Virus record (IMG/VR): IMGVR_UViG_2724679237_000006
Coordinates: 1-52,515 of that record
DNA length: 52,515 nucleotides
Direction: 5' to 3' (one strand)
Source of the DNA: a virus
Lineage: Duplodnaviria; Heunggongvirae; Uroviricota; Caudoviricetes
The position numbers and the translations under genes were made by a program. Below, one piece after another: positions 1-52,515 of the stretch. The notes under the pieces were generated by a model. That model was not told where the DNA came from. It did not search any database and was given only the letters and a program-made list of their open reading frames with translations. How positions within the stretch are numbered: position 1 is the first letter of the stretch; every line of letters begins with the position of its first letter.

Positions 1-59
1 TTTTGTATTTGTATTTTGTGCAATGGCGGTGGAGTGGCGATGGTGTGGCGATATGCAGA

Positions 60-260
60 AACAATAGTAGTGCACGTGCTGTTTAAACTCTAAGGATGAA
101 GCCGAATTCTCCTGCAGCTCCTCCGTATTTCGCATAGTGAACTAGGACCTCGGTTAAACAAAAATTTTTCTGGGATTTTTCCACTCGACTTCATTTTTCC
201 TCCTGCCATCCACCAAAAGGTACCTGCGCTAATCTGTCTTTTTTAATCTGACAACATCCA
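60..260 (-). pseudogene. Decayed hok/sok-like locus copy (toxin ORF largely deleted)
   Basis: Region 100-260 is a diverged paralogue of the mok-leader/sok region at 1150-1265 (shared cctcggttaaaca and ...aaaggcacc-gcgc-taatct-tc-ctttttt blocks). The hok-coding equivalent is reduced to a C-terminal remnant (..CEIRR..) with about 125 bp missing relative to the intact copy. Confidence 0.4.
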
Positions 261-476
261 GAGAAAAGGCAAATTCGTCAGATTTACTGTTTTTCTGCTG
301 CCTCGAATGCCGATGTCTGCAGCACTGATAAGAGCTCTATCTCTTTGATATAGATCTTTTTTTTGATGAATTGCACGGCATATTATCGTTATGACACCTT
401 CTTGTTAAAGGTGTTGTACTCCACATCTCGATTTTATGATGTGGGTTATGATTGGTTAGTAATAGAGTGTATCGGT

Positions 477-758
477 ATGCGATGTGGTTTATTAATGGCA
501 ATCTGTTTTTGTTTGGTATCTTTTAGTGGGTATGCAGCAACAGGAAAGTCTGATGCTCAGATCAAGAAAGAAATAATTAAAGAATCCATTGAATCGTATC
601 CAGGCAATTGTGCGTGTCCTTATAATCATGCAAGGAATGGTAGTAGATGTGGTAGACGCAGTGCATATAGCCGTACTGGAGGGTATGACGTGGTATGTTA
701 TGAGAGTGATGTTACGGATGAAATGATCCGGCAATGGAAGCAGGAGAATGCTGAGTAA
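477..758 (+). CDS. Small secreted Cys-rich protein of unknown function
   Basis: ORF 363-758; likely start at Met39 (MRCGLLMAICFCLVSFSGYAATGK) giving a signal-peptide-like N-terminus. Followed by a terminator at 835-868. No family recognised. Confidence 0.4.
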   Translation: MRCGLLMAICFCLVSFSGYAATGKSDAQIKKEIIKESIESYPGNCACPYNHARNGSRCGRRSAYSRTGGYDVVCYESDVTDEMIRQWKQENAE

Positions 759-834
759 TCACTTTTAACTGGTTTGTTTTGCGAGCATTATGTGTGTTGT
801 TAACGGTACCTTAGCTAAGTGAGAGCTCCAAAAG

Positions 835-868
835 AAAACCCGCAGTTTTTACGCTGCGGGTTTTCTTG
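835..868 (+). terminator. Rho-independent terminator
   Basis: Stem cccgcag (839-845) / ctgcggg (854-860) followed by ttttcttgttt. Confidence 0.6.
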
Positions 869-949
869 TTTGTGTCCATGGGATAGGGTGCCACTTCGGC
901 CAGCCTTAGCAACCGATTGACGGGGGATTGCTCCCCCGTCGCGGTTTCC

Positions 950-1090
950 TTACTGCTTACACTGTAAGAACGCCGCAAACTCCGCTCCCCAGAAGCTCAT
1001 CCGTATTTCACACAGCGAACCGTGCAGCATCCAGATGATGAGGATTACCGTCACGCAGAACGTGATGGCCATAAGCGATTTTTGCGACAT
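950..1090 (-). CDS. hok: Hok/Gef-family type I toxin (46 aa, below the ORF-track cutoff)
   Basis: Minus-strand translation MSQKSLMAITFCVTVILIIWMLHGSLCEIRMSFWGAEFAAFLQCKQ: hydrophobic TM segment followed by the SLCEIR and E-x-AAF motifs typical of Hok. Hairpin gacggggga-ttg-ctcccccgtc at 919-940 lies just downstream. Confidence 0.65.
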   Translation of the reverse strand: MSQKSLMAITFCVTVILIIWMLHGSLCEIRMSFWGAEFAAFLQCKQ

Positions 1091-1220
1091 AGCGCTTGCT
1101 CCTTTTTTGGGGAGGCGCTAACCTATCACTTGCTAAGGTTAGATGGTCAGGGCCTCGGTTAAACAGAGATGTTTTCCGGGGCCTTTCCACATCCGGCCTT
1201 CGGGTATTCCCTCCAGCCAT
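1008..1220 (-). CDS. mok: mok-like overlapping reading frame (70 codons) spanning the hok start
   Basis: 70-aa ORF in another frame overlapping the 5' part of hok, the same architecture as mok in plasmid R1 hok/sok. Protein sequence itself is not diagnostic. Confidence 0.4.
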   Translation of the reverse strand: MAGGNTRRPDVERPRKTSLFNRGPDHLTLASDRLAPPQKRSKRYVAKIAYGHHVLRDGNPHHLDAARFAV

Positions 1221-1280
1221 CAGCCGAAAGGCACCCGCGCGTAATCTATCGCTTTTTTGTTACTCCGGCAATTCAGCCTG

Positions 1281-1541
1281 TTAATTCTGAGGTAATGGCA
1301 AACTCATCTGGTTGTTTCCCCTGTGCGAAGCTGGTAGCTCATTCCACGGGATGCCCTCTGAAGAGTGAACGCCGGGGGCGTGTTTCGATGTGAATTTATG
1401 GAAAGCCTCCAGTGTTGAGAAGCATACGCCGCATTCCAGGTTGTTACACTGGTAATATTTTTTCCGTACGGTATCTGAATCATTTTCCGAACGACTGGTG
1501 CGGATTCGGGCAGATGCGCCACAAAGCGGACAACGGAACAT
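1281..1541 (-). CDS. ogr: Ogr-type zinc-finger late-gene transcription activator
   Basis: N-terminus MFRCPLCG...YYQCNNLECGVCF matches the Ogr/Delta C-x2-C...C-x4-C zinc finger. Located just downstream of D as in P2. Confidence 0.75.
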   Translation of the reverse strand: MFRCPLCGASARIRTSRSENDSDTVRKKYYQCNNLECGVCFSTLEAFHKFTSKHAPGVHSSEGIPWNELPASHRGNNQMSLPLPQN

Positions 1542-1583
1542 AGCGACCTCCCTTAACGTGGTGCTGCCGCTATTCTAAGTTGC

Positions 1584-2693
1584 TCACTCTGTTTCTGCTA
1601 TCCATTCCGGGATTTTTGCCTCAAGCTCAAGCTGCGTGGTAAAGCCGCTGTTATCAATGGAGTGCTCGGCTTTTGCAATAATCCAGTCCTGATTATCAAT
1701 CTCGCTTTTAAATCCTGTTACCGTGCCATGCATTTCGGGGTAGAGTTCTGCGCGTCCACGCGCCAGCGTGATGGAGAATGATGCGGCTCCGCGTTGTAGC
1801 TGCTGCCACTTTGCCGCCGCTGCGCGTCTTGCTGCCTGCTCGTTCTGATAAGTCTTGCGTAACACAAACACGTTGCCTTCCGCACCTTCCATATAGTCAC
1901 CTTCACGGCTGCTGCTTTTCTCCTTTTTGGGTTTTGGCGGTTTGCGGCGTTTCACGCTGACTTTTTTCTTTTTCCCGTAATTAAGATCAAGCCAGTAAGC
2001 GCGTACCCCCGTATACGCCTCGCGGTCAGCAATGCGAAACTGATGGCGATCGCCGCTGCTGCGTGTGATGGCAAACGATGGTAATGGTTTTCCCTGCGCG
2101 TTCACGCCACCACCTGGCATGATGAATAACAGATTACCGCTTTTTACCGTGGTGATTGCGCCCAGCATTTCCGCCATGCGTGTAAGGAAGGACATGTCGC
2201 TTTCTTCGGTCTGGTCAGCGTGGTCGATTTCAATATCCATCAGCATTTCGCTGATTTGCGGTTTCAGGCCGTATCGGTGAGCAATTGCAGACACCACGCG
2301 TTCAACGGTCACATCATGCCAGGATACTTCGCGCTTGACGTTAAATTCATCCCGAAAATCTGCGCTTCTGGCTGAAATGGTCAGTCTGTCGGGCGGTCCT
2401 TCATGAGCAATTTCATCAACAATGTAAGTGCCTTTTTCTGTCAGCGGTTCGCCTTTCCAGCCAATGAGAACCGTCAGGCGAGCGCCCCGTGGCGGCAACT
2501 GCAACTGACCATCAGCATCATCCAGCGTGATGGTTAGCTGGTCTGCTTCAAATCCCCGGTTGTCGGTCAGTGACAGGCTCATCAGGCGTTCTGTCACACC
2601 GGACAGCGTTTTCCCCTCCGCGAGAATATCAAAATCAGGCATCTTCACGGGGTCAGTACTCTGGTTGAACAGTTGCATGGTGGTGTCAATCAT
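1584..2693 (-). CDS. D: Tail protein D (late control gene D)
   Basis: ORF 1584-2825; probable start at internal ATG 2693 preceded by GGGAGGGAG RBS (MIDTTMQLFNQ...). LSLTDNRGFEADQLTITLDDADGQL region typical of gpD. Confidence 0.85.
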   Translation of the reverse strand: MIDTTMQLFNQSTDPVKMPDFDILAEGKTLSGVTERLMSLSLTDNRGFEADQLTITLDDADGQLQLPPRGARLTVLIGWKGEPLTEKGTYIVDEIAHEGPPDRLTISARSADFRDEFNVKREVSWHDVTVERVVSAIAHRYGLKPQISEMLMDIEIDHADQTEESDMSFLTRMAEMLGAITTVKSGNLLFIMPGGGVNAQGKPLPSFAITRSSGDRHQFRIADREAYTGVRAYWLDLNYGKKKKVSVKRRKPPKPKKEKSSSREGDYMEGAEGNVFVLRKTYQNEQAARRAAAAKWQQLQRGAASFSITLARGRAELYPEMHGTVTGFKSEIDNQDWIIAKAEHSIDNSGFTTQLELEAKIPEWIAETE

Positions 2694-2850
2694 CGGCTCC
2701 CTCCCTGTGCAGCATGGTCGCATGTGTGTGCGGGCGGGGTTACTGCTTTTTGTTGTCGCCGGGCGGCAAGAACGGCGCAGGGATGAGATTACGCGCGTGG
2801 TGGGTGATGATTGTTGCCGAATCATTTAACGGATACAAGGGGCTGGAACT

Positions 2851-4035
2851 ATGAGTGAAACTCGCTTTCATGGCGCCCGCGTTACGGAAAGTACCGACCT
2901 GGTAACAGCAATTAACGACGTTGATTCCAGCGTTATCGGTATCGTGGCAACGGCGGACGATGCGGACGCGAAGCTGTTCCCGCTGAACAAGCCTGCATTA
3001 GTGACCCGCGTCAATGACGTGCTGGGAAAATGCGGGACAACGGGGACGCTGTACCGTGCGCTGAAACCCATTGCAGACCAGGTGAGCACAAAGGTGATCG
3101 TCGTTCGCGTGGCTGAACACAAAGAAGAAGACGGAAAAACACAGGATCAACTGGTTATCGGTGGTTCTGAATCCGACGGCAGCTATACGGGGATGTATGC
3201 GCTGCTTGTTGCAGAGCAGGATGAAAGCATCGGATACCGTCCGCGTATTCTGGCCGCGCCGGGGCTGGACACGGAGGCGGTGACAAAATCCCTGTGCGTG
3301 ATTGCAGGTAAACTGCGCGCGTTTGTGTATGCCTCCTGTCATGGCTGTAACACGATGGCTGAAGCCATTGCATACCGTGAAAAATTCAACGAACGCGAGC
3401 TGATGCTCCTGTGGCCGGACTTCATCGCTTACAACCCGAAAAGTGGCGAGAATGAGGTTTTCCCCGCGCCAGCCTATGCGTGCGGCCTTCGTGCGTACAT
3501 TGACCATGAGCAGGGCTGGCACAAATCGCTGTCCAACGTTCCGGTCAAAAATGTGCTGGGGATGTCCAGGCATGTGTTCTGGTCGTTGCAGGCCGAAGAC
3601 AGCGATGCCAACAGCCTCAACAACAAAGAAATCACAACCATCATTCGCCGCAACGGGTTCCGCTTCTGGGGTAACCGTACGCCGGAAACGAACGCCTACA
3701 TTTTTGAGGTGTATACCCGAATCGCACAGGTGCTGGCTGACACGGTTGCGGAAGCGCAGTTTGAAACCATCGACAGTCCACTGACGCCTGCGAACGTGAA
3801 GGACGTCATCAGTGCCATCAGGGCAAAACTGGATTCGCTGGTTACTGCCGGGAAACTGATTGGCGCATCGTGCTGGTATGACATCGTGGATAACAGCACC
3901 ACAGAATTACGACAGGGGCGCGTGCGTATTCGCTATAAATATACGCCCGTTCCTCCGCTGGAAGATATGGAGCTTTACCAGGCGTTCACTGATGAGTTCT
4001 TTGGTCCTGCATTTGCAGTGCTTGGAGGTGCTTAA
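2851..4035 (+). CDS. FI: Tail sheath protein FI
   Basis: 394 aa; strong similarity to P2 FI as recalled (FPLNKP, KLRAF, RELM..WPDF, EQGWHK.LSNV, IRRDGFRFWGNRT, YTPVPPLE). Confidence 0.9.
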   Translation: MSETRFHGARVTESTDLVTAINDVDSSVIGIVATADDADAKLFPLNKPALVTRVNDVLGKCGTTGTLYRALKPIADQVSTKVIVVRVAEHKEEDGKTQDQLVIGGSESDGSYTGMYALLVAEQDESIGYRPRILAAPGLDTEAVTKSLCVIAGKLRAFVYASCHGCNTMAEAIAYREKFNERELMLLWPDFIAYNPKSGENEVFPAPAYACGLRAYIDHEQGWHKSLSNVPVKNVLGMSRHVFWSLQAEDSDANSLNNKEITTIIRRNGFRFWGNRTPETNAYIFEVYTRIAQVLADTVAEAQFETIDSPLTPANVKDVISAIRAKLDSLVTAGKLIGASCWYDIVDNSTTELRQGRVRIRYKYTPVPPLEDMELYQAFTDEFFGPAFAVLGGA

Positions 4036-4547
4036 TGGCCGTACCAAAACATCTTCGTTTTTTTACGCTGTTTGTGGATGGTGAAAATGAAGTGGGTAAG
4101 GTGACGTCTGTCACCCCGCCTAAACTGACGCGTAAAACCGACAGCTATCGTGGTGGTGGCATGCTGGGAGCGGTGAGTATCGACCTCGGCCTGGACGATT
4201 CCGCGCTTGATGCGAGTTTTGTCATGGGGGGCGCCGTTCGTGCGCTGTTCCTTAAATATGGCGGAACAATGGACGGCACGCTGCTGCGTTTTGCGGGTGA
4301 ATACTACACCGATGCAGAAAGCGACCTGTATGAAATCGAGATGCGCGGGCGTGTGACGGAAATTGATATGGGGGAGGCCAAACAGGGCGAAGCCACGTCA
4401 CACACTTACGCTGTCAAAAACACCTACTACAAGCTGAGTATTAACGATCGTCCGGTGTGGGAAATTGACCTGGTGAACCACATCTACCGGAAGGATGGCA
4501 AGGACATTGTACCCGACCGCATCCGTTCCGCGCTCGGGCTCGGCTGA
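4035..4547 (+). CDS. FII: Tail tube protein FII
   Basis: 170 aa immediately after FI (ATG overlaps the FI stop); size and position match P2 FII. Confidence 0.85.
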   Translation: MAVPKHLRFFTLFVDGENEVGKVTSVTPPKLTRKTDSYRGGGMLGAVSIDLGLDDSALDASFVMGGAVRALFLKYGGTMDGTLLRFAGEYYTDAESDLYEIEMRGRVTEIDMGEAKQGEATSHTYAVKNTYYKLSINDRPVWEIDLVNHIYRKDGKDIVPDRIRSALGLG

Positions 4548-4601
4548 TATGTAATATGCAGGCGGCGCAGTGCGTCGCCCCTGACTGAAAGGAGTTTTCT
4601 G

Positions 4602-4970
4602 ATGAAAGAGACGAAAAATACCGATACTGAAAACGCTGTGGTGGTTGCTGATACTGCGAAAGAAACCGGCGAGCGCGGCGTAAAACTTACCCAGCCAATT
4701 GAGCGAGGCGACGAAAAAATCACGTATGTGGAGATTACCGGGGCTATTGAGCAGGCTGGATCCCTGCGTGGTCTGTCGCTGTCTGATGTGCTGAGTCTGA
4801 AAGCGGAATCCATGTTTACGCTGTTGTCACGCGTGACATCACCGCGACTGGATGAAGTGACGATCAAAAAAATGGCATCCCGTGACTTTATTCAGTTATG
4901 TGTGGTTGCCGTAAATTTTTTGAGCGGTGCGGACTCTGGCGGGAAGAACGAACAGGCGACGGAAGCCTGA
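4602..4970 (+). CDS. E: Tail assembly chaperone E (zero-frame product)
   Basis: Small ORF between FII and tape measure; contains the slippery site at 4915-4921. Confidence 0.7.
   Translation: MKETKNTDTENAVVVADTAKETGERGVKLTQPIERGDEKITYVEITGAIEQAGSLRGLSLSDVLSLKAESMFTLLSRVTSPRLDEVTIKKMASRDFIQLCVVAVNFLSGADSGGKNEQATEA
4915..4921 (+). other. Programmed -1 ribosomal frameshift site (TTTTTTG) giving the E+E' fusion, ending at 5134
   Basis: TTTTTTG heptamer inside E; the -1 frame ORF 4898-5134 continues past the E stop, as in P2 E/E'. Confidence 0.7.
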
Positions 4971-5084
4971 TCACGGTTGTGTGCTTTGAGCACATAGAAG
5001 ACTTTGTGGCAGATATTGCCGTTATTTTTAACTGGTCGCCCGCCGAAATCTTCATGATGACGCCCGGCGAAGTGGTTAGCTGGC

Positions 5085-7922
5085 GTGAGCGGGCGGCACT
5101 TCGCAGTGGGAATGCAGACGATGAAGACTCTTGACATTCGGGTCGCCTTCAGTGCTGTTGACAGGCTGACCCGGCCAGCCGAAAACGCCCGCCGCCTGAT
5201 GGGACAGCTTGGTGACTCCATCCAGCGAACGCAGGGGGCGATCAAAAATCTCGAGCGTCAGGCGCGTTCATTTGAGCGCGCCCGCGATGCTGTCAGTAAA
5301 GCGGATGCTGGCATCGTGAAAGCACGACGCCAGCTTAACGCCCTTCATCAGTTACAACGCACGGGTACGGTGCTCAGCGAAAAACAACAAAAGCTGATGC
5401 AGCAGTTAAGCACCCGGCTTGAACGCCTGAATGAATCGCGCACACGGGAAATTCAGAAAATGCGGGAGCTTGGCGGAGAGCTTAAACGCCACGGTATTTC
5501 CCTGACAGGCAGCGATAACACCATCCAGCAGGCCATCAGACGCACCGAACAGTACAACAACCAGCTTGAACTCGAACGACAGGCGCTTGCGCGTGTAACG
5601 CGGGCGCGTGAGCAGTATTCACGCGCGCAGGAAACAGCGGGAAAACTGAAAACGGGTGGTGCGCTGGCAACTGGTGCGGCAGCGGCTGGCGGCTATGCTG
5701 CCGGGCGTTTTTTGCAGCCCGCTATCGGATTCGGGAAAGAGATGTCCCGTGTGCAGGCGCTGACGCGAATTGACCAGAACAGCCCGCAGTTTAAGGCGCT
5801 GCGTGAGCAGGCGCTAAAGCTCGGCTCTGAAACGCAGTTTACTGCGAGTGATGCCGCCAGTGGGCAGGCATTTCTTGCTATGGCTGGCTTCACACCAGAA
5901 GCCATTCAGGCTGCGCTTCCCGGCGTGCTGAGCATGGCAACGGCTGGCGGTATGGACCTTGGCGAGACGGCGGATATTGGCTCAAATATCCTGACGCAGT
6001 TCGGCCTCTCTGCTGACCAGATGGATCGGGTCGGCGACACACTTACTGCGGCGTTTACCCGTACTAACACCGACCTTCGCGCGCTGGGCGAAACCATGAA
6101 ATATGCAGGTCCGGTGGCGGGTAAGCTGGGAATATCGCTGGAGCAGGCCGCAGCGATGGCGGGCGTGCTGGCGAATATGGGTATCAGAGGGAGTGATGCC
6201 GGGACGGCAATGCGTGCCAGCCTTGCTCGTCTGGCATCACCGCCAAAGGCGGCGGCAGAGGCGCTGAAAGAGCTTGGTGTGGCTGTCTCTGATGCGAACG
6301 GCAAAATGCGCCCGATGGAGGATGTGCTGGCCGACCTTTATAAAGCCACCCGCAAATACGGGGAAGTTGACCGGGTATCGTTCTTTAAGGACATAGCCGG
6401 AGAAGAGGCCTTCACGTCATTTATGGCCCTCGTTGATGCGGCAGGTGACGGTTCCTTACCTAAACTGAGAAAAGAACTTGAAGGCGCGCGCGGTGAGGCT
6501 GAACGCACAGCAAAGGTTATGGCCAACAACCTTGACGGCGATCTGAAATCACTCGACAGTGCATGGGAAGGGTTGCGCATCCGCATTGCAGATCTGATTG
6601 ACGGTCCGCTGCGTTCTGTCACGCAGTGGCTCACGCGGGTGGTATCAAGGGTGACGGCGCTGGCGCAGGCCCATCCGGTACTGACGCGCCAGCTACTGAT
6701 AGCAGGCGGTGCGTTGCTGGCAATGACTGCAACGGTTGGCTCGTTGTCGCTGGCTATTGGTGTGCTTGCTGGCCCGCTGGCAAAACTGCGTCTTGGCTTT
6801 TCCCTCCTGACCGGTTCAATGAATGCTGTCAGGGTCCTGCCAGCACTATGGGGAATGGTGACGGGTTCCGTCTCTTTACTGGGAGGTGCTATCGGGGCGT
6901 TGTTCAGCCCGGTCGGTCTTATCGTAGCTGCGCTTGCCGGAGCTGCCGTTCTCATCTGGAAATACTGGGACCCAATCAGGGCATTTTTTGCCGGGGTGTT
7001 CAGCGGGATTATGGAGCGGCTGGCCCCGTTACGCGAAACCTTTGAACGGTTTGGCCCTGTTTTCGAACTGGTTCGTGATGGCGTGATTCAGGTCTTTAAC
7101 TGGTTTACATCGCTGCTGTCACCGATGGAATCCAGCAAGGAAACGCTGGATAAATGCACCAGTGCTGGCGAGGTATTCGGCAACGTTCTTGGCGGTGCGT
7201 TACAGCTTGTCCTGACGCCTGCCAAAATGCTGCTGGATACGCTGGCATGGATACTTGAAAAACTTGGTGTCCTTCCAGATGAAGCGGAAAGGGCGAGAAA
7301 GAAAATCGAAGACGCGCAGCGTGCGGCCATTCTTCAGGACAAGGTTGCTTTGCTTCAGGGGGACCTGGCAAAAATCAATCCGCCGAAGTCTGCGGAAACA
7401 GGGACCGGAGGCGATAAGCCTAAAGACAATAAGCCGCTCACGGACAACAACACTGGCACGCTACGCAGGCTCAGCAAAATTGCAGATAATACGGGCAAGC
7501 TGGTTGATGAGACGAAAAAGCGTATCGGCCCCGGTGATATTGTCTTTAAGAACCTGCCCCGTGCGCTTGCTGTTCGTGGGGAGTGGCAGGAGCGAAAGGT
7601 TGCGCAGAGCAACAAGGCTCTTCCTGCAATCAATATCACTCCCGCGCCCCCGGCTCCGTTATCTCCGGCGCTGCCCCCTGTTGTTGCAGCAAGCTCCCGT
7701 CCGGTCGTGGAGGCCGCACGTGCGCCAGTTGCGCCCGTTTCCGCATCTTCCCGCAGCCGGGAGGCTGCGACCCCCGGATTTGGTGGTGAAATTCATGTCC
7801 ATCTGCATAACGTTGTTACGCAGAATCCCCGCGAACTGGCGAAACTGGTCGGCGAAATGGTCAGGGCAGAACTGGAGCGGCGTACCCGTGCCGGGCGTGG
7901 CAGTTTTTACGATAAAGATTGA
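5085..7922 (+). CDS. T: Tail tape measure protein T
   Basis: 945 aa; coiled-coil N-terminus, Ala/Gly-rich hydrophobic central segments; position between E/E' and U. Confidence 0.85.
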   Translation: MSGRHFAVGMQTMKTLDIRVAFSAVDRLTRPAENARRLMGQLGDSIQRTQGAIKNLERQARSFERARDAVSKADAGIVKARRQLNALHQLQRTGTVLSEKQQKLMQQLSTRLERLNESRTREIQKMRELGGELKRHGISLTGSDNTIQQAIRRTEQYNNQLELERQALARVTRAREQYSRAQETAGKLKTGGALATGAAAAGGYAAGRFLQPAIGFGKEMSRVQALTRIDQNSPQFKALREQALKLGSETQFTASDAASGQAFLAMAGFTPEAIQAALPGVLSMATAGGMDLGETADIGSNILTQFGLSADQMDRVGDTLTAAFTRTNTDLRALGETMKYAGPVAGKLGISLEQAAAMAGVLANMGIRGSDAGTAMRASLARLASPPKAAAEALKELGVAVSDANGKMRPMEDVLADLYKATRKYGEVDRVSFFKDIAGEEAFTSFMALVDAAGDGSLPKLRKELEGARGEAERTAKVMANNLDGDLKSLDSAWEGLRIRIADLIDGPLRSVTQWLTRVVSRVTALAQAHPVLTRQLLIAGGALLAMTATVGSLSLAIGVLAGPLAKLRLGFSLLTGSMNAVRVLPALWGMVTGSVSLLGGAIGALFSPVGLIVAALAGAAVLIWKYWDPIRAFFAGVFSGIMERLAPLRETFERFGPVFELVRDGVIQVFNWFTSLLSPMESSKETLDKCTSAGEVFGNVLGGALQLVLTPAKMLLDTLAWILEKLGVLPDEAERARKKIEDAQRAAILQDKVALLQGDLAKINPPKSAETGTGGDKPKDNKPLTDNNTGTLRRLSKIADNTGKLVDETKKRIGPGDIVFKNLPRALAVRGEWQERKVAQSNKALPAINITPAPPAPLSPALPPVVAASSRPVVEAARAPVAPVSASSRSREAATPGFGGEIHVHLHNVVTQNPRELAKLVGEMVRAELERRTRAGRGSFYDKD

Positions 7923-7928
7923 GGAGTC

Positions 7929-8423
7929 ATGGCCATGATGATGATCTACGGCATGTTTGTTTTTGAGCTGCGCACGTTGCCGCATCAGCAGTTACAGCAA
8001 AACAAAAGCTGGCGACATGTGAAAAACGAGCGCGTTAACCGTTCCGCAAGCTGGCAGTATATCGGTGCAGGTGATGATCGCATCGTTCTTTCCGGCGTGC
8101 TTTATCCTGAGATTACAGGCGGCGAAGTGTCGCTGTCGCTGCTGACCACGCAGGCGTATATGGGGCGCCCGTGGCCTCTGATTGATGGCGTCGGGCAGAT
8201 TTACGGCATGTATGTTCTGACCGAAACGAGCACGACCCGCTCTGAACTGGATCGCTACGGGAAAGCGAAAAAGATAGAGTTTTCCCTGACCCTTGAACGC
8301 TGTGATGAGGATTTGCGGGAACGCCTGCAATCCTCATCGTTCAGCGATATGCTGTCCGGCCTTAAAGATAAGGTAACATCATCCCTTAACAATGCAGTCA
8401 GCTCAGTTAAAGGGCTGTTCTGA
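7929..8423 (+). CDS. U: Tail protein U
   Basis: 164 aa following T; position and size consistent with P2 gpU. Confidence 0.75.
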   Translation: MAMMMIYGMFVFELRTLPHQQLQQNKSWRHVKNERVNRSASWQYIGAGDDRIVLSGVLYPEITGGEVSLSLLTTQAYMGRPWPLIDGVGQIYGMYVLTETSTTRSELDRYGKAKKIEFSLTLERCDEDLRERLQSSSFSDMLSGLKDKVTSSLNNAVSSVKGLF

Positions 8424-8431
8424 TTTAATGC

Positions 8432-8464
8432 AAAACCGCTAATGATCAGATTAGCGGTTTTTTG
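8432..8464. terminator. Bidirectional rho-independent terminator between convergent U and invertase genes
   Basis: Stem ccgctaat (8436-8443) / attagcgg (8450-8457), loop gatcag, flanked by A-run upstream and T-run downstream. Confidence 0.7.
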
Positions 8465-9069
8465 TTTCCTCTGGTCTTCTCAGTTGTCCCGGTTGATTCT
8501 CCCACGGGGTGGTAACGATAAATCGTCGATATACCAACGCCGTAAATTATGGCCAGTTGTTTTCTGTCATGGCCGTTTTTAATCAGCCTTGCTATTTGCT
8601 CATGTTGCTCTTTTGTCAGTTTCGGACGACGCCCACCAATGCGCCCCTGTGCGCGGGCTGCTGCCAGTCCTGCCCTGGTACGTTCAACTATCAGTTCGCG
8701 TTCCATTTCAGCTAAAGCCCCCATGACGTGAAAAAAGAAGCGCCCCATGGGTGTTGATGTGTCAATGCTGTCCGTCAGACTACGAAAATTGACACCTTTT
8801 TCCCGTAATTCCTCAATCAGTGTGATCAGGTGTTTCATGCTTCTGCCCAGCCTGTCCAGTTTCCAGACAACGAGCGTATCGCCTTCTGACAGTGTTCTGA
8901 GCAGTTTTTTCAATCCCGGTCTGGCTGACTTTGTTCCGCTGATTTTATCTTCAAAAATCAGTTCACATCCTGCGCTATTGAGCGCATTGCGTTGCAAATC
9001 CGTGTTCTGGTCATTTGTTGACACGCGTACATAGCCAATCAGCACATTGAATCTCCCGCTCAAAAGCAC
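8446..9069 (-). CDS. Serine recombinase, DNA invertase of the Hin/Gin/Cin/Pin family
   Basis: LIGYVRVSTNDQNTDLQRNAL...VVWKLDRLGRSMKHLI...MGALAEMERELI..RT.AGLAAAR motifs match Pin/Gin closely; active-site Ser in YVRVSTNDQ. True start may be the GTG at 9045. Confidence 0.9.
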   Translation of the reverse strand: MLLSGRFNVLIGYVRVSTNDQNTDLQRNALNSAGCELIFEDKISGTKSARPGLKKLLRTLSEGDTLVVWKLDRLGRSMKHLITLIEELREKGVNFRSLTDSIDTSTPMGRFFFHVMGALAEMERELIVERTRAGLAAARAQGRIGGRRPKLTKEQHEQIARLIKNGHDRKQLAIIYGVGISTIYRYHPVGESTGTTEKTRGNKKPLI

Positions 9070-10037
9070 AAATCATGCCATGTGGGCCAGAAACGACCAT
9101 TATCAAAACCGGTGGGCTTACTTTTGAATACGACTCAATCCTTGCCTGGATTCGGAATTCTGACTGGGCGAAGATTGGATTTAAAAATGATGCCGATGGT
9201 GACACTGATTCATTCATGTGGTTTGAAACGGGAGATAACGGCAATGAATATTTCAAATGGAGAAGCAAACAAAGCACAACAACAAAAGACCTGATGACGC
9301 TGAAATGGGATGCGCTAAATATTCTTGTTAATGCCATTGTAAATGGCGAAGTCATATCAAAATCAGCAAACGGCCTTCGTATTGCTTATGGTAATTACGG
9401 ATTCTTTATTCGTAATGATGGTTCAAACACATACTTCATGTTGACAAACTCCGGTGACAACATGGGGACTTATAACGGATTAAGGCCATTATGGATTAAT
9501 AACGCTACTGGCGCTGTTTCGATGGGGCGTGGCCTTAATGTTTCAGGGGAGACGCTTTCAGACCGTTTTGCTATTAACAGCAGTAATGGTATGTGGATTC
9601 AGATGCGCGATAACAACGCTATCTTTGGGAAAAATATAGTTAACACTGGTAGCGCTCAGGCGTTGCTTCGCCAGAATCACGCTGACCGCAAGTTCATGAT
9701 AGGTGGACTGGGGAACAAGCAATTTGGCATCTACATGATTAATAACTCAAGGACAGCCAATGGTACTGACGGTCAGGCGTATATGGACAATAACGGGAAC
9801 TGGCTTTGTGGTTCACAAATTATTCCCGGAAATTATGGAAATTTTGATTCCCGCTATGTGCGTGACGTTCGCATGGGAGCTAACCAGAGCGGAATAAAAT
9901 GGGGTGGCGAAGGTGGAACACTCCCTGCGGGGTATGTTCTTACAGGTGGTAACTTTGATGACGACTGGGAGTGGCCTGTCTATGCGCCTGTTCAGAAATA
10001 TATTAATGGTCAGTGGTACAATGTAGGACGTGCTTAA
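9051..10037 (+). CDS. Alternative (currently unfused) tail-fibre C-terminal variable domain
   Basis: Open frame starts right after a stop at 9048-9050, lacks a conserved N-terminus, and ends [11 protein letters not shown], paralleling the expressed H C-terminus INGTWYNAGSI. Confidence 0.7.
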
Positions 10038-10566
10038 TATGCAGCATTTAAAAAATATTAAAGCAGGAAATCCAAAAACTATCGAACAGTATCAACTTAC
10101 AAAAGAATTTGATGTTGTCTGGTTATGGTCGGAAGAAGGTAAGAACTGGTATGAGGAACAAAAAAACTTCCAGCCAGACACGTTAAAAGTGGCATATAAC
10201 CAGGAGGGTATTATTTGCTGCATAGAGAAAGACGCATCCCTGATTAATCCAGAGGGAATGAGTGTTATTGAGTTACCCAATATTACGGTAAACCGACGCG
10301 CTGATATTTCCGGCAACTGGATGATTAAGGATGGTGCTGTAATTAAAAGAGTCTATACAGAAGATGAATTACAACAGCAGGCTGAATCACAAAAAGCAGC
10401 TTTGCTTTCCGAAGCTGAATCAGTCATCCGGCTGCTGGAACGTGCCGTCAGGATGAATCTGGCAACAGATGAGGAACGTACACGGCTGGATGGCTGGGAA
10501 CGCTACAGCGTTCTGCTCAGCCGCGTGGATACGGCAAATCCTGAATGGCCACAAAAGCCTGAATAA
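10030..10566 (+). CDS. Alternative tail-fibre assembly protein
   Basis: 178 aa; N-terminus [21 protein letters not shown] almost identical to the oppositely oriented assembly protein at 10593-11126, C-terminus diverged. Confidence 0.8.
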
Positions 10567-10592
10567 AAAATAAGGCCCGAACGGGCCTTCTC

Positions 10593-11126
10593 TCATTCTG
10601 GTTGTTCGGGGAACGTGACTGGCAGGACGGAGGTATCCGTAGACTCTACTTTCTGCGCGTAGAGCAGCCACTCGGTCAATTTTTGTTTATTCTCAGCAGA
10701 AATAATTCCAAGTCGTAGCTGAGAATCCCATAGCTGAGTTTTATCCCTGACGAGTTGTAACAGGTTTTGCTTCTCATTTTCCGCCTGTTGTCTCTGTTCT
10801 TCTTCGGTATATTCCCGCTTTATCACTGCGCCATCTTTGAACATCCAGTTACCAGAAATATCGACCCGCCTATTGGCTGTAATATCAGGAACCTCAACAA
10901 CGCTTAAACCTTCGGGATTAATTGTCGATACATCCTTATCTACAGCCACAATGATTCCATCGGCAGTGTAAGCAAATTTTATTGTATCTTCCTGAAAGTT
11001 TTTCTGTTCCTCATACCAGTTTTTATCGTCATCAGAATACAACCAGACAACGCCAAATTGTCGTGTTAATTTATATTGTTCTACGGTTTTGGGGTTTCCT
11101 GCTTTAATATTTTTTAAATGCATCAT
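10593..11126 (-). CDS. G: Tail-fibre assembly protein (expressed orientation)
   Basis: 177 aa directly downstream of H on the same strand. Confidence 0.8.
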   Translation of the reverse strand: MMHLKNIKAGNPKTVEQYKLTRQFGVVWLYSDDDKNWYEEQKNFQEDTIKFAYTADGIIVAVDKDVSTINPEGLSVVEVPDITANRRVDISGNWMFKDGAVIKREYTEEEQRQQAENEKQNLLQLVRDKTQLWDSQLRLGIISAENKQKLTEWLLYAQKVESTDTSVLPVTFPEQPE

Positions 11127-11128
11127 AA

Positions 11129-13357
11129 TTAAATACTTCCCGCATTATACCAGGTGCCATTGATACAATATTGCACTGGCCTTGCCTGTGTTGTATCAAT
11201 AAGTTCATCTTTGTTTGAGTTAACGGAACCTGTAACAACGTAACCAGATTTATCGCCCCAGCCAGGACCATTCCATGTTTGCGCTGATGATTTTGTACCT
11301 AATCGAATACCTGTAATAAATTGTGAATTACATTCCGCTTTAGTATATGCCCCAACATCTGCTGCTGAAGGTTTTCGGGTTGTGGTGTAAAACTCTGACC
11401 AGTCAGCCTCGAAGCCATAACCATCACGCGCTGAACGATAATAAATACCACCGTTCTTATAATTTACGCGGAACTGTACAGCAGGGCAGCTACCCGCGTT
11501 CATATTGAAGTGGAGGATTAATGTCGATGCGCCACCAATATTTGCGTTATATACCCCGCTATTCCAGTTCCAGCCAACAGCTTTATCATTTCCGACAGTG
11601 CTTCCTGTTTGCCCTAAAGCAAAAGCGGCCTGCTGATTTTTCGTGTTGTAGTCACGTCGCCAGCCAGGTAAATACTCTGAACCGTGGTTAATATATATAA
11701 ATTGCGCATTAGTGGTGCCACCACTGCTAGAGGTACTCGGTGTGGTTATACGAATGGTCATGGCGCCTTTATTGCCCATAACTTCAATAACGCAACCCGC
11801 AAGGTGAATAAGTCCACATCCGGTGTCAGTAATAATTTTATTATTGCCGTATGACCATGAGCATTTACACAGCCAGTATGGATGATTGAAGGCCCACTGA
11901 GATTCCAGCCATTCAATAAATTGCGCCGTCGTCCAGTTTCCTGCACCTGTGCTAATAGAACCATGAAAAGAGCGGCAAGCACCTATTGTTTGCGTAAATT
12001 TATCTTTGTTTGGAATATCTGCGCCGTTCTGGTCTTTCTGCAATGCGCCAGCGGCCTGATTTACCGTTTCCTGCAAACCGAGGTATTCGATAACGGCGGC
12101 AACGGTCGCTTTAGCCAGAATATCCCGCCCGACTTTTGTCAGAGTTGCCAGGCTGGCGGTGTCATTCCCTGTAAAATACGGAAACCTGTCTGCCGCAGTA
12201 GCAAGCCCAGCCAGCGCCGTCAGGGTGGCGTCTTTCGGCTGCTTGCCCGCAAGCGCGTTGGTCATAGTAGTCGCAAAGTTCGGGTCATTGCCCAATGCCG
12301 CAGCCAGCTCGTTCAGCGTATTCAGTGCGTCAGGTGATGAGTCTACAAGTGCGGCAATCGCGGCCATAACGAACGCCGTGTTTGCTATCTGAGTATTGTT
12401 AGTACCCTTTGGCGCAGTTGGTGCGGTTGGCGTTCCGGTGAGTGCCGGACTCGACAGCGGCGCTTTCTTGTTCGTTTCATCCATTACCGCCTTAACAGCT
12501 TTTGGCGTCGCAGCCAGCGTTTCAGACGGGCTGTTGGTTGCACTACTGAGCTGGACAAGGCCTTTTCGCGCTGTGGTGGCGTCCTGTGCAGTATATTTCC
12601 CGTTAGCAAGGTCATAGGCGGCCTTTACCGCTTTCGGCGTTGCCGCCATCATTTCAGACACGCTGTTAGTGGCGCTACTGAGCTGGACAAGGCCTTTTTG
12701 CTCTGTGGTGGCATCCTGTGCGGTATATTTCCTGTTAGCAAGGTCATATGCAGCCTTTACCGCTTTCGGCGTTGCGGCCAGTGCTTCAGACGTGCTGTTG
12801 GTCGCACTGCTTAACTGAGTAAAGCCTTTTGCGGTCAGCGAGGCATCCGGGTGACGTCGTGACTGTTCATGCTCTTTTAGTTTGTCATCCACGTAATCCA
12901 CCGTGGCCATCACCATGGTGTTATCCACGGTAAGCGCCACGGTGGCCGTGCTGGATACGGTCAGGATGGTGCGAAATGTTTGCGCACGCCCGGACCCTTC
13001 GGCAACGGCTGGCTTGTAACTTTCGGCAGTATTTCCCACCGCGATTAAATCGCCGTGCTCATCAAACACACCAATTTCCCGGATCCAGAATCCGCCCGTT
13101 TCTGGAGGAATAACCAGCTCCGCAATAATGCGGTTCTGATGTGTTGCGTCCAGGAAGACGCGATTAACGGTATGTCGCCACACCTCATGCACAAGACGGG
13201 TCTGCTTACTGTCTGGCGTGGGTAAAGTACCGCCGCCGTCACCCACGGCCATATGTGTCAGGCGGACGGGTTTGCCATCTGGTGCGGCTGCCTGTGCTAA
13301 TTTTTTTGCACCCGTATCAGTGATAACGGTTTTAAATTTTCGTGTTGTGGTACTCAT
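11129..13357 (-). CDS. H: Tail fibre protein H
   Basis: 742 aa; N-terminus (KFKTVITDTGAKKLA...HMAVGDGGG...HEVWRH...IAELVIPPE.GGFW.RE.G) matches P2 H as recalled. Confidence 0.85.
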   Translation of the reverse strand: MSTTTRKFKTVITDTGAKKLAQAAAPDGKPVRLTHMAVGDGGGTLPTPDSKQTRLVHEVWRHTVNRVFLDATHQNRIIAELVIPPETGGFWIREIGVFDEHGDLIAVGNTAESYKPAVAEGSGRAQTFRTILTVSSTATVALTVDNTMVMATVDYVDDKLKEHEQSRRHPDASLTAKGFTQLSSATNSTSEALAATPKAVKAAYDLANRKYTAQDATTEQKGLVQLSSATNSVSEMMAATPKAVKAAYDLANGKYTAQDATTARKGLVQLSSATNSPSETLAATPKAVKAVMDETNKKAPLSSPALTGTPTAPTAPKGTNNTQIANTAFVMAAIAALVDSSPDALNTLNELAAALGNDPNFATTMTNALAGKQPKDATLTALAGLATAADRFPYFTGNDTASLATLTKVGRDILAKATVAAVIEYLGLQETVNQAAGALQKDQNGADIPNKDKFTQTIGACRSFHGSISTGAGNWTTAQFIEWLESQWAFNHPYWLCKCSWSYGNNKIITDTGCGLIHLAGCVIEVMGNKGAMTIRITTPSTSSSGGTTNAQFIYINHGSEYLPGWRRDYNTKNQQAAFALGQTGSTVGNDKAVGWNWNSGVYNANIGGASTLILHFNMNAGSCPAVQFRVNYKNGGIYYRSARDGYGFEADWSEFYTTTRKPSAADVGAYTKAECNSQFITGIRLGTKSSAQTWNGPGWGDKSGYVVTGSVNSNKDELIDTTQARPVQYCINGTWYNAGSI
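12440..12850 (-). repeat. Tandem in-frame repeats (about 132 bp / 44 aa, 2-3 copies) inside H
   Basis: Peptide unit KG(L/F)(V/T)QLSSATNS.SE..AATPKAVKAAYDLAN.KYTAQDATT repeated; corresponding DNA repeats are visible. Confidence 0.7.
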
Positions 13358-13359
13358 GC

Positions 13360-13890
13360 TTAATCGCCTGGATAAATGGTGATAACTTCACCGTCATAAG
13401 TTGCCGCCGCTGCGAAAATATCCCCCGGGATTTCCTGAATGATATTCAGTCCTGTCATGTGGCGGCTGACCGGGCGGGCATCAGCAATCAACCGCTCCAT
13501 TTCCAGATACATTTCCTCCGTCACACCGCTGTCCAGCGTGCCGACTTCAACGGTAAATGTTCCCGGTTCTCCGCCGAACTCCCACCACTCAGACACGCGA
13601 ATGAGGTATCCCAGCGGCTCAATGGCCCGGCGCAGTGCGCTGATGGTCCCCTTGTGTCGGTGTATCAGCCACGCATCGCGAATCACCTGGCGCTTTGTTT
13701 CCTCCGGCCAGTTGCGGTCCCAGCGGTCAACGGAAAACGCCCAGGCGAGATAAGGCAGCAGATGCACCGGGCATGTGTCCGGCGACCACAGCGTGTTGAG
13801 GTCTACCGGAATGTCTGTAATGCGCGTTCCGACGGCTTCGGCACAACGCATGAAATTGCTGGCTGATGGTGGTAACAGTGAATTACTCAT
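13360..13890 (-). CDS. I: Baseplate protein I
   Basis: Matches P2 gpI as recalled (LWNPDTCP..LLP.LAWAFSVDRWD, IRDA...H.KGTI.A.RR..EPLGYLI.V.EWWE, MERLIADA.P.SRH). Start assumed at MSNSLL (13890). Confidence 0.85.
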   Translation of the reverse strand: MSNSLLPPSASNFMRCAEAVGTRITDIPVDLNTLWSPDTCPVHLLPYLAWAFSVDRWDRNWPEETKRQVIRDAWLIHRHKGTISALRRAIEPLGYLIRVSEWWEFGGEPGTFTVEVGTLDSGVTEEMYLEMERLIADARPVSRHMTGLNIIQEIPGDIFAAAATYDGEVITIYPGD

Positions 13891-14779
13891 TGCGCCCACC
13901 TTCGCTGATGGTGAATGACTCACAACGCGCCGCCTGTATGTCGCTGATGGCTATATTCTGGGTGGGTTCGATTATCTCCACGCGTTGCACGCCGTGCACA
14001 TGAAGTGCGGCAGCAATGGCTGACAGCGCCACGTCCTGACCGATAAGTCCCTGCTCAGACAGCCACTTCCTGAACGACGATTCCGCAGCGGCCAGAATAG
14101 GTTCGGATTCCGGGCCGGGGTAAAAGTACAGTTTTGCATTCAGCCGCCATGTCACGATTCTGGCGCTCTGTACGGTCAGGCGGTCTGCCACCGGGCGGGT
14201 ATCCTCTGCATTCAGAACGGCGCGAACGGTATTAAGCAACGCCTCCGTTGCCGTGCCGTCGCCTTCAGTGGACAGGATGGAAACCGTCACATTTGCCGGA
14301 GACGGACTGATAGCCCGCGCATCACGCACCAGACCGCTGGCGCTGCGGGCAAAATACTCGTATGCACCTGACGGGCCAGCAACACTCAGGCCGTCGTACG
14401 CCCGCTGCGCCCGCAGTCTCAGCGAGGTGTCGCTCTCCATCACCGCGTCGGTGGTATCCGTTGCCGGAGTGATAACCAGGCGCTTTGTGTTCATATTGCC
14501 CGCGAGGTTGTCCAGGTTTGTCCCTGAACCGTGGCTTAACATGCAGGCGCGTGCGCCCTCGTTAACCCGCTGGCGTAACAGCATTTCACGAAACGACATG
14601 GTTTGAGCGATAACGTTCAGGGGTTCTGATTCCAGCTCCAGCGCGGCGGAAACGGCTTCACGCTGTTCGGCGGGATAAGCCGCAATCATCATGGCCTTTG
14701 TGTCAGCCAGAATTGCCTCAAAATCAGGCTCCGCGATGATGGCGGGTTCCGGTAACTGTGAAAGGTCAACGGCAGGCAT
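13883..14779 (-). CDS. J: Baseplate assembly protein J
   Basis: 298 aa between W and I in P2 order. Confidence 0.8.
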   Translation of the reverse strand: MPAVDLSQLPEPAIIAEPDFEAILADTKAMMIAAYPAEQREAVSAALELESEPLNVIAQTMSFREMLLRQRVNEGARACMLSHGSGTNLDNLAGNMNTKRLVITPATDTTDAVMESDTSLRLRAQRAYDGLSVAGPSGAYEYFARSASGLVRDARAISPSPANVTVSILSTEGDGTATEALLNTVRAVLNAEDTRPVADRLTVQSARIVTWRLNAKLYFYPGPESEPILAAAESSFRKWLSEQGLIGQDVALSAIAAALHVHGVQRVEIIEPTQNIAISDIQAARCESFTISEGGRNE

Positions 14780-14782
14780 GAT

Positions 14783-15133
14783 TTACTCCCTCAGCGTGAT
14801 GGTTAATTCAACATTCTGCATGGTCTGAATGACAGTACCCGATAGTGTCACCCCGGCGCGGCCTCCCGCCTTCCAGACAACATCAATGGCGCTCAGGGCA
14901 ATGCGTGGCTCCCATCGTGTCAGTGCAATCACAGCAGCGCTCATGCATTGCAGACGCGTGGTGTTATTCATGGGTTCGTCAATCAAATCAGGGACAAGAC
15001 TGCCATATTCCCGTCGCATAACCCGGCTTGCCAGCGGGGTGGTCAGGATGTCCCTGACTGACTGTTTCAGGTGCTCCATATCGTTCAGGTTTCCCGTCCC
15101 GTCCGGGTTCATTCCTGTGTAGCGGGTTGTCAC
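14783..15133 (-). CDS. W: Baseplate protein W (gp25-like)
   Basis: 116 aa; position between V and J. Confidence 0.75.
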   Translation of the reverse strand: MTTRYTGMNPDGTGNLNDMEHLKQSVRDILTTPLASRVMRREYGSLVPDLIDEPMNNTTRLQCMSAAVIALTRWEPRIALSAIDVVWKAGGRAGVTLSGTVIQTMQNVELTITLRE

Positions 15134-15711
15134 TGCGGTCCTCCTGTCGAATCGCTGCCACCTTTAACGCCACCGTGTTTATGCGTATGCACAGTGATGC
15201 CGTTTGAGGTGAAATTGCCGCCGCTGTGCGTGATATTGCCGCTCATCTTTCCCCCTTTTGTGACGTCAATCTCGGCTGTTTTCAGTAGGTTTGTGCACTC
15301 CACGACAGGTGTGTCCAGTTTCACGCTGACGGATGCCTGCAGGGTGGCCGTTTGCACGCCGCTGGCGCTCAGTGCGCCTGCGTCCGCGTCGTAGCAGAAC
15401 ACCGCGCCATCCGGCGCGCTGACCACGATTTCTTTCAGGCTTTTTCCGGGGGCCGGAATGTCATCGCTCCACAGGCTGCCAATTATCATGGCTGTTTCCG
15501 GGTTGCCGCCGATGCAGGCAATTGCCACCTGTTCGCCCACTGATGGCGGCAGCCACACATTGAAGGCTCCCGCGCGCGTGGTGTTCCAGCGCAACCAGCC
15601 TGTTTCCAGTCCGCCGCTGAGGACCCGCACGCACCAGGATTTCTCATCAATTTCAGAGATGATCCCGGTGCGGATGATATTGCTCAGCAGTCTCATAAGT
15701 TCTGCGTTCAC
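15130..15711 (-). CDS. V: Baseplate spike protein V
   Basis: 193 aa; N-terminus MNAELMRLLSNIIRTGIISEID typical of gpV. Confidence 0.8.
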   Translation of the reverse strand: MNAELMRLLSNIIRTGIISEIDEKSWCVRVLSGGLETGWLRWNTTRAGAFNVWLPPSVGEQVAIACIGGNPETAMIIGSLWSDDIPAPGKSLKEIVVSAPDGAVFCYDADAGALSASGVQTATLQASVSVKLDTPVVECTNLLKTAEIDVTKGGKMSGNITHSGGNFTSNGITVHTHKHGGVKGGSDSTGGPQ

Positions 15712-16343
15712 TGTACTGCCTCCGCAATCCGGCCCAGCACCGTGTTATAAATCAGGCGCTCATCCGCCTGACTGATACCCAGCAGCTCACGTACCGGATA
15801 ATTGGTGAAAATACCCGGCGCAACCTGATCGCGTTCACCGAACTGATGAACGCGTGCAATACGTGCGGCCACGCCGCTGTAACCCACTGTCACACCGGAG
15901 GCATCCGCGCGGGCTTTCAGGTAACGGGCGGTGCGCAGTTTTACGAACATGGGGACGTGCTTTGTGCTGTCCTGGTTGATACGTCGGGTGCGTATTTCCA
16001 GAAAACGGTCGATGTCATCCCGGTAAAACGTGCGGATATTGTTTTTATCCTCATCCCACCCGGTAATGGTTCGCCCGTATTTCCCTGTGTCGTGATGCCA
16101 GTTTTTCAGCGTGCGTGTTTCGTTATTCCAGATAAAGCGAATGCGCTCCTGTATCCGGGTTACGCGGCGTCTGCGTGGTGTCCATGCGGTCCCGTCCGGC
16201 GCTTTCTGTGACCGGATACGTGCCTGCTGGGCGCGGCGTAAATCCTGTGCCAGCTTTCTGGCGATGTTATTGATGGCCTGCTGATTCAGGCTGTCGCGGA
16301 TAGCCTCGAAGGTTTCATCCGCGCGGGTGAATGCCTTATCCAT
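15708..16343 (-). CDS. Tail completion / virion morphogenesis protein (S-like)
   Basis: 211 aa at the S position between R and V; larger than P2 S. Confidence 0.6.
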   Translation of the reverse strand: MDKAFTRADETFEAIRDSLNQQAINNIARKLAQDLRRAQQARIRSQKAPDGTAWTPRRRRVTRIQERIRFIWNNETRTLKNWHHDTGKYGRTITGWDEDKNNIRTFYRDDIDRFLEIRTRRINQDSTKHVPMFVKLRTARYLKARADASGVTVGYSGVAARIARVHQFGERDQVAPGIFTNYPVRELLGISQADERLIYNTVLGRIAEAVQ

Positions 16344-16803
16344 CGCTTTCGCCCCACGTCACATCCTGGAATACATGTGACCAGTCGCCTTCGGAAGATG
16401 GCAGGCGGGGTTTTGGCTCCGGCAGGTGTTCTGCCTGTGGTGTGCCCTGACTGCTGCGCGTGACGCGAACGCGCTCCCGCAGGGGCAGTGTAAACAGGAT
16501 GTCGGCGCTGTCATCGTCATTAATAACGGCAGAAAATTTGATGTCCTGATTACGCTCAGGGTTGAGCAACAACTGCGGCTGATTCTCCGACAACCACGCC
16601 AGCAGCGGCAGAGTCAGGTCGTCCAGCTCCCCGGCGTAATCCATGACAAACATCACCATCTGATAGCGGTAAGCAAACGAGGGAGTTTCTCCGGTCGTTT
16701 CAATGTTGCCGCTCTCCACGAAAATGGTGAATTTCTCCGGGTTGGCGTGACACCATCGACATGAACGGGTCATGGCTTCACGCAGGGAATCAGTTTTCAG
16801 CAT
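16336..16803 (-). CDS. R: Tail completion protein R
   Basis: 155 aa directly after the lysis cassette, as in P2. Confidence 0.7.
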   Translation of the reverse strand: MLKTDSLREAMTRSCRWCHANPEKFTIFVESGNIETTGETPSFAYRYQMVMFVMDYAGELDDLTLPLLAWLSENQPQLLLNPERNQDIKFSAVINDDDSADILFTLPLRERVRVTRSSQGTPQAEHLPEPKPRLPSSEGDWSHVFQDVTWGESDG

Positions 16804-17110
16804 GGCTGTTGTCCTCGTTGTTCAGTCGTTGCAGTCTGCGCTGCTCCAGTAATTCAATGGCCCGTTTATCCGCGTTACAGGTTTCCAGTGCATCCAGAAG
16901 GCGGTCGCCCCATATACCGAGATTTCCCCATGTGGGAGTGTCAGGGAAGGGGGGAGGCGTTACCGGTATGGTCAGCGTCTGCGGTATAAGCCGGACTGAC
17001 GGCGCTGGCCGTGGCGCGTTCTGCGTGCCTGCGCAACCTGTCAGTAAAACGAGCGTCAGGCAAAGCGTGGGCGCATTCATCTTTTGCAATATCGTTGCGT
17101 AGCTGTTCAC
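16790..17110 (-). CDS. Outer-membrane spanin lipoprotein (LysC/Rz1-like)
   Basis: N-terminus has a lipobox (LLTGCAG), Pro-rich body; gene overlaps the 3' part of the i-spanin gene in another frame. Confidence 0.6.
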   Translation of the reverse strand: MNSYATILQKMNAPTLCLTLVLLTGCAGTQNAPRPAPSVRLIPQTLTIPVTPPPFPDTPTWGNLGIWGDRLLDALETCNADKRAIELLEQRRLQRLNNEDNSHAEN

Positions 17111-17348
17111 GTCTGGCCTCTCCGTCCTGATTTCGCTGTTGATTTTCCACGCGGAGTTGCGCCAGCACCTGCTGCATATCCTGTACCCCGGTGCTGATGA
17201 TATTCAGGGTGTCGACGGTGCTTTTCAGGGCGCTGGCCTGCGCTTCGTTTCTGGCGTTCTCCCGGCCCAGCGACCACGACAGACGCATGGATGTTCCCCA
17301 TGCGGCAATCAGAAGGAAAGCGACACCCAGCGTGGGCCAGAGCTTCAT
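16941..17348 (-). CDS. Inner-membrane spanin (LysB/Rz-like)
   Basis: Start MKLWPTLGVAFLLIAAW (TM helix) then coiled-coil; its ATG overlaps the endolysin stop (ATGA at 17345-17348). Confidence 0.6.
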   Translation of the reverse strand: MKLWPTLGVAFLLIAAWGTSMRLSWSLGRENARNEAQASALKSTVDTLNIISTGVQDMQQVLAQLRVENQQRNQDGEARREQLRNDIAKDECAHALPDARFTDRLRRHAERATASAVSPAYTADADHTGNASPLP

Positions 17349-17737
17349 GCCGGATAGGCTCCGTGTGGTAACTGAAAATGTGGTCCGTCTTTCAGGGTCT
17401 TCCAGTCGCCGCCCCATTCCACCGGAATATTCAGTTCCCGGCTGGCCTGTCTGAATGCTGCTGCGATTTTTTCGTACAGCGGCCATTCCCATGACACCTG
17501 GCTGCCGATATAAGCCACAACATCCACGGCATGCCCCGTAAGGTGGCGGCTGTTCATGGTCTGGCTCTTACCCGTGGCCACCAGTTGCTTCTGGCGGTAA
17601 CGGCTGCGCAACCCTTCGGTGATACCAAAATCCACTTCCGAGATTTCCAGTGCCCGTCGGGTCACTTTCACCAGATCAGGATTTACGCCCTGCAAATTCT
17701 TTTCGCTCCGGCTGCTGAATTTAAATGTGTTGCTCAT
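17345..17737 (-). CDS. Endolysin, peptidase M15 (VanY-like endopeptidase) family
   Basis: 130 aa with HLTGHAVDV and DGPHF zinc-binding motifs typical of M15 endopeptidases. Confidence 0.8.
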   Translation of the reverse strand: MSNTFKFSSRSEKNLQGVNPDLVKVTRRALEISEVDFGITEGLRSRYRQKQLVATGKSQTMNSRHLTGHAVDVVAYIGSQVSWEWPLYEKIAAAFRQASRELNIPVEWGGDWKTLKDGPHFQLPHGAYPA

Positions 17738-18057
17738 TCGTCCTTCTCCTTCACCCTGCGATTAAAGGCCGCAATAACCTTGTCGCGTGCTTTTTCTGCC
17801 CCCATAAAACCGATTGATGCGCCGATAAACGTCACGGCATCTTCAGGAAAACCGAAGAAGCGCAACGACCCGGCCACGGCCATGGCAAGAACGCCGCACG
17901 CCAGCGATCCCGTTACGGTCTGAACCAGTGTTCGTCCGTCATAAAGACTCATCAGCGCGGAAATGCTGACCGCCGCGCCTACTGCATACACCGTTGGCAG
18001 GTGGTCAAGGAGCCACGCAATAACCTGCTCTGTGATCCCTGTTTGAATGGTGCTCAC
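17734..18057 (-). CDS. Putative holin
   Basis: Hydrophobic ORF between X and endolysin with charged C-terminus (RRVKEKDE); start uncertain (GTG 18057 or a downstream Met). Confidence 0.5.
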   Translation of the reverse strand: MSTIQTGITEQVIAWLLDHLPTVYAVGAAVSISALMSLYDGRTLVQTVTGSLACGVLAMAVAGSLRFFGFPEDAVTFIGASIGFMGAEKARDKVIAAFNRRVKEKDE

Positions 18058-18059
18058 CG

Positions 18060-18266
18060 CTACTCTCCCCACAACTGAATCATTTCTCGTTTCTTCTTCT
18101 CCGGCTCCGGCATCTCCACTTCCTGCCCGGCGTTCAGAAATACCTGCTGACAGAGTCCTGGGTTGGCATCCAGCACCTTTTCGGTGACGCCCTGCGTCAT
18201 GCCGTAGTAGCGGAAACAGAGCGAATCCACGGTGTCGCCTGCCAGTGCCTTCACTTTCATCAGCAC
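18060..18266 (-). CDS. X: Tail protein X (LysM-like)
   Basis: 68 aa; ALAGDTVDSLCFRYYG...VLDANPGL matches P2 gpX pattern. Confidence 0.8.
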   Translation of the reverse strand: MLMKVKALAGDTVDSLCFRYYGMTQGVTEKVLDANPGLCQQVFLNAGQEVEMPEPEKKKREMIQLWGE

Positions 18267-18763
18267 AGCTCCGCAAACATTCGTGGTCTTCCCAGAATGT
18301 CAGAGATGGCCCAGCTCACATCGCGCCACAGGTCCGCAGCCTGTGCGTCCAGTGCATCTGCCCGGCGCTCGCCCTTATCCGTTGTGTCCGCATCGCGGTA
18401 ACGCTCCAGAATCAGGGCACGGGTGGCGGTATAAACCGCATTGCGCCAGTGCCAGAGATTGACGCTTTCTCCGTTAATTAATGGCGCCGGGACATCGGCC
18501 AGTGTTTCGTGTCCGGCTGCCTGCTGTTCCTGCTGCCACGCTTCCAGCTCACGGGTAACGTGGGCCACCGCCCCGGTGGCGGTATGCAGCAGGCGGGAGG
18601 TGGTCACGCGGCCCGGCAGTCGTACCGCCAGACGCAGCTCACGCAGCACAATATCCGGCCAGAATGCCCCCGCAGAAATACGGGTATCGCCATCATCGGT
18701 ATCAGTGATGTCATCCTCTGCGGGGCGGGTTTCGGTTCTGGCAACCATACTCATGGGGTTCAC
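18260..18763 (-). CDS. L: Head completion/stabilisation protein L
   Basis: 167 aa following M in P2 order. Confidence 0.75.
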   Translation of the reverse strand: MNPMSMVARTETRPAEDDITDTDDGDTRISAGAFWPDIVLRELRLAVRLPGRVTTSRLLHTATGAVAHVTRELEAWQQEQQAAGHETLADVPAPLINGESVNLWHWRNAVYTATRALILERYRDADTTDKGERRADALDAQAADLWRDVSWAISDILGRPRMFAELC

Positions 18764-18855
18764 TCCTGAAAAAATCGGGCGGTGGGTGCGTGGTGTAAAC
18801 GGTCACGGAGTCAAACCGGAACACCGCGCACGCCGCCCGCTGACGGGGTCAGTCG

Positions 18856-19653
18856 TTAACCGCGCTTCGCCTTCTGCGTCGCGGTGGTTTTTCGTGTTGC
18901 AGGCTTCCGCGTTGTCTTTTTACTTTTGCTGCTTTCGTCCTGCGCCTGCTGTGCGCTGGCAACTGGTGCGGCTGCGGAATCGGCTTTTTTCAGGGCGCGG
19001 GAAAGGGTTGCAATCTCGCGTTTCACACCTGCGTTCGGGTTCAGGTGCATCGCTTCGCGCAGCAGCTTCAGTGATGAGGCCATGCTGTCCGCATCGCTCA
19101 GGCCACGGCGGGCAAAGGCGCACGCCTTGCATAATTTGGCGCGCACTTCGTCCGGCATATCCTGGTTGGCGACAATTTCCCAAAGTGTGTCCAGTGGTTC
19201 GATAAAGGTGGACAAATCCGCGTCGGCATCCGTCCCGGCCTGCGTCAATACCGGGTTGCAGATTTCTTCGGTCAGCACTGTGGCAGCAGTACGGCCAAAG
19301 TTATCCGGCATGATGAGGTTGTGACGGACCACATACGCACCAATACGCAGCGCAAGCGGAAGATCGCCGCAGTCAATCGCCCACACCATCAGCGTGGCAA
19401 TCACTTCATCCTGCTGCCCGCCGTCAGCCTCCAGCGTTCCCTCAATCCAGCCGGAAAAGTCCGGTAACAACTCTTTTTTGATGGCGGCTTTCGCGCTTCT
19501 GGCCTGTACGCCCTTAAGCCGGGCCTGTGCCAGACGCAGACGATACAGCACCTCTTCATGCGCGGTACGCGCGGCGTGGTCCACGCCTTCATTCGCCCGG
19601 CCTGCGCGCTGTGCCATCACGTTCTGCCAGTGTTGCTGTGCAGGAGTAATCAT
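18856..19653 (-). CDS. M: Terminase endonuclease (small) subunit M
   Basis: 265 aa with basic Lys/Thr-rich C-terminus, between N and L. Confidence 0.75.
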   Translation of the reverse strand: MITPAQQHWQNVMAQRAGRANEGVDHAARTAHEEVLYRLRLAQARLKGVQARSAKAAIKKELLPDFSGWIEGTLEADGGQQDEVIATLMVWAIDCGDLPLALRIGAYVVRHNLIMPDNFGRTAATVLTEEICNPVLTQAGTDADADLSTFIEPLDTLWEIVANQDMPDEVRAKLCKACAFARRGLSDADSMASSLKLLREAMHLNPNAGVKREIATLSRALKKADSAAAPVASAQQAQDESSKSKKTTRKPATRKTTATQKAKRG

Positions 19654-19698
19654 TTTTTCTCTCCGTTACAGGCGGGCATGATGCCCGCCGTGAGTTGA

Positions 19699-20751
19699 TT
19701 AGCTGTCGGCGAACTTCAGGCCAGTGACCATCGCGCACTTGCCATAGTCTTCAACGACATAAGCGTCATTGATGGACTGGTAGGTGGCGATGCGGTTGTA
19801 TTCCGGTTCGTCTTTCATCAGACGACGCATTGAACCTTTCTGCCAGTAAATCGACAGGTTGTTGAACGAGGTGATCAGCATCGTTGAATCCGGGAAGAAC
19901 GGCGCAAGGAACACGCCCAGCCCGCCAATGGTGCGCGATGACAGAATGAGCTGCCCGGCAAGTAATTCCGCATTGGGATTCTGGCCGCTGATACTGTTCA
20001 GTACGGGCAGACGCAGCGAGTTAAACAGGTTGCGCCCCATAATCACCACAAGGTCGTCAGCTTCCTTGTGCCATTCATCCAGCAGGGATGAGCGTGCGTC
20101 CTGTACCAGTGCATCAGCGTTCGCATACTTACCCGCGTGCGCCACGGTGTTGTCCATGTTGCGGGAGGTCAGCGTCACGTCATTCATAACGCGCTCGCTG
20201 GCGTCGGTTCTGATGTGCTCCAGCCAGCCCACGTTAACGTCCTGAAGCAGCTGGTTGGTGCTGAAGTTGGACTCATCCGCGTGAGACGTGCCGTTGAAAC
20301 CGATCATGATGCGGTCAAGTGCCACCTGCCGGGCAATCTGTGCGCTGATGCGGGACTGAAAATCAGTGTGTGCCGCCCAGGCATCAAGCTGCGGATATGA
20401 AATAAACGTGTCGTAGTTCACCTGTTCGCACTGGTATTTGCGGTTTTTCAGATCAACCACGTTATTCGGGTTACGGCGTTTTGTGCCGTCATAACTGGTA
20501 TTCGTGCGTGCAATTGGCCCGGTGGTGTCCAGGAGGATTTTTTCGCCTTTCTGGTCGGTCACTCCGATCACGTTAATTCTTTTTGTAAATTCGGTGCTTT
20601 CCTTTGAGGCGTTTTCAAAACGCTGCTGCACCGAGGGGTCTACGGTAAATCGCGATACCAGTGCGGAAACCGGGATATTATTAAGCGACGCCTGCTGCGC
20701 CATATAGCAACCCAGCTTGTTGCGGGTAATATCTGACATCACCAGATTCAT
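19699..20751 (-). CDS. N: Major capsid protein N
   Basis: 350 aa; similarity to P2 gpN as recalled (KGEKI, DLVVI.GR.L, YFP.D.MLIT...NLSIY). Confidence 0.9.
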   Translation of the reverse strand: MNLVMSDITRNKLGCYMAQQASLNNIPVSALVSRFTVDPSVQQRFENASKESTEFTKRINVIGVTDQKGEKILLDTTGPIARTNTSYDGTKRRNPNNVVDLKNRKYQCEQVNYDTFISYPQLDAWAAHTDFQSRISAQIARQVALDRIMIGFNGTSHADESNFSTNQLLQDVNVGWLEHIRTDASERVMNDVTLTSRNMDNTVAHAGKYANADALVQDARSSLLDEWHKEADDLVVIMGRNLFNSLRLPVLNSISGQNPNAELLAGQLILSSRTIGGLGVFLAPFFPDSTMLITSFNNLSIYWQKGSMRRLMKDEPEYNRIATYQSINDAYVVEDYGKCAMVTGLKFADS

Positions 20752-20774
20752 AAAAAATTTGCTCCTTTGTCTTA

Positions 20775-21644
20775 TCAGAAGTCAGCCAGCTGGTCGGAGG
20801 CTGCGCCCGTTGCGGTGAACCGGTTCTGCGGATCGCCGTCCTGCGTGCGCAGTTTTTCCTTCAGTGCTGCCAGCTCTGTGGTCAGTAAAGTGATTTTCTG
20901 GCTGTCCTGCTGATGGCGGGTTTCCAGCACATTAAAACGGTCGATAATGTCGGCCTGTGACGTTGCGACACCTTCCACCGCTTCCTGAATACGGGAGAAA
21001 CTGGCGTCATCCGCTTTGCGGCCACGGCCAATAATCCCCATAACGCGGTTAAACCACTGGGTACCTTCTTCCTGACGTTGTTCGGTGAGTTCGATAAGTT
21101 CTGACTCCATAGCGGCGGTAAACATCGCCACGTCTCCCTGCTGACAGTTGAATGTCATCAGTTGCATACGTTGTTGTGCCGCAAAGGCCAGACGTTCCGT
21201 GCCCAGGCTGGCGGGGGTGTCGGTCATTGCCAGCCCGCGCAGGTAAGGGCCTCCCGTGATGGTTGACTGTGGCTCCAGCTCAATACTGGAGTAAATTTTT
21301 TTACCATCGTTAAGCAGGGACATCATGCGAGCGGTCGGCTCAATTTCGGCATACAGTGCCGTGCGACCTGCCAGCGGGCCATCGGTTATGTCTTCGGTGC
21401 TCAACCCCACAACATCGCCCATAGCGGAAAACTCGCTACCGGGGAGTGGTGACAGGATGTGCTCAATATTCACACGTGCACCATAAACGGACGGGTTATA
21501 ACTGGTGGCGGCAGCTTTCAGCATGTCGCCGTTGATTTCGCGCCCGTCTGCCGTTACACCGGAGACAGCCACGCGAAACTTTTTGCGGGTTGTTGATTTT
21601 TCATTAGCCATAGTTTTTGCCCCTCTGACTGGTCCTTCAGTCAT
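20775..21644 (-). CDS. O: Capsid scaffolding protein O
   Basis: 289 aa upstream of N, divergent from P. Confidence 0.8.
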   Translation of the reverse strand: MTEGPVRGAKTMANEKSTTRKKFRVAVSGVTADGREINGDMLKAAATSYNPSVYGARVNIEHILSPLPGSEFSAMGDVVGLSTEDITDGPLAGRTALYAEIEPTARMMSLLNDGKKIYSSIELEPQSTITGGPYLRGLAMTDTPASLGTERLAFAAQQRMQLMTFNCQQGDVAMFTAAMESELIELTEQRQEEGTQWFNRVMGIIGRGRKADDASFSRIQEAVEGVATSQADIIDRFNVLETRHQQDSQKITLLTTELAALKEKLRTQDGDPQNRFTATGAASDQLADF

Positions 21645-21765
21645 GATGGCAAAGCGTAACAGGCTGATACAAAGGGCTTTTGTTGTAAGAAAACGGCCAG
21701 AACAGGGGGTTAAGGAGAACGGTTTCGCGCGCGGGTAATCTTCCTGTAATTACTCAGGGGGAGCA

Positions 21766-23517
21766 ATGATTCAGGACGCTTTTGTGCGCCAGCGTGCGCG
21801 ACAACTTTACTGGCAGGGTTACCCGCCCGCAGAAATATCACGTCTGATGGGAATAAACCCGAACACGATTTATGCGTGGAAAAAACGCGACCAGTGGGAT
21901 GAAACGCCACCCGTGCAGCGTGTCACGCAGTCCATCGATGCGCGCCTTATCCAGCTTACTGAAAAACAGAATAAAACAGGTGGTGACTTCAAGGAAATAG
22001 ACCTGCTGACCCGGCAGCTTAAAAAACTGCATGATGGCCAGCCGGATGCGAAGGCCACAGGAAAGAAAGGCCGGGCGAAAAAACTTAAAAATCATTTCAC
22101 GCCGGAACAGATTGCCGCACTGCGGGAAAAAATTACCAGCAGGCTGGCCGGACATCAGCGCAAATGGTTTGAGGCTATCGGTGCCTGTGAGCGTGCCGGA
22201 GTTACTGACAGGATGATTCTGAAATCCCGACAGATTGGGGCGACCTGGTATTTTGCACAGGAAGCACTGCTGATGGCGTTACGTGACGATGTGGCACAAC
22301 CTTACCAGCGTAACCAGATTTTTTTGTCAGCGTCGCGTCGTCAGGCGTTCCAGTTTAAAAACATCATTCAGAAGGCTGCATCTGAAGTTGATGTGGAGCT
22401 GAAAGGGGGCGATAAAATTATCCTCTCCAACGGCGCAGAGATGCATTTTCTCGGCACTTCTGCGGCCACCGCGCAATCGTACACGGGGAATCTGTATTTT
22501 GATGAGTTTTTCTGGACGGGGCGTTTCACAGAGCTGCGCAAGGTGGCCGCTGCTATGGCAACGCTGGATGGTTTGCGGTGTACCTATTTTTCCACGCCAT
22601 CAAGTGAAACACATGAGGCGTATGCATACTGGAATGGTGATCGCTGGAATGAAGGGCTTCGTGCTCATAAACGTCAGCATTTTGATGTGAGCTGGAATGC
22701 ACTTCATAACGGCCTTATCTGCCCTGACTACATCTGGCGGCAAATTGTGACGCTGGAAGATGTGGTCAATCAGGGATGGACGTTAACCAGCATTGACAAA
22801 ATCCGACGCAATAACACTGAAGACGAGTTCCGCAATCTCTATATGTGTGAATTTGTTCGCGAAGGGGAATCGGCATTTAACCTGAATATCCTGATTGGCT
22901 GCGGTGTTGACGGATACGACGACTGGAAAGACTGGAAACCTTTTGCTCCCCGCCCGATGGGGAATCGCCCGGTATGGATTGGGTATGACGCAAACGGCAG
23001 CAGTGGCAACGGCGACAGCGGCGCTGTGTCCGTGGTGGTTCCTCCGGCTGTTCCTGGTGGCCGTTTTCGAACGGTGGAGACGCGACGCGTTCAGGGGCTG
23101 GAATTTGAAGAACAGGCCAGAGTCATTGAAGAGTTCACGTATCGCTACAACGTGGAACACATCGGCATTGATGTGACGGGCGGGAACGGGGAGGCTGTTT
23201 ATCAGATAGTGAAACGGTTTTTCCCTGCGGCTATCCCGTACACCTTCACGCTGTCATCAAAACGGTCGCTGGTACTGAAAATGCTGCAAATAATGCGTGC
23301 CGGACGGTGGGAATACGATCGCGCTGAACGTGAGCTGGTTGCGGCCTTTAACGCCGTGCGTAAGGTAAAAACGGCGGGTGGTTTCATTACTTACGAAACG
23401 GACCGTGCTAGGGGGATCAGCCACGGCGACCTTGCGTGGGCAACCATGCTTGCAGTCATTAACGAACCGATTGGCGGCGAAGGAGAAAACGAGCGTTTCA
23501 CGGTTATGGAGTTCTGA
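21766..23517 (+). CDS. P: Terminase ATPase (large) subunit P
   Basis: 583 aa, divergent from O, followed by portal. Confidence 0.85.
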   Translation: MIQDAFVRQRARQLYWQGYPPAEISRLMGINPNTIYAWKKRDQWDETPPVQRVTQSIDARLIQLTEKQNKTGGDFKEIDLLTRQLKKLHDGQPDAKATGKKGRAKKLKNHFTPEQIAALREKITSRLAGHQRKWFEAIGACERAGVTDRMILKSRQIGATWYFAQEALLMALRDDVAQPYQRNQIFLSASRRQAFQFKNIIQKAASEVDVELKGGDKIILSNGAEMHFLGTSAATAQSYTGNLYFDEFFWTGRFTELRKVAAAMATLDGLRCTYFSTPSSETHEAYAYWNGDRWNEGLRAHKRQHFDVSWNALHNGLICPDYIWRQIVTLEDVVNQGWTLTSIDKIRRNNTEDEFRNLYMCEFVREGESAFNLNILIGCGVDGYDDWKDWKPFAPRPMGNRPVWIGYDANGSSGNGDSGAVSVVVPPAVPGGRFRTVETRRVQGLEFEEQARVIEEFTYRYNVEHIGIDVTGGNGEAVYQIVKRFFPAAIPYTFTLSSKRSLVLKMLQIMRAGRWEYDRAERELVAAFNAVRKVKTAGGFITYETDRARGISHGDLAWATMLAVINEPIGGEGENERFTVMEF

Positions 23518-24563
23518 TGAGCAGAAAAAATAAAAAAGTGCGCATGAGTTCACGCATTGATCTCGCTGATGTGCTCAGGAAAGAATCGTCGCTCAGTGCA
23601 TTCACATTTGATGGTCCTTATCGCCTGACTGGGCATGACCTGCTGGACAATATGTACTGTGCTGATAACGGGCGGTGGTATGAAACCCCGGTGGACTGGT
23701 ACGGTCTGGCAAGAGCTGCCCGGCAAACGTCCTGGCATCAGTCTGCGCTTTACTTTAAGCGCAATGTATTACTCGGTTGCTACATCCCGCACCCGTTGCT
23801 TTCCCGGCAGGATTTCTCGGCGCTGGCGCTGGACTGGTTTGTGTTCGGTAACGCATTCCTTGAGCTTCGAAGCAATATGCTCGGCGAACCGCTTAAATTA
23901 CGGCACGCCCTGGCGAAATACATGCGACGCGGAAGCGATCTTGAATCATGGTGGTATGTGCAGGATGGTAAGGACGCGTTTCAGTTTCGCCCTGGTAAAG
24001 TGTGCCACCTGATGAATCCTGACATTAACCAGGAAATCTACGGCATGCCGGAATATCTCGGCGCATTACTCTCGGCCAGCCTGTCTCATTCGGCGGACAT
24101 GTTCAGAAAACTGTATTACGACAACGGATCCCACGCCGGGTGCATCATCTACATCGGTGCAGCGCAGGTAAACCGCGAAAGCATGGACTCCCTGAAAGAA
24201 ACGCTACAGGGTGCACGTGGTGGTGGTGCGTTTAAAAACGTGCTCATTCATGCGCCCAACGGGGGCAAAGAGGGGGTGCAAATTTTGCCGTTCCAGCAGA
24301 TCACCGCAAAGGATGAGTTCATGAATGTTAAGGCGGCATCCCGTGATGATGTGCTGGCTGCGCACCGCGTTCCGCCGCAACTGATGGGGGCGATGCCGGG
24401 TGAAAAAAGTGCGTTTGGTGATGTGGAGAAGGCCGCGCGGGTTTACGCAATTAACGAGCTGATGCCCGTCATGGAGGCCATGAAGCACATCAATGACTGG
24501 CTGGGCGAAGAGGTGATCCGCTTTAACCCTTACGCACTGTTAGACACCCAGCCCACAGCCTGA
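23517..24563 (+). CDS. Q: Portal protein Q
   Basis: 348 aa directly after P (ATG overlaps the P stop). Confidence 0.85.
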   Translation: MSRKNKKVRMSSRIDLADVLRKESSLSAFTFDGPYRLTGHDLLDNMYCADNGRWYETPVDWYGLARAARQTSWHQSALYFKRNVLLGCYIPHPLLSRQDFSALALDWFVFGNAFLELRSNMLGEPLKLRHALAKYMRRGSDLESWWYVQDGKDAFQFRPGKVCHLMNPDINQEIYGMPEYLGALLSASLSHSADMFRKLYYDNGSHAGCIIYIGAAQVNRESMDSLKETLQGARGGGAFKNVLIHAPNGGKEGVQILPFQQITAKDEFMNVKAASRDDVLAAHRVPPQLMGAMPGEKSAFGDVEKAARVYAINELMPVMEAMKHINDWLGEEVIRFNPYALLDTQPTA

Positions 24564-24587
24564 CGCGCTTCGCTTGTCTGCTGCTTC

Positions 24588-24612
24588 GCCGGGGCATAAA
24601 AAATTTATGCCC
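24588..24612 (+). other. Perfect hairpin (ggggcataaa-aaa-tttatgcccc) downstream of Q
   Basis: 10-bp perfect inverted repeat; no strong T-run, so function unclear (terminator or cos-region structure). Confidence 0.4.
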
Positions 24613-24984
24613 CGACTCTCCAGCTCCTGTATCAGTCAGATAATTTCACGACGCCTTCCAGTTTATCGCCACCATCGACGGTCAGACTCTTACGCAATCC
24701 CACCGCGTTGACTGTATGTTCTCGCCGCCTCAGTGCGATTTTGACGGCCTTACCTTTCAACCCATCAAATCAAAAACCCTTACGTCTTTTTCACGCTCAG
24801 CGTGAGAAATACAGCCATTCTGTTGTGTCGCTGCGACATCGCTCGGGGAATGCTATTTACCCCCTGAAACGCGGGCTGTTCCCCCGTCACCTGCGCGCAG
24901 AAAAAACGCGTTTTTTTGTGCACGCACGGATCCTTGACGGATCCAGCCACCACGCGGGCCGGAAGGGTAAAAAGTCGTTCAAAA

Positions 24985-25017
24985 AAATTGTGCAAATTTG
25001 TGCACTATTGTGCATTG
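24985..25017. repeat. Three phased TTGTGCA direct repeats (attgtgcaaa / tttgtgcact / attgtgcatt)
   Basis: 10-11 bp spacing, immediately distal to the parR terminator; candidate protein-binding iterons. Confidence 0.4.
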
Positions 25018-25022
25018 AAATA

Positions 25023-25043
25023 AACGCCCTGGAGGAGGGCGTT
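25023..25043 (-). terminator. Terminator downstream of parR
   Basis: Stem aacgccct / agggcgtt with loop ggagg; T-rich tract follows on the minus strand. Confidence 0.5.
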
Positions 25044-25096
25044 TTGCTCATCTATTTATAGCCTTGCCCCTTACTGGCCAGCGCCCTGATGTTGTG

Positions 25097-25408
25097 TTAT
25101 TCGGGAAATAACGCCCGGATATTTCCGGCTATCTGACTGGTTATCTGTGCGGTGGGCGCTGGCTGTAACATGTGGCGTTCTGCCCTGGTTTGTGTCACTG
25201 ATAACGCCTCATCATCAGCCCATGCAGACAGTCGGTAAGCCTCTGCCGGATTCATTTTCAGAAGTGCCAGCCCGGCCAGAAAAGCCACGCGTTGGCCGCT
25301 TTTGCGGGCTTCTGGTGTAAGGCTGTCCAGCCAGTCGCATGCTTTGCCTTCGTTCTTGACGGCGGCTGGCTTCAGATAGAAACTTATTCTTCTGGTTAAT
25401 GTCGCCAT
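25097..25408 (-). CDS. parR: ParR-like centromere-binding adaptor
   Basis: Aligns with plasmid R1 ParR as recalled: ISFYLKP...CDWLDS...ER......A.LAGLAL....P and C-terminal I.GNIRALFP. Confidence 0.8.
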   Translation of the reverse strand: MATLTRRISFYLKPAAVKNEGKACDWLDSLTPEARKSGQRVAFLAGLALLKMNPAEAYRLSAWADDEALSVTQTRAERHMLQPAPTAQITSQIAGNIRALFPE

Positions 25409-25414
25409 GGAGGG

Positions 25415-26374
25415 TTACTCCTTATCCATAGCGTACAGACCGTTAACCAGAGCAAACTGTGGCACCCCGTCTGTGATGAAATTCGCATTGACTCCATAGA
25501 CTTCATGGACTGCGGGTGCCACAATCTCCGCTCCTCCACCGACAACCAGCACCCGCCCGTAACCCGAAAAGCCCGCGAGTGCGCGGATCACGCGTTGTTT
25601 TAGTGTCTCCTCCTTTTCACGAATAACTGCCATCAGGCTGTTGTAATGCGCGTCATTGTGGATGTGCCGGCGCAGCCAGGCTTCATCGTGACGATGTTCA
25701 ATAACGGTACTGGCGACGTGGTGACTGGTACGCATGCCGTTGGCGGCCATCACCGACAACACGGCATCGGTCATCAGGGAAACGCCCACATGTGGATCGC
25801 AAAATACCTGGCTGATGCCTGCCAGTTGCCCCTGAACCTTTGCCACATCCAGCGTTGTTCCGCCTAAATCCACAATCAGCAGAGATTCAAACGGACTCAT
25901 GTCAGCCAGTGCCTTAAAGCCAGCCGGAATGGATTCAGGCATAACCCGCACGTTGCGGATAGTGAATGCTTCACCGTTCTGGTACTCCACAGGGCGCAGG
26001 ACATTCGCTTTTTTGCGGTTGATGTTGGCCATGTCCGGCTGTGCGTTTGTATCGAAATACTCGCTCAGTGGCAGAGTGACAACCACGTCCACTTCCTGTG
26101 GTGTGATACCTGATTTGACCAGCGCGTGATGAATGGCAATGACATTCACATCGCTGTACTGGTATTGCGTGTCGGTCGTCTGGACAAAGCGATCGCTGAC
26201 CGGATCAAAACCATAGCGCACGCCATCAAGCATGTAGTTCGCGGGCTGCGTGCCACCGAACGGCGCAGACCATTCCGACTTGAAGCTGTTCGGGCTGATG
26301 GCGTTGCGGCGTTCGCCGTTCTCAGTCCATGCCAGCTTGATGTTGGTGGAGCCGTCGTCGATGCAAATTTTCAT
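25415..26374 (-). CDS. parM: ParM actin-like segregation ATPase
   Basis: MKICIDDGSTNIKLAW...ISPNSF...YSDVNV.A.HHAL..SG......VD.V.T.PL.E......IDLGGTTLD...GGGAE match R1 ParM/StbA along the full length. Confidence 0.9.
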   Translation of the reverse strand: MKICIDDGSTNIKLAWTENGERRNAISPNSFKSEWSAPFGGTQPANYMLDGVRYGFDPVSDRFVQTTDTQYQYSDVNVIAIHHALVKSGITPQEVDVVVTLPLSEYFDTNAQPDMANINRKKANVLRPVEYQNGEAFTIRNVRVMPESIPAGFKALADMSPFESLLIVDLGGTTLDVAKVQGQLAGISQVFCDPHVGVSLMTDAVLSVMAANGMRTSHHVASTVIEHRHDEAWLRRHIHNDAHYNSLMAVIREKEETLKQRVIRALAGFSGYGRVLVVGGGAEIVAPAVHEVYGVNANFITDGVPQFALVNGLYAMDKE

Positions 26375-26402
26375 GTCGATTTTCCTTATGTTGATTAATT
26401 AA

Positions 26403-26516
26403 TCGTTTACGGGATTCTGAAATCCCGCTTTTGCCTGTTTTGTGCGCGTTTCATATATCGCGGCGTGTTTTTCGCTCATTTACGGGATTTGTGAATCCCG
26501 TTTCTGTCTGTTTTTT
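26403..26516. repeat. parC-like centromere: two ~40-bp direct repeats each with a 16-bp palindrome, upstream of parM
   Basis: tttacgggattctgaaatcccg...ctgtttt (26404-26442) and tttacgggatttgtgaatcccg...ctgtttt (26476-26516); inner palindromes gggattctgaaatccc and gggatttgtgaatccc. Confidence 0.55.
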
Positions 26517-29271
26517 GTTTTCGCTGGTCAGGCCACCGCAGCAGGTCTGCTTTGCGGCGGGCGCGTTCAGTGGTTTCACTGATTCTCTGTGCGTGCTCTG
26601 CGTCACGGATGGTGCGCAGCATGTCAGAAAGTACGGTAACGGGTGTTTTCATGGTGTTCTGGTCCTGCTGAATTGTGGATGCCAGGCGTGCGGCGGCTTC
26701 TGGGTCTGATGCCCCGAGCTGTTTCAGATAGCTGGAAACCGGGTTATGGCGGATTTCCGTGCTGTTTACGCCGTGATTACGGCTCAGGCGCTGCCAGAGT
26801 TGTGTGATTCGGCTGTCCGGTCGGGTATCCGGTTTACGTACAATTTCAAATCCCTGCGGTGCAATGATGCTGCCGTCAACGTACAGACTGCCGCCCCGTA
26901 ACAGGTGCTGCATCTGTTGTTCACCGATATGCAGGCCGAGAGATTCGGCAGACTCCCGCCATTCTTTAGCGAGTAACTCGTGGTTATCAGGCAAAGGCCG
27001 CGGCTGTTTGCGGCTCTGTGTCCAGTTCTGCATTTCATCACTGTTGTTTTTTGCCTGTTTGTCACGCAGCGAACGCATCAGCGCCCGGCTTTCGTGCCGT
27101 TTCAGTGAGCGCATCCATTCATCCACATCAACGCCGTCAGGAAGCTGCGGCCACGGTGCTGGCCGTTCTTCCGGCTGTTCTGTCCCGTTGTTGTCCGTTT
27201 CCTGTACACGGGGACAGTTATTGCCACGAGTCCAAGGGGCGGCAGGGCCGCCCTGAAGGTCAAAACCATTTTCGCGGGCGCTGTCTTCCGCTTCCGGTTT
27301 ACGTCTTACCAGCTTCCAGTTATCCGGGTGCGTGCACACGCGGGAAGACTCCCCGATTTGTGGCGACCAGATCCCGTAAATCTGTACGCTTTGCTCGCCG
27401 TAATCGTTCAGCTCTTCTGCGAGGTCGTAGGCGGTGCGAATCAGGTAATCCTTGCGTGGAACAAGTACGCCACCCTGTTTCTCAATGTAGGTGGCAAAAC
27501 ACCCGGCATCAGCGGCAGCGAGTACCGCATCCATTGCGTCATTTTCCAGACGTTGTGGACCTTCCGGGTTGCGGGCCATCTGACTGGCAAGGCGGCGGAG
27601 TTCACGCCATACTTGACGGGAGGGGATACCAAAGAACTGGAACTGGCGGACGCGGTGAAGGCGCGCCCAGCCGATGGCGCGTTCCACGCTCTCGGCCATT
27701 GATTTTCCGGTTTCGTGATCAACGCGTGGCTTGCCTGTTTTCGGGTCAATGCCATCCACGGCGCGGCTGTCCAGGTTCTTTCCGATGTAGGTGGCGATGT
27801 AGCTGGTCGGCGTACCTTTCGAACCGTCGACGTACTCTGCCTTAAAGCGCGGAGTTATGTCATTGCCCAGCTCGTGGCGGTCTTCGCGAATGGCAATATC
27901 ACGGGTGATGTCCACGATGCTGTCGATTTCTTCAGGATGTGCAAAGACCATCATGTGCCAGTGCACGGTGCCGTCATGGTGTGGCTCCACCGTGCGGATG
28001 CCATACCAGCGCAGGCCGTCGCGATTCAGTTTTTTGCGGACCGCCTTAAAAAAAGTGTTAACCAGGTAATCACTGGAATCGCGCATGGTGGCGCCGTTCC
28101 ATTTGGGATTCGGATGACCGTTCTCTGTTGTAGCGTGGTATTTTGACGGGCAGGTGACAGTCAGAAACACCGCTCTGTCGCCACGGGCTTCGGCCAGAAG
28201 TTCCAGTCCCTTCATGGTGGCCATCATTTCTGCCTTACGGTGGACCGGGTTACTTACTCCCGCGTAATACACTGTCTCGAGATCAATCGTGAACCCGTCT
28301 TCATTTTCCAGCATGAAACTTTTCAGGAAATCGCGTGTTTTCTCGCGCTGTGCGCGAAATTCACTTAATGCGTCCTGACTCAGATAGGGTGATGTTTTTC
28401 TGGAAACCAGACAGGCAGCGCGGAGTTGTTCCTCTCTCCATTCGCAACGTAAAAGCCACAGTTTGCGTTTCCACCAGTCCGCACAGGTCAGGCGGAGGAT
28501 TGCACCCGGCAGCAGTTCCGTGTCCGGTTCGTTCTTCCGGTCTTTGTCTGTTGTCAGTGCGTCATAATGCGGCGGCACTGTGTGCAGATGTAACGCCATG
28601 CGGGCCAGCATCTGATACGCCTTCAGCGTTATATCCATGGTCAGCTCGCCGTCGGTCGCGCCACAGCCATCGCAGAGTTTTTCGAAGGTGCTGCTGAACA
28701 TTGCCGCCGTCATGACGGCCAGCGTCTGTATCTGGTGCTTGTTGAGCTGTGGCAGGTACAGCAAATCGTCCAGACGTTCACGTCCGGCAAGGGAGCGATA
28801 ACCCGGAGTCAGCCAGCGACGGTCGGTGCGGGCCAGGCGTTCGAATATTTTGCGCAGGGTTCCGCTCGCATAGCGTTCCGCCTGCTGGTTCTTTTTGCCT
28901 TTCTGGTGGCCAGATTCCTGTTTTTTGCGCAGGAAAGAGAGATGGCGGATAAGCGGATCACGCAGATAGGACGGCAGCAGACGCAGCGAGGCCATGGCTT
29001 CATCCACCGCACCGCGTGCCTGCTTTCTGGCTTCTCTTGCCAGTGTGATGACTTTGTCCTGTTTTTCCTGTGCGTCCAGGCTTTTATTAATCAGATTGCC
29101 CAGTGGTGCAGCGGAGAACGCCGCATCAGCCATTTCCTGGCGGCGCTCGTTCTCTGCCCGGTAGGCATCCAGCCAGGAAGAAAGAAGGGAGGGGCGGACA
29201 GGCTCCCCCGTTCCCTCGCGACCGACTGCATGGCGTGGTTGTTGCCAGTCTCTGATGTACTCCGTTGCCAC
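26476..29271 (-). CDS. A: Replication initiation endonuclease, gpA-like (HUH rolling-circle initiator)
   Basis: 931 aa; HHDGTVHWHMMVF (HUH motif) and SYIATYIGKNLD (catalytic Tyr region) as in P2 gpA. Confidence 0.8.
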   Translation of the reverse strand: MATEYIRDWQQPRHAVGREGTGEPVRPSLLSSWLDAYRAENERRQEMADAAFSAAPLGNLINKSLDAQEKQDKVITLAREARKQARGAVDEAMASLRLLPSYLRDPLIRHLSFLRKKQESGHQKGKKNQQAERYASGTLRKIFERLARTDRRWLTPGYRSLAGRERLDDLLYLPQLNKHQIQTLAVMTAAMFSSTFEKLCDGCGATDGELTMDITLKAYQMLARMALHLHTVPPHYDALTTDKDRKNEPDTELLPGAILRLTCADWWKRKLWLLRCEWREEQLRAACLVSRKTSPYLSQDALSEFRAQREKTRDFLKSFMLENEDGFTIDLETVYYAGVSNPVHRKAEMMATMKGLELLAEARGDRAVFLTVTCPSKYHATTENGHPNPKWNGATMRDSSDYLVNTFFKAVRKKLNRDGLRWYGIRTVEPHHDGTVHWHMMVFAHPEEIDSIVDITRDIAIREDRHELGNDITPRFKAEYVDGSKGTPTSYIATYIGKNLDSRAVDGIDPKTGKPRVDHETGKSMAESVERAIGWARLHRVRQFQFFGIPSRQVWRELRRLASQMARNPEGPQRLENDAMDAVLAAADAGCFATYIEKQGGVLVPRKDYLIRTAYDLAEELNDYGEQSVQIYGIWSPQIGESSRVCTHPDNWKLVRRKPEAEDSARENGFDLQGGPAAPWTRGNNCPRVQETDNNGTEQPEERPAPWPQLPDGVDVDEWMRSLKRHESRALMRSLRDKQAKNNSDEMQNWTQSRKQPRPLPDNHELLAKEWRESAESLGLHIGEQQMQHLLRGGSLYVDGSIIAPQGFEIVRKPDTRPDSRITQLWQRLSRNHGVNSTEIRHNPVSSYLKQLGASDPEAAARLASTIQQDQNTMKTPVTVLSDMLRTIRDAEHAQRISETTERARRKADLLRWPDQRKQKTDRNGIHKSRK

Positions 29272-29276
29272 GCCGA

Positions 29277-29642
29277 CTACTCCGCCTTTCCGCTCAGTGC
29301 ATTGTGGCAGACGGTAGCCAGCCGCTGGATTTCCTGCATGGTGCTCTCTGTGCTGGCATAACGGTGTGTTATGCGAATGCTGTCAGCAATTACATCAGCA
29401 ATCAGAGATGAAGTTCGCTGGTAAATACCCAGTACGGAAGGCGTGCCGCTTTCGATGCGGGAAAGTGTGTAATCCTCCTGGCAGCTACCAACCATGTAGC
29501 GCCCGTCAATAACAATCTGGCCGTCCGGGAGCTGCTGTTCCGGCAGTGATTTCAGATACATTGCATAGCGGTCGAGAACGCGAATACCAAAATCGCGCTC
29601 GGTTTTCAGCAGGTAATCAAAAAAGTCTTCGGCGAGAATCAT
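29277..29642 (-). CDS. Hypothetical early-region protein
   Basis: 121-aa ORF immediately upstream of A on the same strand. Confidence 0.4.
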   Translation of the reverse strand: MILAEDFFDYLLKTERDFGIRVLDRYAMYLKSLPEQQLPDGQIVIDGRYMVGSCQEDYTLSRIESGTPSVLGIYQRTSSLIADVIADSIRITHRYASTESTMQEIQRLATVCHNALSGKAE

Positions 29643-29783
29643 TGCGGCAATCCTCTTGTTGCAGATGTGCGAAGGCCTCTTGCCGCAAGGTGCAGGAAAG
29701 GCCCGGAACAGGAATTAACGGAGTTTGTTTTGCTGCCGGATGAGCTGCTGAAGCCCGACGTGGTTTCCGGCAGTTGGAGGTGC

Positions 29784-30029
29784 TCATGCTCTGATTTCTC
29801 TCAGTAGCTGGTTGAACATCTGGGTTAGAGGGTTGCTACACCCAAACGGCATCGGGTTTACCTGATAAGAAAAGCGACCGCCTGTTTTGCGCTCTTTTCT
29901 TATGACTGAACCGCTGCGCCAGAGACGGCGTAGCTCCGCATTAATGGTTGTGGTTGGTGTATTCAGTGCTGCGGCGATTTCTCCACCGCTACAACCCGGA
30001 TTGGCAGCGATGTAGTCCAGAATGGTCAT
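29784..30029 (-). CDS. Small winged-helix-like DNA-binding protein (hypothetical)
   Basis: 81 aa, ILDYIAANPGCSGGEIAAALN...LRRLWRSGSV resembles a wHTH. Confidence 0.4.
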   Translation of the reverse strand: MTILDYIAANPGCSGGEIAAALNTPTTTINAELRRLWRSGSVIRKERKTGGRFSYQVNPMPFGCSNPLTQMFNQLLREIRA

Positions 30030-30280
30030 CTGCGTGACTCCTGTACCTGTCTGATAAGATTCACCTGCACCACGTTGGTGGCGCAGAAGTAAGTACCGTC
30101 AGTGAGATAGATGTGATGTGCATCCTTTTCTGAACGGTGTTTGTCGATTGTGGTAATCAGGCGTTCGTCAACTTCGTATTCACGTCCTCTGGAGGTGAAA
30201 CGAACGACAGGAAAATGCTTAATTGCCATTACGCCTCCTTGGCGTGTGCGAATACCTCCGCGAATGCGGATTGTTTTCAC
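30026..30280 (-). CDS. Hypothetical early-region protein
   Basis: 84-aa ORF; start may be the internal Met (MAIKHF). Confidence 0.35.
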   Translation of the reverse strand: MKTIRIRGGIRTRQGGVMAIKHFPVVRFTSRGREYEVDERLITTIDKHRSEKDAHHIYLTDGTYFCATNVVQVNLIRQVQESRR

Positions 30281-30425
30281 ATTTTCTTATTTAACCTGGA
30301 GTCTTATTTGCGCGGTTATTCTTCAGTGAAAAAGCGTTCAATCTTTTTTACTGAATTAATAATTCGCATAATCCCAATAGCGCAGGCCACCGAAATAATC
30401 AGAACAAGCCATGAGATAAATATAC

Positions 30426-30668
30426 TCATGCAATATTTCCCAGTTTATATGGCTCAATATGGTCCCCGTTTTCTGCGGCGCAGACGAGTACGGAAAGCTC
30501 GTCGAGCGCGTCCGGGTCGTCAACGTAAAAAGCCGTGTCGTATATACTCTTGATAGCTCTGGTCAATGACTCTCGGGCTGCGCGTTCAGCATGAGCGCCT
30601 GATGCGTTTAAGCGAAAATGAAAGCGCTCAAGTGCTTTATTGACGAGAGTTTTATATTCTTTATCCAT
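30426..30668 (-). CDS. Hypothetical early-region protein
   Basis: 80-aa ORF in the early operon. Confidence 0.35.
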   Translation of the reverse strand: MDKEYKTLVNKALERFHFRLNASGAHAERAARESLTRAIKSIYDTAFYVDDPDALDELSVLVCAAENGDHIEPYKLGNIA

Positions 30669-30679
30669 CGCAACGCCCT

Positions 30680-30958
30680 TTAATCTGCCTTCTGAATTTC
30701 AGCTTCTGAATCCATGCAGATAATTTCGAGATAGGGTTTATCGCTATTAACCTGACGTGCTTTTTCAGCTTCTCTAATAATTTCGCATACGGGTTGATAT
30801 GGAATCTCTACGGTCAGGCGTGTGCCGTTCAGATAAATGTAAGTGGCCGTGCTTTTATCTACCGGAACCACTCCATCAATAGCTGATGCGCGCAACAACA
30901 GCTCACCGCGAAAATCAATAAAGCGGATAAATACACCCTGAGCATGGTCTTTGGTCAT
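30680..30958 (-). CDS. Hypothetical early-region protein
   Basis: ORF 30680-31057; likely start at MTKDHAQ (30958) to avoid overlap with the upstream gene. Confidence 0.35.
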   Translation of the reverse strand: MTKDHAQGVFIRFIDFRGELLLRASAIDGVVPVDKSTATYIYLNGTRLTVEIPYQPVCEIIREAEKARQVNSDKPYLEIICMDSEAEIQKAD

Positions 30959-30968
30959 AAAGCACCTG

Positions 30969-31319
30969 TTATAAATCAGCCTGTTTAATGAAATTCTGTC
31001 CACGCAGCAGACGATCAACCGTGCGCAGAGCTTCGTACAACGTGAAATCCTGTCCAAACTGATTGTCGCCGTTGCTCAGAGCAAAAATGCGGTTTCCGGT
31101 AAATGGGTTGCGTTGGCATCTGTGAACCACGATTCCAGCTTTCTCAATCAGCCAGGTGTGTTCACCAATTTGTTTTACGGGATGGCCATCAGGTGTAGCG
31201 TGTGTTTCGCTCAGGCTGTAGCGAGTGTTGCTACGTGATGTACTGATAGCGAAACGGTTAGCGTGGCGTTCTACGCCATTACGAAATTTGGAGTATGGAA
31301 TATTAGTGTTTTTTTTCAT
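30969..31319 (-). CDS. Hypothetical early-region protein
   Basis: 116-aa ORF. Confidence 0.35.
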   Translation of the reverse strand: MKKNTNIPYSKFRNGVERHANRFAISTSRSNTRYSLSETHATPDGHPVKQIGEHTWLIEKAGIVVHRCQRNPFTGNRIFALSNGDNQFGQDFTLYEALRTVDRLLRGQNFIKQADL

Positions 31320-31340
31320 GATGATGCTCTGTTCATTGTT

Positions 31341-31544
31341 TTAGCTGTTAGCCAAAGCGTCTTTTAACATCGCCACAAGGTTTACTTCAGGCTTTTCCAT
31401 TTTGGCGCGTTTGGGTCGGATAATAATTCGACCGTCAGCCAACATCTTTTTGCATGTATTAAGAGGGATACCTGTTATCTCTGCATATTTCTGCAGGGAT
31501 ACATAGGGGGCATTCACATTGATATTGATGGTTATACCTGACAT
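31341..31544 (-). CDS. Small HTH DNA-binding protein (Cox/Apl/CII-like regulator candidate)
   Basis: 67 aa; LQKYAEITGIPLNTCKKMLADGRI looks like an HTH. Confidence 0.45.
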   Translation of the reverse strand: MSGITININVNAPYVSLQKYAEITGIPLNTCKKMLADGRIIIRPKRAKMEKPEVNLVAMLKDALANS

Positions 31545-31560
31545 CCCATTAGCCTCCTGA

Positions 31561-31767
31561 TCAGGAAGATTTGTTTTGTTCTTTCTGGGTTAGCTCTAGG
31601 CCGCGAAGGAAGATCATGCGCGCCATGTTAGAGGATGAGCGTTGTTCTTTAGCTGCCATTTCATCAATGACGGCTCGCTCCTCGAGGGACAGCCGAAGTG
31701 CCAGTCTTGGACCTGTGGCGGTGTTACGCGGAATGCGTGATCTGGTATCGTGAAGAACTTGTTTCAT
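31561..31767 (-). CDS. Ribbon-helix-helix (CopG/Arc-like) regulator, first gene of early operon
   Basis: 68 aa; LRLSLEERAVIDEMAAKEQRSSSNMARMIFLRGLE fits the RHH pattern. Divergent from the C-like repressor gene. Confidence 0.5.
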   Translation of the reverse strand: MKQVLHDTRSRIPRNTATGPRLALRLSLEERAVIDEMAAKEQRSSSNMARMIFLRGLELTQKEQNKSS

Positions 31768-31809
31768 AGTGATATATTGTGATCATCTAATAGCTCGTGA
31801 AATCATTTT

Positions 31810-31827
31810 GGTATCAAAAAAGATACC
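31810..31827. promoter_or_regulatory. Perfect palindrome ggtatc-aaaaaa-gatacc in the divergent early/repressor promoter region
   Basis: 18-bp dyad 15 bp upstream of the repressor start codon; candidate operator. Confidence 0.45.
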
Positions 31828-31842
31828 TGTCAAGGTTTTTGT

Positions 31843-32247
31843 ATGAAAAATGATATTGGTCAGAGGTTGCGTGAGGAAAGGGAAAGATTGGGACTTAGTC
31901 AAGTTGCTATGAGCGACATTGGTGGAGTCAAAAAGCTAACTCAGCTTAGATATGAGAAAGGAGATAGCTTTCCTGATGCTGCGTATTTGGCAGCGCTGTC
32001 TCGTTTTGGCCTTGATGTTCAGTATGTTGTGTTGGGAATTCACTCACCTGAAACTTATAACGATGATGAGCAGGAGTTGATTACTCGCTTTCGAGCAGCT
32101 TCGTTAGATGTGAAAAACGCGGTGATCGGGGCTTTAAAAGGTGCGGCCAGTGAAAAGGAAACTCAGCCATCAGGACGTGAGTTAAATATTTCTGGCGGTA
32201 ATAACCGTATCGCTGGGCGTGACTATAACGAAACTAAGGGTAGGTGA
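31843..32247 (+). CDS. Immunity repressor, XRE-family HTH (C/CI-like)
   Basis: N-terminal HTH (LREERERLGLSQVAMSDIGGVKKLTQLRYEKGDSFP); divergent from the early operon and on the same strand as integrase, as for P2 C. Confidence 0.65.
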   Translation: MKNDIGQRLREERERLGLSQVAMSDIGGVKKLTQLRYEKGDSFPDAAYLAALSRFGLDVQYVVLGIHSPETYNDDEQELITRFRAASLDVKNAVIGALKGAASEKETQPSGRELNISGGNNRIAGRDYNETKGR

Positions 32248-32262
32248 TAGTAGGGAGGTGAC

Positions 32263-32913
32263 ATGGCCGTCAACTCAAACGGTTCAAACAATCGCGTTGC
32301 TGGGCGTGATTTTCACGAAAAGAATATTCAGATAGGGCGATATGATGGTTCTCATACCGTCAATATCGCAATCCCTTCGAATAATGATGATGACGATCGC
32401 CCTTTGCTTAAGGCTCAGCGTAAGGAGCTAAATAGCTTGGTTGCTGCTATTGCAGAAGCTAGCAATACTGAAGCGTTTATTATTTGGCAAAAAGTACATG
32501 CGGAGATTGGTGTAGCTGGTATTGATGATATGACAGTAAATCAATATAAAACAGCGGAGAGTTTTCTGCATGCAATGCTTGAGCGATGTAAAGATCATGA
32601 TGCCTGTAAGGCTCTTGTAAGTTTATTACTACGTAACAGTGAAGACTGTGGACTTCGACAAAAACTTCTGCGGTATTGCCATATCAATTTCGGTACAGGA
32701 CGTTTAAACGATCTTACTCGTTCTCAGTTGCAGTCTGCATTGTCGTGGTTAGAGCAACAATCGGTATCAAGCAACACAGAGAATTCGACCTTACCAGAAG
32801 TCCGACTTCGTGCTTCAGAATTAATCCGACTTTATCCAAAAGAAATAATATTCTTTATCTGCGTAGGGGGGGTGGTAGGTGGTGCCATTTCTAGGATGTT
32901 TTTTAATTTGTAA
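32263..32913 (+). CDS. Hypothetical protein with C-terminal TM anchor (cargo gene between repressor and integrase)
   Basis: 216 aa; N-terminus repeats the motif NNR(V)AGRD(F)HE found at the repressor C-terminus; C-terminal hydrophobic segment IIFFICVGGVVGGAI. Confidence 0.45.
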   Translation: MAVNSNGSNNRVAGRDFHEKNIQIGRYDGSHTVNIAIPSNNDDDDRPLLKAQRKELNSLVAAIAEASNTEAFIIWQKVHAEIGVAGIDDMTVNQYKTAESFLHAMLERCKDHDACKALVSLLLRNSEDCGLRQKLLRYCHINFGTGRLNDLTRSQLQSALSWLEQQSVSSNTENSTLPEVRLRASELIRLYPKEIIFFICVGGVVGGAISRMFFNL

Positions 32914-32942
32914 TCTTACTTGAGCTAAATTGAGGTAATGGT

Positions 32943-33290
32943 ATGAAAGTAAAAAATGTTCAACTATTAGTTACTTTTTTATCTATGTTTTCTTTTTCTG
33001 CCGTCGCAATGCCTTTTAAAAATATTGAACGTGAGAGTTTCAATGGGGTATGGCCATTTAATACTGATGAGGTTCAGTTACAGTGTCTAGATGGTAATCC
33101 TTATGTGATGAATTTTGACGATAATAAGTTATATGCGCTTACAGGTTTGGCTCGAATAAAAGGTAAAACATTTGGTGCGTTACCGTTAGATAACAATAAT
33201 CCATTTTGGCTGGATAATGATGCCGCCCCAGGGTTAAAAAAGAATCTGGGAGATGTCACTAAGGCTGCATTTGATTTATGTGATAAGTAA
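32943..33290 (+). CDS. Small secreted protein of unknown function (cargo gene)
   Basis: 115 aa with signal peptide (LLVTFLSMFSFSAVA); AT-rich coding sequence. Confidence 0.45.
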   Translation: MKVKNVQLLVTFLSMFSFSAVAMPFKNIERESFNGVWPFNTDEVQLQCLDGNPYVMNFDDNKLYALTGLARIKGKTFGALPLDNNNPFWLDNDAAPGLKKNLGDVTKAAFDLCDK

Positions 33291-33295
33291 CTAAA

Positions 33296-34297
33296 ATGTC
33301 GGTTCGTAAGATTCCATCAGGTAAATGGCTTTGCGAATGTTATCCTTACGGGGCATCGGGAAAACGTATTCGTAAACAGTTTGCGACAAAAAGTGAGGCG
33401 CTCTCTTATGAGCGCCGTTTAATGAATAGTAGAGTTGGAGACGAGTTTCAAGATGGTTCTGGTCCTCGTCTTTCTGAGTTGGTTGCTCGTTGGTTTGAGA
33501 TGTACGGTAAAACCTTGTCCTCTGGTGCAGAGCGCAAAGTCAAACTTGAGTCTATTTGTTCCAGGCTGGGAGATCCATTTGCTTCTCAGTTTGACAAAAA
33601 TATGTTTGCTACTTATCGGGAAAGGAGGTTATCAGGAGAATGGAATCCCAAGGGGAAGAAAAAACTTAGTGAAGCAACCGTTAATCGCGAGCAGTCATAT
33701 CTACATGCTGTTTTTGCCGAACTGAAGCGCCTTGGGGAGTGGTCTGGTGAAAACCCCCTGACTGGCATTCGCAAGTTTCGTGAGGAAGAAAAGGAATTGG
33801 CGTTTCTGTATGTAGATGAGATTGAACGCCTTCTGATTGCGTGTGATGAGTCACGGAATAAAGATTTGGGGGTTGTTGTCCGTATTGGGCTTGCGACTGG
33901 TGCTCGGTGGAGTGAAGCTGAAGGATTAAAGCAATCTCAAGTGCTGCCCGGTCGAATCACATTTGTTAAAACTAAAGGAAAGAAGAACCGCACTGTACCG
34001 ATTTCACCTCAATTGCAGGCTATGCTTCCTAAAAAACGAGGAGCGTTATTTTCACCATGTTATGAGGCTTTTGACGCTGCAATTAAGAGAGCGAAGATCG
34101 AGCTTCCTGATGGGCAATTAACTCATGTGCTACGTCACACGTTTGCCAGTCATTTTATGATGCGGGGAGGAAATATTCTTGTGTTGCAAAAAATACTGGG
34201 GCATAGCGATATAAAAATGACTATGCGTTATGCGCATTTTGCTCCAGGTCATTTAGAGGCTGCAGTTGAATTGAACCCTTTTGACAATAGAGGGTAA
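33296..34297 (+). CDS. int: Tyrosine integrase, P2 Int-like
   Basis: 333 aa; GKRIRK.F..KSEA, GARWSEA, RITFVKTK..K.RTVPIS, LRHTFASHFMM.GG.I..LQ.ILGH....MTMRYAHFAP match P2 Int as recalled, including catalytic R..H..R..Y. Confidence 0.9.
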   Translation: MSVRKIPSGKWLCECYPYGASGKRIRKQFATKSEALSYERRLMNSRVGDEFQDGSGPRLSELVARWFEMYGKTLSSGAERKVKLESICSRLGDPFASQFDKNMFATYRERRLSGEWNPKGKKKLSEATVNREQSYLHAVFAELKRLGEWSGENPLTGIRKFREEEKELAFLYVDEIERLLIACDESRNKDLGVVVRIGLATGARWSEAEGLKQSQVLPGRITFVKTKGKKNRTVPISPQLQAMLPKKRGALFSPCYEAFDAAIKRAKIELPDGQLTHVLRHTFASHFMMRGGNILVLQKILGHSDIKMTMRYAHFAPGHLEAAVELNPFDNRG

Positions 34298-34403
34298 AAA
34301 GTGGCGATAAAAAGTGACAATAGATTCAAATGGCATCGTATAGAGCTATTTGCAAAGTTAATAAAATCATAAGGTTATGATTTATAAATGGTGGTTGATA
34401 GTT

Positions 34404-34458
34404 TTTAAAATCCCTCGGCGTTCGCGCTGTGCGGGTTCAAGTCCCGCTCCGGGTACCA
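34404..34458 (+). other. 55-nt 3' fragment of a tRNA-Leu gene (anticodon loop to CCA), an attachment-site core
   Basis: tttaaaatccctcggcgttcgcgctgtgcgggttcaagtcccgctccgggtacca matches the 3' portion of an enterobacterial tRNA-Leu (UAA, leuZ-type) as recalled; upstream sequence cannot form the acceptor and D arms. Confidence 0.75.
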
Positions 34459-34502
34459 TGGGAAAGATAAGAATAAAATCAAAGCAATAAGCAGTGTCGT
34501 GA

Positions 34503-34525
34503 AACCACCTTCGGGTGGTTTTTTT
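34503..34525 (+). terminator. Rho-independent terminator after the tRNA fragment
   Basis: Stem aaccacc / ggtggtt, loop ttcg, followed by ttttttt. Confidence 0.7.
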
Positions 34526-34588
34526 GTATCTTCTTTCTCATTTCCGAAGATGCGTCCGAAGATGATTTTTCTCTGGACGCATCATCAT

Positions 34589-35605
34589 TCATTTTCTCTG
34601 GCCACCAACTACGGGCACTACTTTAACTTTCCGGTCATATGCTGCTGTCTGTCGCGGGTTCTTATGCCCGGAAATTGCTTGCTTCTCTTCCAGGCTGCCT
34701 TCCAGATCAGAGATACCTTTTGCTTTCAGATCATGAAATGTGAAGTCTATTTGCAGATGAGGATATTTTTCCTGTGCTGCCGCTTTGACATCACGCCAAC
34801 GAGAGTTAAAACCATCACGGGTATACTTGCCACCGGTAGTTTGATGAATCACAAACAGGCTACTGATTCCCGTTTTTAATGGCAGAGAACGAGCCAGAGC
34901 TATCGCTTTCTGCAGACGAGGCGACCAGGCTTTGATTTGCTTAACGCCGGTTTTTCCCTGACGAATGTAGATCCCGGAATCGAACAGCTGGTCTTTCTGC
35001 AATGAAAGTACATCACTCTGTCTGGCCACGCATAAGTAGGCAATCTCCATTGCTACGCGAACAACATCAGGAGACACTTCATAAACGGCCTGATATTCTT
35101 CATCCGTAATATAACGTTCGCGAGCTTTCTCTTTAAACTGTTTAACTCCCTGACAAGGATTCCTCTGAACATAACCTCGTTCATAACCCCAACGGAATAC
35201 CCGGGACATAAAGCTTTTTTCCCTGTTTGCCTGAGTTCGGCTTGATAAACCGCGTTGATCCATATAGCGCCGAATATGTTCAGGTTTGATTTTATCCGGG
35301 TCGATCTTCCCGAAGACAGGCAGAACTTTTCCGGAATATTTTGTGTAGTCTTTCCGGGTTTCGACTGCCAAATCCATAAAATCAGGGGAGGTCATGAATT
35401 GTTCCGTGAGCGCCTGAAAAGTATTTCTTTCTTTTTCGTCACCGACCGCTTTTTCATATGCCAGCCATACGGCTGATCGTGGTGCATCCAATGCGCACAG
35501 GCGTATCGCTTTGTTATCTTTATTCCTGAATTCGTAGGCCGCTTTGCCCTGGTAAACACGAGGCGGCATCCAGTTATCTGCTGGGTTCTTTCTCTTTCCG
35601 GCCAT
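34589..35605 (-). CDS. int: Tyrosine integrase (lambda Int family) of a second element
   Basis: ORF 34589-35635; N-terminal arm-binding-like MAGKRKNP..NWMPPRVY and C-terminal catalytic region (HDLKAKGISD...GH....TAAYDR). Confidence 0.85.
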   Translation of the reverse strand: MAGKRKNPADNWMPPRVYQGKAAYEFRNKDNKAIRLCALDAPRSAVWLAYEKAVGDEKERNTFQALTEQFMTSPDFMDLAVETRKDYTKYSGKVLPVFGKIDPDKIKPEHIRRYMDQRGLSSRTQANREKSFMSRVFRWGYERGYVQRNPCQGVKQFKEKARERYITDEEYQAVYEVSPDVVRVAMEIAYLCVARQSDVLSLQKDQLFDSGIYIRQGKTGVKQIKAWSPRLQKAIALARSLPLKTGISSLFVIHQTTGGKYTRDGFNSRWRDVKAAAQEKYPHLQIDFTFHDLKAKGISDLEGSLEEKQAISGHKNPRQTAAYDRKVKVVPVVGGQRK

Positions 35606-35837
35606 TAAATATTGCTCCAAAATCAGGTTCATCATCTTTTCGCGTCGTCACCTCCTGTAAATTGCGAAATTTTATTGGGTTCATGAAATGGCCCCAGGTT
35701 GTTTTTGGGTGTCCGTCAGCCCTTTCCATGAAGAAAATTCCAGCCCGGCGAAGAGCCTCACATTGCTTTGATTTAAGTGGGCTTCCCGTCAGCTCGACCA
35801 TTTCTTCTCTGGTGATTATGTCGTGATCGCTTTTCAT
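35574..35837 (-). CDS. Excisionase-like / small DNA-binding protein
   Basis: 87-aa ORF immediately upstream of and overlapping int; ITREEMVELTGSPLKSKQCEALRRAG is HTH-like. Confidence 0.4.
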   Translation of the reverse strand: MKSDHDIITREEMVELTGSPLKSKQCEALRRAGIFFMERADGHPKTTWGHFMNPIKFRNLQEVTTRKDDEPDFGAIFNGRKEKEPSR

Positions 35838-36027
35838 GGTCTTTCCTCATTATGTAGCTTATTGCGTCATCTGCCTTCTGGCAGGCACGGGCAATATCAG
35901 ACTCGGTCAAAGTCTGTTTCCTGACGCTGGCCGACAGTCGACCAATTTTGATATCAAATGCGGAGAGCAGAGTTGCTCCCGGTTGCCATCGCAGCATTGT
36001 GATCCTCCGGTGTCTGGTGAATCGCAA
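35773..36027 (-). CDS. Hypothetical protein
   Basis: 84-aa ORF. Confidence 0.3.
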   Translation of the reverse strand: MRFTRHRRITMLRWQPGATLLSAFDIKIGRLSASVRKQTLTESDIARACQKADDAISYIMRKDHEKRSRHNHQRRNGRADGKPT

Positions 36028-36046
36028 TGCTAGCGATGGTGAGTTT

Positions 36047-36229
36047 TTATTTCTGATTAGGCGTAATCAGTTCTTGTGGGGTGAATGCCGATTTCTCCCG
36101 AGTGACCTTAATGTTTTCTGGCAGGTGTAGCCCAAGTTCGCAGCGGCTCCGTGCTTCAATAATGCCATTGGTACCATCGGCAAGTACCAGGTGAACCGCG
36201 TCACCACGCTTTAATGTGAGTTTAAGCAT
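36047..36229 (-). CDS. Hypothetical protein
   Basis: 60-aa ORF. Confidence 0.3.
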   Translation of the reverse strand: MLKLTLKRGDAVHLVLADGTNGIIEARSRCELGLHLPENIKVTREKSAFTPQELITPNQK

Positions 36230-36798
36230 TAGCGTATCCTCAGTGACCGTTCGCCGCGTTCCATATGTGCGCCTGGTACCGGGTTTAATAACTCGGCTGG
36301 TGGTGTTTCTCCACGCGCCAGTATTTCGGCGGCAACCGCCTCCGCAGATTCAATCACTTCTTTAATGGCTCGCTTGTTTGGTGTAATAACCGTTTCTACA
36401 TCAACAAGTGACACACCCTCATACTCGTCCGGGATCTTATCTTTGTTATCAATAATTACCCGGATAGCCCCCTGTGCATCAGTAAATGTGTTTTTTGCGG
36501 TTTTCAGTTTATCCAGGCCAGCAGCTTGCAGGCAGGCGAGCATATGCTTTCGAATTGCTTTTTCCTTGCCTTCAAAGGACGTCTTACGGGTAGCCAGGCG
36601 AGACATTTCTTCAGCGCAGGTATTGGCATTGCCCTGTAAATTGCGGCAGATGACCATCATGACGTCCAGTTTGTCTCCCAGTTCTCCTTCCATACCTTCA
36701 AGCGTGTCGGCGATCATCTCTGGCGTCAGTTCGTCGGAGGTTTCCAGCAGGTCAATCAGGCTGACATATTCTTTTGCAATAGCGATAGCGGTGCTCAT
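36229..36798 (-). CDS. Gp157-like recombination-associated protein
   Basis: 189 aa acidic protein directly downstream of the SSAP gene; pattern resembles the Sipho_Gp157 family, from memory. Confidence 0.45.
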   Translation of the reverse strand: MSTAIAIAKEYVSLIDLLETSDELTPEMIADTLEGMEGELGDKLDVMMVICRNLQGNANTCAEEMSRLATRKTSFEGKEKAIRKHMLACLQAAGLDKLKTAKNTFTDAQGAIRVIIDNKDKIPDEYEGVSLVDVETVITPNKRAIKEVIESAEAVAAEILARGETPPAELLNPVPGAHMERGERSLRIR

Positions 36799-38507
36799 GC
36801 GGTTTGCTCCTGTGCAGCGGTGAGGGCGGCGAGGCGTTCAGTTTTGATGTCGGTGATACGGCGCAGGCGCGATCCCAGATACGATGAATATTCTTTATCG
36901 CCTTTGGCTTCTGCTGCTTTTCGGTGTACATCAACTTCGCGGGCGATGAGGCCAAATACCTTGTTTACTTCGTTGGTGGTTACCGCGGCGGCCAGCGTAT
37001 TGGCAACGTTGATCAGCTTCTCATCCAGTTCCTTACGAAGACGGGTAGCATCTTCCGCATTCTCGCTGGCATTCTTGATATCAAACTCAGCTTTATTCCT
37101 CTGGCGGTATTCCGGATTGTCGTACAGGCCCATGAAAATATCGGCGCTGAATCCGAGAGGGGATAGCGCTTTCTTAACAGCATCCGTCCAGGATTTCTTC
37201 GGCGCTTCGCCGTCGCTTGTTGGTCCATGTTTAGTATCGTAGATGTACGGAGTGCAACCGTAAGCCGCAGACTCGCCGCGCACCCCATTCAATATGTACC
37301 AGACTCTCACTTTCATGGTGTGGTGTATTTCACATAGGTACCCGCCAACACCGTCTTGAATCAGATCCCATTCTATTTTTTCACCAACCTGTTTTTTGCG
37401 AACTATCGGTGCGCCTTTATCAAAACGCTCTTCCAGCACCTCTACACCCCAGCCAATACCAAACGGCCCAAATTCGCGAGTCGCTTTCATCGCTATATAA
37501 GTGCCGTTGATGGATGTGCCGCCGCCATTCTGAGAGAAAGCACTGGTGAAGCGCTCATCGGTTTTGAATACGTTCTTCCACAATGCCAGGTTATCCGTGT
37601 CATCTGAGTCCTTTAACTCCGTTTCGATAGCTGAGATTGCATTCTGCCGCTTGTGCTCTTCGGTATGGATCCGCTCAACCAGCGCGTCAACGTTCTGCAC
37701 CAGATCCTTTACCTGCTCGCTAAGTTGTTCTTGTGGAGGAGTCTCTTCTGCCGGGGTAATAGCTGCAGGTTCCCTCTGTGATACGGCGTTATTTTCAGGT
37801 ACGTAATACACATGGCGAGGCGTGACAAACTGCTCACGCAACTGCTGCAAACTACGTTCTCCAGCATTCGCTGCTTCGCTTTTTTCGCCCTGATTTGAGG
37901 GTGTTTCTGACATCATCCCATCAATTGAGAATCGTCCGCCGCCGTGGTTGGTGACTTTTACATCATCCTTTGGTGCTGATTCCTTTGGCTTCTCTTCAAC
38001 AGCATTTGCATCACGCTGCCCGTTAGCTTGCAGCCAGTTGTCGATGTGACTGCGCAGGGATTGTGGGAAGTGGTACGTGTCTTTTGCGGGGGCGCTCTGA
38101 ATAACACCGAATACTGATGCGCGGTCATAGGCAAGGATCTGATCCGTTGTGCGCAAGGCCATTGACCAGCGTTTAAAATCTTCCCTGTCCTGACTGATTA
38201 TTTCGTCTGCCGCTTTCAGGATGCTGGGGGTGATTTTTTCCGGGACAACAGGTAACAGGGCGCAGGCAATTTCACGATCCAGTGTGGCGTGAGTCTGTTG
38301 GTAAGGACGTGCGGATGCTGTTTCTGGTTTTACCTCCGGCAGCATTTCATCGCGTTTACCGGGATTCTCTACCCATTTTTTTATAAATTTGGAGATAGTC
38401 CAACTGGTCGGGTTTTGTTCCTGGGTATCGCAACTTGCCAAAATTGCATGTACCAGATTATTCAATCCAGCAATATGCATGTACTCGATGGGCTTACACG
38501 CCACCAT
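36795..38507 (-). CDS. Rad52/Sak-like single-strand annealing protein domain within a long ORF
   Basis: 570-aa ORF; the C-terminal half (GTYIAMKATREFGPFGIGWGVEV...YGCTPY) resembles Sak/Rad52-family SSAPs; the N-terminal half is unassigned. Confidence 0.45.
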   Translation of the reverse strand: MVACKPIEYMHIAGLNNLVHAILASCDTQEQNPTSWTISKFIKKWVENPGKRDEMLPEVKPETASARPYQQTHATLDREIACALLPVVPEKITPSILKAADEIISQDREDFKRWSMALRTTDQILAYDRASVFGVIQSAPAKDTYHFPQSLRSHIDNWLQANGQRDANAVEEKPKESAPKDDVKVTNHGGGRFSIDGMMSETPSNQGEKSEAANAGERSLQQLREQFVTPRHVYYVPENNAVSQREPAAITPAEETPPQEQLSEQVKDLVQNVDALVERIHTEEHKRQNAISAIETELKDSDDTDNLALWKNVFKTDERFTSAFSQNGGGTSINGTYIAMKATREFGPFGIGWGVEVLEERFDKGAPIVRKKQVGEKIEWDLIQDGVGGYLCEIHHTMKVRVWYILNGVRGESAAYGCTPYIYDTKHGPTSDGEAPKKSWTDAVKKALSPLGFSADIFMGLYDNPEYRQRNKAEFDIKNASENAEDATRLRKELDEKLINVANTLAAAVTTNEVNKVFGLIAREVDVHRKAAEAKGDKEYSSYLGSRLRRITDIKTERLAALTAAQEQTA

Positions 38508-39007
38508 GGCATCAAGAACGATGCGGTTAAACGCGTCAACCTCTCCTCACTGTCAGTATCACTGTTGTCGAGCATCTCCAGGTATTCACGCGTCTGCGCA
38601 AGCAATTCACTGTCGACTTCGTTGGCGTCGTGGCTGAACAGCAGAACGGCGGCGAATCGTTCACGAGCCGGCAGTTTCATCAGGTCGTTAACTTGTGCGA
38701 TATCTGCTGAACCGCTATCTACAACGGGGGTGTTAACTACCCATTTTTCGCCATCAAAACTGTGTTCTGTGGCGAACGTCTCATCAAACTCACCAACGCC
38801 TGGGCGCGGTTGGCCCGGGGCATCTTCCCAGATTTTAGGTTTGAAATAGTTGTCGCCGTGGTCAGGGTAGGCTTCCCACAATTTGCCGATGATGATGTTC
38901 TCGGCAACTTTTTTGTTAGGGGCGTCGATGGCGATGGCCAGCGCCGGGATCGCGCCGTTTTTGAGCGCGCCTTTTTTCGCTTCTAACAAGCCGTTAAAAA
39001 TGGTCAT
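38462..39007 (-). CDS. Hypothetical protein (possibly the N-terminal part of the downstream gene)
   Basis: 181-aa ORF overlapping the next ORF by 46 nt in another frame. Confidence 0.35.
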   Translation of the reverse strand: MTIFNGLLEAKKGALKNGAIPALAIAIDAPNKKVAENIIIGKLWEAYPDHGDNYFKPKIWEDAPGQPRPGVGEFDETFATEHSFDGEKWVVNTPVVDSGSADIAQVNDLMKLPARERFAAVLLFSHDANEVDSELLAQTREYLEMLDNSDTDSEERLTRLTASFLMPWWRVSPSSTCILLD

Positions 39008-39037
39008 TGGTCTTTCCTCATTACAGGTCAGTGGTCT

Positions 39038-39358
39038 TTAGTAGGGGATTTCATCAGTATCTGGCGTGTATTCGATGCAAAGTAACTGCTGGATTTTGTC
39101 ATCGATAGCAGCAATACGCTGTTGGGCGTCGGCGACTGTTTTCTGTTTTTGTTCACGCAGTTGCTCGACCTGTAAACCGATGATGTCGATTGGCTGGGGC
39201 TGGTTGACGGTAATTTCAATTTCGCGGCTTTCCAGAAGGATGTACCTGTCTGGAAAATTTTTTGACATATCAACAGTCGCAACAAGCAGCTTTTCGTGGC
39301 TGAAAGTTGAAGTTGCATAATGAATAAAGAGTGTTACTGGGATGGTGCGCGCTTCCAT
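39038..39358 (-). CDS. Hypothetical protein
   Basis: 106-aa ORF. Confidence 0.3.
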   Translation of the reverse strand: MEARTIPVTLFIHYATSTFSHEKLLVATVDMSKNFPDRYILLESREIEITVNQPQPIDIIGLQVEQLREQKQKTVADAQQRIAAIDDKIQQLLCIEYTPDTDEIPY

Positions 39359-39505
39359 AGCGACTCCTTGGTAATGTATACTCAGAGCCGATCAGCGAAT
39401 ATTGATCAGCTTCCATAGCGTCAGTGTCGTTGGTCTTTCCTCATCACAAGTTTGGTCACTTGTGATAAATCCGAATGGTTTGGTCGCCGTTCGGGGTAAC
39501 TGGCC

Positions 39506-39530
39506 CGCCTTGTGCGGGTCTTTTGCTATC
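39506..39530 (+). terminator. Orphan plus-strand terminator-like hairpin
   Basis: cccgc-cttgt-gcggg followed by tcttttgct, with no plus-strand ORF upstream. Confidence 0.4.
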
Positions 39531-40204
39531 TAAAGGGTGCCGGTTACGTTTCCGGCGTCGTCATGTTTCCATCACGACCGTACAGGGCTGGTCTTTCCTG
39601 TTTTGAGCTGGTCAGGCTCATGGTCAACGCTGGTCAGGCGTGGTACTTCCTCCGGTCTTTCCCTGGTGTCACGCTGCGGGTTTGGCCTCTCCTGTTGGGG
39701 ACTCAGGCACAGCGATAAAACCTGGCTGTGTGAAAAAATGGCCCATCGTGCGGACTGGGCAAAGACTAAACACAGCAAATTGATGATGGGCGCCCGGAAT
39801 CGAACCGGGTAACGGGCAGGGAGTTCCCGTTAAACACCTGTTCACCACAACCGGGAGCGCACTCCGCCATTTCAAAATTTAACGACAAAGCTCAAAGTTG
39901 AGTCGATGAAGTGCGCTCTCGTGTTGTAGCCAGGACTCTTCCCTGGTGGTCACACCGTATCGCCTTGATGGTGAATCAATCGCTCATACCTGGCTGTGGC
40001 TTGCACATTCCGGCTACCTGCTATGGAGACAACGCGTTAAGGCTCCGCTTCCATCCAGACCGCTTCGACACATGTGCCATATGCCGGTGAAGTCTTTCCC
40101 TCTGTCATCGTGCTGTCGGCGACCCGAAGAATTAAGTTCCGGGATTTTTCAACACGCCCGGTCGTGCTACCTTTAATGCCCACACAACAAAAAAGGATTT
40201 TCTT

Positions 40205-40438
40205 ATGTCAGAGCTTGAACAACTTAAAGATGAACTGGCTTTACTTAAAAAGGAGCTAAAGTCTCACCAGGTAATACTGTCTGCGTTGGTTGGTCGTATG
40301 AGCTACGAGGAGAAATCCGACCTATCAAAGCATGTTGCAAAAGCGAAATCAGAGCTTTATCCGGGTGATGATTTCAGCCTGGGAATATTCAATAAGTTGC
40401 TTCTAGTAACTGATTACAAACCGATTCCCAGAAAGTAG
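40205..40438 (+). CDS. Small coiled-coil protein (hypothetical)
   Basis: 77-aa ORF (ELEQLKDELALLKKELK). Confidence 0.3.
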   Translation: MSELEQLKDELALLKKELKSHQVILSALVGRMSYEEKSDLSKHVAKAKSELYPGDDFSLGIFNKLLLVTDYKPIPRK

Positions 40439-40613
40439 CCTCATCCATTTGCGCGCCATCAAACTTATCGATGGCGCCACTTAATATCGCAAGAACATCA
40501 CCTGCATCCTTAGCGTTGAGTTCACCCGAGATCTTGCGAAGATTCTCGACCAAGGCCAAAGCTACTGGACCAACGGCACTTCCTGCCGCAATTGAAACCT
40601 TACGAAGTTCCAT
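40389..40613 (-). CDS. Hypothetical protein
   Basis: 74-aa ORF downstream of the repressor gene. Confidence 0.3.
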   Translation of the reverse strand: MELRKVSIAAGSAVGPVALALVENLRKISGELNAKDAGDVLAILSGAIDKFDGAQMDEATFWESVCNQLLEATY

Positions 40614-40764
40614 CTCTTCTCCTTTCCCTTAACGCCGGGTAGCGGAACGTGTTTCTGAACAACTGCCGCTGGGTAAGCGTTGTTGATGGAATGAATATAA
40701 CTAAAGGTAATTTTATGTGCAAGGTGTTTTATAACAAAAGTTAGTATTTGGGGTAAAAATAAAG

Positions 40765-40800
40765 GCAATGCATTGAAAACATTGCCTTTATTTTATTTTT
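40765..40800. terminator. Bidirectional terminator at the 3' end of the repressor gene
   Basis: Stem aaggcaatg / cattgcctt followed by tattttattttttgg; A/T runs on both sides. Confidence 0.65.
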
Positions 40801-41206
40801 TGGTGGGGGTTAGTTTCTTTCTGGTAACCAGTAACTCTTCAAATAAACGATTAAAGTTTTCAACTTTATCTTCTAATTCAATTAGTTGCTTTTCTTTTTC
40901 TGACTCGGGTAATGAATCAAATAACTCTAACAATCTTTTTTGACGTGAATCCAGCTCTGTTGGTAATTCGTCTACCGGAGTTGGCGCCTGGTCTTCGTCA
41001 CCAAAAAGCAGCCATGTGGCAGAACACTTAAGTGCATTGGCCAAAGCCAGCAAGTTCTGACCCTTTGGTTCATTTTGTCCGCTTTCCCATTTAAAAACGC
41101 TCACACTCGATCTTCCAACCATATCAGCAAGCTGTTGTTGGGTTAGACCAAGCTGTTTGCGTCTTTGAGATAAACGGTCGCTAAGCATCAAATTCTTCAT
41201 CCTCAT
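40793..41206 (-). CDS. CI-like repressor, XRE-family HTH (no S24 peptidase domain)
   Basis: 137 aa; LTQQQLADMVGRSSVSVFKWESGQNEP HTH; divergent from a Cro-like gene. Confidence 0.75.
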   Translation of the reverse strand: MRMKNLMLSDRLSQRRKQLGLTQQQLADMVGRSSVSVFKWESGQNEPKGQNLLALANALKCSATWLLFGDEDQAPTPVDELPTELDSRQKRLLELFDSLPESEKEKQLIELEDKVENFNRLFEELLVTRKKLTPTKK

Positions 41207-41219
41207 AATATAAGTTAAC

Positions 41220-41248
41220 TTGACATAACTTTCGTTAGTATTTATGTT
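41220..41248 (+). promoter_or_regulatory. Candidate sigma70 promoter for the cro-like gene, with operator dyads
   Basis: TTGACA (41220-41225), 17-bp spacer, TATGTT (41243-41248). Palindrome AAGTTAACTT overlaps the -35; GTTAG-N11-CTAAC dyad overlaps the -10. Confidence 0.5.
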
Positions 41249-41274
41249 GCTAACAAAAGTTACGTGGAGGGATT

Positions 41275-41472
41275 ATGAAAACAGAGACGGTTATTAGTTT
41301 TTTTGGTTCAAAGACAGCCACAGCCAAGGTGTTGGGTATATCTCAAGTGGCGGTTACTCGTTGGGGGGCAACAGTTCCTGAAAAGCGAGCTGCTCGACTC
41401 GACCATATCACTAACGGAGCACTGAAATATGACCCGACTTTTTACGATGTTCCAAAACATGAAAAAGCTTAG
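41275..41472 (+). CDS. Cro-like HTH protein (YdaS-like)
   Basis: 65 aa; KTATAKVLGISQVAVTRW HTH; first gene of the rightward operon. Confidence 0.65.
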   Translation: MKTETVISFFGSKTATAKVLGISQVAVTRWGATVPEKRAARLDHITNGALKYDPTFYDVPKHEKA

Positions 41473-41531
41473 CAAAGGGCGGCTTATTACATCTGATTAA
41501 GCGTAATCAATTTTTAGCGACAGGAGACGCT

Positions 41532-42008
41532 ATGGAAAACCCAGAGGAATTACAAAAAGAGATTTTGACCTGGGCGGCAAGGGCAGGGCAGGAACTCGTC
41601 ACGATTGAAATCTGCCGGACCTGGTTCAGACAGGGACGCAATGATGAGTTGAAACTACATGAATTTGAGGATGCGGACGGCAACGTGGACTGGAGAGCCA
41701 TCAACAACAATCGGCAGAAAATTTTTCGCTGGTTACGTGGCGAAACAACGGCGGCGCGCCGAAAAACTCAGGTGCTGGCCAGTGTGATGAAAGCCGTGCT
41801 ACCAGCAGAACGGCGGGCACGTCTGGAGTCGCCGGGCGATCCCGTTTTGCTGGCAACGCTGGCGGCAAAAGAAGGGGTGGAAGCGATTAACGCTGTACAT
41901 CTCCACTTCGCGCCAGAGTTAACTATTCAGGAAATTGACGAAGCAATAGCGGCGCTGGTAGCGACGCGAGGAGCAGTGATACGCACTGCGCAAGACCACC
42001 ATGCATGA
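41532..42008 (+). CDS. YdaT-like protein (CII-position regulator/toxin family)
   Basis: 158 aa following the Cro-like gene; FRWLRGETT...RK.Q.L pattern resembles Rac prophage YdaT from memory. Confidence 0.45.
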   Translation: MENPEELQKEILTWAARAGQELVTIEICRTWFRQGRNDELKLHEFEDADGNVDWRAINNNRQKIFRWLRGETTAARRKTQVLASVMKAVLPAERRARLESPGDPVLLATLAAKEGVEAINAVHLHFAPELTIQEIDEAIAALVATRGAVIRTAQDHHA

Positions 42009-42047
42009 GCGCCTGACCAGCGTTTAACTTATACCGAGGAAAGACCG

Positions 42048-42272
42048 ATGTTAAGACATATTGACCGCATTACCTGGCGTAACGGCTGGCACCTGAATGG
42101 GCGCCCGGCACATGTTGCAGAGATCCGCCCCATATTCGATGGCCGCGTCGCAGCTGCACGTTCTGTGTGGGAAAAGTACGAAGAAGAAAAAGCGAAACTG
42201 CGTGAGCAAAATCTCTCTGGCGCTGCCTATGAGGCTGGCTGTCGCGTTCTCTCAGAGGCTTTGGGCATATGA
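42048..42272 (+). CDS. Hypothetical protein
   Basis: 74-aa ORF. Confidence 0.3.
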   Translation: MLRHIDRITWRNGWHLNGRPAHVAEIRPIFDGRVAAARSVWEKYEEEKAKLREQNLSGAAYEAGCRVLSEALGI

Positions 42273-43279
42273 ACATCCTCCCGTTACTTGATAGACCCAT
42301 AGCCTTCCAGAGAAGTTTTATCCGTCTTGAAATGGGCGTGACTGCCGCATTGTTTCTGTCGCAGTTGACGTACTGGACAAACAGAACAACTGACGACGGC
42401 TGGGTATATAAAACCCAGGATGAGTGGGAAGAGGAAACAGGGCTTTCACGATACGAGCAGGAGGGCGCGCGCAAAAAACTACGTGGTCTCGGCGTCTTGC
42501 TGGAACGTAAACAGGGCTTGCCTGCCAGGCTGTACTACAAAATCGATAATGATGTGTTGTGCCAGCTACTTACGTCCGCACACAAGGATGCGGAAAAACC
42601 ACATACAGGTGAGGGGAAAACCACCAGGCCTGTACGTGGAAAACCAACAAACATTCTTACAGAGAATACAACAGAGAATACTACAGAGATTATAGATCCC
42701 CCTAACCCCCAGGGGGGAGACGGCGACGAGACCATTCTCGCTGATGCTCAAAAAGCACTGGCTAGTTACAACGAGCAAACCAACACGCGTTGTCGCGACG
42801 TTAAACCGTTCGTTACGCTGCTGACTCCGACAAAAACGCGAACCGGTTATACCGTCGCGGAAATCGAACTGGTGATCCGCTGGGTGTTGGCAACGTGGCA
42901 CCGTCGTAGCGGTAGTATGCCCAAAATCGCAAATATTTGCCGTGTAGGACGCTTTGATGGCTACTTGGCTGACGCTGAGGTCTGGGCTGTCGCTGAGGCT
43001 GCTGTAGACCCCTCTGAGGTCGTTAACGGCTACAACGAGATTTTCGCTGATTTACTGCCTGAGGCTGAAATCGACACAGACCGCCGCCGGGCGATCATGA
43101 AACTACTGGCACACATGCGGTCGCAAACTCTCGGGGCGTTCCTGGGGTATTTCGAAAAATTCCGTGATACCGCACCTGAATTTTATTTCGGTGGTGAGGA
43201 TCGCGACGGCTGGCGGGCAGGGTTTGATTACCTGATGAAACCGGAAACGCTGCGTAAAACCAGGGAGGGGGCATTATGA
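42269..43279 (+). CDS. Replication initiation / replisome organiser protein (O-like)
   Basis: 336 aa immediately upstream of, and overlapping, the DnaB-like helicase gene; family assignment is by context. Confidence 0.5.
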   Translation: MNILPLLDRPIAFQRSFIRLEMGVTAALFLSQLTYWTNRTTDDGWVYKTQDEWEEETGLSRYEQEGARKKLRGLGVLLERKQGLPARLYYKIDNDVLCQLLTSAHKDAEKPHTGEGKTTRPVRGKPTNILTENTTENTTEIIDPPNPQGGDGDETILADAQKALASYNEQTNTRCRDVKPFVTLLTPTKTRTGYTVAEIELVIRWVLATWHRRSGSMPKIANICRVGRFDGYLADAEVWAVAEAAVDPSEVVNGYNEIFADLLPEAEIDTDRRRAIMKLLAHMRSQTLGAFLGYFEKFRDTAPEFYFGGEDRDGWRAGFDYLMKPETLRKTREGAL

Positions 43280-44667
43280 ATCCGGAAGAACTGGAAGCGA
43301 TCGTTCTCGCTGGTCTGATTAACGGTGGCGCGACGCCTGACGCGTTTGATGTGATTGCCACCACTCCGGAGGAAGCTTTCAGCATTGTGTTTCACCGCCG
43401 CGCTTTCAGCGAAATCAAAAAGCAGGCACTGGCGAACGGCATGATCGACATGTTGTTTATCAGCGAAGCGCTGGGCGGTTCCAGCCTTGCGGATCTGTCT
43501 CAAATATCCCGGATCCCGGCAACGGTACCGAATCTGAAAGGCTATGCCGGGAAAATGGTGCGGGCATGGCGGAGCCGCAAAATGGCGGCATTGTTGCAAT
43601 CTGGCGCGGATGGTATCCGTAACGCTGTAAACCAGAGTCAGCGTGATGAGGTTATTGAATCTCATGTTGCTCAGGTGCTGGATATGAGCGCCGCTACCGG
43701 CACAGTCCAGCCGGTACACATCAAAGAGCTGTTACCGCTCTACATTGACACCGTTGATAAACGGATGTCTGGCGACGCGCAGGAAATGATGCTGAAAACC
43801 GGAGTCGAGGATCTGGATGTCGCCCTGGGCGGTATCAACATGACCGACCTTGTTGTGGTTGCCGGTCGTCCAGGCATGGGGAAAACGGAATTTACCCTGA
43901 AGATTATCGATGGCGTTACCGCAGATGGCGGCGGCGCACTGTTTTTCAGCATGGAAATGGGCGCTCAGCAGATTGTTGAACGTACCGTTGCCGGGGCTGG
44001 GAATATGTCCACGTCGCGTCTGCGTAATCCAAAAGAAATGGACGATGAGGATTTGACCAGATTAACCGCCGCGCTTGCAATCATGCAGGATCGCGATATC
44101 TGGATTGTTGATGCCACTGATTTGACGATTGAGCAGATCCGCGCCATTGCAGAGACTCATAAACGCCGTTATCCGCACCTGAAGTTGATTGGTGTTGATT
44201 ACATGGGCCTGATCAAAAAACCGAAGGCCGAGCGCCACGATCTCGCTGTCGGGCATATCTCCCGCAACATGAAGACTATGGCCATGCGTCTGCATACCCC
44301 TGTTTTTGCTCTTAGCCAGCTTTCCCGCCAGGTGGATTCTCGACCTGCTGGCCAGCGTCGCCCGGTGATGTCGGACCTGCGCGATTCCGGCAGTGTTGAG
44401 CAGGACGCTGACAGCATTTTGTTTTTGTACCGCGATGAAGTTTACACACCTGATTCACCTGCAAAGGGTATCGCCGAGGTGATTATCGGTAAAAACCGTT
44501 CTGGCGGGGCAGGTGAAATTATTTATCAGGAATTCCGGAATGGGCATTTCCTGCCAATTGATCAACACGTAGCACGCGAAAAATTACGCATCCAGAAGGA
44601 GGCAGAGCAACCGAGAAAACGTGAAAAACGGTATTCAAACAAAAACTTTAATACGGACCCCTTTTAA
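43276..44667 (+). CDS. Replicative DNA helicase (DnaB family)
   Basis: 463 aa; Walker A GRPGMGKTEF, RecA-like C-terminal domain (SQLSRQVDSR, DLRDSGSVEQDADSILFLYRDE). Confidence 0.85.
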   Translation: MNPEELEAIVLAGLINGGATPDAFDVIATTPEEAFSIVFHRRAFSEIKKQALANGMIDMLFISEALGGSSLADLSQISRIPATVPNLKGYAGKMVRAWRSRKMAALLQSGADGIRNAVNQSQRDEVIESHVAQVLDMSAATGTVQPVHIKELLPLYIDTVDKRMSGDAQEMMLKTGVEDLDVALGGINMTDLVVVAGRPGMGKTEFTLKIIDGVTADGGGALFFSMEMGAQQIVERTVAGAGNMSTSRLRNPKEMDDEDLTRLTAALAIMQDRDIWIVDATDLTIEQIRAIAETHKRRYPHLKLIGVDYMGLIKKPKAERHDLAVGHISRNMKTMAMRLHTPVFALSQLSRQVDSRPAGQRRPVMSDLRDSGSVEQDADSILFLYRDEVYTPDSPAKGIAEVIIGKNRSGGAGEIIYQEFRNGHFLPIDQHVAREKLRIQKEAEQPRKREKRYSNKNFNTDPF

Positions 44668-44705
44668 CCACGCCTGACCAGCGTGAAATAACCGAGGAAA
44701 GACCA

Positions 44706-45116
44706 ATGACCACTACTTCAGGCAAATTAGAGTACCCGTCGGACAAAGGACACATAGACGACGGTAAAAACTATCTCGACGTCATTTTGTGGAATATGAA
44801 CGCCGGGCCACGTGCGCGCACTCGTGCGGTTTTTGTACCAAGACCCAAAGCAGGCAATTTTTCAACACCAGCTCAGCCTGCCCGTCAGGCATCCGTAGCC
44901 GCAGCGCCAGCAGTGAAATGTAAGGGTAAAACGCACATCGGGATCGCGATTCGCAGAAATGGTGAGCGGCAAGTGAAACTCCACGAAACAGCGACAACCT
45001 GGTGTGCTTCACCGCATGAAACTTACGACAAGATAACCGGGCAGCGCATTGGTGCGCCTGGTCGCTGTCGCCTGCTGTTGAGCTCCATCACTCCGATAGA
45101 AAAGAAAGGGGCGTGA
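44706..45116 (+). CDS. Hypothetical protein
   Basis: 136-aa ORF. Confidence 0.35.
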   Translation: MTTTSGKLEYPSDKGHIDDGKNYLDVILWNMNAGPRARTRAVFVPRPKAGNFSTPAQPARQASVAAAPAVKCKGKTHIGIAIRRNGERQVKLHETATTWCASPHETYDKITGQRIGAPGRCRLLLSSITPIEKKGA

Positions 45117-45117
45117 T

Positions 45118-45354
45118 ATGACCGGGCAATCAGATTACCTGCCGCCCGGCTTACCACACAACCGCGCCAAATGGCCCCAGGAATACCAGCTTAAAGAGCA
45201 CTACGACATGCGAGCGGCGGCGCTGATCCGCCAGCTCTTTGATAAGCGTATTCCGAGGGGAAGCGTGATTGAGCAAATTGGTATGACGCCAGATACGTAC
45301 CGGGAATTTTTCAGAGAGCGTCTGAACTACTGGAGAGGGGTGATGGAGCAATGA
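45118..45354 (+). CDS. Hypothetical protein
   Basis: 78-aa ORF. Confidence 0.3.
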   Translation: MTGQSDYLPPGLPHNRAKWPQEYQLKEHYDMRAAALIRQLFDKRIPRGSVIEQIGMTPDTYREFFRERLNYWRGVMEQ

Positions 45355-45662
45355 AATACAAACGGTGGGTGCGTGCGGAAGTCGTAATCATCAAACAATG
45401 TGCGGGCAGCATGACAGTTGAACGTATAGGGCAGCTTATTGGCAGAACCGGTGCAGCGGTACGCACAAAAGCGCGCGAGCTGAAAATCTGTATGTATCTG
45501 CGGGGTAATTATCACCAGTCAGCAAAATACTGCCAGGAGGATATCGAGCTGGCAAGGGAATTACATCAGTCGGGTATTAATCGCCAGGATATCGCAGAAA
45601 AACTCGAAATGCCGATCGGAGCGGTGAATCAGTTTGTTTATTTTGAGCGGAGAATTTCATGA
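45351..45662 (+). CDS. Hypothetical protein
   Basis: 103-aa ORF. Confidence 0.3.
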   Translation: MKYKRWVRAEVVIIKQCAGSMTVERIGQLIGRTGAAVRTKARELKICMYLRGNYHQSAKYCQEDIELARELHQSGINRQDIAEKLEMPIGAVNQFVYFERRIS

Positions 45663-45883
45663 AAGAACTTTTTCTTGCATTTGTGCCCCGGTTTATTAAT
45701 GACCAGATCGCACTGACTGATAATGGTGAACAATATGAAATTGCCTGCAGCATGGTGGATGTGAATCCTGGCGAACGGTATGACGCGATGTGTGACCTGA
45801 AAATATTTACCTGGCTGGGTTGGGCTATTCCGTGTGGAGAACCAACCAATATTCGCTCGTTTGAGAGCAGGGAGGCTGTTTGA
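45659..45883 (+). CDS. Hypothetical protein
   Basis: 74-aa ORF. Confidence 0.3.
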   Translation: MKELFLAFVPRFINDQIALTDNGEQYEIACSMVDVNPGERYDAMCDLKIFTWLGWAIPCGEPTNIRSFESREAV

Positions 45884-46070
45884 GTGAATTGAAAATACGT
45901 CGCAAGGTAATAGCACGCGTTAAAAATCTATTACCAGTGCCTGTCAAATATCGTTTTTGTGGTGGGAATGTACGGATTGGTACGGATGTATGGTGATTGC
46001 GGAGTGACGTAAAACGAATCGTTGTGGGTGTAATATCGTCAATATCATTGGTTTCCCGGAGGGAAAGGAC

Positions 46071-46292
46071 ATGTTTGGCGATAAACTGGAGTTACCACGG
46101 AACGGGCGGATAGTGCTCTATATTTCAGATTACAAAGTAACCCGGGCTGAGGTGTTGGAACCGGAAAAACATCTGGTCACGTTACCGGACATTATTGAGT
46201 TGTATAAGCGGGTCGGATATGTGGACTTGCATCGCGATGATGTTCCCGTTGAGTGTATGGAATGTGAACACCGGAGGTTTGAAGTTGATTGA
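46071..46292 (+). CDS. Hypothetical protein
   Basis: 73-aa ORF. Confidence 0.3.
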   Translation: MFGDKLELPRNGRIVLYISDYKVTRAEVLEPEKHLVTLPDIIELYKRVGYVDLHRDDVPVECMECEHRRFEVD

Positions 46293-46516
46293 ATTGACTT
46301 AGAAAAAGTCCGGGGCTATAGTTTCCGCGCAGCCGCAAAATCGGTTGCCGGGATTGGCGTCCCGGATATCTAAGTGACGCATAGCCGCGTTAGCGGTTTT
46401 TTTATGTGTTAGGCACGGCCACATTCGCATTATGGTGGGCTGTGTGGGGGCTTCTGTGGAAGCGCCGGGTTCACTTAGCCGGTTACGCCAACCCTGCACA
46501 GCTCACCACCAGATGA

Positions 46517-47353
46517 TTGGCGTCGCTGGTGGTGATGAAAAAAACACTAAGTGAGGCCACTGCGATGACAGTCCAAATATCTGCGGAATCCCTTTCTCCG
46601 CTACATCATAACCAACTTCCCGTCATCACTACTGAATTGCTTGCCAGTTTGTATGGCACGGAAGTAAATGGTATCCAGCAAAACTTCAAGCGCAACATCG
46701 CCAGATTTGTCGTAGGAAAGCATTTTTTTAAGCTGGAAGGTAATGAATTACGCGACTTCAAAAACAGACTGACAGATAGTCAGTCAGTTGCTAAACATAC
46801 CCGATCCCTCATTCTCTGGACAGAACGCGGCGCAGCTCGCCATGCCAAAATGCTGGAAACAGAACAGGCCTGGGAAGTTTTCGAAAAGCTGGAAGATTGT
46901 TATTTTAGCCAGCGTCCAGAGAGGCGGAGTACAACTACCGATGACCGTACTCCCTTGCGTGATGCCGTTAATATACTGGTCGGCAAGAAAGGCATGATGT
47001 ATCCCGATGCCTACACCATGATTCATCAACGCTTCGCCGTCTCTCACATAGAACAACTGTCACAGACGCAAATGTTAGAGGCGATTGAATACATCCACTG
47101 CCTGCTACTCGATGAAAATCACCCAACCATTCCAGATTTTTCTTTTATCACCACTATCAAAAATGGAAAAGTGACCGGGATGCGCCATGTTGCCAAAGGC
47201 GAACATCTGATGACCTTTGACGCTTTCAAAGAGATCGCTGAGCGGGCAGGGTATCTGGTGATCCACAGCGACAATCTGCGAAGTATGACACTGGATAAAT
47301 TGATGGTAATGGGGAAAAAGTCGGCTATATCCGTTGCTAATTCAGCATTTTGA
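46517..47353 (+). CDS. Phage antirepressor (Bro-N/ORF6N-like N-terminus, KilA-C-like C-terminus)
   Basis: 278 aa; HNQLPVITTELLASLYG...FKRN..RFVVGKHFF resembles antirepressor N-domains; start codon uncertain. Confidence 0.6.
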   Translation: MASLVVMKKTLSEATAMTVQISAESLSPLHHNQLPVITTELLASLYGTEVNGIQQNFKRNIARFVVGKHFFKLEGNELRDFKNRLTDSQSVAKHTRSLILWTERGAARHAKMLETEQAWEVFEKLEDCYFSQRPERRSTTTDDRTPLRDAVNILVGKKGMMYPDAYTMIHQRFAVSHIEQLSQTQMLEAIEYIHCLLLDENHPTIPDFSFITTIKNGKVTGMRHVAKGEHLMTFDAFKEIAERAGYLVIHSDNLRSMTLDKLMVMGKKSAISVANSAF

Positions 47354-47720
47354 CAGGTTGTTTGGGGCGGAAATACTCTATTTGCGCTTAGGATACTTGT
47401 TAGCTACTTCCACTTTTGTCACAAAGCGGACTATCTGGCTGAGCTGAGGGTCCGCAGTGAGTGAGGATCGAACATTTAAGCGTCGGTACTGATGACGGAT
47501 TTGAGGTATTTAAAATATTACAGGAGCTAGTGTGGATGTGACAGACATAAAAGTGGATGCAGTCAGAAAAGACATATGTATAGCAGGCTTCTTCGAGGAC
47601 TAGATCAATCAATAAGATTTAGATAAAATTGCAGTGTTAAATAAAAAGACTAGTAGTATTTAAACTTTAAGTGCGTTAGTAAGGTCGTGCAATTATATAA
47701 AACTAACGTTTTCTGAATGT

Positions 47721-48428
47721 TTGGAGAGTAAAATGTTAGAACCGCCAAAGAATTATAATGAAATGTTACCCATGCTCCATAAGGCAACTTTTATTACTAC
47801 ATTTATATTTTACCTATCATTGGTTATTTATGGCTACATACCATTGGTTGGCATTAATGCCAAGTACATTCCACCAATCAAAGACTACGAAGAATTTATT
47901 AAGTGGATATTAACATTCGGCATATTACCAATTGCATTCTCAATTTTTTGGTCTGTGATTAGTGGGGCTTTAGATCTACATAATAACGTGGCAAAAATTC
48001 TTGGAATAAGAAAAGCATGGGATAATTACTTAATTGTTAAACCATTGGCGCAAGTTGCAGGCATTACAAGAAAATTAACTAGTGATGAATCCTCCAAAGT
48101 AATGAACAAACTGTATTACCCAGAAGTTAATGAGTTAAAAGATAAACATTATGTTGAGCTCTTCTGGAATAAGGTTTATTACTTTTGGGTTTTCTTTGAA
48201 CATACTGTGATTGCATTTATTACTGTTTTAGTAATAAGTTTTGCTAAAATAACCCATTTACTCTCTGTAACCGGTTCTTTAAAAAATCTTTGGTTGTGGG
48301 TTATTTTTATTGTTGTCTTTAATTTTCTTATTTTTATTGCATCCGTTAAACCCAGAACTGAAGGCCAAGTCAGACAAATACCTGATGATAAGATAAAGGA
48401 ATTTTTTAATAATAACAGTATTTTTTAA
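47721..48428 (+). CDS. Polytopic membrane protein (4 predicted TM helices), unknown function
   Basis: 235 aa, AT-rich; hydrophobic segments FITTFIFYLSLVIYGYIPLVGI, ILTFGILPIAFSIFWSVISGAL, YYFWVFFEHTVIAFITVLVISFA, LWLWVIFIVVFNFLIFIASV. Confidence 0.55.
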   Translation: MESKMLEPPKNYNEMLPMLHKATFITTFIFYLSLVIYGYIPLVGINAKYIPPIKDYEEFIKWILTFGILPIAFSIFWSVISGALDLHNNVAKILGIRKAWDNYLIVKPLAQVAGITRKLTSDESSKVMNKLYYPEVNELKDKHYVELFWNKVYYFWVFFEHTVIAFITVLVISFAKITHLLSVTGSLKNLWLWVIFIVVFNFLIFIASVKPRTEGQVRQIPDDKIKEFFNNNSIF

Positions 48429-49094
48429 ATGAGGTTAGTTTTGAATTACAAAATAAATGGAATGACTATACGTTCAGAAAATGCAGCAAAACCGCATACT
48501 ATGCCATCTAACTATCTCTGTAACCATATTGAAAATTCTGTTAAAAATGGCATAGCCCTTGATTTCGGATGTGGAAAGCTTAGATATTCAGAACAATTAG
48601 TAAATAAATTTGAAGCTGTGACGTTTTTAGATTCCAGAAAACAGTTAGAAAGAGTGCAAATTATCAGAGGCGTACAAACCACAATTCCAGAGTATGTGGC
48701 TAATAATTATAAAAATGCTAATGTTGTCCCTTTTGAAAGTATAGATAAAATAAAAGATAATTATGATTTCATACTTTGCGCAAACGTGCTTTCCGCAATT
48801 CCATGCAAATCAACAATTTACAAAATCATCAATGAGATTGGGAGATTATTAAAAAATGATGGTGAAGCAATTATTGTTAATCAATACAAAAGCTCTTATT
48901 TCAAAAAGTATGAGACTGGAATAAAACATTTGCATGGATATATATACCAAAACTCTCGCAATGCTTTCTATTATGGCTTATTGGATGAGAATATTGTAAG
49001 TAAAATTTGCTTGGATAACAATTTAGCAGTAATAAAGTCATGGAGCAAAGCTGGCAGTTCATATGTGGTTGTTGGTAAAAATAAACATAATTAG
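48429..49094 (+). CDS. Class I SAM-dependent methyltransferase-like protein
   Basis: 221 aa; motif I-like IALDFGCGKL, acidic residue after beta-2 (VTFLDS), motif IV-like DFILCANVL. ATG directly abuts the upstream stop (TAAATG). Confidence 0.5.
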   Translation: MRLVLNYKINGMTIRSENAAKPHTMPSNYLCNHIENSVKNGIALDFGCGKLRYSEQLVNKFEAVTFLDSRKQLERVQIIRGVQTTIPEYVANNYKNANVVPFESIDKIKDNYDFILCANVLSAIPCKSTIYKIINEIGRLLKNDGEAIIVNQYKSSYFKKYETGIKHLHGYIYQNSRNAFYYGLLDENIVSKICLDNNLAVIKSWSKAGSSYVVVGKNKHN

Positions 49095-49421
49095 TAAATT
49101 TAAAAATAATATTAGAGGGTGCCATTTTCTTATTACTTATTAACTCGCTGGGGTAGGGGCAACACGCCCCACCTCATCAAGTTACTGCAGGATTATAGAC
49201 TTTTGTCAAAACGTTGGAAAAATTCAGTACAAACTTTTCCATGTTTTTCCTAATCATAGATAATGATGCTCACTTATGTTAACAACTTCTTGTACATAAC
49301 GGTCTTCTTCAACAGGACAGCTATAAGTGAAGAAATAAAGTCGATAAACAATAAAGAGGCTCCAAATAAATATTATTCAATGAAGCCTGCTGTTTATTAT
49401 TTGTTATTATTAAATCGCTAC

Positions 49422-50321
49422 TTATAATTCAACAATTTTTAGTATTATATCAATATTATTTAGCCTTGCAATCTCTGATGAATCGTTTGCAATTTTATCT
49501 TTTAAATTATCAATGTTAATCATATCTTCAGAGCTAATACAAACCATATCACCTTGGTTAACTTTTGATTTGTTCACTATGGCTTGAATAACAGACAGAT
49601 CGTCCATTACACCTCTCAGGAATTTAACCATGCTTTGATCCTTGAAATCAGATATCGATTTTGAACGTTGCTTACGTTGGATTGTTCCTTTTGTAATTAT
49701 TTCGTTAATTTCTTTTAAACCGGCAAGCATATCAGATATGCTTCCTTCGCAACTCATCCTGTGTTTAATAGCATTGCGATTAATAACATTGAGTATTATT
49801 TCGAGTGAATCTCTATCATCCCATGGCAATAATAATGTATAATCCTGATGGCGATGAATGGCATCAAGCATATCAAGGATCATATTTTCATCTGCTTTAT
49901 CGCAAAGTTCATTTACAAAATAGCTGGGGTCGATTACTTTACAATAACTTGGAACTGAGCATTTTGAGCTTTTACAAAACCCAAAAATATATAAAAAAGG
50001 GTATATGTCTTTTAGACTCTTTCCTGATTTATTTTCTTTTTCAAAGGCTGCGATTGTTTTTTTAATTTTTGCCGGGGTTGCTTTCGTTGTAACTTGAACT
50101 GCTATCATGTTTTTATTGTCAGCTAAATCAATGGCGGGAAAGTTAACTTTAATCTGATTCATGTTTTCCAGTTCCCCCATTTTCAGTGCGCGAAACATAT
50201 AAATGGTCAATGACTCAATCATTCTTTCCATGTCATGAAAGCCAGTCTGTTTGCGTTGTTCGATATAAAGCTGAAGTAGCGCAATATCTTTCTGTAAGTT
50301 ACTAATAAGTGGGGCAATCAT
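49422..50321 (-). CDS. SMEK-domain-like protein (N-terminal domain), unknown function
   Basis: 299 aa; N-terminal region ...LENMNQIKVNFPAIDLADNKNMIAVQVTTKATPAKIKKT resembles the SMEK domain signature as recalled. Confidence 0.45.
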   Translation of the reverse strand: MIAPLISNLQKDIALLQLYIEQRKQTGFHDMERMIESLTIYMFRALKMGELENMNQIKVNFPAIDLADNKNMIAVQVTTKATPAKIKKTIAAFEKENKSGKSLKDIYPFLYIFGFCKSSKCSVPSYCKVIDPSYFVNELCDKADENMILDMLDAIHRHQDYTLLLPWDDRDSLEIILNVINRNAIKHRMSCEGSISDMLAGLKEINEIITKGTIQRKQRSKSISDFKDQSMVKFLRGVMDDLSVIQAIVNKSKVNQGDMVCISSEDMINIDNLKDKIANDSSEIARLNNIDIILKIVEL

Positions 50322-50854
50322 AGCTAATAATCCTTTTCAATTAAGTAGGGGATGTGTTTGAGCTTCTTTATTTGACTGTTAGTTTAATTTCTTGTTTTCA
50401 TATTAACAAGCTCTACAATTTTATCAAGATTTCTCAAAAACTAATCCTCCGTGTAAATCCACTAACTATGCTGAATTTATTCCGCTGTGAAACATGTCCG
50501 CTCATGGCTGTGAGTTCAACGGGTCGATGCAACGCCATCCACTCAGTAAAATTGTGTAATTCCAGTGAGCAGGCGAATCTTCAGTATGCTCTAGTTTCTT
50601 ACTCACACCTGCTTATGCTTTAACTAGGTACAATGTAGATAAACTCTCATGTTGATTTATCGCCATGATCACATTTCCGGAAGAAAAATTTTGTTTGTAA
50701 CCTTGCTAGATGAGACAGTATAGATATCATTACATATGAAACAGTACATTAGGGAACACTGAAGGCCGTAACTTTAAAAAATATAATTAATTGTACATAA
50801 TTTTATAACCATCAAGATGGTGGCAATTATATAAGTAATAATAAGGGTTGATTA

Positions 50855-52207
50855 ATGATTAAATTCACAGAAAAGGAAATACAAAATTACATATGGGAAA
50901 ATAGGAACAATTTTCCCGAACTGCTTATTGAACCTGCAGGTCTTGAAGTACTTGAATTCAACGAAGATCTCTCTGATGTAACAGCACAACTGCTAATAAA
51001 AAACAGAATAAATAGTAAACTATCCAATCTTCACTCTAAGCTTTATGGACTGGAATTTATCGGCTGCGAAGTTCCTTTAGAACAAAATTCAAACTCAACA
51101 ATTAGAGCCGATTTTTTGGCTATATTCTGTGATGATACTGGGCTTGCTGTCATAGAGCTTAAAAAAAGTGAACAGACTGAAAGGCAAGCATTCACTGAAT
51201 TGTTAGCATATTCAAACCATATGACAACATTATTTCCATCCATGACGAAAAATGACAGTGTGTATATTTTAATATCACCAATGGAAACCAGAATAGCACG
51301 TGATGCTGTCATCCAAAGTTTAATATTTGACAATAGGGATATCATTGCTTTAATTCCAACATTCTCTGATCCTCTTGATATTACCTCTCTTAAACTTGAA
51401 TTATGGATTCCAGACCAAACAGAGTTAGCGACTTTCTCAAATATTGCATTTAGAGAAGATAATTTTAGTGTCTGTAAATTATCCTGGGAGTATGATGCAG
51501 AGCGATGGGATGCAGCTAGAGGAGAAGAACTTTTACATTCATTTGTTAGTCAATTTGATAACATTTCCTGCCTTGCAGCTCAGTATATGGAAGAATCTGG
51601 AGTTCATGGTTTTACTTATTGCTCTCAGTTATGGCCTGAATTATCTCAGGCATTACCTTTTACGAATTCATTAGTACTAGTTGGCATGAATCCTTATGCT
51701 GTCGGGAGTGTCCAGCATTTATCCACAGAATGCGATAACTATGATGATATACCAGACCCAAATGCTTACACTCCTCACATATCTGAATTAATTGGTAAAC
51801 TAGGTGAAGGAGAATTATATGAGGATAATATTGATGTCCTAAGTGGTTTACATCGTGTATGGAGCTCTCAGTTATATCGTATAGGTAAGCAGGTAATTGA
51901 ACTCACCACTAGAAATACAGATGGGAAATACGTCCACGTTGAATATGGCTTTATGAATTGGGAAATCTATCAAAGGTCACTACTTGAGGATGTTTTCTGT
52001 GAAAACTTCGCTATTAGGTCTACAGGTTTAATACGACATCTCTATACTGACATTCTTAAATTAGATTATGATTTTTGTAAAAATAACGGATTAGAAAATC
52101 ACCCTATTCATGGAGACATGCCATACTTAGGTGTCAATTTTCTTAAATCCCAACAGCACTTTAGAAAATTTATTTTGCGAATGTTCTATGCCGAAATAGA
52201 TGCGTAG
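50855..52207 (+). CDS. PD-(D/E)xK nuclease-like protein, unknown function
   Basis: 450 aa; N-terminal region has a D...E.K arrangement (IRADFLAIF...GLAVIELKKSEQTE) typical of the PD-(D/E)xK fold. Confidence 0.45.
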   Translation: MIKFTEKEIQNYIWENRNNFPELLIEPAGLEVLEFNEDLSDVTAQLLIKNRINSKLSNLHSKLYGLEFIGCEVPLEQNSNSTIRADFLAIFCDDTGLAVIELKKSEQTERQAFTELLAYSNHMTTLFPSMTKNDSVYILISPMETRIARDAVIQSLIFDNRDIIALIPTFSDPLDITSLKLELWIPDQTELATFSNIAFREDNFSVCKLSWEYDAERWDAARGEELLHSFVSQFDNISCLAAQYMEESGVHGFTYCSQLWPELSQALPFTNSLVLVGMNPYAVGSVQHLSTECDNYDDIPDPNAYTPHISELIGKLGEGELYEDNIDVLSGLHRVWSSQLYRIGKQVIELTTRNTDGKYVHVEYGFMNWEIYQRSLLEDVFCENFAIRSTGLIRHLYTDILKLDYDFCKNNGLENHPIHGDMPYLGVNFLKSQQHFRKFILRMFYAEIDA

Positions 52208-52515
52208 TGAGATTTTTTGATTTATCTCTGCTGGAGAAAATTCATGGGTGAGGGAAGAGATAGATAATATTGAAAATAAAACTTTCAAAAGATGTTGAAA
52301 TAAAAAGCATGATCTAAATTATTTTGGCATTCATTTCATGTGAAACAGCTCTTCTAAAAATCTATACAGGCATAGGTGGAATTTTCTCATGATTTTTTAG
52401 TTGTAATTTATCTTTACTGAATAATATATGGGGAGGATTGTCGCCGTAAGCGGCTCGTCAGAACCGTATTGATATTTACTGAGAGCTCAGATCAACTTTC
52501 CAGGGCAACAGATCG

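Follow-up and report, generated by a model that had tools for sequence, protein, structure and literature searches.

A probable hok/sok-type toxin-antitoxin locus of a HokA-like subfamily without a conserved mok frame, beside a relic second copy, in a P88-like prophage

A small Hok-like reading frame near one end of a viral DNA raises the question of whether it belongs to a complete type I toxin-antitoxin locus and, if so, how the expression of such a locus would be controlled. The window that we analysed is the whole stretch of 52,515 nucleotides, and a sequence-only reading of it had placed a hok/sok-type locus beside ogr, a gene that does adjoin (1281-1541, Pfam Ogr_Delta). We consider it very probable that positions 830-1271 make up a complete type I toxin-antitoxin locus of the hok/sok type, belonging to a HokA-like 46-residue subfamily and carried as cargo of a P88-like prophage, with the relic of another such locus (copy B) beside it. 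The assignment to the hok/sok type is largely right; family models and public annotation back it, as do RNA folding and covariation. A gene for a Hok-family membrane toxin with an antisense-RNA control region is an ordinary, known kind of system; the unusual point of the 46-residue subfamily, judging by the sequences compared, is that it is without a conserved mok leader reading frame.

The proposed 46-codon Hok-like frame is present on the minus strand, and its comparison with Hok family models gave a match to Pfam HOK_GEF (PF01848) of 30.3 bits, above the gathering score of 22, with residues 7-44 aligned to positions 5-42 of the 42-position profile. The protein also matches PHROG 251 (82.5 bits), a family labelled 'MokW-like host killing'. 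Among NCBIfam models the best is the HokA equivalog (NF007290), reached with 35.1 bits, under its cut-off of 89. The closest named toxin is K-12 HokA, at 43% identity, and SLCE, AAFL and CK are kept in the alignment of the two. By these sequence comparisons the protein is HokA-like, not HokA. Residues 6-23 are hydrophobic, as read off the sequence, and the Hok/Gef hallmarks are present (an N-terminal hydrophobic helix, the Cys in LCE(I/L/V) and a C-terminal E-x-A-A-F). In E. coli, hundreds of genomes already annotate the gene as Hok/Gef, as do several phage records: PGAP names the protein 'Hok/Gef family protein', and an identical 46-residue protein stands under Hok/Gef in RefSeq, on about 1000 contigs. 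Values of dN/dS for hok, taken against two diverged relatives, are 0.22-0.30, a sequence-level sign of purifying selection on the peptide across lineages that are all without mok. In one plasmid lineage, the hok changes are mostly non-synonymous.

The features of the locus are collected in Table 1. The hexamers of the hok promoter are retained, 17-18 nt apart, in four unrelated upstream contexts whose flanks cannot be aligned, and relatives carry the variants TTGCCC/TAGATT, TTGAAA/TAGAAT and TTGCGC/TACATT. From the -10 hexamer to the RNA 5' end (1236) there are 6 nt. A strict scan for the sigma-70 consensus flagged neither this promoter (8/12 matches) nor the predicted Sok promoter. Homology between loci starts at 1236 and ends just past 886, and the primary transcript probably extends to the terminator at ~830. 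This terminator (832-867) has a 15-bp stem with a T/U run on either side, and it is also found in phage P88, where homology runs from 830.

Table 1. Coordinates of the features in and near the hok locus, in window positions
Feature	Positions	Strand	Details
hok promoter	1243-1271	-	-35 TTGCCG (1271-1266), 17-nt spacer, -10 TAGATT (1248-1243)
hok mRNA body	886-1236	-	~351 nt to the end of the fbi box
tac 5' end of hok mRNA	1236-1222	-	
70-codon 'mok-like' open frame	1008-1220	-	judged fortuitous
ucb-like box	1188-1178	-	
Sok-target hairpin	1183-1151	-	
Long-range helix	1140-1125 with 917-904	-	
Anti-SD/SD hairpin	1120-1095	-	SD AAGGAG, 1104-1099
hok toxin gene	950-1090	-	46 aa, MSQKSLMAITFCVTVILIIWMLHGSLCEIRMSFWGAEFAAFLQCKQ
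3' stem-loop of hok mRNA	919-941	-	CGACGGGGGAGCAAUCCCCCGUC; flagged by hairpin scan
fbi (fold-back inhibition) box	886-901	-	GGCCGAAGUGGCACCC, complementary to mRNA 5' end
Bidirectional intrinsic terminator	832-867	both	common to hok (minus) and the 93-aa gene (plus)
Predicted Sok promoter	1096-1124	+	-35 TTGCTC (1096-1101), 17-nt spacer, -10 TAACCT (1119-1124)
Predicted Sok-like antisense RNA	1131-1193	+	~58-63 nt; ends 1131/1136 to 1188/1193
Copy B, decayed hok locus	79-244	-	5' leader (244-144) fused to frame-broken hok C-terminal half (142-79)

The hok mRNA is predicted to fold with a minimum free energy of -163.4 kcal/mol (z = -7.7), its 5' end paired with its 3' end. In both the minimum free energy fold and the consensus fold of eight loci, the fbi segment 901-886 pairs with 1236-1222. 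Across the consensus fold, 94.3% of cells are paired, compared with ~40% in slid controls, and 18 pairs show compensatory changes, a number reached in none of 500 shuffles. Its two 3' elements are both paired in 100% of the cells of these loci: the tac/fbi helix (13 pairs) carries only G-C to G-U changes, and four of the nine pairs of the 3' stem-loop (941-919) carry compensatory changes. The modelled fold is a closed one, in which the 5' end lies on the fbi box, the region of the Sok-target tail on a second 3' segment, and the hok SD in a local hairpin. The Sok-target hairpin contains the GAGG motif, as in R1. When the RNA is shortened from its 3' end, the prediction refolds so that nucleotides 1-11 pair with 49-59, which brings the 5' end onto the ucb-like box. 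The hok SD is paired in the predicted full-length fold and in the predicted truncated fold.

A hairpin downstream of hok had also been proposed, and a G+C-rich one does lie at 918-941, just past the stop codon. It is an internal 3' stem-loop of the mRNA, with the fbi box (901-886) and then the bidirectional terminator following it. By analogy with the last stem-loop of R1 Tr-hok, the model for this role (PMC9841398), the 941-919 stem-loop is likely to be the protective end of the 3'-processed, active mRNA. The leader is also matched by Rfam RF01794 at 1102-1236 on the minus strand (40.9 bits, E = 4e-7, under the gathering score of 59). All members of the subfamily score 39-44, and at its gathering score the Rfam sok model misses the whole 46-residue Hok subfamily. 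A K-12 control established that RF01794 is hok-sense, with sokC inside the model on the opposite strand.

The position of the antisense RNA was taken from a curated relative. A blastn search against plasmids did not reach the R1-type hok/sok loci, to which the DNA similarity is too low, and K-12 hokC/sokC was therefore used as the reference. The two loci are colinear and the GGCCTCGG box stands 63-64 nt from the hok AUG in both, so the curated sokC coordinates can be transferred to this locus. K-12 sokC (59 nt) covers RF01794 positions ~44-102, which correspond to window positions 1192-1136. The predicted RNA begins with a single-stranded 5' tail, which is followed by a G+C-rich hairpin of 10 bp that contains an inner stem, and it ends in UUUCC. 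Its hairpin folds at -24.8 kcal/mol (z = -3.8), and none of 200 shuffles is as good. The sequence-only reading had set a Sok-like RNA at 1150-1265 on the plus strand, which is too far to the right, since homology to sokC ends the RNA near 1192; positions 1194-1236 are complementary to the 5' end of hok, and the hok promoter occupies 1237-1271. A transcript with this span would end at the T-run 1253-1258, which lies in the spacer of the hok promoter and is preceded by a stem of only 3 bp, and its fold has a z of only -2.25, compared with -3.8 for 1131-1190.

By analogy with sokC, we infer a Sok promoter at 1096-1124, placed by its position relative to the curated K-12 start and matching the consensus weakly. 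Its -10 hexamer lies inside the AGGTTAGCGCC block, which is invariant in 11/11 sequences. The conservation of this block is no proof of a promoter, because the same block is a conserved RNA stem.

We compared ten related loci, which include those of P88, P884B11, the O157 remnant, TUM9812, a Stx phage, IncI1 plasmids and pSTEC639_1, for a mok reading frame. The 70-codon frame that had been called mok-like does overlap hok; as a mok it fails, being a chance frame that is not conserved in relatives, and its AUG, 16 nt from the RNA 5' end, is without an SD. In frame -1, the R1 mok frame, there are in-frame stops and no ATG, GTG or TTG upstream of the hok AUG in eight of the ten loci; the frame is closed in this way in all of those named above. 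In frame 0, that of K-12 mokC, every one of the ten relatives has an in-frame stop, nine of them TAG and the other TAA, and upstream of hok neither a start nor a near-cognate start was found in the related loci compared. With the present locus counted in, all 11 sequences have a stop a few codons before the AUG in the frame in phase with hok (ten TAG, one TAA). The conserved AUG at +17 opens frames of 6 to 37 codons in the other loci. After this comparison, a mok in the R1 frame, at the in-frame K-12 position or from the +17 AUG was dropped in each case, and a mok of the R1 paradigm, with its own SD and start and overlapping the hok start, was not found in this locus.

Because no mok leader frame is conserved, control probably acts through the stability or folding of the hok mRNA directly. 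We tentatively propose, as a reading that has a real but somewhat less than even chance of being right, that the 46-residue HokA-like subfamily of P2-like phages, Stx phages and IncI1 plasmids is naturally mok-independent, having given up the leader peptide while keeping the whole tac/fbi/ucb switch and the GAGG motif. Antisense control would in that case act purely by mRNA decay or refolding, without translational coupling. Were the absence of mok confirmed experimentally, the textbook mok-coupling step would be dispensable in natural Hok systems.

The R1 hok/mok/sok (parB) system resembles the present locus in its small Hok/Gef membrane toxin, its leader of ~150 nt and the pairing of its tac 5' end with fbi. 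Further likenesses are a full-length mRNA that would be inert, a predicted tac/ucb-like pairing once the 3' end is shortened, a 3' stem-loop that is likely to be protective, and GAGG in the target hairpin (PMC9841398), together with a short cis-antisense RNA, predicted here, whose putative promoter overlaps the hok translation start region. Unlike R1, the present locus lacks a start codon at 1145-1143, where the R1 mok AUG would stand, and a mok frame is conserved in no phase; its toxin has 46 residues rather than 52, and it is prophage-borne, whereas R1 is plasmid-borne. In K-12, mokC and mokA extend hok in frame at its N-terminus, whereas an in-frame stop closes that frame here, and K-12 hokA and hokC are chromosomal and IS-disrupted, in contrast with this phage-borne and intact locus.

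[quoted passage not shown] The PHROG label and matches to Stx phages had prompted us to consider that the present locus is hokW-sokW itself. This was dropped, as the cloning primers (PMC8621323) encode a different, canonical 51-residue Hok (MKQQKAM...DYESEK, compared with the 46-residue MSQKSL...FLQCKQ here). Stx2 phages carry, apart from hokW, an 83%-identical copy of the present locus. Phages P88, P884B11 and Chuche and the prophage remnants at leuZ have DNA 91-95% identical to that of the window, from ~830/879 rightwards through hok, ogr and gene D, and their 46-residue protein is annotated Hok/Gef or MokW-like. The DNA left of the hok locus is different in the phage records.

These likenesses suggest a course of events modelled on R1 hok/sok and K-12 hokC/sokC. 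The full-length hok mRNA would be inert, and slow 3' trimming back to the 941-919 stem-loop would strip away both 3' pairing partners. The freed 5' end could then refold onto the ucb-like box (1188-1178) and expose the antisense target, with which the short, unstable plus-strand RNA (~1131/1136-1193) would pair, leading to decay by RNase III. When the supply of antisense RNA stops, Hok would be made and the inner membrane depolarised. Such a system is most likely an addiction module that penalises loss of the prophage segment; a role in lysis at induction, by analogy with hokW-sokW, is less likely, as is an abortive defence against other phages.

An intact-looking locus may nevertheless be silent, like the inactivated chromosomal loci of K-12, if its SD-sequestered cistron is left untranslated without mok and the locus has no toxin-antitoxin activity. 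In R1, mok translation is needed up to the hok SD, and Hok is no longer translated once the mok start is lost (PMC9841398), so a locus without mok could be translationally silent; most relatives have no mok start in any frame, both predicted folds keep the hok SD paired, and K-12 hokA and hokC have adjacent IS insertions. We nonetheless hold this to be unlikely, given that the peptide is under purifying selection in the very lineages that are without mok. Moreover, a dead locus would not be expected to preserve its promoter, fbi box, 3' stem-loop and long-range helices with compensatory changes, as this one does, and the truly dead copy B displays what decay looks like here. The further idea, that the Hok-like frame and its hairpins arose by chance in non-coding DNA at a prophage end, could appeal to the shortness of the frame (46 codons) and the weak promoter matches. 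We give it a negligible probability and regard it as already refuted by the family models (Pfam and PHROG 251, both above curated thresholds), the sharp homology borders of a ~350-nt module that recurs in P2-like phages, Stx phages and IncI1 plasmids, and the covariation together with the fold z of -7.7.

A diverged second copy near hok had likewise been proposed, and two alignments with the hok locus (copy A) beat those with shuffled sequences. Positions 144-244 of copy B match 1149-1258 of copy A at 83 of 101 positions (score 80.5, shuffles 20.0 +/- 2.7), and 79-142 match 953-1020 at 49 of 59 (score 43, shuffles 17.7 +/- 2.5). The leader is kept and the toxin frame damaged, as had been claimed, although about half of the frame (codons 1-23) is gone and not most of it. 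What copy B is without is 128 nt equivalent to 1021-1148 of copy A, which hold those codons and the hok SD as well as the promoter and 5' tail predicted for Sok. It also has no 3' UTR, with its hairpin and fbi box, and the spacer of its hok-type promoter, 12 nt, is not the correct one. Its antisense region, said to be retained along with the leader, is not really so, because the gap takes both the Sok promoter and the 5' tail; the remaining hairpin has decayed (-7.6 kcal/mol, z = 0.18). Copy B is a dead, non-functional relic of a second hok locus, having lost both the start and SD of the toxin and the promoter and 5' tail of Sok. A single deletion probably took the toxin start and the antitoxin promoter together.

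Of 5426 complete E. coli genomes, 615 carry copy B over at least 80% of its length. Among the matches listed, representatives that span it align in full length without the 128 nt, with no feature annotated there, and no intact copy B was found among them; the weaker ones are other hok leaders, at ~75% identity. An unannotated hok pseudogene beside tRNA-Leu is now recognised in many E. coli genomes. Copy B might alternatively serve as an orphan antitoxin or RNA decoy, its Sok-like or leader RNA buffering hok or neutralising incoming related phages or plasmids. The copies compared share the same internal gap in many genomes, at 88-99% identity, and ~100 nt of leader are kept, ~82% identical to A-type leaders; copy B also directly follows the terminator of the tRNA operon, so plus-strand read-through is conceivable. 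We nevertheless judge this role very improbable. The predicted Sok promoter and 5' recognition tail sit in the deleted stretch, the hairpin folds no better than shuffles, the hok-type promoter has its short spacer, and an Rfam search of copy B gave no match at E <= 1. Copy B also diverges at least as fast as its flanks (88.6% compared with 93.2% identity in strain TUM9812). As a source of an orphan Sok it was dropped on the loss of promoter and tail and the decay of the hairpin.

The probable hok/sok-type locus lies inside a P88-like (Xuanwuvirus, P2-like) E. coli prophage, between ogr and the tRNA-proximal att site. A 126-bp att repeat marks the two ends of the prophage at tRNA-Leu (leuZ) and was found only with upstream tRNA-Leu sequence taken from a near-identical genome; a search in the window alone found nothing. 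That par genes occur in the same element proved correct: between its att sites the prophage also carries ParM (25415-26374) and a ParR-like gene (25097-25408). Neither copy B nor the 93-aa gene turned up in the phage collection searched. The main value of these results is a correct annotation, as hok/sok loci of prophages have been documented before, in the case of hokW-sokW experimentally; a by-product is a set of coordinates for unannotated mRNA elements and a predicted antisense RNA.

The whole 1-1600 segment is found at leuZ in O157:H7, 55989 and many other strains. In O157:H7, whose remnant is 95% identical, only copy B, the 93-aa gene, hok and ogr are left next to yecA, and the other prophage DNA is gone. 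The content of this remnant fits an addiction role, and hok could also have been kept there by chance. Retention of hok in prophage remnants such as this one fits the view that, as a prophage decays, the toxin-antitoxin genes it carries bias which segments are kept.

Alignment to Hok family models, one of the checks proposed in the sequence-only reading, bears out the Hok-like gene of 46 codons that had been noticed there. The protein scores 30.3 bits against Pfam HOK_GEF (cut-off 22) and 82.5 bits against PHROG 251 ('MokW-like host killing'). Among NCBIfam models the HokA equivalog fits best (35 bits, far under the cut-off of 89); identity is 43% with K-12 HokA and 27% with HokC. The identical sequence occurs on at least 997 public contigs as 'Hok/Gef family protein' or 'HokA', and PGAP annotation of it is present in matching genomes. 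The locus is described here as a known, already annotated kind in a known context, correctly recognised by the earlier reading, whose account of mok, of the Sok coordinates and of the second copy needs correction. Identity with HokW of prophage Sp5 was ruled out, as the published hokW primers encode another Hok, the canonical 51-residue MKQQKAM...DYESEK (PMC8621323); Stx2 phages carry a separate copy of the present locus, 83% identical and distinct from hokW.

Features of the hok region and its prophage (window numbering)
Feature	Position	Strand	Remarks
93-aa gene	476-757	+	between the two hok copies
Bidirectional terminator	832-867		beyond the fbi box
hok ORF	950-1090	-	46 residues, MSQKSLMAITFCVTVILIIWMLHGSLCEIRMSFWGAEFAAFLQCKQ
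mok-like frame	1008-1220	-	70 codons; AUG 16 nt from RNA 5' end, without SD
Predicted Sok promoter	-35 TTGCTC 1096-1101; -10 TAACCT 1119-1124	+	17-nt spacer; start ~1131
hok SD (AAGGAG)	1104-1099	-	with bases before AUG in predicted local hairpin; anti-SD 1120-1111
Putative hok promoter	-35 TTGCCG 1271-1266; -10 TAGATT 1248-1243	-	comparative
ogr	1281-1541		Pfam Ogr_Delta
Gene D	1584-2825		matches P88 and P884B11
ParR/StbB-like gene	25097-25408	-	same prophage as hok
ParM gene	25415-26374	-	274 + 219 bits; same prophage as hok

The window locus was aligned with ten homologous loci, from phages P88 and P884B11, the O157:H7 and TUM9812 chromosomes, an Stx phage, two IncI1 plasmids, an IncC plasmid, replicon pSTEC639_1 and a decayed E. 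albertii plasmid copy. Homology among the 11 sequences has sharp borders, beginning at GGGTGCC (window 1236) and stopping just past GGCACCC (886). Although the contexts upstream of 1236 are unrelated, a -35/-10 pair spaced by 17-18 nt is present in every one, 6 nt before 1236. Because this pair persists in unrelated contexts, there is good comparative evidence for the hok promoter and an RNA 5' end at 1236.

RNA 1236-885 yields a predicted fold of -163.4 kcal/mol (z = -7.7; as good in none of 100 shuffles) in which nucleotides 1-15 pair with a 3' box at 901-886. In this model the pairing is the closure between tac (the 5' end) and fbi (the 3' fold-back inhibition box), elements that define hok mRNAs (PMC9841398). 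Across eight loci, 94.3% of cells in the consensus structure are paired, versus 37-43% with partners slid, and 18 pairs show compensatory changes (shuffles 7.4 +/- 1.9; 18 reached in 0 of 500). Covariation falls mostly in two helices: the 3' stem-loop at 941-919 (four pairs), which is the downstream hairpin noted earlier, and a long-range helix, 1140-1125 with 917-904 (six pairs), that would hide the part of the leader recognised by the predicted antisense 5' tail. Shortening the RNA to the 941-919 stem-loop switches the predicted fold, placing the 5' end on a box at 1188-1178 that resembles ucb (the alternative 5'-end partner) and opening the target hairpin, which parallels the switch from full-length to truncated R1 mRNA.

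Rfam RF01794 ('sok') matches 1102-1236(-) with 40.9 bits (E = 4e-7), not reaching the gathering threshold of 59. At the K-12 hokC locus, used as a control, the match (118 bits) lies on the hok-sense strand with curated sokC inside it on the opposite strand; RF01794 therefore models the hok leader, and a minus-strand match is as expected. All members of the 46-residue subfamily score 39-44 bits, and their Sok RNA is therefore left unannotated by standard pipelines. Carrying over the sokC coordinates, via the model and direct alignment, places a Sok-like RNA at ~1136-1192(+); in the direct alignment the two loci share a GGCCTCGG box at 63-64 nt from the hok AUG. RNA 1131-1190 is predicted to fold (-24.8 kcal/mol, z = -3.8; as good in 0 of 200 shuffles) into a free 5' tail of 13-17 nt and a strong hairpin followed by UUUCC, which is the Sok layout. 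We infer such an RNA and its promoter, whose hexamers are weak matches that a consensus promoter scan did not flag; the invariant AGGTTAGCGCC block containing the -10 doubles as an RNA stem. The span first suggested for Sok, 1150-1265, overlaps only the hairpin, and its remainder crosses the hok promoter and the stretch complementary to the hok 5' end.

The 70-codon mok-like frame is present as described, but to judge from the alignment it is not a conserved part of the subfamily. In eight of the ten relatives, stops between +91 and +135 close this phase, and ATG, GTG and TTG are all absent from it before the hok AUG. K-12 mokC extends hokC in the same frame; here the upstream hok-phase frame is shut by an in-frame stop in all 11 sequences (TAG in ten, TAA in pSTEC639_1), and none has a start codon, even near-cognate, upstream of the hok AUG. 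The R1 mok AUG lies 7 nt after GAGG (PMC9841398). The codons at its position in these loci are CAU, AUA, CGU, CCG, CAC or ACU, and an AUG at +17 opens six-codon frames in two aligned lineages. Either hok would be translated without need for a leader peptide, or the loci would be silent, which we rank as less likely. A dN/dS of 0.22-0.30 for the hok codons against two diverged lineages argues that the peptide is probably made. That the whole subfamily seems to work without mok is a mildly interesting residue. The copies on IncI1 plasmids pVP444 and pW49-2-a, which stop one codon sooner than the window copy, differ from it by 7.5 non-synonymous and 0.5 synonymous changes, in contrast with the purifying pattern of the other lineages.

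The second hok copy, at 79-244(-), is a pseudogene. As the earlier reading held, it is a diverged copy, aligning to the intact leader (144-244 with 1149-1258; 83/101 identical, ~22 SD above shuffles) and to the C-terminal half of hok (79-142 with 953-1020; 49/59, ~10 SD) and nowhere else, but the predicted antisense promoter and 5' tail are missing from it. The 128 nt absent (1021-1148 of the intact locus) comprise hok codons 1-23 and the SD, together with the promoter and 5' tail predicted for Sok. Frame-breaking indels interrupt the remaining codons, the 3' stem-loop and fbi box are both missing, the promoter spacer is 12 nt, and the hairpin folds no more stably than shuffles do (z = 0.18). 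A single deletion taking toxin start and antitoxin promoter together would be a lesion that the cell survives. This copy is ~82% identical to leaders of the intact type, and no other lineage resembles it more. Of 5426 complete E. coli genomes, 615 contain at least 80% of its length (88-99% identity), and no intact version was found among them; the listed representatives spanning it align at full length and lack the same 128 nt, with no annotated feature there among the matches listed.

Hundreds of E. coli chromosomes match window 1-1600 (94-99% identity); in them the segment adjoins the end of the glyW-cysT-leuZ tRNA operon, which lies downstream of pgsA, and base 1 falls just past the operon terminator. 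A 126-bp repeat (tRNA-Leu 3' half, spacer/terminator and window 1-8) has an exact second copy at 34404-34529, just past an integrase gene (33296-34297), and window 8-34404 is therefore a single att-bounded prophage. The whole hok region (60-1290) lies inside it, between the tRNA-proximal att and ogr. The tail genes, gene D and ogr are ~93% identical to phages P88 and P884B11 (Peduoviridae, Xuanwuvirus). In phage records the DNA left of hok is unrelated to that of the window, so the att-proximal end looks like a variable cargo region, to which the second copy and the 93-aa gene probably came by recombination with another phage. The 93-aa protein begins with a stretch like a signal peptide (MRCGLLMAICFCLVSFSGYA|ATG) and has five cysteines past the predicted cleavage site. 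Its PHROG matches are 27544 (unknown function; 195 bits) and, weakly, a moron family labelled 'membrane associated protein'; Pfam and NCBIfam searches gave no family. Many E. coli, O157:H7 included, keep the gene together with the hok module, and the gene was not found in the phage records searched. Directly inside the att repeat, a short repetitive stretch at 9-60 (GGCGGTGGAGTGGCGATGGTGTGGCGAT, with GTGGCGAT present twice) fills the place expected for the 3' UTR of the second copy and could be an integrase arm-type binding site.

In O157:H7 strain PV15-279, only the second copy, the 93-aa gene, intact hok and ogr persist between leuZ and yecA, the remaining prophage being gone, and strain 510016 still keeps hok in an IS-riddled prophage. 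This retention is in keeping with addiction, where selection would act against deletions removing hok, and could also be chance. By analogy, two further roles come into question as less likely ones: the locus might help with lysis at induction, as shown for hokW-sokW (PMC8621323), or serve in abortive defence against other phages, as reported for R1 hok/sok (cited in PMC8621323).

The co-occurrence of both R1-type stability functions, hok/sok and par, in one element holds, as ParM and a ParR/StbB-like protein are encoded in the same prophage. A putative actin-type partition system (25097-26517) is carried by an integrated P2-like, Xuanwuvirus-like prophage. Upstream of parM, two 42-nt direct repeats (26403-26444 and 26476-26517), each with the palindrome ACGGGATT...AATCCCG, are a plausible parC-like centromere candidate. 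Elsewhere in the prophage, a serine recombinase gene (Resolvase + HTH_7; 8446-9069(-)) adjoins a tail-fibre C-terminal gene (9075-10037) and a tail-fibre assembly gene (10030-10566), a layout that resembles a Cin/Gin-type invertible host-range segment.

Because a second element with its own integrase (34589-35635(-)) begins straight after the repeat at 34404-34529, leuZ carries two elements in tandem; no far end of the second one was found within the window. This element (34589-52515) encodes a DnaB-type helicase (43276-44667) and proteins named RepO, SMEK-domain and ORF6N-domain in matching genomes. Rfam matches above gathering are isrK (46329-46403(+)), the a1/b1 targets of C4 (46316-46368(+)) and C4 antisense RNA (46428-46513(+)), and 46316-46513(+) is a P1/P7-type C4 immunity RNA module.

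Follow-up and report, generated by a model that had tools for sequence, protein, structure and literature searches.

Why should the tail genes FI to U of a P2-like prophage be transcribed away from gene D, when in phage P2 the genes FI-FII-E-T-U-D-ogr all lie on one strand? The question is raised by a viral sequence of 52,515 nucleotides (IMG/VR record IMGVR_UViG_2724679237_000006, analysed at its full length and hereafter called the window), in which the single-strand P2 order FI-FII-E-T-U-D is absent. Instead, FI, FII, E/E', T and U (2851-8423) occupy the plus strand, whilst D and ogr occupy the minus strand. The first-pass annotation of this DNA had described these strands, and both the ORF layout and the family assignments agreed with it; it had also correctly given the length and position of the 157-bp spacer (2694-2850) from which FI and D diverge, and had correctly stated that U and D of P2 are co-directional. 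Three origins for the order had been offered, namely a genuine lineage rearrangement, a large inversion or an assembly artefact. Gene identities were established from the ORF layout in combination with PHROGs and Pfam family assignments, which placed homologues of the Peduoviridae late tail proteins gpFI, FII, E, T, U and D in the following layout:

1281-1541, minus strand: ogr, encoding an Ogr/Delta zinc-finger late activator of 86 aa with a CX2C-X24-CX4C motif (Pfam PF04606 Ogr_Delta, 2.4e-14)
1584-2693, minus strand: gpD, tail/baseplate hub protein (PHROG 52, 7e-166; Pfam Phage_GPD)
2694-2850: FI-D divergent control region, the 157-bp spacer (phylogenetic footprint of 37 distinct sequences)
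2851-4035, plus strand: gpFI, tail sheath (PHROG 23, 2.5e-123)
4035-4547, plus strand: gpFII, tail tube (PHROG 55, 4e-58)
4602-4970, plus strand: gpE (PHROG 103)
4602-5134, plus strand: predicted E+E' frameshift product (Pfam Phage_P2_GpE for 4979-5134)
5085-7922, plus strand: gpT, tape measure (PHROG 28, 1.5e-215)
7929-8423, plus strand: gpU (Pfam Phage_P2_GpU, 1.4e-38)
8432-8461: bidirectional intrinsic terminator, common to the convergent U and invertase genes
8446-9045, minus strand: Gin/Cin/Pin-type serine DNA invertase (Pfam Resolvase and HTH_7; PHROG 125)

The D reading frame is open to 2825, and its start was set at 2693 by homology and by the annotation of Escherichia phage P88, the gpD of which is 97% identical to that of the window and begins at the equivalent ATG. 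The likely start of gpT is 5121, following the RefSeq annotation of E. coli RM9088; for FII, the family carries the PHROGs label 'head closure' and the RM9088 homologue is called a major tail tube in RefSeq. A -1 slippery heptamer (T TTT TTG) was located at 4916-4922 in the E frame, with the -1 frame open to 5134, and a programmed -1 frameshift producing E/E' is predicted to occur there. The strong terminator hairpin downstream of U has a stem of 12 bp set between an A-run and a T-run, with a folding energy of -16.4 kcal/mol (z = -3.7). An ORF at 1304-1522 was considered as ogr and rejected, being in the wrong frame and having no Pfam or PHROG match. That all other late genes lie on the minus strand had also been claimed; D and ogr do share the orientation of the other late genes, but P and Q (21766-24563) are on the plus strand, and P2 likewise has P/Q opposite to O. 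A silent tail-fibre cassette (9075-10566) was found on the plus strand, and S and V overlap. Direct att repeats (1-1000 against 34.2-36.5 kb) and tRNA genes were sought and neither was found.

Comparison with P88 by blastn returned a single 8295-bp match of 91.4% identity that extends across ogr-D-FI...U-invertase with no breakpoint, and the RefSeq annotation of P88 gives an identical gene order. An intact D-FI junction was present in 1356 of the 5426 complete E. coli genomes searched (approximately a quarter) and also in several phage isolates, whilst a 10-kb query identified 228 E. coli genomes that were collinear over at least 80% of its length. In contrast, a synthetic P2-type U-D junction searched against the 5426 E. 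coli genomes was found in 0 of 1388. Nothing beyond the difference from P2 pointed to assembly errors near 2.7-2.85 kb and 8.43-8.46 kb. With an uninterrupted 8.3-kb alignment to a phage that was sequenced independently running through both junctions, and more than 1300 complete genomes and several isolates sharing the same junction, an artefact of assembly is virtually inconceivable. The option of a large, recent inversion likewise fell, both to the P88 match spanning the two junctions and to the absence of the U-D junction.

A variant of that option holds that the FI-U block is a segment flipped by the adjacent serine invertase, observed in one switch state or after a recent inversion. The invertase gene does abut U, invertases of the Gin/Cin/Pin type occasionally use secondary sites, and a weak crossover-site match (17/26) lies at 2690-2715. 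However, this score is at chance level, with four unrelated sites scoring 17-18 in the same window scan; crossover-site matches at the borders of the block did not exceed 17/26, and a search for inverted repeats flanking it found none. The opposite junction was carried by 0 of 1388 E. coli genomes as against 1356 with D-FI, and all 127 clade loci (described below) were in one state. Furthermore, Salmonella phage SEN4 and most of the distant clade members have the same arrangement with no invertase adjoining the block, so that the flanking invertase gene noted in the first-pass annotation, though present at 8446-9045, is incidental to the arrangement. In comparison with P88 it is the tail-fibre cassette at 9559-12097, and not FI-U, that has been flipped, and amongst genomes the fibre segment occurs in both orientations and FI-U in only one. 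The invertase serves the tail-fibre segment rather than the FI-U block, and the invertible-segment reading, to which we would assign hardly any probability, is effectively refuted.

How widely the arrangement is shared was apparent from a comparison of loci by gpD identity. FI and D were divergent in all 127 classifiable clade loci, each with a gpD at least 64% identical to that of the window, and 125 of 133 loci had a same-strand ogr downstream of D. This gpD clade spans three ICTV genera and about 20 genera of Enterobacterales. Four spot-checked relatives with gpD identities of at most 53% (P2, Kapieceevirus, Gegevirus and Arsenicumvirus) were collinear, and none of the phage records listed had a gpD identity between 63.6% and 52%. 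The collinear order was taken as ancestral from this spot check of four outgroup genera, and is presumably the ancestral state for the remaining Peduoviridae as well. In a large P2-related group that includes P88, SEN4 and their relatives, an FI-U orientation opposite to that of P2 is fixed and normal. Since the synteny check found that close relatives all share this order as their normal state, the arrangement is not unusual for this lineage, and P2 gene order, though typical of P2, evidently does not define the Peduoviridae because three ICTV genera lack it. Genuine lineage rearrangement was the option borne out, as the order is a fixed derived state across a clade of P2-like phages. It is very probably an old, fixed inversion and a shared derived character of a clade comprising at least Xuanwuvirus, Senquatrovirus and Reginaelenavirus, with a mechanism that we infer below. 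The arrangement is already documented in deposited genomes, and hence known; published accounts of P88, phiSM, SEN4 and PP4 do not mention the inversion, and searches on Xuanwuvirus titles and P2-like gene order found no paper devoted to it, which is weak evidence of its being unreported given their thin coverage of subscription journals.

The same order could alternatively have arisen by module replacement, whereby the clade ancestor acquired, in reverse orientation, the FI-U cassette of a different contractile-tail phage. The late tail proteins of the window are 32-50% identical to those of P2 in tblastn searches, and in favour of replacement FI, FII, E, T and U (32-46%) are somewhat below J, I and D (50-61%). 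Yet outside the clade the identities are similar (45-49% for FI and 42-51% for U, versus 50-53% for D), and FI, FII and U have their nearest relatives outside the clade in the same P2-like genera as D. The block has also kept its internal gene order and the E/E' frameshift specific to P2, and the box of the predicted FI promoter, pF, is of the same type as the pP/pO box of the genome itself. Replacement is, on this evidence, improbable, and inversion of the resident FI-U block is the reading that we prefer.

An inverted FI-U block raises the matter of how D and ogr might be transcribed. Predicted elements of the FI-D spacer, and a second copy of the activator box, were as follows:

2754-2771, centre 2762.5: predicted Ogr-type activator box, TGT-N12-AGA (TTGTTGT...AGAAC), identified in the footprint
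2714-2722, minus strand: predicted extended -10 of pD, TG-c-GACCAT; start predicted near 2707
2806-2811, plus strand: predicted pF -10, GATGAT, which reads GATTAT in relatives; start predicted near 2818
21684-21701, centre 21692.5: second activator-box copy in the O-P divergent spacer, an exact match to the extended motif

The N12 spacing of the box was unchanged in all 37 distinct aligned sequences, amid surrounding sequence that diverges. There is one box per spacer, with a right half that reads AGA in the window and ACA (TGT-N12-ACA) in about half of the relatives, and in three lineages the two boxes within one genome have the same half-site variant. A TGT-N12-ACA consensus and four late promoters have been described for P2 (PMC3931495). 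A strict TGT-N12-ACA scan of the window gave no late-promoter site because its boxes read AGA, and in both the window and P88 the extended motif matched exactly only within the FI-D and O-P spacers. A search of the window for a third box, upstream of R or of V, found none. One near-match, at 21171-21192 in antisense orientation inside O, was rejected as a box, being probably due to chance and absent from P88.

In the window the box lies exactly midway between the two -10 elements, at 48.5 nt from each. Across the footprint, the distance from the box centre to the end of the -10 hexamer is 48.5 nt for pF in 37 of 37 sequences and for pD in 35 of 37, with the TG and the A2/T6 positions of pD conserved in at least 90%. 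Only about 14 nt of leader would follow the predicted pD start, and these contain the ribosome-binding site; this short leader counts against the promoter model, as does the AGA right half of the window box. The annotated pP and pO starts of P2 are each 55.5 nt from one common box, with hexamers ending at 48.5 nt, and the -10 elements of the FI-D spacer end at this same distance on both sides, the starts here being predicted only. Within the O-P spacer of the window, the distance of 48.5 nt from box centre recurs for the end of the pP -10 (TAATCT), whilst the pO element (TGcCATCAT), a less exact fit, ends at 49.5 nt. The promoter model for the FI-D spacer was deduced from conservation and geometry.

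Even with an order that is normal for the lineage, D-ogr could be driven by an independent promoter that is activator-free or differently timed. The conserved extended -10 (TG) of pD might work without a -35 element or an activator, and a sigma-70-like site is present at 1721-1692, within the 3' end of D and upstream of ogr. However, the mirror spacing of 48.5 nt on each side has been kept in 35 of 37 diverged sequences and equals the mapped pP/pO geometry of P2, whose late promoters also have a GC-rich spacer followed by a -10 element, as at FI-D. Independent control of D-ogr consequently appears rather unlikely, though it deserves more weight than the alternatives considered above.

Under the inversion that we favour, the ancestral F operon would have been split into two transcription units, FI-U and D-ogr, firing divergently from the 157-bp spacer via one predicted Ogr-binding dyad situated about 55.5 nt from each predicted start. 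D-ogr would constitute a late transcription unit of its own, because the box geometry equals that of the common pP/pO site of P2, and the FI-U unit would end at the bidirectional terminator shared with the convergent invertase gene. With V presumably fused to the O operon through the overlap of S and V, and boxes only at the FI-D and O-P spacers, the late regulon would have two boxes, each serving one mirror pair of its four promoters. We consider it moderately probable, from these sequence patterns, that a single ancient inversion marks a deep enterobacterial P2-like clade and was kept because the dyad-symmetric pF box could serve the orphaned D-ogr bidirectionally. If true, the late genes of these phages would be run from two boxes and four mirror-image promoters, an idea that is absent from the P88, phiSM, SEN4 and PP4 papers, and the conserved mirror-symmetric spacer offers a testable example of a split operon rescued by a symmetric two-way activator site. 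In practice, the use of P2 as a template would wrongly flag every prophage of the P88, SEN4 or Reginaelenavirus type as rearranged, whilst the direction of FI-U serves as a simple, robust synteny marker by which the clade can be told from P2/186-type genera.

On sequence grounds, the window holds a prophage of E. coli that belongs, within the P2-like phages (Peduoviridae), to the P88-like or Xuanwuvirus-type branch. P88 (Xuanwuvirus P88; NC_026014) and Citrobacter phage phiSM, which are viable, inducible phages, are identical to it in gene order and strands from ogr through the head genes, with 87-93% DNA identity over window positions 830-31271 and the same 157-bp FI-D spacer bearing the same box. 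The ICTV genus criterion is approximately 70% nucleotide identity. The blastn matches, at window positions 830-9110 and 12048-31271, account for most of the 35.8-kb P88 genome, and the gene order, including an inverted FI-U and a divergent D, matches that of Xuanwuvirus. P88 differs in its tail-fibre invertible segment, which is in the opposite orientation with partly different cassettes, and it has no match to the immunity/integrase region (31.3-34.3 kb) or to the left end (1-830).

Inverted FI-U, divergent FI-D, D-ogr linkage and a single spacer box are also shared with SEN4 (Senquatrovirus) and Klebsiella phage Kp4871-3 (Reginaelenavirus), the gpDs of which are 64% and 74% identical, respectively, to that of the window. 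Neither has an invertase next to U, their half-sites differ (ACA type), and SEN4 has kept a separate box upstream of V. The tail-fibre region resembles the Mu G and P1 C segments, in that window positions 9.1-12.1 kb are 84% identical to the Mu/P1 Sv/U cassettes and are accompanied by a gix-like site (12068-12093) and a Gin-like invertase; this likeness is confined to the fibre genes and offers no explanation for how FI-U is oriented. The invertase-proximal crossover site in the window retains its outer half only.

The F operon of P2 (FI-FII-E-E'-T-U-D, with ogr downstream) has the same genes, E/E' frameshift, Ogr/Delta activator and TGT-N12-ACA-type box. It is, however, one rightward operon of seven genes in which U overlaps D, whereas in the window FI-U is inverted and D-ogr is separate. 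The closest parallel to the FI-D spacer is the pP/pO pair of P2, where one dyad box lies between two divergent late genes, with hexamers at 48.5 nt and annotated starts at 55.5 nt. This design would appear to be used a second time in the window, for FI and D, from starts that are predicted.

Gene identities were assigned from the ORF listing together with PHROGs and Pfam searches, which placed the following features in and around the FI-U block (the tail genes FI-FII-E/E'-T-U, from sheath to gpU):

950-1090, minus: hok/gef toxin (Pfam HOK_GEF, 3e-7)
1281-1541, minus: ogr (Ogr_Delta, 2.4e-14; 86 aa, CX2C-X24-CX4C)
1584-2693, minus: D
2694-2850: FI-D spacer, 157 bp
2851-4035, plus: FI
4035-4547, plus: FII
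4602-4970, plus: E (slippery site T TTT TTG at 4916-4922; E' open to 5134)
5085/5121-7922, plus: T
7929-8423, plus: U
8432-8461: bidirectional terminator hairpin
8446-9045, minus: Gin-like invertase
9075-10566, plus: silent fibre cassette
10593-11126, minus: G
11129-13357, minus: H
21766-24563, plus: P and Q

In P2, FI through D plus ogr are all encoded on a single strand, and comparison with that order bore out the first-pass annotation in placing FI-U on the strand opposite to D, unlike P2. Its statement that all other late genes lie on the minus strand holds for most, the exceptions being P and Q and the silent fibre cassette. A 72-aa GTG-initiated ORF (1304-1522, minus) considered as ogr was rejected as a wrong-frame artefact, Ogr/Delta being encoded by the overlapping 86-aa ORF. 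The hok/gef gene lies directly downstream of ogr, as in P88, and a second stretch with the hok/gef upstream motif (GTTTAACCGAGG[CT]CCT) at approximately 115-240 may represent a second, partial hok-like locus.

Alignment of the window with P88 (Xuanwuvirus, Peduoviridae) produced a single 8295-bp match of 91.4% identity over 830-9110, crossing both suspected junctions, and the RefSeq annotation of P88 gives an identical order and identical strands. A 10-kb query was matched collinearly over at least 80% of its length by 228 of 5426 complete E. coli genomes, and 1356 had an intact D-FI junction when probed with 1 kb spanning it. An assembly artefact, one of the options raised by the first-pass annotation, was thus ruled out by the continuous P88 alignment and the recurrence of the D-FI junction, whilst its option of a lineage rearrangement was upheld by P88 and the clade loci described below and was the only one of its options to gain support, a large recent inversion being rejected as well. 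A switchable segment was likewise ruled out, in that a synthetic P2-style junction (U 3' end plus D 5' end) was covered in none of the 1388 E. coli genomes carrying these genes, and searches of the sequence flanking the FI-U block revealed neither crossover-site look-alikes above chance level nor inverted repeats. No invertase adjoins U in SEN4 and most of the distant clade members. Both P88 and phiSM can be induced and form plaques (PMC6456863), hence the FI-U/D layout is functional.

Loci around gpD relatives were drawn from IMG/VR and, at one genome per species, from GTDB, and classified by tblastn. In all 127 classifiable loci of the P88-like clade (gpD at least 64% identical to that of the window), D was encoded opposite to U-T-E-FII-FI, whose FI end faced it; in 125 of 133 loci ogr came after D in the same orientation. 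The record titles span approximately 20 Enterobacterales genera, namely Salmonella, Citrobacter, Klebsiella, Raoultella, Enterobacter, Kosakonia, Kluyvera, Trabulsiella, Yokenella, Serratia, Rouxiella, Chania, Edwardsiella, Erwinia, Pantoea, Mixta, Izhakiella, Pectobacterium, Brenneria and Symbiopectobacterium. Contigs labelled as Firmicutes (Vagococcus sp. WN89Y and a Planococcaceae MAG) also harboured the enterobacterial prophage (gpD identity to the window 96-99%), most likely due to assembly contamination or mislabelling. Amongst phage records, 49 had gpD identities of at least 60% and 480 fell below 60%, with none between 63.6% (SEN4) and 52% among the records listed. All spot checks above this gap were inverted (P88; SEN4, Senquatrovirus, 64%; Kp4871-3, Reginaelenavirus, 74%), and all those below it, at 50-53%, were collinear (Kapieceevirus, Gegevirus, Arsenicumvirus and P2). 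The synteny comparison therefore identified the arrangement as the normal state amongst relatives, and it is almost certainly the norm of its lineage rather than unusual.

Other P2-like phages and R-type pyocins generally have the collinear order, and together with the four outgroup genera checked this suggests that collinearity is the ancestral state. The nearest out-of-clade relatives of FI, FII and U belong to the same P2-like genera as those of D, at similar identities (FI 45-49%, U 42-51%, D 50-53%), and the block retains the E/E' frameshift. These features favour an in-situ inversion in the clade ancestor, with putative breakpoints between U/D and upstream of pF (the late promoter of FI), and render import of FI-U as a foreign cassette by module replacement the less likely, minor explanation.

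With FI-U inverted, D is cut off from the F operon and so needs a promoter within the 157-bp spacer. When 37 distinct FI-D spacers of clade members were aligned as a footprint, a few conserved islands stood out amid diverged sequence. The central island is an Ogr-type activator box, TTGTTGT-N..-A(C/G)A, equivalent to TGT-N12-ACA or AGA and constant in N12 length in 37/37 (2754-2771 in the window); the P2 late promoter consensus is TGT-N12-ACA (PMC3931495). It is flanked on the FI side by a -10-like hexamer (GATGAT at 2806-2811; GATTAT in relatives) and on the D side by a minus-strand extended -10, TG-n-(a)Ann(a)T (TG-c-GACCAT at 2722-2714 in the window). Measured from the box centre (2762.5), the last base of the hexamer falls at 48.5 nt in 37/37 spacers on the FI side and 35/37 on the D side. 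This mirror geometry matches that of the mapped P2 pP/pO pair (the late promoters of P and O), for which the RefSeq record gives one activator site and start sites for pO and pP at 3127 and 3016, each 55.5 nt from the box centre, with hexamers GAAACT and TAGCCT ending at 48.5 nt. By analogy, start sites are predicted near 2818 (plus) and 2707 (minus).

The extended motif TTGTTGT-N7-CGGCNAGAAC has exact matches at only two sites in the window, in the FI-D spacer and in the O-P spacer (the latter at 21680-21703), and likewise in P88. For the O-P box, the distance from the centre to the hexamer end is 48.5 nt for pP (TAATCT), and a pO element ends at 49.5 nt. Within each genome both boxes share a half-site variant (AGAAC in both the window and P88; Kp4871-3 has CACAAC and SEN4 ACAA), which fits a single cognate activator. 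One spacer box would activate FI and D in both directions through Ogr binding, D-ogr would form a late transcription unit of its own, and two boxes would serve four late promoters as two mirror pairs. Conservation, spacing and motif distribution make this shared-box mechanism, with its predicted start sites, Ogr binding and activation in both directions, fairly likely; that the inversion is clade-defining and was made tolerable by the bidirectional box we consider slightly less so, though still the better bet. A separate V promoter is absent from the window because S and V overlap, whereas SEN4 retains one. A near-copy of the box (TTGTTGTGCCGCAAAGGCCAGA) at 21171-21192 (plus), antisense inside O and absent from P88, is probably a chance match. 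With its start at 21644, the longest O ORF would begin upstream of the predicted transcription start of pO (near 21637); the start equivalent to that of P88, 21611 with GAGGGG before it, is more probable. An alternating purine-pyrimidine tract, conserved across the clade, separates the box from the -10 of pD and pP (2720-2733; 21725-21733), its sequence being CGCGCGCG in most relatives and CACACACA at the window pD; the spacer of P2 pP is similarly GC-rich.

The sole part inverted relative to P88 is the tail-fibre segment, 9559-12097. This opposite orientation, and the occurrence of window-type G homologues on either strand among relatives, indicate that the invertase flips the fibre segment within the lineage. 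A gix-like crossover site is intact at 12068-12093 (23/26 to Mu gix), whilst at the invertase-proximal end (within 9046-9125) only the outer half-site is left (TTATCAAAACC, 9100-9110). Homology to the full sites of relatives (TTATC[T/A]AAAACCTCGGTTT[A/G]CAGGAA) ends at the crossover point, and the silent Mu-Sv-like cassette begins approximately 60 bp into Mu sequence. In this prophage the fibre segment has probably become locked, perhaps via an aberrant invertase event.

The immunity/integrase end (31271-34297; int 33296-34297) and the left end (1-830) are unmatched in P88. Neither an att direct repeat of at least 12 bp at the prophage ends nor a tRNA gene as integration site was found; a related prophage in E. 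coli RM9088 adjoins ihfA. Next to the P88-like prophage, at 34.5-52 kb, lies a second prophage region, of lambdoid type, encoding replicative helicase, Gp157 and YdaT-like genes by annotation of matching E. coli genomes, with isrK and C4 antisense RNA/a1b1 target elements at 46316-46513 (Rfam, E = 1e-15 to 1e-10).

The element, in an E. coli chromosomal context, is a further member of the known P88-like lineage, at approximately 90% identity, and its arrangement is already known as data, since RefSeq phage genomes from three ICTV genera carry it in annotated form. Published texts on P88, phiSM, SEN4 and PP4 contained no remark on the inversion or a shared FI/D promoter, and the latter interpretation may be unreported; such a promoter would extend the P2 pP/pO paradigm directly.

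Follow-up and report, generated by a model that had tools for sequence, protein, structure and literature searches.

The window, by which we mean the whole 52,515-nucleotide (52.5 kb) stretch of viral DNA that was analysed, is the public contig BBVU01000028.1 and contains a P2-family prophage of the P88-like kind (Peduoviridae, genus Xuanwuvirus). It is 91.3% identical in DNA to Escherichia phage P88 over 7.6 kb with the same gene order. Across D, FI-U and the invertase region both P88 and the related Citrobacter phage phiSM show 91% DNA identity; the order of genes agrees as well, and their FI-U block too lies on the opposite strand. In this prophage a constant part of a tail-fibre gene is followed by a crossover site, a variable end with its chaperone, an inverted chaperone and variable end, a second crossover site and an invertase gene (Table 1), an arrangement shared with the G segment of Mu, the C segment of P1 and the P segment of e14. 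The orientation of the FI-FII-E-T-U block opposite to H and G was considered as a rearrangement made by the invertase, which was rejected since the same layout is found in P88 and in 71 E. coli prophages.

Table 1. Features of the invertible tail-fibre locus, in coordinates of the window.
Feature	Position	Strand	Details
Terminator-like hairpin	8432-8461		12-bp stem, A and T runs either side; consensus scan only
Gin/Pin-type serine DNA invertase	8446-9045	minus	199 aa; Pfam Resolvase and HTH_7
Candidate recombinational enhancer (predicted Fis sites)	8950-9012	minus	invertase gene nt 34-96
Outer half-site of invertase-proximal crossover site	9100-9110		TTATCAAAACC; by comparison with intact copies
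Probable assembly gap	9108		N in BBVU01000028.1, A in window
Silent alternative fibre end H'v	9109-10037	plus	Gp34_trimer domain; 85% identical in protein to Mu S variable part
Silent assembly chaperone G'	10039-10566	plus	175 aa; 76% identical to Mu U
Expressed assembly chaperone G	10593-11126	minus	Caudo_TAP, 177 aa; 81% identical to Mu U'
Tail-fibre protein H, expressed	11129-13357	minus	742 aa; ends INGTWYNAGSI
H expressed variable C-terminal end	11129-12079	minus	residues ~427-742; gp37_C domain
Complete 26-bp crossover site	12068-12093		TTCCTGCAAACC GA GGTATTCGATAA; inside H, codons IEYLGLQE (residue 423)
H constant N-terminal part	12082-13357	minus	collar domain and three Phage_fiber_2 repeats

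The invertase open reading frame runs from 8446 to 9069 on the minus strand, with matches to the Pfam families Resolvase (3e-52) and HTH_7 (1e-12), and the conserved start is a GTG at 9045 that gives MLIGYVRVSTNDQ. The protein has the features of a small serine recombinase, namely an N-terminal catalytic domain, an active-site serine (Ser9, within the conserved YVRVSTNDQ) and a C-terminal helix-turn-helix; it has 72% identity with Mu Gin and 85% with its E. coli relatives, and an identical protein is encoded on 17 public contigs. A Pin/Gin-like serine invertase beside tail-fibre cassettes, as an earlier note made from the sequence had proposed, is borne out by these domains and by the likeness to Gin. 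The terminator-like hairpin separates gpU, on the plus strand, from the invertase gene. Within the invertase gene two Fis-like 15-mers lie 48 bp apart, centred at about +41 and +89 and 108 bp from the core of the crossover site, and may form a recombinational enhancer; third-codon-position conservation across 35 invertase genes peaks at nt 22-42 and 70-102, a test that is confounded by two-fold-degenerate codons. In invertase systems of this class the enhancer lies within the invertase gene, roughly 100 bp from one crossover site, and has two Fis sites spaced ~48 bp apart.

The segment beyond the invertase holds two alternative fibre C-termini, each with its own chaperone, and the constant N-terminal part lies outside it. 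The expressed H and the assembly protein downstream of it were recognised in the earlier note and stand as described there, the variable end of H sharing 81% protein identity with the variable part of Mu S'. The second cassette, which had been called silent and said to lack an N-terminal domain, is equally as stated: the plus-strand open reading frame 9075-10037 encodes 320 aa with a Gp34_trimer domain and has neither a collar nor an N-terminal domain, and it is followed by its own chaperone. The two cassettes had been described as head-to-head; they are indeed opposed, but they converge tail-to-tail, with 3' ends that face each other at 10566 and 10593. Over 9109-12093 the DNA has ~82% identity with the G segment that is inverted in phage Mu, and taken against both the Mu G and the P1 C segments, where boundaries are annotated, the identity is 82-83%.

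A position-weight scan of the 52.5 kb found one full crossover site, that at 12068-12093, with a score of 30.6; the next match scores 14.5, and 20 shuffles reached at most 13.6. The runner-up (2544-2569, in gene D) barely exceeds the shuffles and is probably a chance match, and no further sites were found by the scan of the 52.5 kb beyond the full site and its invertase-side partner. The core dinucleotide of the full site lies at 12080-12081, and this breakpoint is confirmed both by a flipped relative (L005) and by a deletion in two others (L007 and L008) that stops exactly at the core. The half-site that the earlier note had placed at 9100-9110 is present, and in intact copies of the locus it belongs to a full site that reads TTATCAAAAACC TC GGTTTGCAGGAA. 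In such copies the sites form an inverted repeat of 34 bp, perfect over 25 bp and with TC at its core, and paired inverted sites with matching TC and GA cores occur in intact relatives including phage P88. The extent of 8446-11850 given previously for the locus falls short, as the complete second crossover site lies outside that range, and the statement that the crossover sites could not be defined to the base needs amending in part: both are mapped to the base in intact copies, whereas the invertase-side site of the window itself is incomplete at 9108.

Comparison of near-identical prophages shows both orientations of the segment. Among relatives that encode the identical invertase and exceed 99.8% DNA identity, two (L006 and L009) have the orientation of the window, one (L005) is flipped, and a further two (L011 and L012) are flipped at the junctions. 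L005, 99.8-99.9% identical to the window, has 9109-12093 in the opposite orientation; its outer half-sites have stayed in place while the inner flanks have changed sides, and between flipped and unflipped copies the breakpoints fall within the 34-bp inverted repeat. A flipped relative encodes an H of 755 aa bearing the other C-terminal end, and there are stand-alone contigs of ~3.04 kb with the repeat at both ends. More distant relatives (~83% identical) in complete E. coli genomes are similarly divided: one orientation is collinear with 71 of them, the other with 63. The proposal of an invertase-controlled switch between two tail-fibre ends, which had been staked on more than one orientation and on inverted repeats at the junctions, agrees with the data on both counts, and the comparison of junctions that had been suggested yields the 34-bp repeat with its TC core in intact copies.

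It could be argued that the locus is a decayed relic, with for example an inactive enhancer or invertase, and that the differences in orientation are old events or the result of homologous recombination between the repeats. The enhancer is only a candidate, which leaves some room for such a view, but the invertase is an intact protein and the same on all 17 contigs, and opposite orientations are seen between prophages ~10 substitutions apart in 12.5 kb, so that the flips are recent. A perfect repeat of only 25 bp is too short for efficient RecA-dependent recombination. Furthermore several assemblies end exactly at the repeat boundaries, as is expected from mixed populations. In L007 and L008 2.3 kb have been lost, with the junction placed precisely on the TC core dinucleotide at a pseudo-site, CCCGTTATTG TC CATATACG. 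We regard a relic as very improbable.

A more specific objection comes from the window itself, which as given has one full site and one outer half-site and, read literally, would be unable to invert with a single complete crossover site. Its junction at 9108/9109 reads TTATCAAAA followed by CCGGTGGGC, where intact relatives are 66 bases longer; the bases that are absent (~67 nt, 66-67 by count), AACCTCGGTTTGCAGGAAACGGTAAACAAGGCTGGTAACGCCGTCCAAAAGACAGGCGATACCTTGT, comprise the inner half-site together with the TC core, as well as 22 codons that belong to the silent cassette, and it was because of their absence that the repeats had escaped the earlier note. A genuine in-frame deletion that removed core and inner half-site, locking the prophage in its Mu S'/U'-like state with the other cassette permanently silent, was the explanation first favoured. 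It fits with the 66-nt difference being the only sizeable indel in 12.5 kb relative to 99.9% identical relatives, and with the position-weight scan of 8400-12040, which found no other partner site with a TC core (the best candidate scores -3.4, and the remnant at 9100 has -12 or -1.3 according to the register used). The cuts of serine invertases are staggered by 2 bp and fall at the centre of the site, and ligation needs matching core bases, and in Hin one core mismatch is already enough to block recombinant ligation (PMC4817059).

Nevertheless, the half-missing site is best explained as a single-N assembly gap and not as biology. The public record has an N exactly at 9108, which is how scaffold joins whose size is not determined are usually marked, and because of this N it also has an X at codon 12 of the silent open reading frame. 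Contigs assembled independently from DRR017174 and DRR017175 show 100% identity with the window either side of the junction (6,411 nt and 2,420 nt) and have the 66 absent nt attached to the half-site next to the invertase; every other sample has 1-5 mismatches to the window, and it is strongly suggested that these two runs are the reads of the isolate behind BBVU01. A literature search on BBVU01 and the DRR accessions gave no results. Elsewhere in the GTDB representative genomes, IMG/VR and the JGI metagenomes the deletion junction is absent, and an exact look-up of the 320-aa silent reading frame returned no match. The junction also lacks microhomology and lies 3 nt off the core, which makes it unlike an invertase product, a point that becomes moot if the gap is artefactual. 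The deletion was dropped in view of the N and of the missing bases in the DRR017174 and DRR017175 contigs, and we now consider a locked prophage very unlikely. Were the lesion at 9108 real, it would be a natural locked allele of a host-range switch and, taken with L007 and L008, would make invertase errors a recurrent route by which such switches decay in the wild, a suggestion to which we give slightly less credence still. A promoter, TTCAAA-18-GATAAT (9128-9099), that the deletion would have newly made was likewise discarded; it is a consensus match only and rests on the artefactual junction.

The locus is very probably (a probability of roughly 0.85) an invertible tail-fibre switch of the Mu G-segment type in a P88-like prophage of the P2 family. 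By analogy with the rest of the Hin/Gin family, the serine invertase would bind as dimers to two 26-bp inverted sites, of which one lies in H and the other a short way upstream of the invertase gene, and together with a Fis-bound enhancer in the 5' part of that gene these would form an invertasome. Recombination would then flip a segment of ~3.03 kb, so that the constant ~426 N-terminal residues of H are fused either to the gp37_C-type end, which is Mu S'-like and the state of the window, or to the Gp34_trimer-type end, which is Mu S-like, each flip placing the matching assembly chaperone downstream. We would anticipate that phage of the two states differ in receptor specificity, given the 81-85% protein identity to Mu S' and S; going by Mu, specificity would be of the K-12-LPS type in the S-like state and of the Citrobacter/Shigella sonnei type in the S'-like state. 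Catalysis, Fis dependence and an effect on host range are all attributed to this locus from its better known counterparts; if they hold, a small enzyme that flips DNA exchanges one fibre tip for another and may thereby change the bacteria to which the phage can attach.

In keeping with this assignment, the Mu G segment and Gin have the same order of parts, ~82% DNA identity across the whole segment with two cassettes that correspond to S/U and S'/U', and inverted repeats of 34 bp whose TC core falls in the same codons (LGLQE), and the window invertase, like Gin, adjoins one repeat; the state of the window corresponds to Mu G(-). Unlike in Mu, the switch here sits in a P2-family phage and the fibre has a constant part that resembles P2 H (742 aa, with collar and fibre repeats) and not Mu S. 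The P1 C segment with Cin, the e14 P segment with Pin and Salmonella Hin share the recombinase subfamily and 26-bp sites with a 2-bp core, and the C segment is 83% identical in DNA over the segment. The repeats of P1 are 0.6 kb long, unlike those of the locus described here, whilst e14-type relatives have TT/AA cores and Hin flips a promoter instead of gene ends. Shufflons differ in using the Rci tyrosine recombinase and multiple sfx sites, three or more in number; the recombinase of the window is of the serine type, and it serves only two cassettes with no further sites.

Within the P2 family, P88 and phiSM have the same paired sites with TC/GA cores, though their cassette sequences are only ~80% identical to those of the window, and the paper on P88 makes no mention of inversion (PMC5285337). 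In P2-like prophages of EPEC E2348/69 an invertase and inverted repeats switch the C-terminus of the tail fibre; there inversion was demonstrated by experiment, both states coexisted in culture, and variants were detected down to a ratio of 1:100 (Goldberg et al. 2014, PMC4272514). By its published description that system is alike in being an invertase-driven tail-fibre switch in a P2-like prophage, and it differs in that one of the EPEC loci, with three repeats and four variants, is shufflon-like, as against two cassettes and two sites here. This kind of switch is already known, the locus being one further copy of a textbook phage host-range switch, and the biological interest is small given that the prophage family already has an annotated invertase and that inversion has been shown experimentally. 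The more general point concerns the data: near-identical prophages in public assemblies sufficed to map both sites to the base and to show both orientations without wet-lab work, and a single-N scaffold join turned into a base can mimic a biologically meaningful loss of a recombination site. Short-read assemblies break at the repeats of invertible segments. Finally, one DRR017174 contig starts exactly at the repeat boundary, which hints that both orientations are present in the strain.

For the tail fibre switch of this prophage the parts are established, as are, among near-identical prophages, both orientations and breakpoints that lie within a repeat, with the sites resolved to the base in intact copies. 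The ORF map and Pfam scans identify the window as a P2-family prophage, and its genes are laid out as follows.

Gene layout of the P2-family prophage in the window
Feature	Position	Strand
gpD	1584-2825	-
Sheath FI, tube FII, E, tape measure T, gpU	2851-8423	+
Serine recombinase	8446-9045	-
Fibre C-terminal ORF without N-terminus, Gp34_trimer domain	9075-10037	+
Caudo_TAP chaperone	10039-10566	+
Second chaperone	10593-11126	-
Tail fibre H, 742 aa: collar domain, three fibre repeats, gp37_C end	11129-13357	-
I, J, W, V and remaining P2 late genes	from 13360	-

An earlier note had claimed an invertase-controlled switch at 8446-11850 with head-to-head cassettes; all the C-terminal peptides that it quoted are found in the window, but the two cassettes are in fact convergent. 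The constant part of H contains three tandem 132-bp repeats (12464-12830, 73-86% identical) encoding Phage_fiber_2 repeats; H ranges from 570 to 756 aa in relatives, and changes in repeat number possibly account for these differences. Over the rest of its length the prophage shares 91% identity, and the same gene order, with Escherichia phage P88 (Peduoviridae, Xuanwuvirus). Unlike in canonical P2, the tail operon FI-FII-E-T-U (2851-8423) is encoded on the other strand from gpD (1584-2825) and from H and its chaperone G (within 10593-16800); the same layout occurs in P88 and 71 E. coli prophages and is therefore a genus-level arrangement, not an anomaly. Given this opposite orientation, gpD must be served by a separate promoter in the gap at 2694-2850.

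Inside H, at 12068-12093 (codons IEYLGLQE, residue 423) and beyond the range considered in the earlier note, there is a perfect gix-type 26-mer, TTCCTGCAAACC GA GGTATTCGATAA. A scan with a position-weight matrix made from half-sites of Mu and the window's prophage family gave no second full site in the 52.5 kb: this one scores 30.6, the runner-up 14.5, and no shuffled sequence exceeds 13.6. The TTATCAAAACC motif reported previously was recovered at 9100-9110; the invertase-adjacent site has only its outer half-site (that toward the flank) in the window, and alignment with E. coli relatives and Mu revealed that 66 nt are absent after 9108.

Relatives were collected by an exact-protein look-up of the invertase, which returned 17 contigs, followed by BLAST and direct reading of junctions. 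Two of these contigs, L006 and L009, are oriented like the window, are >99.9% identical to it over 12.5 kb and retain both sites, GCCGCCG TTATCGAATACC TC GGTTTGCAGGAA ACGGTAAAtcagg on the H side and GACCA TTATCAAAAACC TC GGTTTGCAGGAA ACGGTAAAcaagg on the invertase side, which form an inverted repeat of 34 bp whose two mismatches both fall within the outer half-site. A third contig, L005, is just as close to the window but carries 9109-12093 in the reverse orientation; its outer half-sites stay with their own flanks whilst the inner sequences are swapped, so the exchange took place inside ACCTCGGTTTGCAGGAAACGGTAAA, as would fit cleavage at the TC core. The flipped junction is also found at contig ends in L011 and L012. 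In other samples the invertible segment forms separate contigs of ~3.04 kb (L102-L105), bounded at both ends by ACCTCGGTTTGCAGG (ACCTCGG...), as expected of an assembly graph that forks at a repeat with both orientations; contigs L012-L014 end at this same repeat. Such breaks are the hallmark of sequenced cultures in which the orientations were mixed. Of the complete E. coli genomes, 71 align collinearly with the window as it stands and 63 with the flipped form.

The 66 nt might have been lost in a real in-frame deletion, destroying the core and inner half-site and locking the switch. It is the sole sizeable indel relative to near-identical relatives, its junction is absent from every other collection searched, the matrix scan found no other partner site in the window, and one core mismatch already stops recombinant ligation by Hin (PMC4817059). 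However, the public record of the window, BBVU01000028.1 (GCA_001514885.1), reached through a look-up of the silent-cassette chaperone G', has N at 9108, exactly at the junction, where the window has A, the only difference over the stretches compared (2621-10422 and 7539-13066). Furthermore, independent Logan assemblies of the read sets DRR017174 and DRR017175 match the window at 100.000% identity across 2621-9031 (6,411 nt) and 9109-11528 (2,420 nt), where all other samples have 1-5 base differences, and their contigs start CAAAAACCTCGGTTTGCAGGAAACGGTAAACAAGG...CTTGTCCGGTGGG, hence the missing bases are present and joined to the invertase-side outer half-site. On these two observations the locked switch was dropped, a real deletion being very improbable. 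Read most simply, the N stands for a scaffold join of undetermined size located at the inverted repeat, in which case the real genome would have an intact site, TTATCAAAAACC TC GGTTTGCAGGAA; the source's ambiguity or gap character was apparently replaced by a base, so that the crossover site falsely shows a 66-bp deletion. This serves as a warning, as a single character standing in for an assembly join mimicked the loss of a recombination site.

Contigs L007 and L008, from two samples, carry a 2.3-kb deletion that joins window position 12080 to 9787 (at 5150-5240 of each contig), taking out the two chaperones along with most of each cassette and leaving a truncated 423-aa H. The junction, TTATCGAATACC TC CATATACG, runs from the H-side half-site through the TC core into a pseudo-site of the silent cassette and falls exactly on the core dinucleotide, the only part that this poor pseudo-site shares. 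It looks like mis-targeting by the invertase in direct orientation at a matching core.

The switches of Mu, P1 and e14 are textbook cases, and a DNA invertase is annotated in P88-like phages. In a megablast against phage records, 9109-12093 matched Mu's invertible G segment and P1's C segment at 82-83% identity, stopping exactly at the annotated G-segment boundaries; Mu S/U are the counterparts of the silent cassette (85% and 76% protein identity) and S'/U' of the expressed one (81% and 81%). Inversion of tail fibre ends has been shown by experiment in EPEC P2-like prophages (PMC4272514), and with the Mu, P1 and e14 cases and the P88-like annotation this makes the locus a routine example of a system already known, base-level mapping of the crossover sites being a useful by-product. 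Following the Hin and Gin literature (PMC4817059, PMC3798978), invertase dimers on the two sites would assemble with a Fis-bound enhancer into an invertasome, the DNA would be cleaved at the core with a 2-nt stagger, and half of the complex would turn 180 degrees before the ends are religated. The flip swaps the last ~316-329 residues of H together with the downstream chaperone, giving a 742-aa or 755-aa fibre, and by analogy with Mu would be expected to alter receptor use.

The invertase shares 72% identity with Gin, the catalytic serine motif included. Its gene contains a candidate enhancer, two Fis-like 15-mers near +41 and +89 with a spacing of 48 bp, roughly 108 bp away from the core; in 35 related genes third-position conservation peaks there, a test confounded by codon degeneracy. 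The invertase gene of E. coli relatives is a mosaic (2060-2647 of the relative L002, compared with gin at 4264-4845 of Mu, L001), the first ~240 nt being nearly the same as Mu gin and the sequence from about nt 420 onwards nearest to the window's gene.

Elsewhere, a ParM/StbA-type actin-like segregation protein (25415-26374, minus strand; Pfam 7e-82), unusual cargo for an integrated P2-like prophage, is encoded beside the P2-type replication gene A (26476-29271). The left end (1-1600) is still prophage, with E. coli matches of at most 99% identity annotated as ogr/Delta zinc-finger and hok/gef toxin and no host flank visible, and the window as a whole yielded no tRNA gene. There are two back-to-back integrase genes (33296-34297, plus; 34589-35635, minus), and a 450-aa ORF without a Pfam match lies at 50855-52207. 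The P2-like prophage adjoins a second, lambdoid prophage, which encodes a SMEK-domain protein (49422-50321, minus; Pfam 3e-23) and whose RepO/DnaB-type replication genes (42269-44667) are 98% identical to those of E. coli prophages.

Follow-up and report, generated by a model that had tools for sequence, protein, structure and literature searches.

A probable cos region between the portal and parR genes of a P88-like, P2-family prophage

Gene context of the locus

The window, meaning the whole 52,515-nucleotide stretch of viral DNA that was analysed, contains a prophage of the P88-like type (Xuanwuvirus, Peduoviridae), with which phage P88 is collinear over ~830-31271. Pfam matches, together with this collinearity, give the gene order gpP - gpQ (portal) - non-coding gap - parR - parM - gpA. 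The portal gene gpQ (23517-24563, + strand; Pfam Phage_portal) is the last gene ahead of the proposed cos region, as in P2, and its product is 99-100% identical to the portals of P88-like phages and 47% identical to that of P2. It is preceded by gpP, the terminase large subunit (21766-23517, + strand; Pfam Terminase_6N, Terminase_6C and Terminase_5), in which residues 6-63 form an N-terminal helix-turn-helix of the gpP-like type (Terminase_5). The terminase small subunit, gpM, is encoded at 18856-19653 on the − strand (Pfam Phage_term_smal, PF05944, E = 1e-36) and would act in trans as a candidate reader of the TTGTGCA repeats described below; gpP, a presumed nuclease/ATPase, is a second candidate. 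Both genes of a cognate P2-type terminase reside in the same element as the cos candidate. On the far side of the gap lie two − strand genes, for a ParR/StbB-type protein (25097-25408; Pfam Plasmid_stab_B) and ParM (25415-26374; Pfam StbA_N/ParM), followed by gpA, which was also confirmed by Pfam.

The gap itself spans 24564-25096. The small open reading frames annotated inside it in P88 were dismissed as genes, since a comparison of 72 variants revealed no substitution pattern with 3-base periodicity in any of them. A search of the gap against Rfam returned zero matches to known RNA families. An earlier sequence-only reading had listed a hairpin, a palindrome, a pair of GGATCC motifs and phased TTGTGCA repeats in this gap, and had expected a cos region there, beyond portal Q. 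All four motifs are present, within 2 nt of the coordinates given there, and the expected location was right: the layout of the gap is that of the P2, 186 and P4 cos regions.

The stem-loop and spacer downstream of the portal gene

The first feature of the gap, 26 nt past the Q stop codon, is a stem-loop on the + strand (24590-24614) with a 3-nt loop. It had been described as a hairpin with a perfect 10-bp stem at 24588-24612; the perfect pairing held, but the stem is 11 bp long and its arms occupy 24590-24600 and 24604-24614. Folded as RNA, the + strand reaches -22.2 kcal/mol (z = -5.3) and the − strand -28.9 kcal/mol (z = -6.0); the element is nearly invariant among the 72 variants. The same 70-bp stem-loop module is found 3' of an ogr/delta-like gene in another P2-like prophage, where the copy carries a compensatory change (CATAAA/TTTATG to CAAAAA/TTTTTG). 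At the equivalent place, tQ is annotated in P2 and tW in 186. No T-run follows the stem-loop on either strand, and a simple terminator scan did not flag it. The element is probably the 3'-end stem-loop of the late P-Q transcript.

From this stem-loop to the predicted cleavage site extends a non-coding spacer of ~260 bp (24615-24872), which includes an imperfect inverted repeat at 24784-24812. The spacer is specific to the P88 lineage, being 94-97% conserved in P88-like phages and unalignable in other genera. The distance from Q to cos is accordingly 310 nt in the window, compared with ~170-180 nt in P2 and 186.

A predicted cosN

The cos sites of P2, 186 and P4 are described, in later papers citing the original study, as having 19-nt 5' cohesive ends within a conserved core of 55 bp (Ziermann & Calendar 1990, cited in PMC5694545, PMC3931495 and PMC9594776). 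A direct search of the window with the P2 19-mer, GGCGAGGCGGGGAAAGCAC, found no site within 3 mismatches; the sequence-only reading had been unable to match the P2/186 cos by eye because the site has diverged. The predicted counterpart is a C-rich 19-mer on the + strand at 24873-24891, for which the P2 convention gives a predicted overhang of 5'-GGTGACGGGGGAACAGCCC-3'. Ungapped, this sequence agrees with the P2 19-mer at 13/19 positions, a score that is not significant alone, and with one gap at ~15. Such loose matching is uninformative, as the window holds 12 sites of at least 13/19, the candidate and 11 others.

The proposed homology to the P2 cohesive end rests instead on an intermediate, on conserved flanks and offsets, and on an invariant run. 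In Klebsiella phage 3LV2017 the corresponding sequence reads ...CCCCCGCCTCGCC followed by TGCGCGC, and it links the 19-mer of the window to the CCCCGCCTCGCC of P2. With respect to the dyad and TGCA sites downstream, the 19-mer is placed as in P2, 186 and P4. The longest invariant run among the 72 distinct P88-like variants is exactly 19 nt, at 24873-24891, and the 24-mer GGGCTGTTCCCCCGTCACCTGCGC recurs exactly in lineages whose portals are 68-73% identical. A portal gene is present in every locus having upstream DNA among the 80 loci that carry the exact 24-mer. The P88-type site was thus not seen in a satellite context among the loci with upstream DNA. All 45 distinct P4-like satellite sequences carry a cos of the ATGCA type.

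The right boundary of the predicted cosN is uncertain by ~2 nt, and its left 4-5 nt are less certain. The register of the 19-mer in a MAFFT alignment differs by 1-2 nt from that of the anchored alignment. In addition, 5 nt (GCGGG) of the left edge are missing from phage P88_4B11, so that either the left boundary is uncertain or this record is erroneous. We infer both the exact nick positions and the length of the overhang. The ends of GenBank records were considered as proxies for physical ends and were set aside. The P88_4B11 record is cut at window position 24969/24970 with neither overlap nor gap, as though a circular assembly had been opened at an arbitrary point; the record of 500465-2 ends elsewhere; and the end of contig L037, 47 nt past the 19-mer and considered as a virion end, is actually the end of an insertion sequence.

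The dyad, the palindrome and the GGATCC pair

The 19-mer is directly followed by an imperfect dyad (24892-24926, arms 24892-24906 / 24912-24926), the counterpart of the hairpin CGCCCGCTTCACGGGGCGG-TTTT in the 55-bp cos core of P2 and P4. That core consists of the 19-mer, the dyad and, on the right-end side, TTTTAATGCA; its architecture is present in the window and the dyad sequence has diverged. Alignment to known P2-family cos sites, which the sequence-only reading had proposed as a check, revealed an architecture shared across 10 lineages, in which the invariant columns are a CCCCG.C.C core, GC.C, the T-run and the TGC of the proximal repeat.

The dyad contains a T-run and the palindrome noted earlier at about 24901-24917, which is AAAAAACGCGTTTTTT, a perfect 16 bp at 24901-24916. 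The two GGATCC motifs separated by TTGAC were likewise found, at 24928-24933 and 24939-24944, as part of a direct repeat of ACGGATCC (24926-24944; two copies, 11-bp spacing) that could fold into a GGATCC-TTGAC-GGATCC hairpin (-10.4 kcal/mol, z = -2.3). Although both motifs are real, neither the perfect palindrome nor the GGATCC pair is conserved outside the P88 lineage. Across genera, it is the TGCGCGC and T-run after the 19-mer that are conserved, whereas the perfect palindrome is not: the A6CGCGT6 sequence is absent from phiT5282H, ST16phi5.4 and 3LV2017, and its position 24906 is polymorphic among P88-like variants (A in 45/72, G in 27/72). Lineages with ~70% portal identity have one GATCC left in place of the pair. 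G+C-rich dyads occur in the cos spacers of 186, P4, ENT90 and LPM4, and some G+C-rich dyad lies near the position of the GGATCC pair in most relatives. By these comparisons, both A6CGCGT6 and the GGATCC pair are features of particular lineages.

TTGTGCA repeats at fixed offsets

Three phased TTGTGCA repeats had been recognised in the gap, and these are present at 24988-24994, 24998-25004 and 25008-25014 (+ strand); a fourth exact copy, at 24916-24922, had been overlooked. The latter, proximal copy is the counterpart of the AATGCA that closes the 55-bp core of P2 and P4, where TGCA stands at +26; in the window its TGCA begins 28 nt after the 19-mer. The first distal copy lies 72 bp downstream, beyond a 65-bp spacer, and the distal array (24988-25014) has a 10-bp period, with TGCA at +100, +110 and +120 (Tandem Repeats Finder: period 10, 3.1 copies). 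Shuffled sequences predict 13.2 copies of TTGTGCA in the 52.5-kb window, of which 7 are observed, 4/7 of them within 99 bp; for a phased triple, GTGCA-N5-GTGCA-N5-GTGCA, the chance expectation is 0.12 per window. The stretch that leads into the distal repeats (24969-24987) includes AAAAA and AAAAAAA. These A-tracts may form an intrinsic bend, and the A7 tract is conserved in lineages of the GTGCA type.

The same arrangement of one proximal and three distal sites is found in other P2-family elements. P2, 186 and P4 show, in order, the cos 19-mer, a hairpin, TTTT, AATGCA at +26 and three ATGCA at +98, +108 and +120/121, compared with GTGCA at +28, +100, +110 and +120 in the window. Distal offsets of +98/100, +108/110 and +118/121 also hold in phiT5282H, ST16phi5.4, 3LV2017, Yen31.17 and ENT90, although the spacers cannot be aligned. 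This extended feature of three nTGCA sites was derived here from P2, 186, P4, 61 P2-lineage tails and 45 satellite tails. Among the 61 distinct P2-lineage tails the intervening DNA is essentially unalignable (median pairwise spacer identity 32%), yet TGCA is present at +26 in 56/61, at +97-99 in 49/61, at +107-109 in 42/61 and at +116-122 in 41/61. Expressed per position, the three distal offsets have a TGCA frequency of 0.166, 56-fold above the 0.003 of the remaining positions beyond +36. In P4-like satellites TGCA occurs at +26, +98, +108 and +121 in 43-44 of the 45 distinct sequences.

On this comparative evidence, the 19-mer and the four fixed-offset TGCA sites are under strong purifying selection in phages and in P4-type satellites. 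Both 19-mer and repeats are retained where portal identity has fallen to only ~70%, and the array is conserved, amid hypervariable DNA, from P2 and P4-type satellites to lineages with 47% portal identity. The repeat unit differs between lineages, being ATGCA in P2, 186 and P4, GTGCA in P88-like phages and related phages of Klebsiella and Enterobacter, and ATCCTT, distally, in an Aeromonas phage. In the latter, LPM4, the proximal CATGCA is kept while ATCCTT repeats replace the distal TGCA triple, a mismatch from which it follows that proximal and distal sites may have different protein readers. No recognisable cos was found within 1.5 kb of the portal gene in 4/8 extra genera (4LV2017, ST15phi14.1, Ralstonia and Shewanella phages); in the Klebsiella phages 4LV2017 and ST15phi14.1 a cargo gene lies directly 3' of the portal gene.

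The junction with the cargo hotspot

Immediately beyond the array the gap becomes a junction (25015-25096) with a hotspot of variable cargo, which comparison of P88-like loci indicates is empty in the window. Of 80 P88-like loci, nearly all lose homology to the window at 25013-25017, or at 25028-25091 where a hairpin is shared, and regain it at 25081-25098; the interval is filled by 0.45-2 kb of unrelated cargo. Only 1/80 of these sampled close relatives (L019) has an empty hotspot like that of the window. Cargo starts directly past the third repeat both in P88-like loci and in lineages with ~70% portal identity. The hairpin (25022-25044) is terminator-like and could act on both strands, with folds of -16.3 and -15.2 kcal/mol; the gpA-parM-parR transcript probably ends there.

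Interpretation and alternative explanations

The gap 24564-25096 is most likely, with a probability that we place at roughly 0.7, where an integrated prophage of the P88-like, P2-family type has its DNA-packaging (cos) region, and the distal array is proposed to be a cosB-like terminase-recognition array. The comparisons show the homology and position of the module, and the gap would be a diverged representative of an already known type of P2-family cos site. In relatives the gap is not coding, and no other cos candidate was found. Indirect experimental support comes from P2, whose cosmids were transduced ~10^4-fold better when the 55-bp core had longer flanking sequences (PMC9594776).

Since the repeats lie 83 bp past the parR stop codon and, like ParR iterons, are short units recurring once per helical turn, they might alternatively be a parC-like centromere bound by the ParR of the adjoining parMR operon, both of whose products were confirmed by Pfam. 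The sequence-only reading had left the choice between cos- and par-associated sites open; the comparisons support the former and not the latter. The same 1+3 layout, with the same repeats at the same cos offsets, is present without parMR in the stretches examined of P2, 186, P4, P4-like satellites and 3LV2017, the last of which has only a methyltransferase between its portal gene and gpA. In P88, phiSM and most relatives, moreover, 0.45-2 kb of cargo separates the repeats from parR, and the repeats stay on the portal/cos side. The repeats are therefore independent of parMR. Type II centromeres, as in R1 parMRC, are iterated ParR-binding repeats that lie upstream of parM and overlap its promoter, and upstream of parM in the window a palindrome, CGGGATTnnnnAATCCCGTAAA, occurs twice (26406-26427 and 26479-26500; 0.01 expected by chance). 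This pair is likely parC, a separate candidate centromere, and the assignment of the TTGTGCA repeats to partition is scarcely credible. Cleavage at the palindrome is also very improbable. Under this scenario GCGCGCA (24893-24899) would be aligned with that of P2, and the cohesive end would be GAAAAAACGCGTTTTTTTG (24900-24918); in its favour, GCGCGCA directly precedes the 19-mers of P2, 186 and ENT90, and the palindrome has a twofold symmetry that lambda cosN shares in part. However, the palindrome varies at 24906 within the P88 lineage itself, and phiT5282H, ST16phi5.4 and 3LV2017 have unrelated sequence in its place while keeping GGGCTGTTCCCCCGTCACC or its relatives, followed by TGCGCGC. In 3LV2017 the clearly P2-like ...CCCCCGCCTCGCC has gcgcgcg before it and TGCGCGC after it, and with a cut at the palindrome the TGCA sites would lose their otherwise fixed distances.

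Two further explanations concern what reads the distal repeats. They could be a transcriptional element, either a promoter or operator for cargo genes transcribed away from cos or a − strand terminator keeping read-through out of cos. The third ATGCA of P2 does overlap the -35 region of the old promoter (transcript start at P2 33424/33426, ~150 nt past cos), and on the − strand of the window GTGCACAAATTTGCAC followed by AATTTTTTTG, comprising repeats 1-2 and the A7 tract, scores as a weak terminator-like hairpin. Nevertheless, a scan of 24400-25500 on both strands gave no promoter-like (sigma-70) site, and as the next gene is convergent in 186, P4 and the window, there is nothing for a promoter to drive. 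A 5-bp stem leaves unexplained the third repeat, the proximal site 72 bp away and the fixed distance from the 19-mer, and P4-like satellites keep the array even though psu converges on it. A transcriptional role is thus judged distinctly unlikely. It is also unlikely, if somewhat less so, that the repeats are read by a host bending or nucleoid protein, or by some other phage protein with a replicative or regulatory role, instead of by terminase; such a protein would help cos to function or serve another purpose. Host IHF acts between the terminase sites of lambda cosB, which provides a precedent, and A-tracts flank the TTGTGCA repeats here. Against this, the motif varies among E. coli phages that share a host (ATGCA in P2, 186 and P4, GTGCA in P88-like phages) and becomes ATCCTT in the Aeromonas phage, variation that is better accounted for by a phage-encoded reader than by a host factor. 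Furthermore, cos has been described as the sole region homologous between satellites and their helpers (PMC9122126); as satellites are packaged by the helper terminase, this points to terminase as the reader.

Proposed mechanism and significance

In the packaging interpretation, terminase, composed of gpM and of gpP with its N-terminal helix-turn-helix, would bind the one proximal and three distal TTGTGCA sites. The 72 bp between proximal and distal sites correspond to ~7 helical turns, which would place them on roughly the same face of the helix, and the spacer DNA between them probably bends. Terminase so bound would position its nuclease for staggered nicks at the 19-mer. We infer the repeat-reading protein, the bending and the direction of packaging. 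The essential packaging signal would end at the third repeat, with the cargo hotspot starting directly beyond it, and the hairpin at 25022-25044 would close the convergent gpA-parM-parR operon.

A more general proposal, which we regard as tentative, is that the packaging signals of the P2 family exceed the 55-bp core and include one proximal and three distal repeats at fixed offsets, forming a cosB-like array whose lineage-specific motif sets helper specificity. If the proposal is correct, the type of repeat would decide which helper terminase packages which phage, satellite or cosmid, and P88-like phages would not recognise P4-type satellites, and vice versa; the data offer a testable basis for the packaging specificity between helpers and satellites. 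On the comparative data, efficient packaging in the P2 family would seem to need ~140 bp on one side of the cut and not the 55-bp core alone, a point that bears on how P2/P4 cosmids and transducing particles are designed. The analysis also places the packaging site of P88-like prophages, which are common in E. coli, Citrobacter, Klebsiella and Enterobacter and for which a literature search found no physical mapping of P88-like/Xuanwuvirus virion ends or cos. In addition, it defines the left edge of the P88-like cargo/defence hotspot as the base after the third repeat. None of these cos-site findings overturns current understanding.

Comparison with known systems

The closest known systems are the cos sites of P2, 186 and P4. 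In common with these, the region in the window follows portal Q and precedes the hotspot on the gpA side, has the same order of elements and is accompanied by cognate gpM and gpP. It differs in its repeat unit, (T)TGTGCA instead of (A/C)ATGCA, and in its dyad, which is A/T-rich (A6CGCGT6) where theirs are G+C-rich. The likeness to lambda cosN and cosB (R3-I1-R2-R1, with gpNu1 and IHF) is by analogy only and lies in a nicking site that has, on one side, one proximal and several distal short repeats with a possibly bent spacer between them, together a terminase-loading array. There is no sequence similarity between the two, and the small terminase encoded in the window belongs to a different family (Phage_term_smal, PF05944). 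P2, furthermore, is reported by Pruss and Calendar to package from monomeric circles. To R1-type parMRC, in which ParM is StbA and ParR is StbB, the locus is related through the ParM and ParR homologues that adjoin the gap, but the TTGTGCA repeats lie downstream of parR and are present in phages without parMR. Lastly, a cargo/defence hotspot adjoining cos is a known feature of the P2 family (the tin/old locus; Rousset et al. 2022, PMC9122126), and the relatives of this prophage likewise carry their cargo in the interval from the cos module to the gpA side. In the window this hotspot is empty, and in P88-like phages parM-parR is situated between it and gpA.

Genomic context of the gap

The gap at 24564-25096 separates the portal gene Q from parR; gpQ, ParR (Plasmid_stab_B) and ParM, together with gpP, gpM and gpA in the window, are identified by Pfam. 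BLAST against phage and plasmid records assigns the element to a P88-like prophage (Xuanwuvirus, Peduoviridae, P2 family), collinear with phage P88 from its position ~830 to 31271. Its gene order matches that of P2, with gpM, gpN and gpO on the minus strand, gpP and gpQ on the plus strand, the gap, and then gpA on the minus strand. In P88-like phages, parM-parR come after gpA, taking up some of the space where P2 has tin/old.

At 25097-26374, an R1-type parM-parR operon lies inside an integrated, integrase-bearing P2-family prophage, and 'plasmid' records of E. coli and Shigella that are circular and phage-sized (NZ_CP148288.1, 34.5 kb; NZ_CP049283.1, 26.8 kb) contain near-identical P88-like sequence. 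Together, these observations suggest that P88-like phages may have the capacity to persist as plasmids, in the manner of phage-plasmids. The P88-like integrase is followed directly by a second integrase in the opposite orientation and a Sipho_Gp157-family gene (33296-34297, plus strand; 34589-35635 and 36229-36798, minus strand), so that the window's right part belongs to another prophage, unrelated to the first and adjoining it. No tRNA genes were found anywhere in the window.

A layout shared with P2, 186 and P4

Tandem Repeats Finder detects three TTGTGCA copies, starting at 24988, 24998 and 25008 with a 10-bp period. The sequence-only reading had recorded this phased triple and missed a fourth exact copy at 24916-24922, 72 bp ahead of the first. 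Over the full window the motif is below expectation (7 copies versus 13.2 expected), four of its seven copies fall inside 99 bp, and a phased triple is expected by chance 0.12 times per window. Reading of the sequence, together with a repeat finder, likewise bore out the palindrome AAAAAACGCGTTTTTT (24901-24916), which lies within a longer imperfect dyad (24892-24926), and the two GGATCC motifs, contained in two copies of ACGGATCC (24926-24933 and 24937-24944). The hairpin reported earlier is real, although it spans 24590-24614, with a 3-nt loop and a perfect stem of 11 bp, instead of the 10-bp stem at 24588-24612 given before.

When the record ends of P2, 186 and P4 are joined and oriented as the window, all three read as the 19-nt cohesive-end sequence (19-mer), a hairpin (CGCCCGCTTCACGGGGCGG), TTTT and AATGCA, with TGCA starting at +26 from the 19-mer; ~65 bp of dissimilar sequence follows, then three ATGCA sites with TGCA at +98, +108 and +120/121. 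The first 55 bp of this layout match the "55-bp core" that PMC5694545 and PMC3931495 cite from Ziermann & Calendar. The window has the same order: the predicted cosN GGGCTGTTCCCCCGTCACC (24873-24891), a dyad containing A6CGCGT7, TGTGCA at +28, a 65-bp spacer and three TGTGCA sites at +100, +110 and +120. The ungapped match of the window candidate to the P2 19-mer (13/19) is not significant alone. P2, 186, P4, the window and Enterobacter phage phiT5282H all place the second site 72 bp from the first; in Klebsiella phage ST16-OXA48phi5.4 this distance is 71 bp.

Conservation in the P88 lineage

All of 80 IMG/VR loci with portals 99-100% identical to that of the window contain a conserved block that runs from the Q stop codon to 25013-25017, at 92-99% identity, and in some of them shared sequence runs on to 25028-25091. 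The conserved block thus stops exactly where the third TTGTGCA does. Beyond it, 79 of the 80 carry varied, unrelated cargo of 0.45-2 kb, such as the memP gene in phiSM or the 'carboxylate-amine ligase' and hypothetical genes of P88, and homology returns at 25081-25098, a little ahead of the parR stop codon. This hotspot (25015-25096) is empty in the window and in a single other locus, L019.

The longest invariant run among 72 distinct block variants is exactly 19 nt and coincides with GGGCTGTTCCCCCGTCACC at 24873-24891. None of the small ORFs in the block shows codon periodicity in its substitutions across these variants, so the "hypothetical proteins" annotated within the P88 gap are probably not genes. 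Selection does not strictly maintain the perfect palindrome: position 24906, which lies within it, is A in 45 variants and G in the other 27.

Several individual records depart from this pattern. P88_4B11 (Xuanwuvirus, NC_049391.1), linearised at the window equivalent of 24969/24970, is missing GCGGG (5 nt) at the left end of the 19-mer and has an internal T>C change in this otherwise invariant sequence; these differences may be real variation or an assembly error. In the last 47 nt of IMGVR_UViG_2681813261_000011, homology breaks 2 nt past the 19-mer, between GTCACCTG and GGTAATGACTCCAACTTATTGATAGTG, and the sequence past the break resembles an IS1 terminal inverted repeat; the cos region of this prophage appears to be split by an insertion sequence. 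An extra insert of ~525-585 bp occurs in PhiR44_2 (2679-3203 of its locus) and vB_EcoM-569R5 (2677-3201), as a minus-strand ORF between the portal gene end and the stem-loop, and in a third locus, L089, just past the stem-loop. They reveal a further, smaller site of insertion that lies on the Q side of cos; one is likewise reported for phiCTX and RSY1-like phages.

More distant relatives

Several genera keep the cos skeleton while the rest of their intergenic DNA is unalignable. phiT5282H (Novemvirus) has an identical 19-mer, then TGCGC, with TTTTTTGTGCA at +28 and AAAAAAATTGTGCAAATTTGTGCACTATCGTGCA at +100 to +120. ST16-OXA48phi5.4 reads GGGCTTGCCCCCCGTCACC-TGCGCGC, then CGTGCA at +28 and distal phased units TTTGCA, TGTGCA and AGTTCA, the TGCA of the first two lying at +99 and +109. 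Klebsiella phage 3LV2017 (CTTGCTCCCCCGCCTCGCC-TGCGCGC) bridges the P2 and window sequence types, since the right half of its 19-mer is P2's CCCCGCCTCGCC and the TGCGCGC beside it is that of the window. In Yersinia phage 31.17 and Erwinia phage ENT90 the repeats are of the ATGCA type. Aeromonas phage vB_AsaM_LPM4 retains the 19-mer, dyad and proximal CATGCA, with four ATCCTT(T/C) repeats ~95-140 nt past the 19-mer instead of the TGCA triple; this phage shows that distal and proximal sites can diverge independently, and its lineage may have changed the distal recognition motif.

A MAFFT alignment of ten cos modules has invariant columns in a CCCCG.C.C core, GC.C, the T-run and the TGC of the proximal site; two distal sites also have columns of invariant T. 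Its 19-mer register differs by 1-2 nt from that of the anchored alignment, and the cut region is thus given to within ~2 nt. An exact IMG/VR scan for the 24-mer GGGCTGTTCCCCCGTCACCTGCGC hit at least 119 contigs. Eighty loci were read, and each one with DNA upstream of the 24-mer has a portal gene on that side, at 200-935 nt. The 24-mer is retained in 22 of these with portals just 68-73% identical to the window's, most of which also retain the site at +28 together with all three at +100, +110 and +120; the 22 diverge directly after the third repeat.

Independent tests in P2-lineage phages and satellites

In 80 loci with portals 99% identical to that of P2, homology to P2 itself ends at +28-30 (74/78). 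The 61 distinct tails have essentially unrelated spacers (median pairwise identity 32%), with TGCA at +26 in 56, +97-99 in 49, +107-109 in 42 and +116-122 in 41. Beyond +36, TGCA occurs at 0.166 per position in the three distal intervals and at 0.003 elsewhere.

P4-like satellites are packaged by the terminase of their helper. They were gathered through Psu, including relatives with 62-64% Psu identity, and 43-44 of 45 distinct sequences have TGCA at +26, +98, +108 and +121; in one variant, the three distal sites are moved jointly by 6 nt. As cos has been described as the sole homologous region between satellites and helpers (PMC9122126), these sequence data provide the strongest argument that the whole array of one proximal and three distal sites is part of the packaging signal. 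This fits the report that longer flanks around the 55-bp core improve transduction of P2 cosmids ~10^4-fold (PMC9594776).

cos or par?

Lying between Q and parR, the repeats could alternatively have been ParR-binding sites, as the sequence-only reading allowed. This is rejected, because TTGTGCA-type repeats are also found in elements with no parMR in the stretches examined (there is none between the portal gene and gpA of 3LV2017), they remain on the cos side of the cargo in relatives, and separate palindromes occupy the place upstream of parM, where a type II centromere is expected. These are two copies of CGGGATTnnnnAATCCCGTAAA (26406-26427 and 26479-26500, minus strand), 73 bp apart (0.01 expected by chance), one just upstream of parM and the other near the gpA 3' end. 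The pair is a likely candidate for the ParR-binding centromere/operator (parC) of this phage-borne parMR, and differs from the 11-bp iterons of R1. The cos assignment, by comparison, is supported by the layout common to P2, 186, P4 and further genera.

Accessory elements

The stem-loop at 24590-24614 is nearly invariant among the 72 variants and occupies the same place as the annotated terminators tQ (P2) and tW (186). A 70-bp module containing it (24559-24628) recurs in another P2-like prophage (CP061270.1, 17064-17133), where it follows an ogr/delta-like zinc-finger gene and two stem positions have changed in a compensatory way; it thus behaves as a portable transcript-end unit. As it has no U-tract, it is called a transcript-end stem-loop, not a proven intrinsic terminator. 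The GGATCC pair is specific to the P88 lineage; lineages with ~70% portal identity have a single GATCC in its place, and in many others the spacer holds a G+C-rich dyad of some kind. Between cos and the convergent parR, a hairpin at 25022-25044 (9-bp stem, -15 to -16 kcal/mol, T-rich tails on both strands) was not flagged by a simple terminator scan; it probably ends the gpA-parM-parR(-cargo) transcript ahead of cos.

Proposed mechanism and comparison with known systems

The terminase would recognise the proximal and distal TTGTGCA sites, the candidate readers being gpM (small subunit) and/or the N-terminal helix-turn-helix of gpP (large subunit). E. coli phages differ in the motif, some having ATGCA and others GTGCA, so a phage-encoded reader is more likely than a host factor. 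The 72-bp separation, ~7 helical turns, is kept even where spacer sequence varies freely, which suggests that the spacer is bent and that a protein bridges it, or wraps it, between the proximal and distal sites; the nuclease would then make a staggered cut at the 19-mer. We infer the cut positions, overhang length, reader identity, bending and packaging direction; no physical end mapping for the P88-like lineage was found in the literature searched. The conserved extended architecture is a by-product that could prove useful. The evidence supports the gap as a cos region, a new, diverged example of the P2-family cos sites already known, and by analogy its array may be likened to R3-I1-R2/R1 of lambda, in which a bent spacer is bridged or wrapped.

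Follow-up and report, generated by a model that had tools for sequence, protein, structure and literature searches.

The partition genes and their products

The window analysed here, a 52,515-nucleotide stretch of viral DNA (IMGVR_UViG_2724679237_000006:1-52515), carries on its minus strand a two-gene partition cassette located, as an earlier note on this DNA had placed it, between the replication gene A and the portal gene Q (23517-24563). Gene A (26476-29271, minus strand) encodes a rolling-circle replication initiator of 931 residues (Phage_GPA, 4.2e-129), in agreement with the same note, and lies directly upstream of parM in the same direction, an arrangement found in all relatives with upstream sequence. 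The parM gene (25415-26374, minus strand) encodes an actin-like segregation ATPase of 319 residues, and parR (25097-25408, minus strand), which starts 6 nt after parM, encodes an adaptor protein of 103 residues.

Pfam analysis of ParM revealed the StbA_N domain (6.7e-82) and the ParM C-terminal domain (4.1e-65), and the protein matched the R1 ParM structure 1mwk over its full length (E 1.6e-91). With the nucleotide-binding motifs DDGSTNIK, DLGGTTLD and GGGAE also kept, ParM has both StbA domains of an actin-fold ATPase, and its proposed likeness to the plasmid R1 protein is confirmed. Of 81 relatives, 80 encode an intact ParM, whose gene evolves with a dN/dS of 0.067. Within the phage clade ParM identity is at least 91%, versus at most 53% with plasmid-resident ParMs (six plasmid records carrying this prophage itself were left aside), which argues for an old phage lineage and not for a recent capture.

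ParR belongs to the Plasmid_stab_B family (PF10784, 3.6e-24), so that the likeness to the R1-type protein also stands for the adaptor, at a modest level of identity with R100 ParR (36% over the N-terminal 55 residues, E 1e-9); a PDB sequence search with ParR gave no match. Comparison of 31 homologues shows conservation of residues 1-67 and of the tail NIRALFPE, on either side of a hypervariable linker (68-93). This pattern, together with PF10784, suggests a small adaptor, encoded directly 3' of parM, with an N-terminal domain for DNA binding and a C-terminal tail for ParM binding. A ribbon-helix-helix fold is unconfirmed, since the AlphaFold2 monomer model, built from the 31-sequence alignment, was of low confidence (pLDDT 57), as expected of an obligate dimer. 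The protein is intact in 77 of 81 relatives, with a dN/dS of 0.27-0.29 for parR, and the window encodes its own variant, whose top database match reaches 91%.

The order of cis site, parM and parR is that of the archetypal type II system, parMRC (stbAB) of R1/R100, whose ParM is 46% identical to that of the window over the full length, whose ParR is of the same PF10784 family and which also has repeats upstream of parM. The R1/R100 system resides on a plasmid, whereas the window cassette lies in an integrating P2-family phage.

Candidate parC repeats and transcription unit

Upstream of parM, two 42-nt direct repeats, 79% identical and 73 nt apart, form a candidate parC and bear out the earlier description of repeats with internal palindromes at this place. 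The promoter-proximal repeat 1 (26403-26444) contains the palindrome CGGGATTCTGAAATCCCG at 26410-26427, and repeat 2 (26476-26517), which lies in the 3'-terminal part of the A reading frame and covers its last codons, contains CGGGATTTGTGAATCCCG at 26483-26500; they are separated by a 31-nt spacer (26445-26475, GCGAAAAACACGCCGCGATATATGAAACGCG on the sense strand). Both palindromes follow the 18-bp pattern CGGGATT-N4-AATCCCG, of which these are the only two perfect copies in the window. The 42-nt repeats are nearly invariant across 67 unique relatives while the position of the A stop codon shifts (76, 101, 105, 24 or another number of nucleotides before the parM ATG), which argues for a constraint on the repeats at the DNA level. 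In a Hafnia relative the arms GGGATT/AATCCC are kept, whereas the 31-nt inter-repeat spacer and the flanks have diverged. These two conserved repeats are putative ParR sites, in an architecture unlike that of R1, where ten 11-bp A/C-rich iterons flank a promoter; the window site overlaps the end of gene A and is without an internal consensus promoter. A promoter scan found no consensus sigma-70 promoter in the inter-repeat spacer or elsewhere in the candidate parC, and inspection by eye revealed only poor hexamers there. As par operons of the R1 type regulate themselves through a promoter located within parC, a promoter could still exist at this position. The ribosome-binding sequence CATAAGGA is common to the window cassette and R1/R100. 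AAAC motifs in parC showed a marginal helical phasing (34 of 2000 shuffles), which was noticed post hoc and not retained; other motifs were not significant.

The sole minus-strand consensus promoter upstream of parMR is a candidate early lytic promoter at 31833-31805 (TTGACA-17-CAAAAT) that faces the repressor gene. The terminator scan detected no minus-strand terminator-like site between this promoter and parM, and the intergenic gaps from the promoter to parMR are small. A hairpin downstream of parR, at 25023-25043 (AACGCCCT-GGAGG-AGGGCGTT), probably terminates the transcription unit; in its vicinity the scan gave only weaker overlapping or adjacent sites (25037-25049 on the plus strand, 25005-24990 on the minus strand). 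We infer that parMR are co-transcribed with A, and their expression looks lytic, tied to the early lytic operon. The cassette had been given as 24985-26520, a span that holds for parM, parR and the repeats; apart from the hairpin at about 25023-25043, the segment 24985-25096 is outside the cassette.

Distribution, integrated state and putative role

The cassette is not new: it is an already annotated, ordinary part of very common P88-like phages of the P2 family. P88 and other members of Xuanwuvirus (P88-like Peduoviridae) are 90-93% identical to the window over the cassette DNA and 91.6-95.3% in ParM, with the same neighbours, A and Q, and the same order P, Q, (cargo), parR, parM, A; the window prophage thus belongs to this group, in whose records the gene is already annotated as ParM or partition protein. 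The window differs from them by a 2-nt deletion that shifts the A stop codon, and the slot after parR, occupied by two small genes in P88, is empty in the window. The cassette was recovered from every one of the 80 related IMG/VR loci. Among 5426 complete E. coli genomes, 1327 carry it, with up to four copies in a single genome, and it accompanies about 86% of the P88-type A genes in E. coli; the remaining 14% or so of these A loci gave no megablast match to it. It is a conserved backbone module of P88-like (Xuanwuvirus) phages under purifying selection. Few ParMRC loci are as widespread in E. coli, and this one lies within an integrating phage. For annotation, a chromosomal "plasmid segregation protein ParM" is usually the marker of a P88-like prophage. 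In the literature, a search for experiments on P88-like par loci returned annotation-level mentions only.

The earlier note had read the partition cassette, a hok/mok locus at the other end of the element and the initiator A as signs that the element may also be maintained as a plasmid, despite its integrase. The parts are real: the ORF at 950-1090 matches HOK_GEF (3.1e-7), a sub-threshold sok match follows at 1102-1236 and makes the locus hok/sok-like, and the integrase is present. The prophage would then be a true phage-plasmid, alternating between integration and a stable plasmid state in which ParMRC provides partition, hok/sok post-segregational killing and A replication, a lifestyle that we consider unlikely here. 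It is favoured by the joint presence of the partition and hok/sok modules, conserved in relatives, and by a published phage-plasmid screen that caught P88, proposed there as a phage-plasmid by way of hypothesis (Pfeifer et al. 2021, PMC7969092). D6, a genuine P1-like phage-plasmid, has a related StbA/StbB pair, the only phage ParM of this family outside the P88 group among 50,697 records. However, 1530 of the 1532 occurrences of the cassette in E. coli are chromosomal, and P88 itself is integrated with attL and attR (PMC5285337). The window copy borders on a 3' fragment of tRNA-Leu and on a further element with an integrase. A search for the left attachment site gave no match of at least 12 nt between 1-1300 and the right end; the tRNA-Leu core occurs once in the window, so the left junction probably lies outside it, or is different.

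Among the 72,556 plasmid records of PLSDB, seven matched and only one was a phage-sized free circle. This record, pZ1323PEC0009-2, is a circular 34,461-bp molecule deposited as a plasmid that comprises a whole P88-like phage and speaks for the plasmid state. Against it, dozens of other strains carry phages of this type in integrated form at 99.7-99.9% identity, and several structural genes are missing from its PLSDB gene table, so that the record could stem from excised DNA assembled at low quality; its own assembly was not among the top matches in the search for integrated near-identical phages. A 26.7-kb Shigella boydii "plasmid" was rejected as evidence of a plasmid state, being a linear contig riddled with IS1. 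The only replication function recognised among the scanned ORFs is A, a gene of the lytic operon that should be repressed in lysogens, with no theta-type or other separate plasmid replicon. Plasmid maintenance, to which the modules and a single circle lend slight support, fits poorly with this distribution, although rare or conditional episomes may occur. As a standard part of common, almost always integrated phages, the par module probably does not point to life as a plasmid.

We favour, as a moderately probable role, that of a type II (actin-like) segregation module, fixed in the replication region of P88-like phages, that segregates or positions transient phage circles. ParR dimers would bind the two palindromic repeats (parC) just upstream of parM, the conserved C-terminal tail of ParR would capture the ends of ParM filaments, and the growing filaments would push apart the phage circles that bear parC. 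The parMR genes would be the last of the early lytic genes (early promoter, cox-like gene, small genes, A, parM, parR, terminator), and hence be made together with the initiator A. The module would act after infection and before integration, and again once induction has led to excision, stages at which the genome exists as a free circle at low copy number; it would then spread or retain the circles against loss or clumping. While the prophage is integrated, the module would be repressed and of no consequence.

Two precedents suggest this role. The srpMRC system of SXT/R391 stabilises the transient excised form of the element, which undergoes rolling-circle-type replication, and is expressed only with the activation programme (PMC4489591). 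As in the window, the element integrates by a tyrosine integrase, the partition system is of type II and a toxin-antitoxin module also limits loss (PMC4489591). It differs in that the element is conjugative and not a virus, that SrpM and SrpR are distant from R1 ParM and ParR, and that int belongs to the srpMR operon, whereas in the window parMR are preceded by the replication gene A. In the integrated prophage CGP3 of Corynebacterium glutamicum, the AlpAC pair, an actin-like protein and a DNA-binding adaptor that binds repeats (alpS) upstream of the operon, is induced early and acts on circular phage DNA (PMC4446434, PMC5539076), and efficient replication of the phage DNA requires AlpAC (PMC4446434). 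That host is Gram-positive, the phage type is unrelated and the proteins fall outside the StbA/StbB families; the replication role of AlpAC was shown experimentally, while that of the P88-like module is putative. The D6 pair is closer in sequence, with a ParM 46.5% identical to that of the window and a record that mentions similarity to P88 StbA, but D6 is a 91-kb P1-type plasmid prophage with TCTCA-type repeats upstream.

If phage circles are indeed partitioned, active segregation, hitherto a matter of ICEs and a single prophage of actinobacteria, would reach a major group of coliphages, with a bearing on the establishment of lysogeny and on how prophages avoid loss after excision. More speculatively, P88-like phages, which occur in about a quarter of complete E. 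coli genomes, may use an R1-type actin cytoskeleton, possibly with hok/sok, to sustain non-integrated genomes in the form of partitioned episomes, either in a facultative plasmid-like carrier state or as an AlpAC-like organiser of lytic replication. We hold this extension to be doubtful; if true, in either form, an integrating enterobacterial phage would for the first time be known to carry a functional ParMRC.

Alternative readings of the palindromes and the cargo slot

The palindromes could instead belong to RNA-level or transcriptional elements, such as hairpins or terminators at the A-parM junction, with ParR binding elsewhere, which appears improbable. On the plus strand the palindromes and their T-runs score as terminator-like, and the sense RNA folds more stably than shuffled sequences (z = -4.9). 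Yet a plus-strand transcript is not expected there, hairpins being available after Q (a strong one, at 24590-24614) and downstream of parR, and the sense-strand hairpins are not followed by a U-run. Moreover, the conserved repeat unit reaches past the hairpin into an A/C-rich tract, other ParMR loci have system-specific repeats at the same place, and no Rfam family matched within 24500-26700.

The cassette had also been assigned to the variable cargo locus where P2 carries tin and old, and this assignment is not supported. P2 tin and old have their own promoter or start sites and are antisense to A, whereas parMR run in the direction of A, and defence HMMs (PADLOC) gave no match to the par cassette. 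A benefit to the host or to the prophage while integrated, such as partition incompatibility against ParMRC plasmids or related phages or an unrecognised tin/old-like defence, is very improbable: the cassette does lie in the A-to-cos interval that holds tin and old in P2, and neighbouring slots of relatives do hold defence-type genes, but it is invariable among relatives, lacks a detected promoter of its own, coexists in multiple copies per genome, and encodes a ParM too far from those of plasmids for cross-reaction to be likely.

The equivalent of the tin/old variable slot is the parR-to-cos interval, which in relatives holds 0.5-1.9 kb of variable genes, among them AbiL-like ATPase+TOPRIM, DUF3800/PDC-M04A, RmrA-like+PIN, Fic/Doc and a ClpX zinc-finger protein; the defence-gene hotspot of P88-like phages should thus be annotated as the slot after parR. 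In the window, parR and Q are separated by 533 nt, versus 521-2387 nt in 41 relatives, which indicates that the slot is empty here; it can be placed approximately at 25044-25096, between parR and the cos-proximal block. The edge of this conserved block, outside the par cassette, is marked by three TTGTGCA repeats in a 10-nt phase (24988-25014, plus strand). The motif occurs seven times in the window, four of them within 24916-25014, and in most of the 41 relatives its repeats keep a constant distance of 431-451 nt to the stop codon of Q.

ParM, ParR and the repeats upstream of parM

The window encodes, on its minus strand, a 319-aa ParM (25415-26374) and a 103-aa ParR (25097-25408) beginning 6 nt past parM, both recognized by Pfam. 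ParM matched both ParM-specific Pfam domains (6.7e-82 and 4.1e-65) and, over its full length, the sequence of the R1 ParM crystal structure (E 1.6e-91); it is 46% identical to ParM of R100, the archetypal plasmid type II partition system, and retains the phosphate- and adenosine-binding motifs. ParR is a member of the Pfam family Plasmid_stab_B (3.6e-24) and shares just 36% identity with R100 ParR, in the N-terminal 55 residues; a PDB sequence search with ParR returned no match. Among ParR homologues, residues 1-67, including the N-terminal RRISFYLKP strand, are conserved, the linker (68-93) is hypervariable and the tail NIRALFPE is conserved, a layout that one would expect of an adaptor that binds DNA and has a ParM-binding C-terminus. 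At least two ParR allele classes exist, about 50% identical overall, which both keep the N-terminal strand and whose homology breaks at about parR codon 18 (alignments A1 and A3). These classes adjoin essentially identical repeats. Across them, parM and the repeats exceed 90% identity, so evolution or recombination is much faster in the middle of ParR than in its partners.

The candidate parC consists of two 42-nt direct repeats (26403-26444 and 26476-26517), 79% identical and 73 nt apart, each containing the palindrome CGGGATT-N4-AATCCCG, whose perfect form is found in the window only in these two copies. Analysis of the flanking genes placed the cassette between the rolling-circle initiator gene A (minus strand, 26476-29271; Phage_GPA, 4.2e-129) and the portal gene Q (23517-24563). 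The earlier description of a ParM/ParR cassette with upstream palindromic repeats, located between A and Q, was thus confirmed by the Pfam matches, the R1 and R100 alignments and the two repeats. Its boundaries (24985-26520) do enclose the cassette, but the left 110 nt hold a terminator hairpin and a piece of the conserved block beside cos, with no par functions, and the second repeat, although upstream of parM as reported, falls within the final codons of A. With 931 aa, the A protein of the window is longer than that of P2 (761 aa); past residue 503 it has no Pfam domain.

Comparison of 67 unique upstream sequences revealed that about 145 nt preceding the parM start codon are almost invariant. 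The A stop codon nevertheless occupies eight different positions across relatives: 76 nt before the parM ATG in 61 loci, 101 nt in five, including the window, and 105, 75, 153, 251, 24 or 133 nt in the others. A 2-nt deletion relative to P88 shifts the frame in the window, moving the A stop 25 nt further upstream, and a 1-nt deletion in strain TUM9757 also shifts the frame of the A 3' end. As the reading frame of A varies while the DNA is kept, the constraint bears on the DNA of the repeats and not on the A tail. In a Hafnia relative with a 91% identical ParM, both the inter-repeat spacer and the 3' end of A have diverged, while each palindrome retains its GGGATT/AATCCC arms and the A/C-rich tract before it, with variation in the 4-nt centres. 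The ParMR loci of R100, two IncI plasmids and the P1-like phage-plasmid D6 each carry their own system-specific repeats at the equivalent place. The repeats upstream of parM would therefore fit a centromere bound by ParR; their organization, two long palindromic repeats 73 nt apart, is unlike that of R1 parC, which has ten 11-bp iterons.

Conservation and phage lineage of the cassette

The cassette, which is genuine, intact and subject to selection, is a known, annotated and very common component of P88-like prophages. At the DNA level, it shares 90-93% identity with Escherichia phage P88 and further Xuanwuvirus (Peduoviridae) genomes, whose records already label the genes ParM and partition protein. 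In E. coli, it occurs in 1327 of 5426 complete genomes, at 1532 places, 1530 of them chromosomal; A-gene DNA matches 1786 places, corresponding to a linkage of about 86%. Across the window and 80 related IMG/VR loci (81 sequences), ParM is intact in 80 and ParR in 77, most of the other ParR genes being interrupted by contig ends. The pairwise Nei-Gojobori dN/dS of parM was 0.067, that of parR about 0.28. In the 80 related loci, A lies directly upstream of parM wherever upstream sequence is included. With ParM at 94-95% identity, the same parMR is joined to a strongly divergent A protein (32% identity) in one locus (L081) and to a different portal (30% identity) in about ten (L043, L045, L046, L048, L050, L056, L064, L071, L074 and L079). 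Recombination thus moves the module into other Peduoviridae backbones.

Among 50,697 phage records, ParM proteins of this family were found in P88-like phages and D6 only. The D6 protein is 46.5% identical, and its annotation itself remarks on the similarity to P88 StbA. Plasmid-resident ParMs are at most 53% identical, the phage ParM clade is at least 91% identical internally, and the six plasmid records with a ParM above 90% all carry this P88-like prophage. Judged from these identities, the ParM of the window is an old phage lineage and not a recent plasmid capture.

The cargo slot, the cos side and expression

The proposal that the cassette is itself variable cargo is contradicted by the intact ParM, the constant position of A, the linkage to A-gene DNA and the observation that the parR-to-Q interval varies instead, with lengths of 521-2387 nt across 41 loci. 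The shortest intervals belong to L008, a near twin of the window (521 nt), and to the window itself (533 nt), whose cargo slot (25044-25096) is thus empty; relatives carry 0.5-1.9 kb of diverse genes there. These encode an AbiL-like ATPase with an OLD-like TOPRIM protein, a DUF3800/PDC-M04A protein, an RmrA-like HTH-peptidase regulator with a PIN protein, a Fic/Doc pair, a ClpX zinc-finger protein and Ead/Ea22, among others. The slot between parR and cos looks like a defence hotspot, the counterpart of P2 tin/old; ParM and ParR themselves matched no PADLOC model. P2 has orf91 next to A, followed by tin and old, which have start sites of their own and are read in the direction of A, and then by cos and Q. 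By this order, parMR hold an orf91-like position, co-directional with A, and the tin/old equivalent is the slot past parR.

Four of the seven TTGTGCA copies in the window lie within 24916-25014, three of them in exact 10-nt phase (24988, 24998 and 25008). This triple keeps a fixed distance of 431-451 nt to the Q stop in most of the 41 relatives, at the edge of the conserved cos-proximal block, and may be an array of sites bound by a packaging or regulatory protein. Between it and Q, the sequence ACTGTATGTTCTCGCCGCC (24711-24729), 148-166 nt beyond the Q stop and past a strong hairpin (24590-24614), is a possible cos site by resemblance: it mirrors the P2 geometry (cosL at 1-19, tQ at 160-181, Q end at 187) and terminates, as does P2 cos, in CGCC.

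No consensus sigma-70 promoter was found in or near the repeats. The sole minus-strand consensus promoter within 26300-32000, TTGACA-17-CAAAAT at 31833-31805, faces the repressor gene, and no minus-strand terminator-like site was found between it and parM. The genes from the cox-like gene through parR are closely spaced on one strand, and a GC-rich hairpin (about 25023-25043) stands past parR. From this layout we infer that parMR would be distal genes of the early lytic operon, made along with A.

Candidate roles and other loci of the window

Close functional analogues have been studied experimentally on two integrating elements. The type II system srpMRC of the SXT/R391 integrative conjugative elements, whose excised circle undergoes rolling-circle-type replication, is expressed solely with the activation programme and, beside a toxin-antitoxin module, reduces losses of the transient excised form (PMC4489591). 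AlpAC of the integrated prophage CGP3 is induced early and tethers circles of phage DNA to actin-like filaments; efficient phage replication requires it (PMC4446434). The P88-like arrangement combines corresponding ingredients, namely an integrase, the rolling-circle initiator A, a parMRC ending the replication operon and hok/sok. Because of these ingredients we favour, on balance and ahead of the readings considered below, a role on the transient free phage circle, which parMRC would serve following infection or excision.

Maintenance as a stable plasmid prophage, the lifestyle suggested in the earlier note, appears unlikely. P88 has been listed among putative phage-plasmids, with episomal and integrative states suggested (Pfeifer et al. 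2021; PMC7969092), so the idea is already published, and it is disfavoured by the dominance of chromosomal places (1530/1532) over one free phage-sized circle in PLSDB. That circle, pZ1323PEC0009-2 (34,461 bp), carries a whole P88-like phage including integrase, hok and ogr, and dozens of chromosomes hold integrated phages 99.7-99.9% identical to it in the integrase-immunity region. Of the seven PLSDB matches to the cassette, five are prophages within very large replicons; a Shigella record proved to be a linear contig carrying IS1. In P88 itself, the prophage is integrated, has attL and attR and can be induced with mitomycin (PMC5285337). That the palindromes are RNA or terminator elements and no centromere is improbable, given the system-specific repeats at the equivalent place in other ParMR loci. 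A lysogenic-conversion or incompatibility role is the least probable reading of all.

The P88-like prophage ends beyond its integrase gene (33296-34297), at a tRNA-Leu 3' fragment (34404-34458) followed by a second, divergent integrase gene on the opposite strand (34404-35635 for fragment and gene); no complete tRNA was found in the window. This arrangement suggests that two elements share one attachment site in tandem. The element to the right contains matches to isrK and C4 antisense RNA, P1/P7-type immunity RNAs (46316-46513).

At the other end, a hok-like ORF (minus strand, 950-1090; HOK_GEF, 3.1e-7) neighbours a sok match (1102-1236) that is sub-threshold, at 40.9 bits versus a gathering score of 59. 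Another region, around 100-250, looks by eye like the sequence upstream of hok, with CCTCGGTTAAACA in common, and may be a second, degenerate hok-like locus. Finally, a probable second cargo site of the P88-like prophage is the gap between repressor and integrase (32263-33290), with two extra genes: one encodes a protein of 216 aa that has no significant Pfam match, the other a DUF2511 protein with a signal-like N-terminus.
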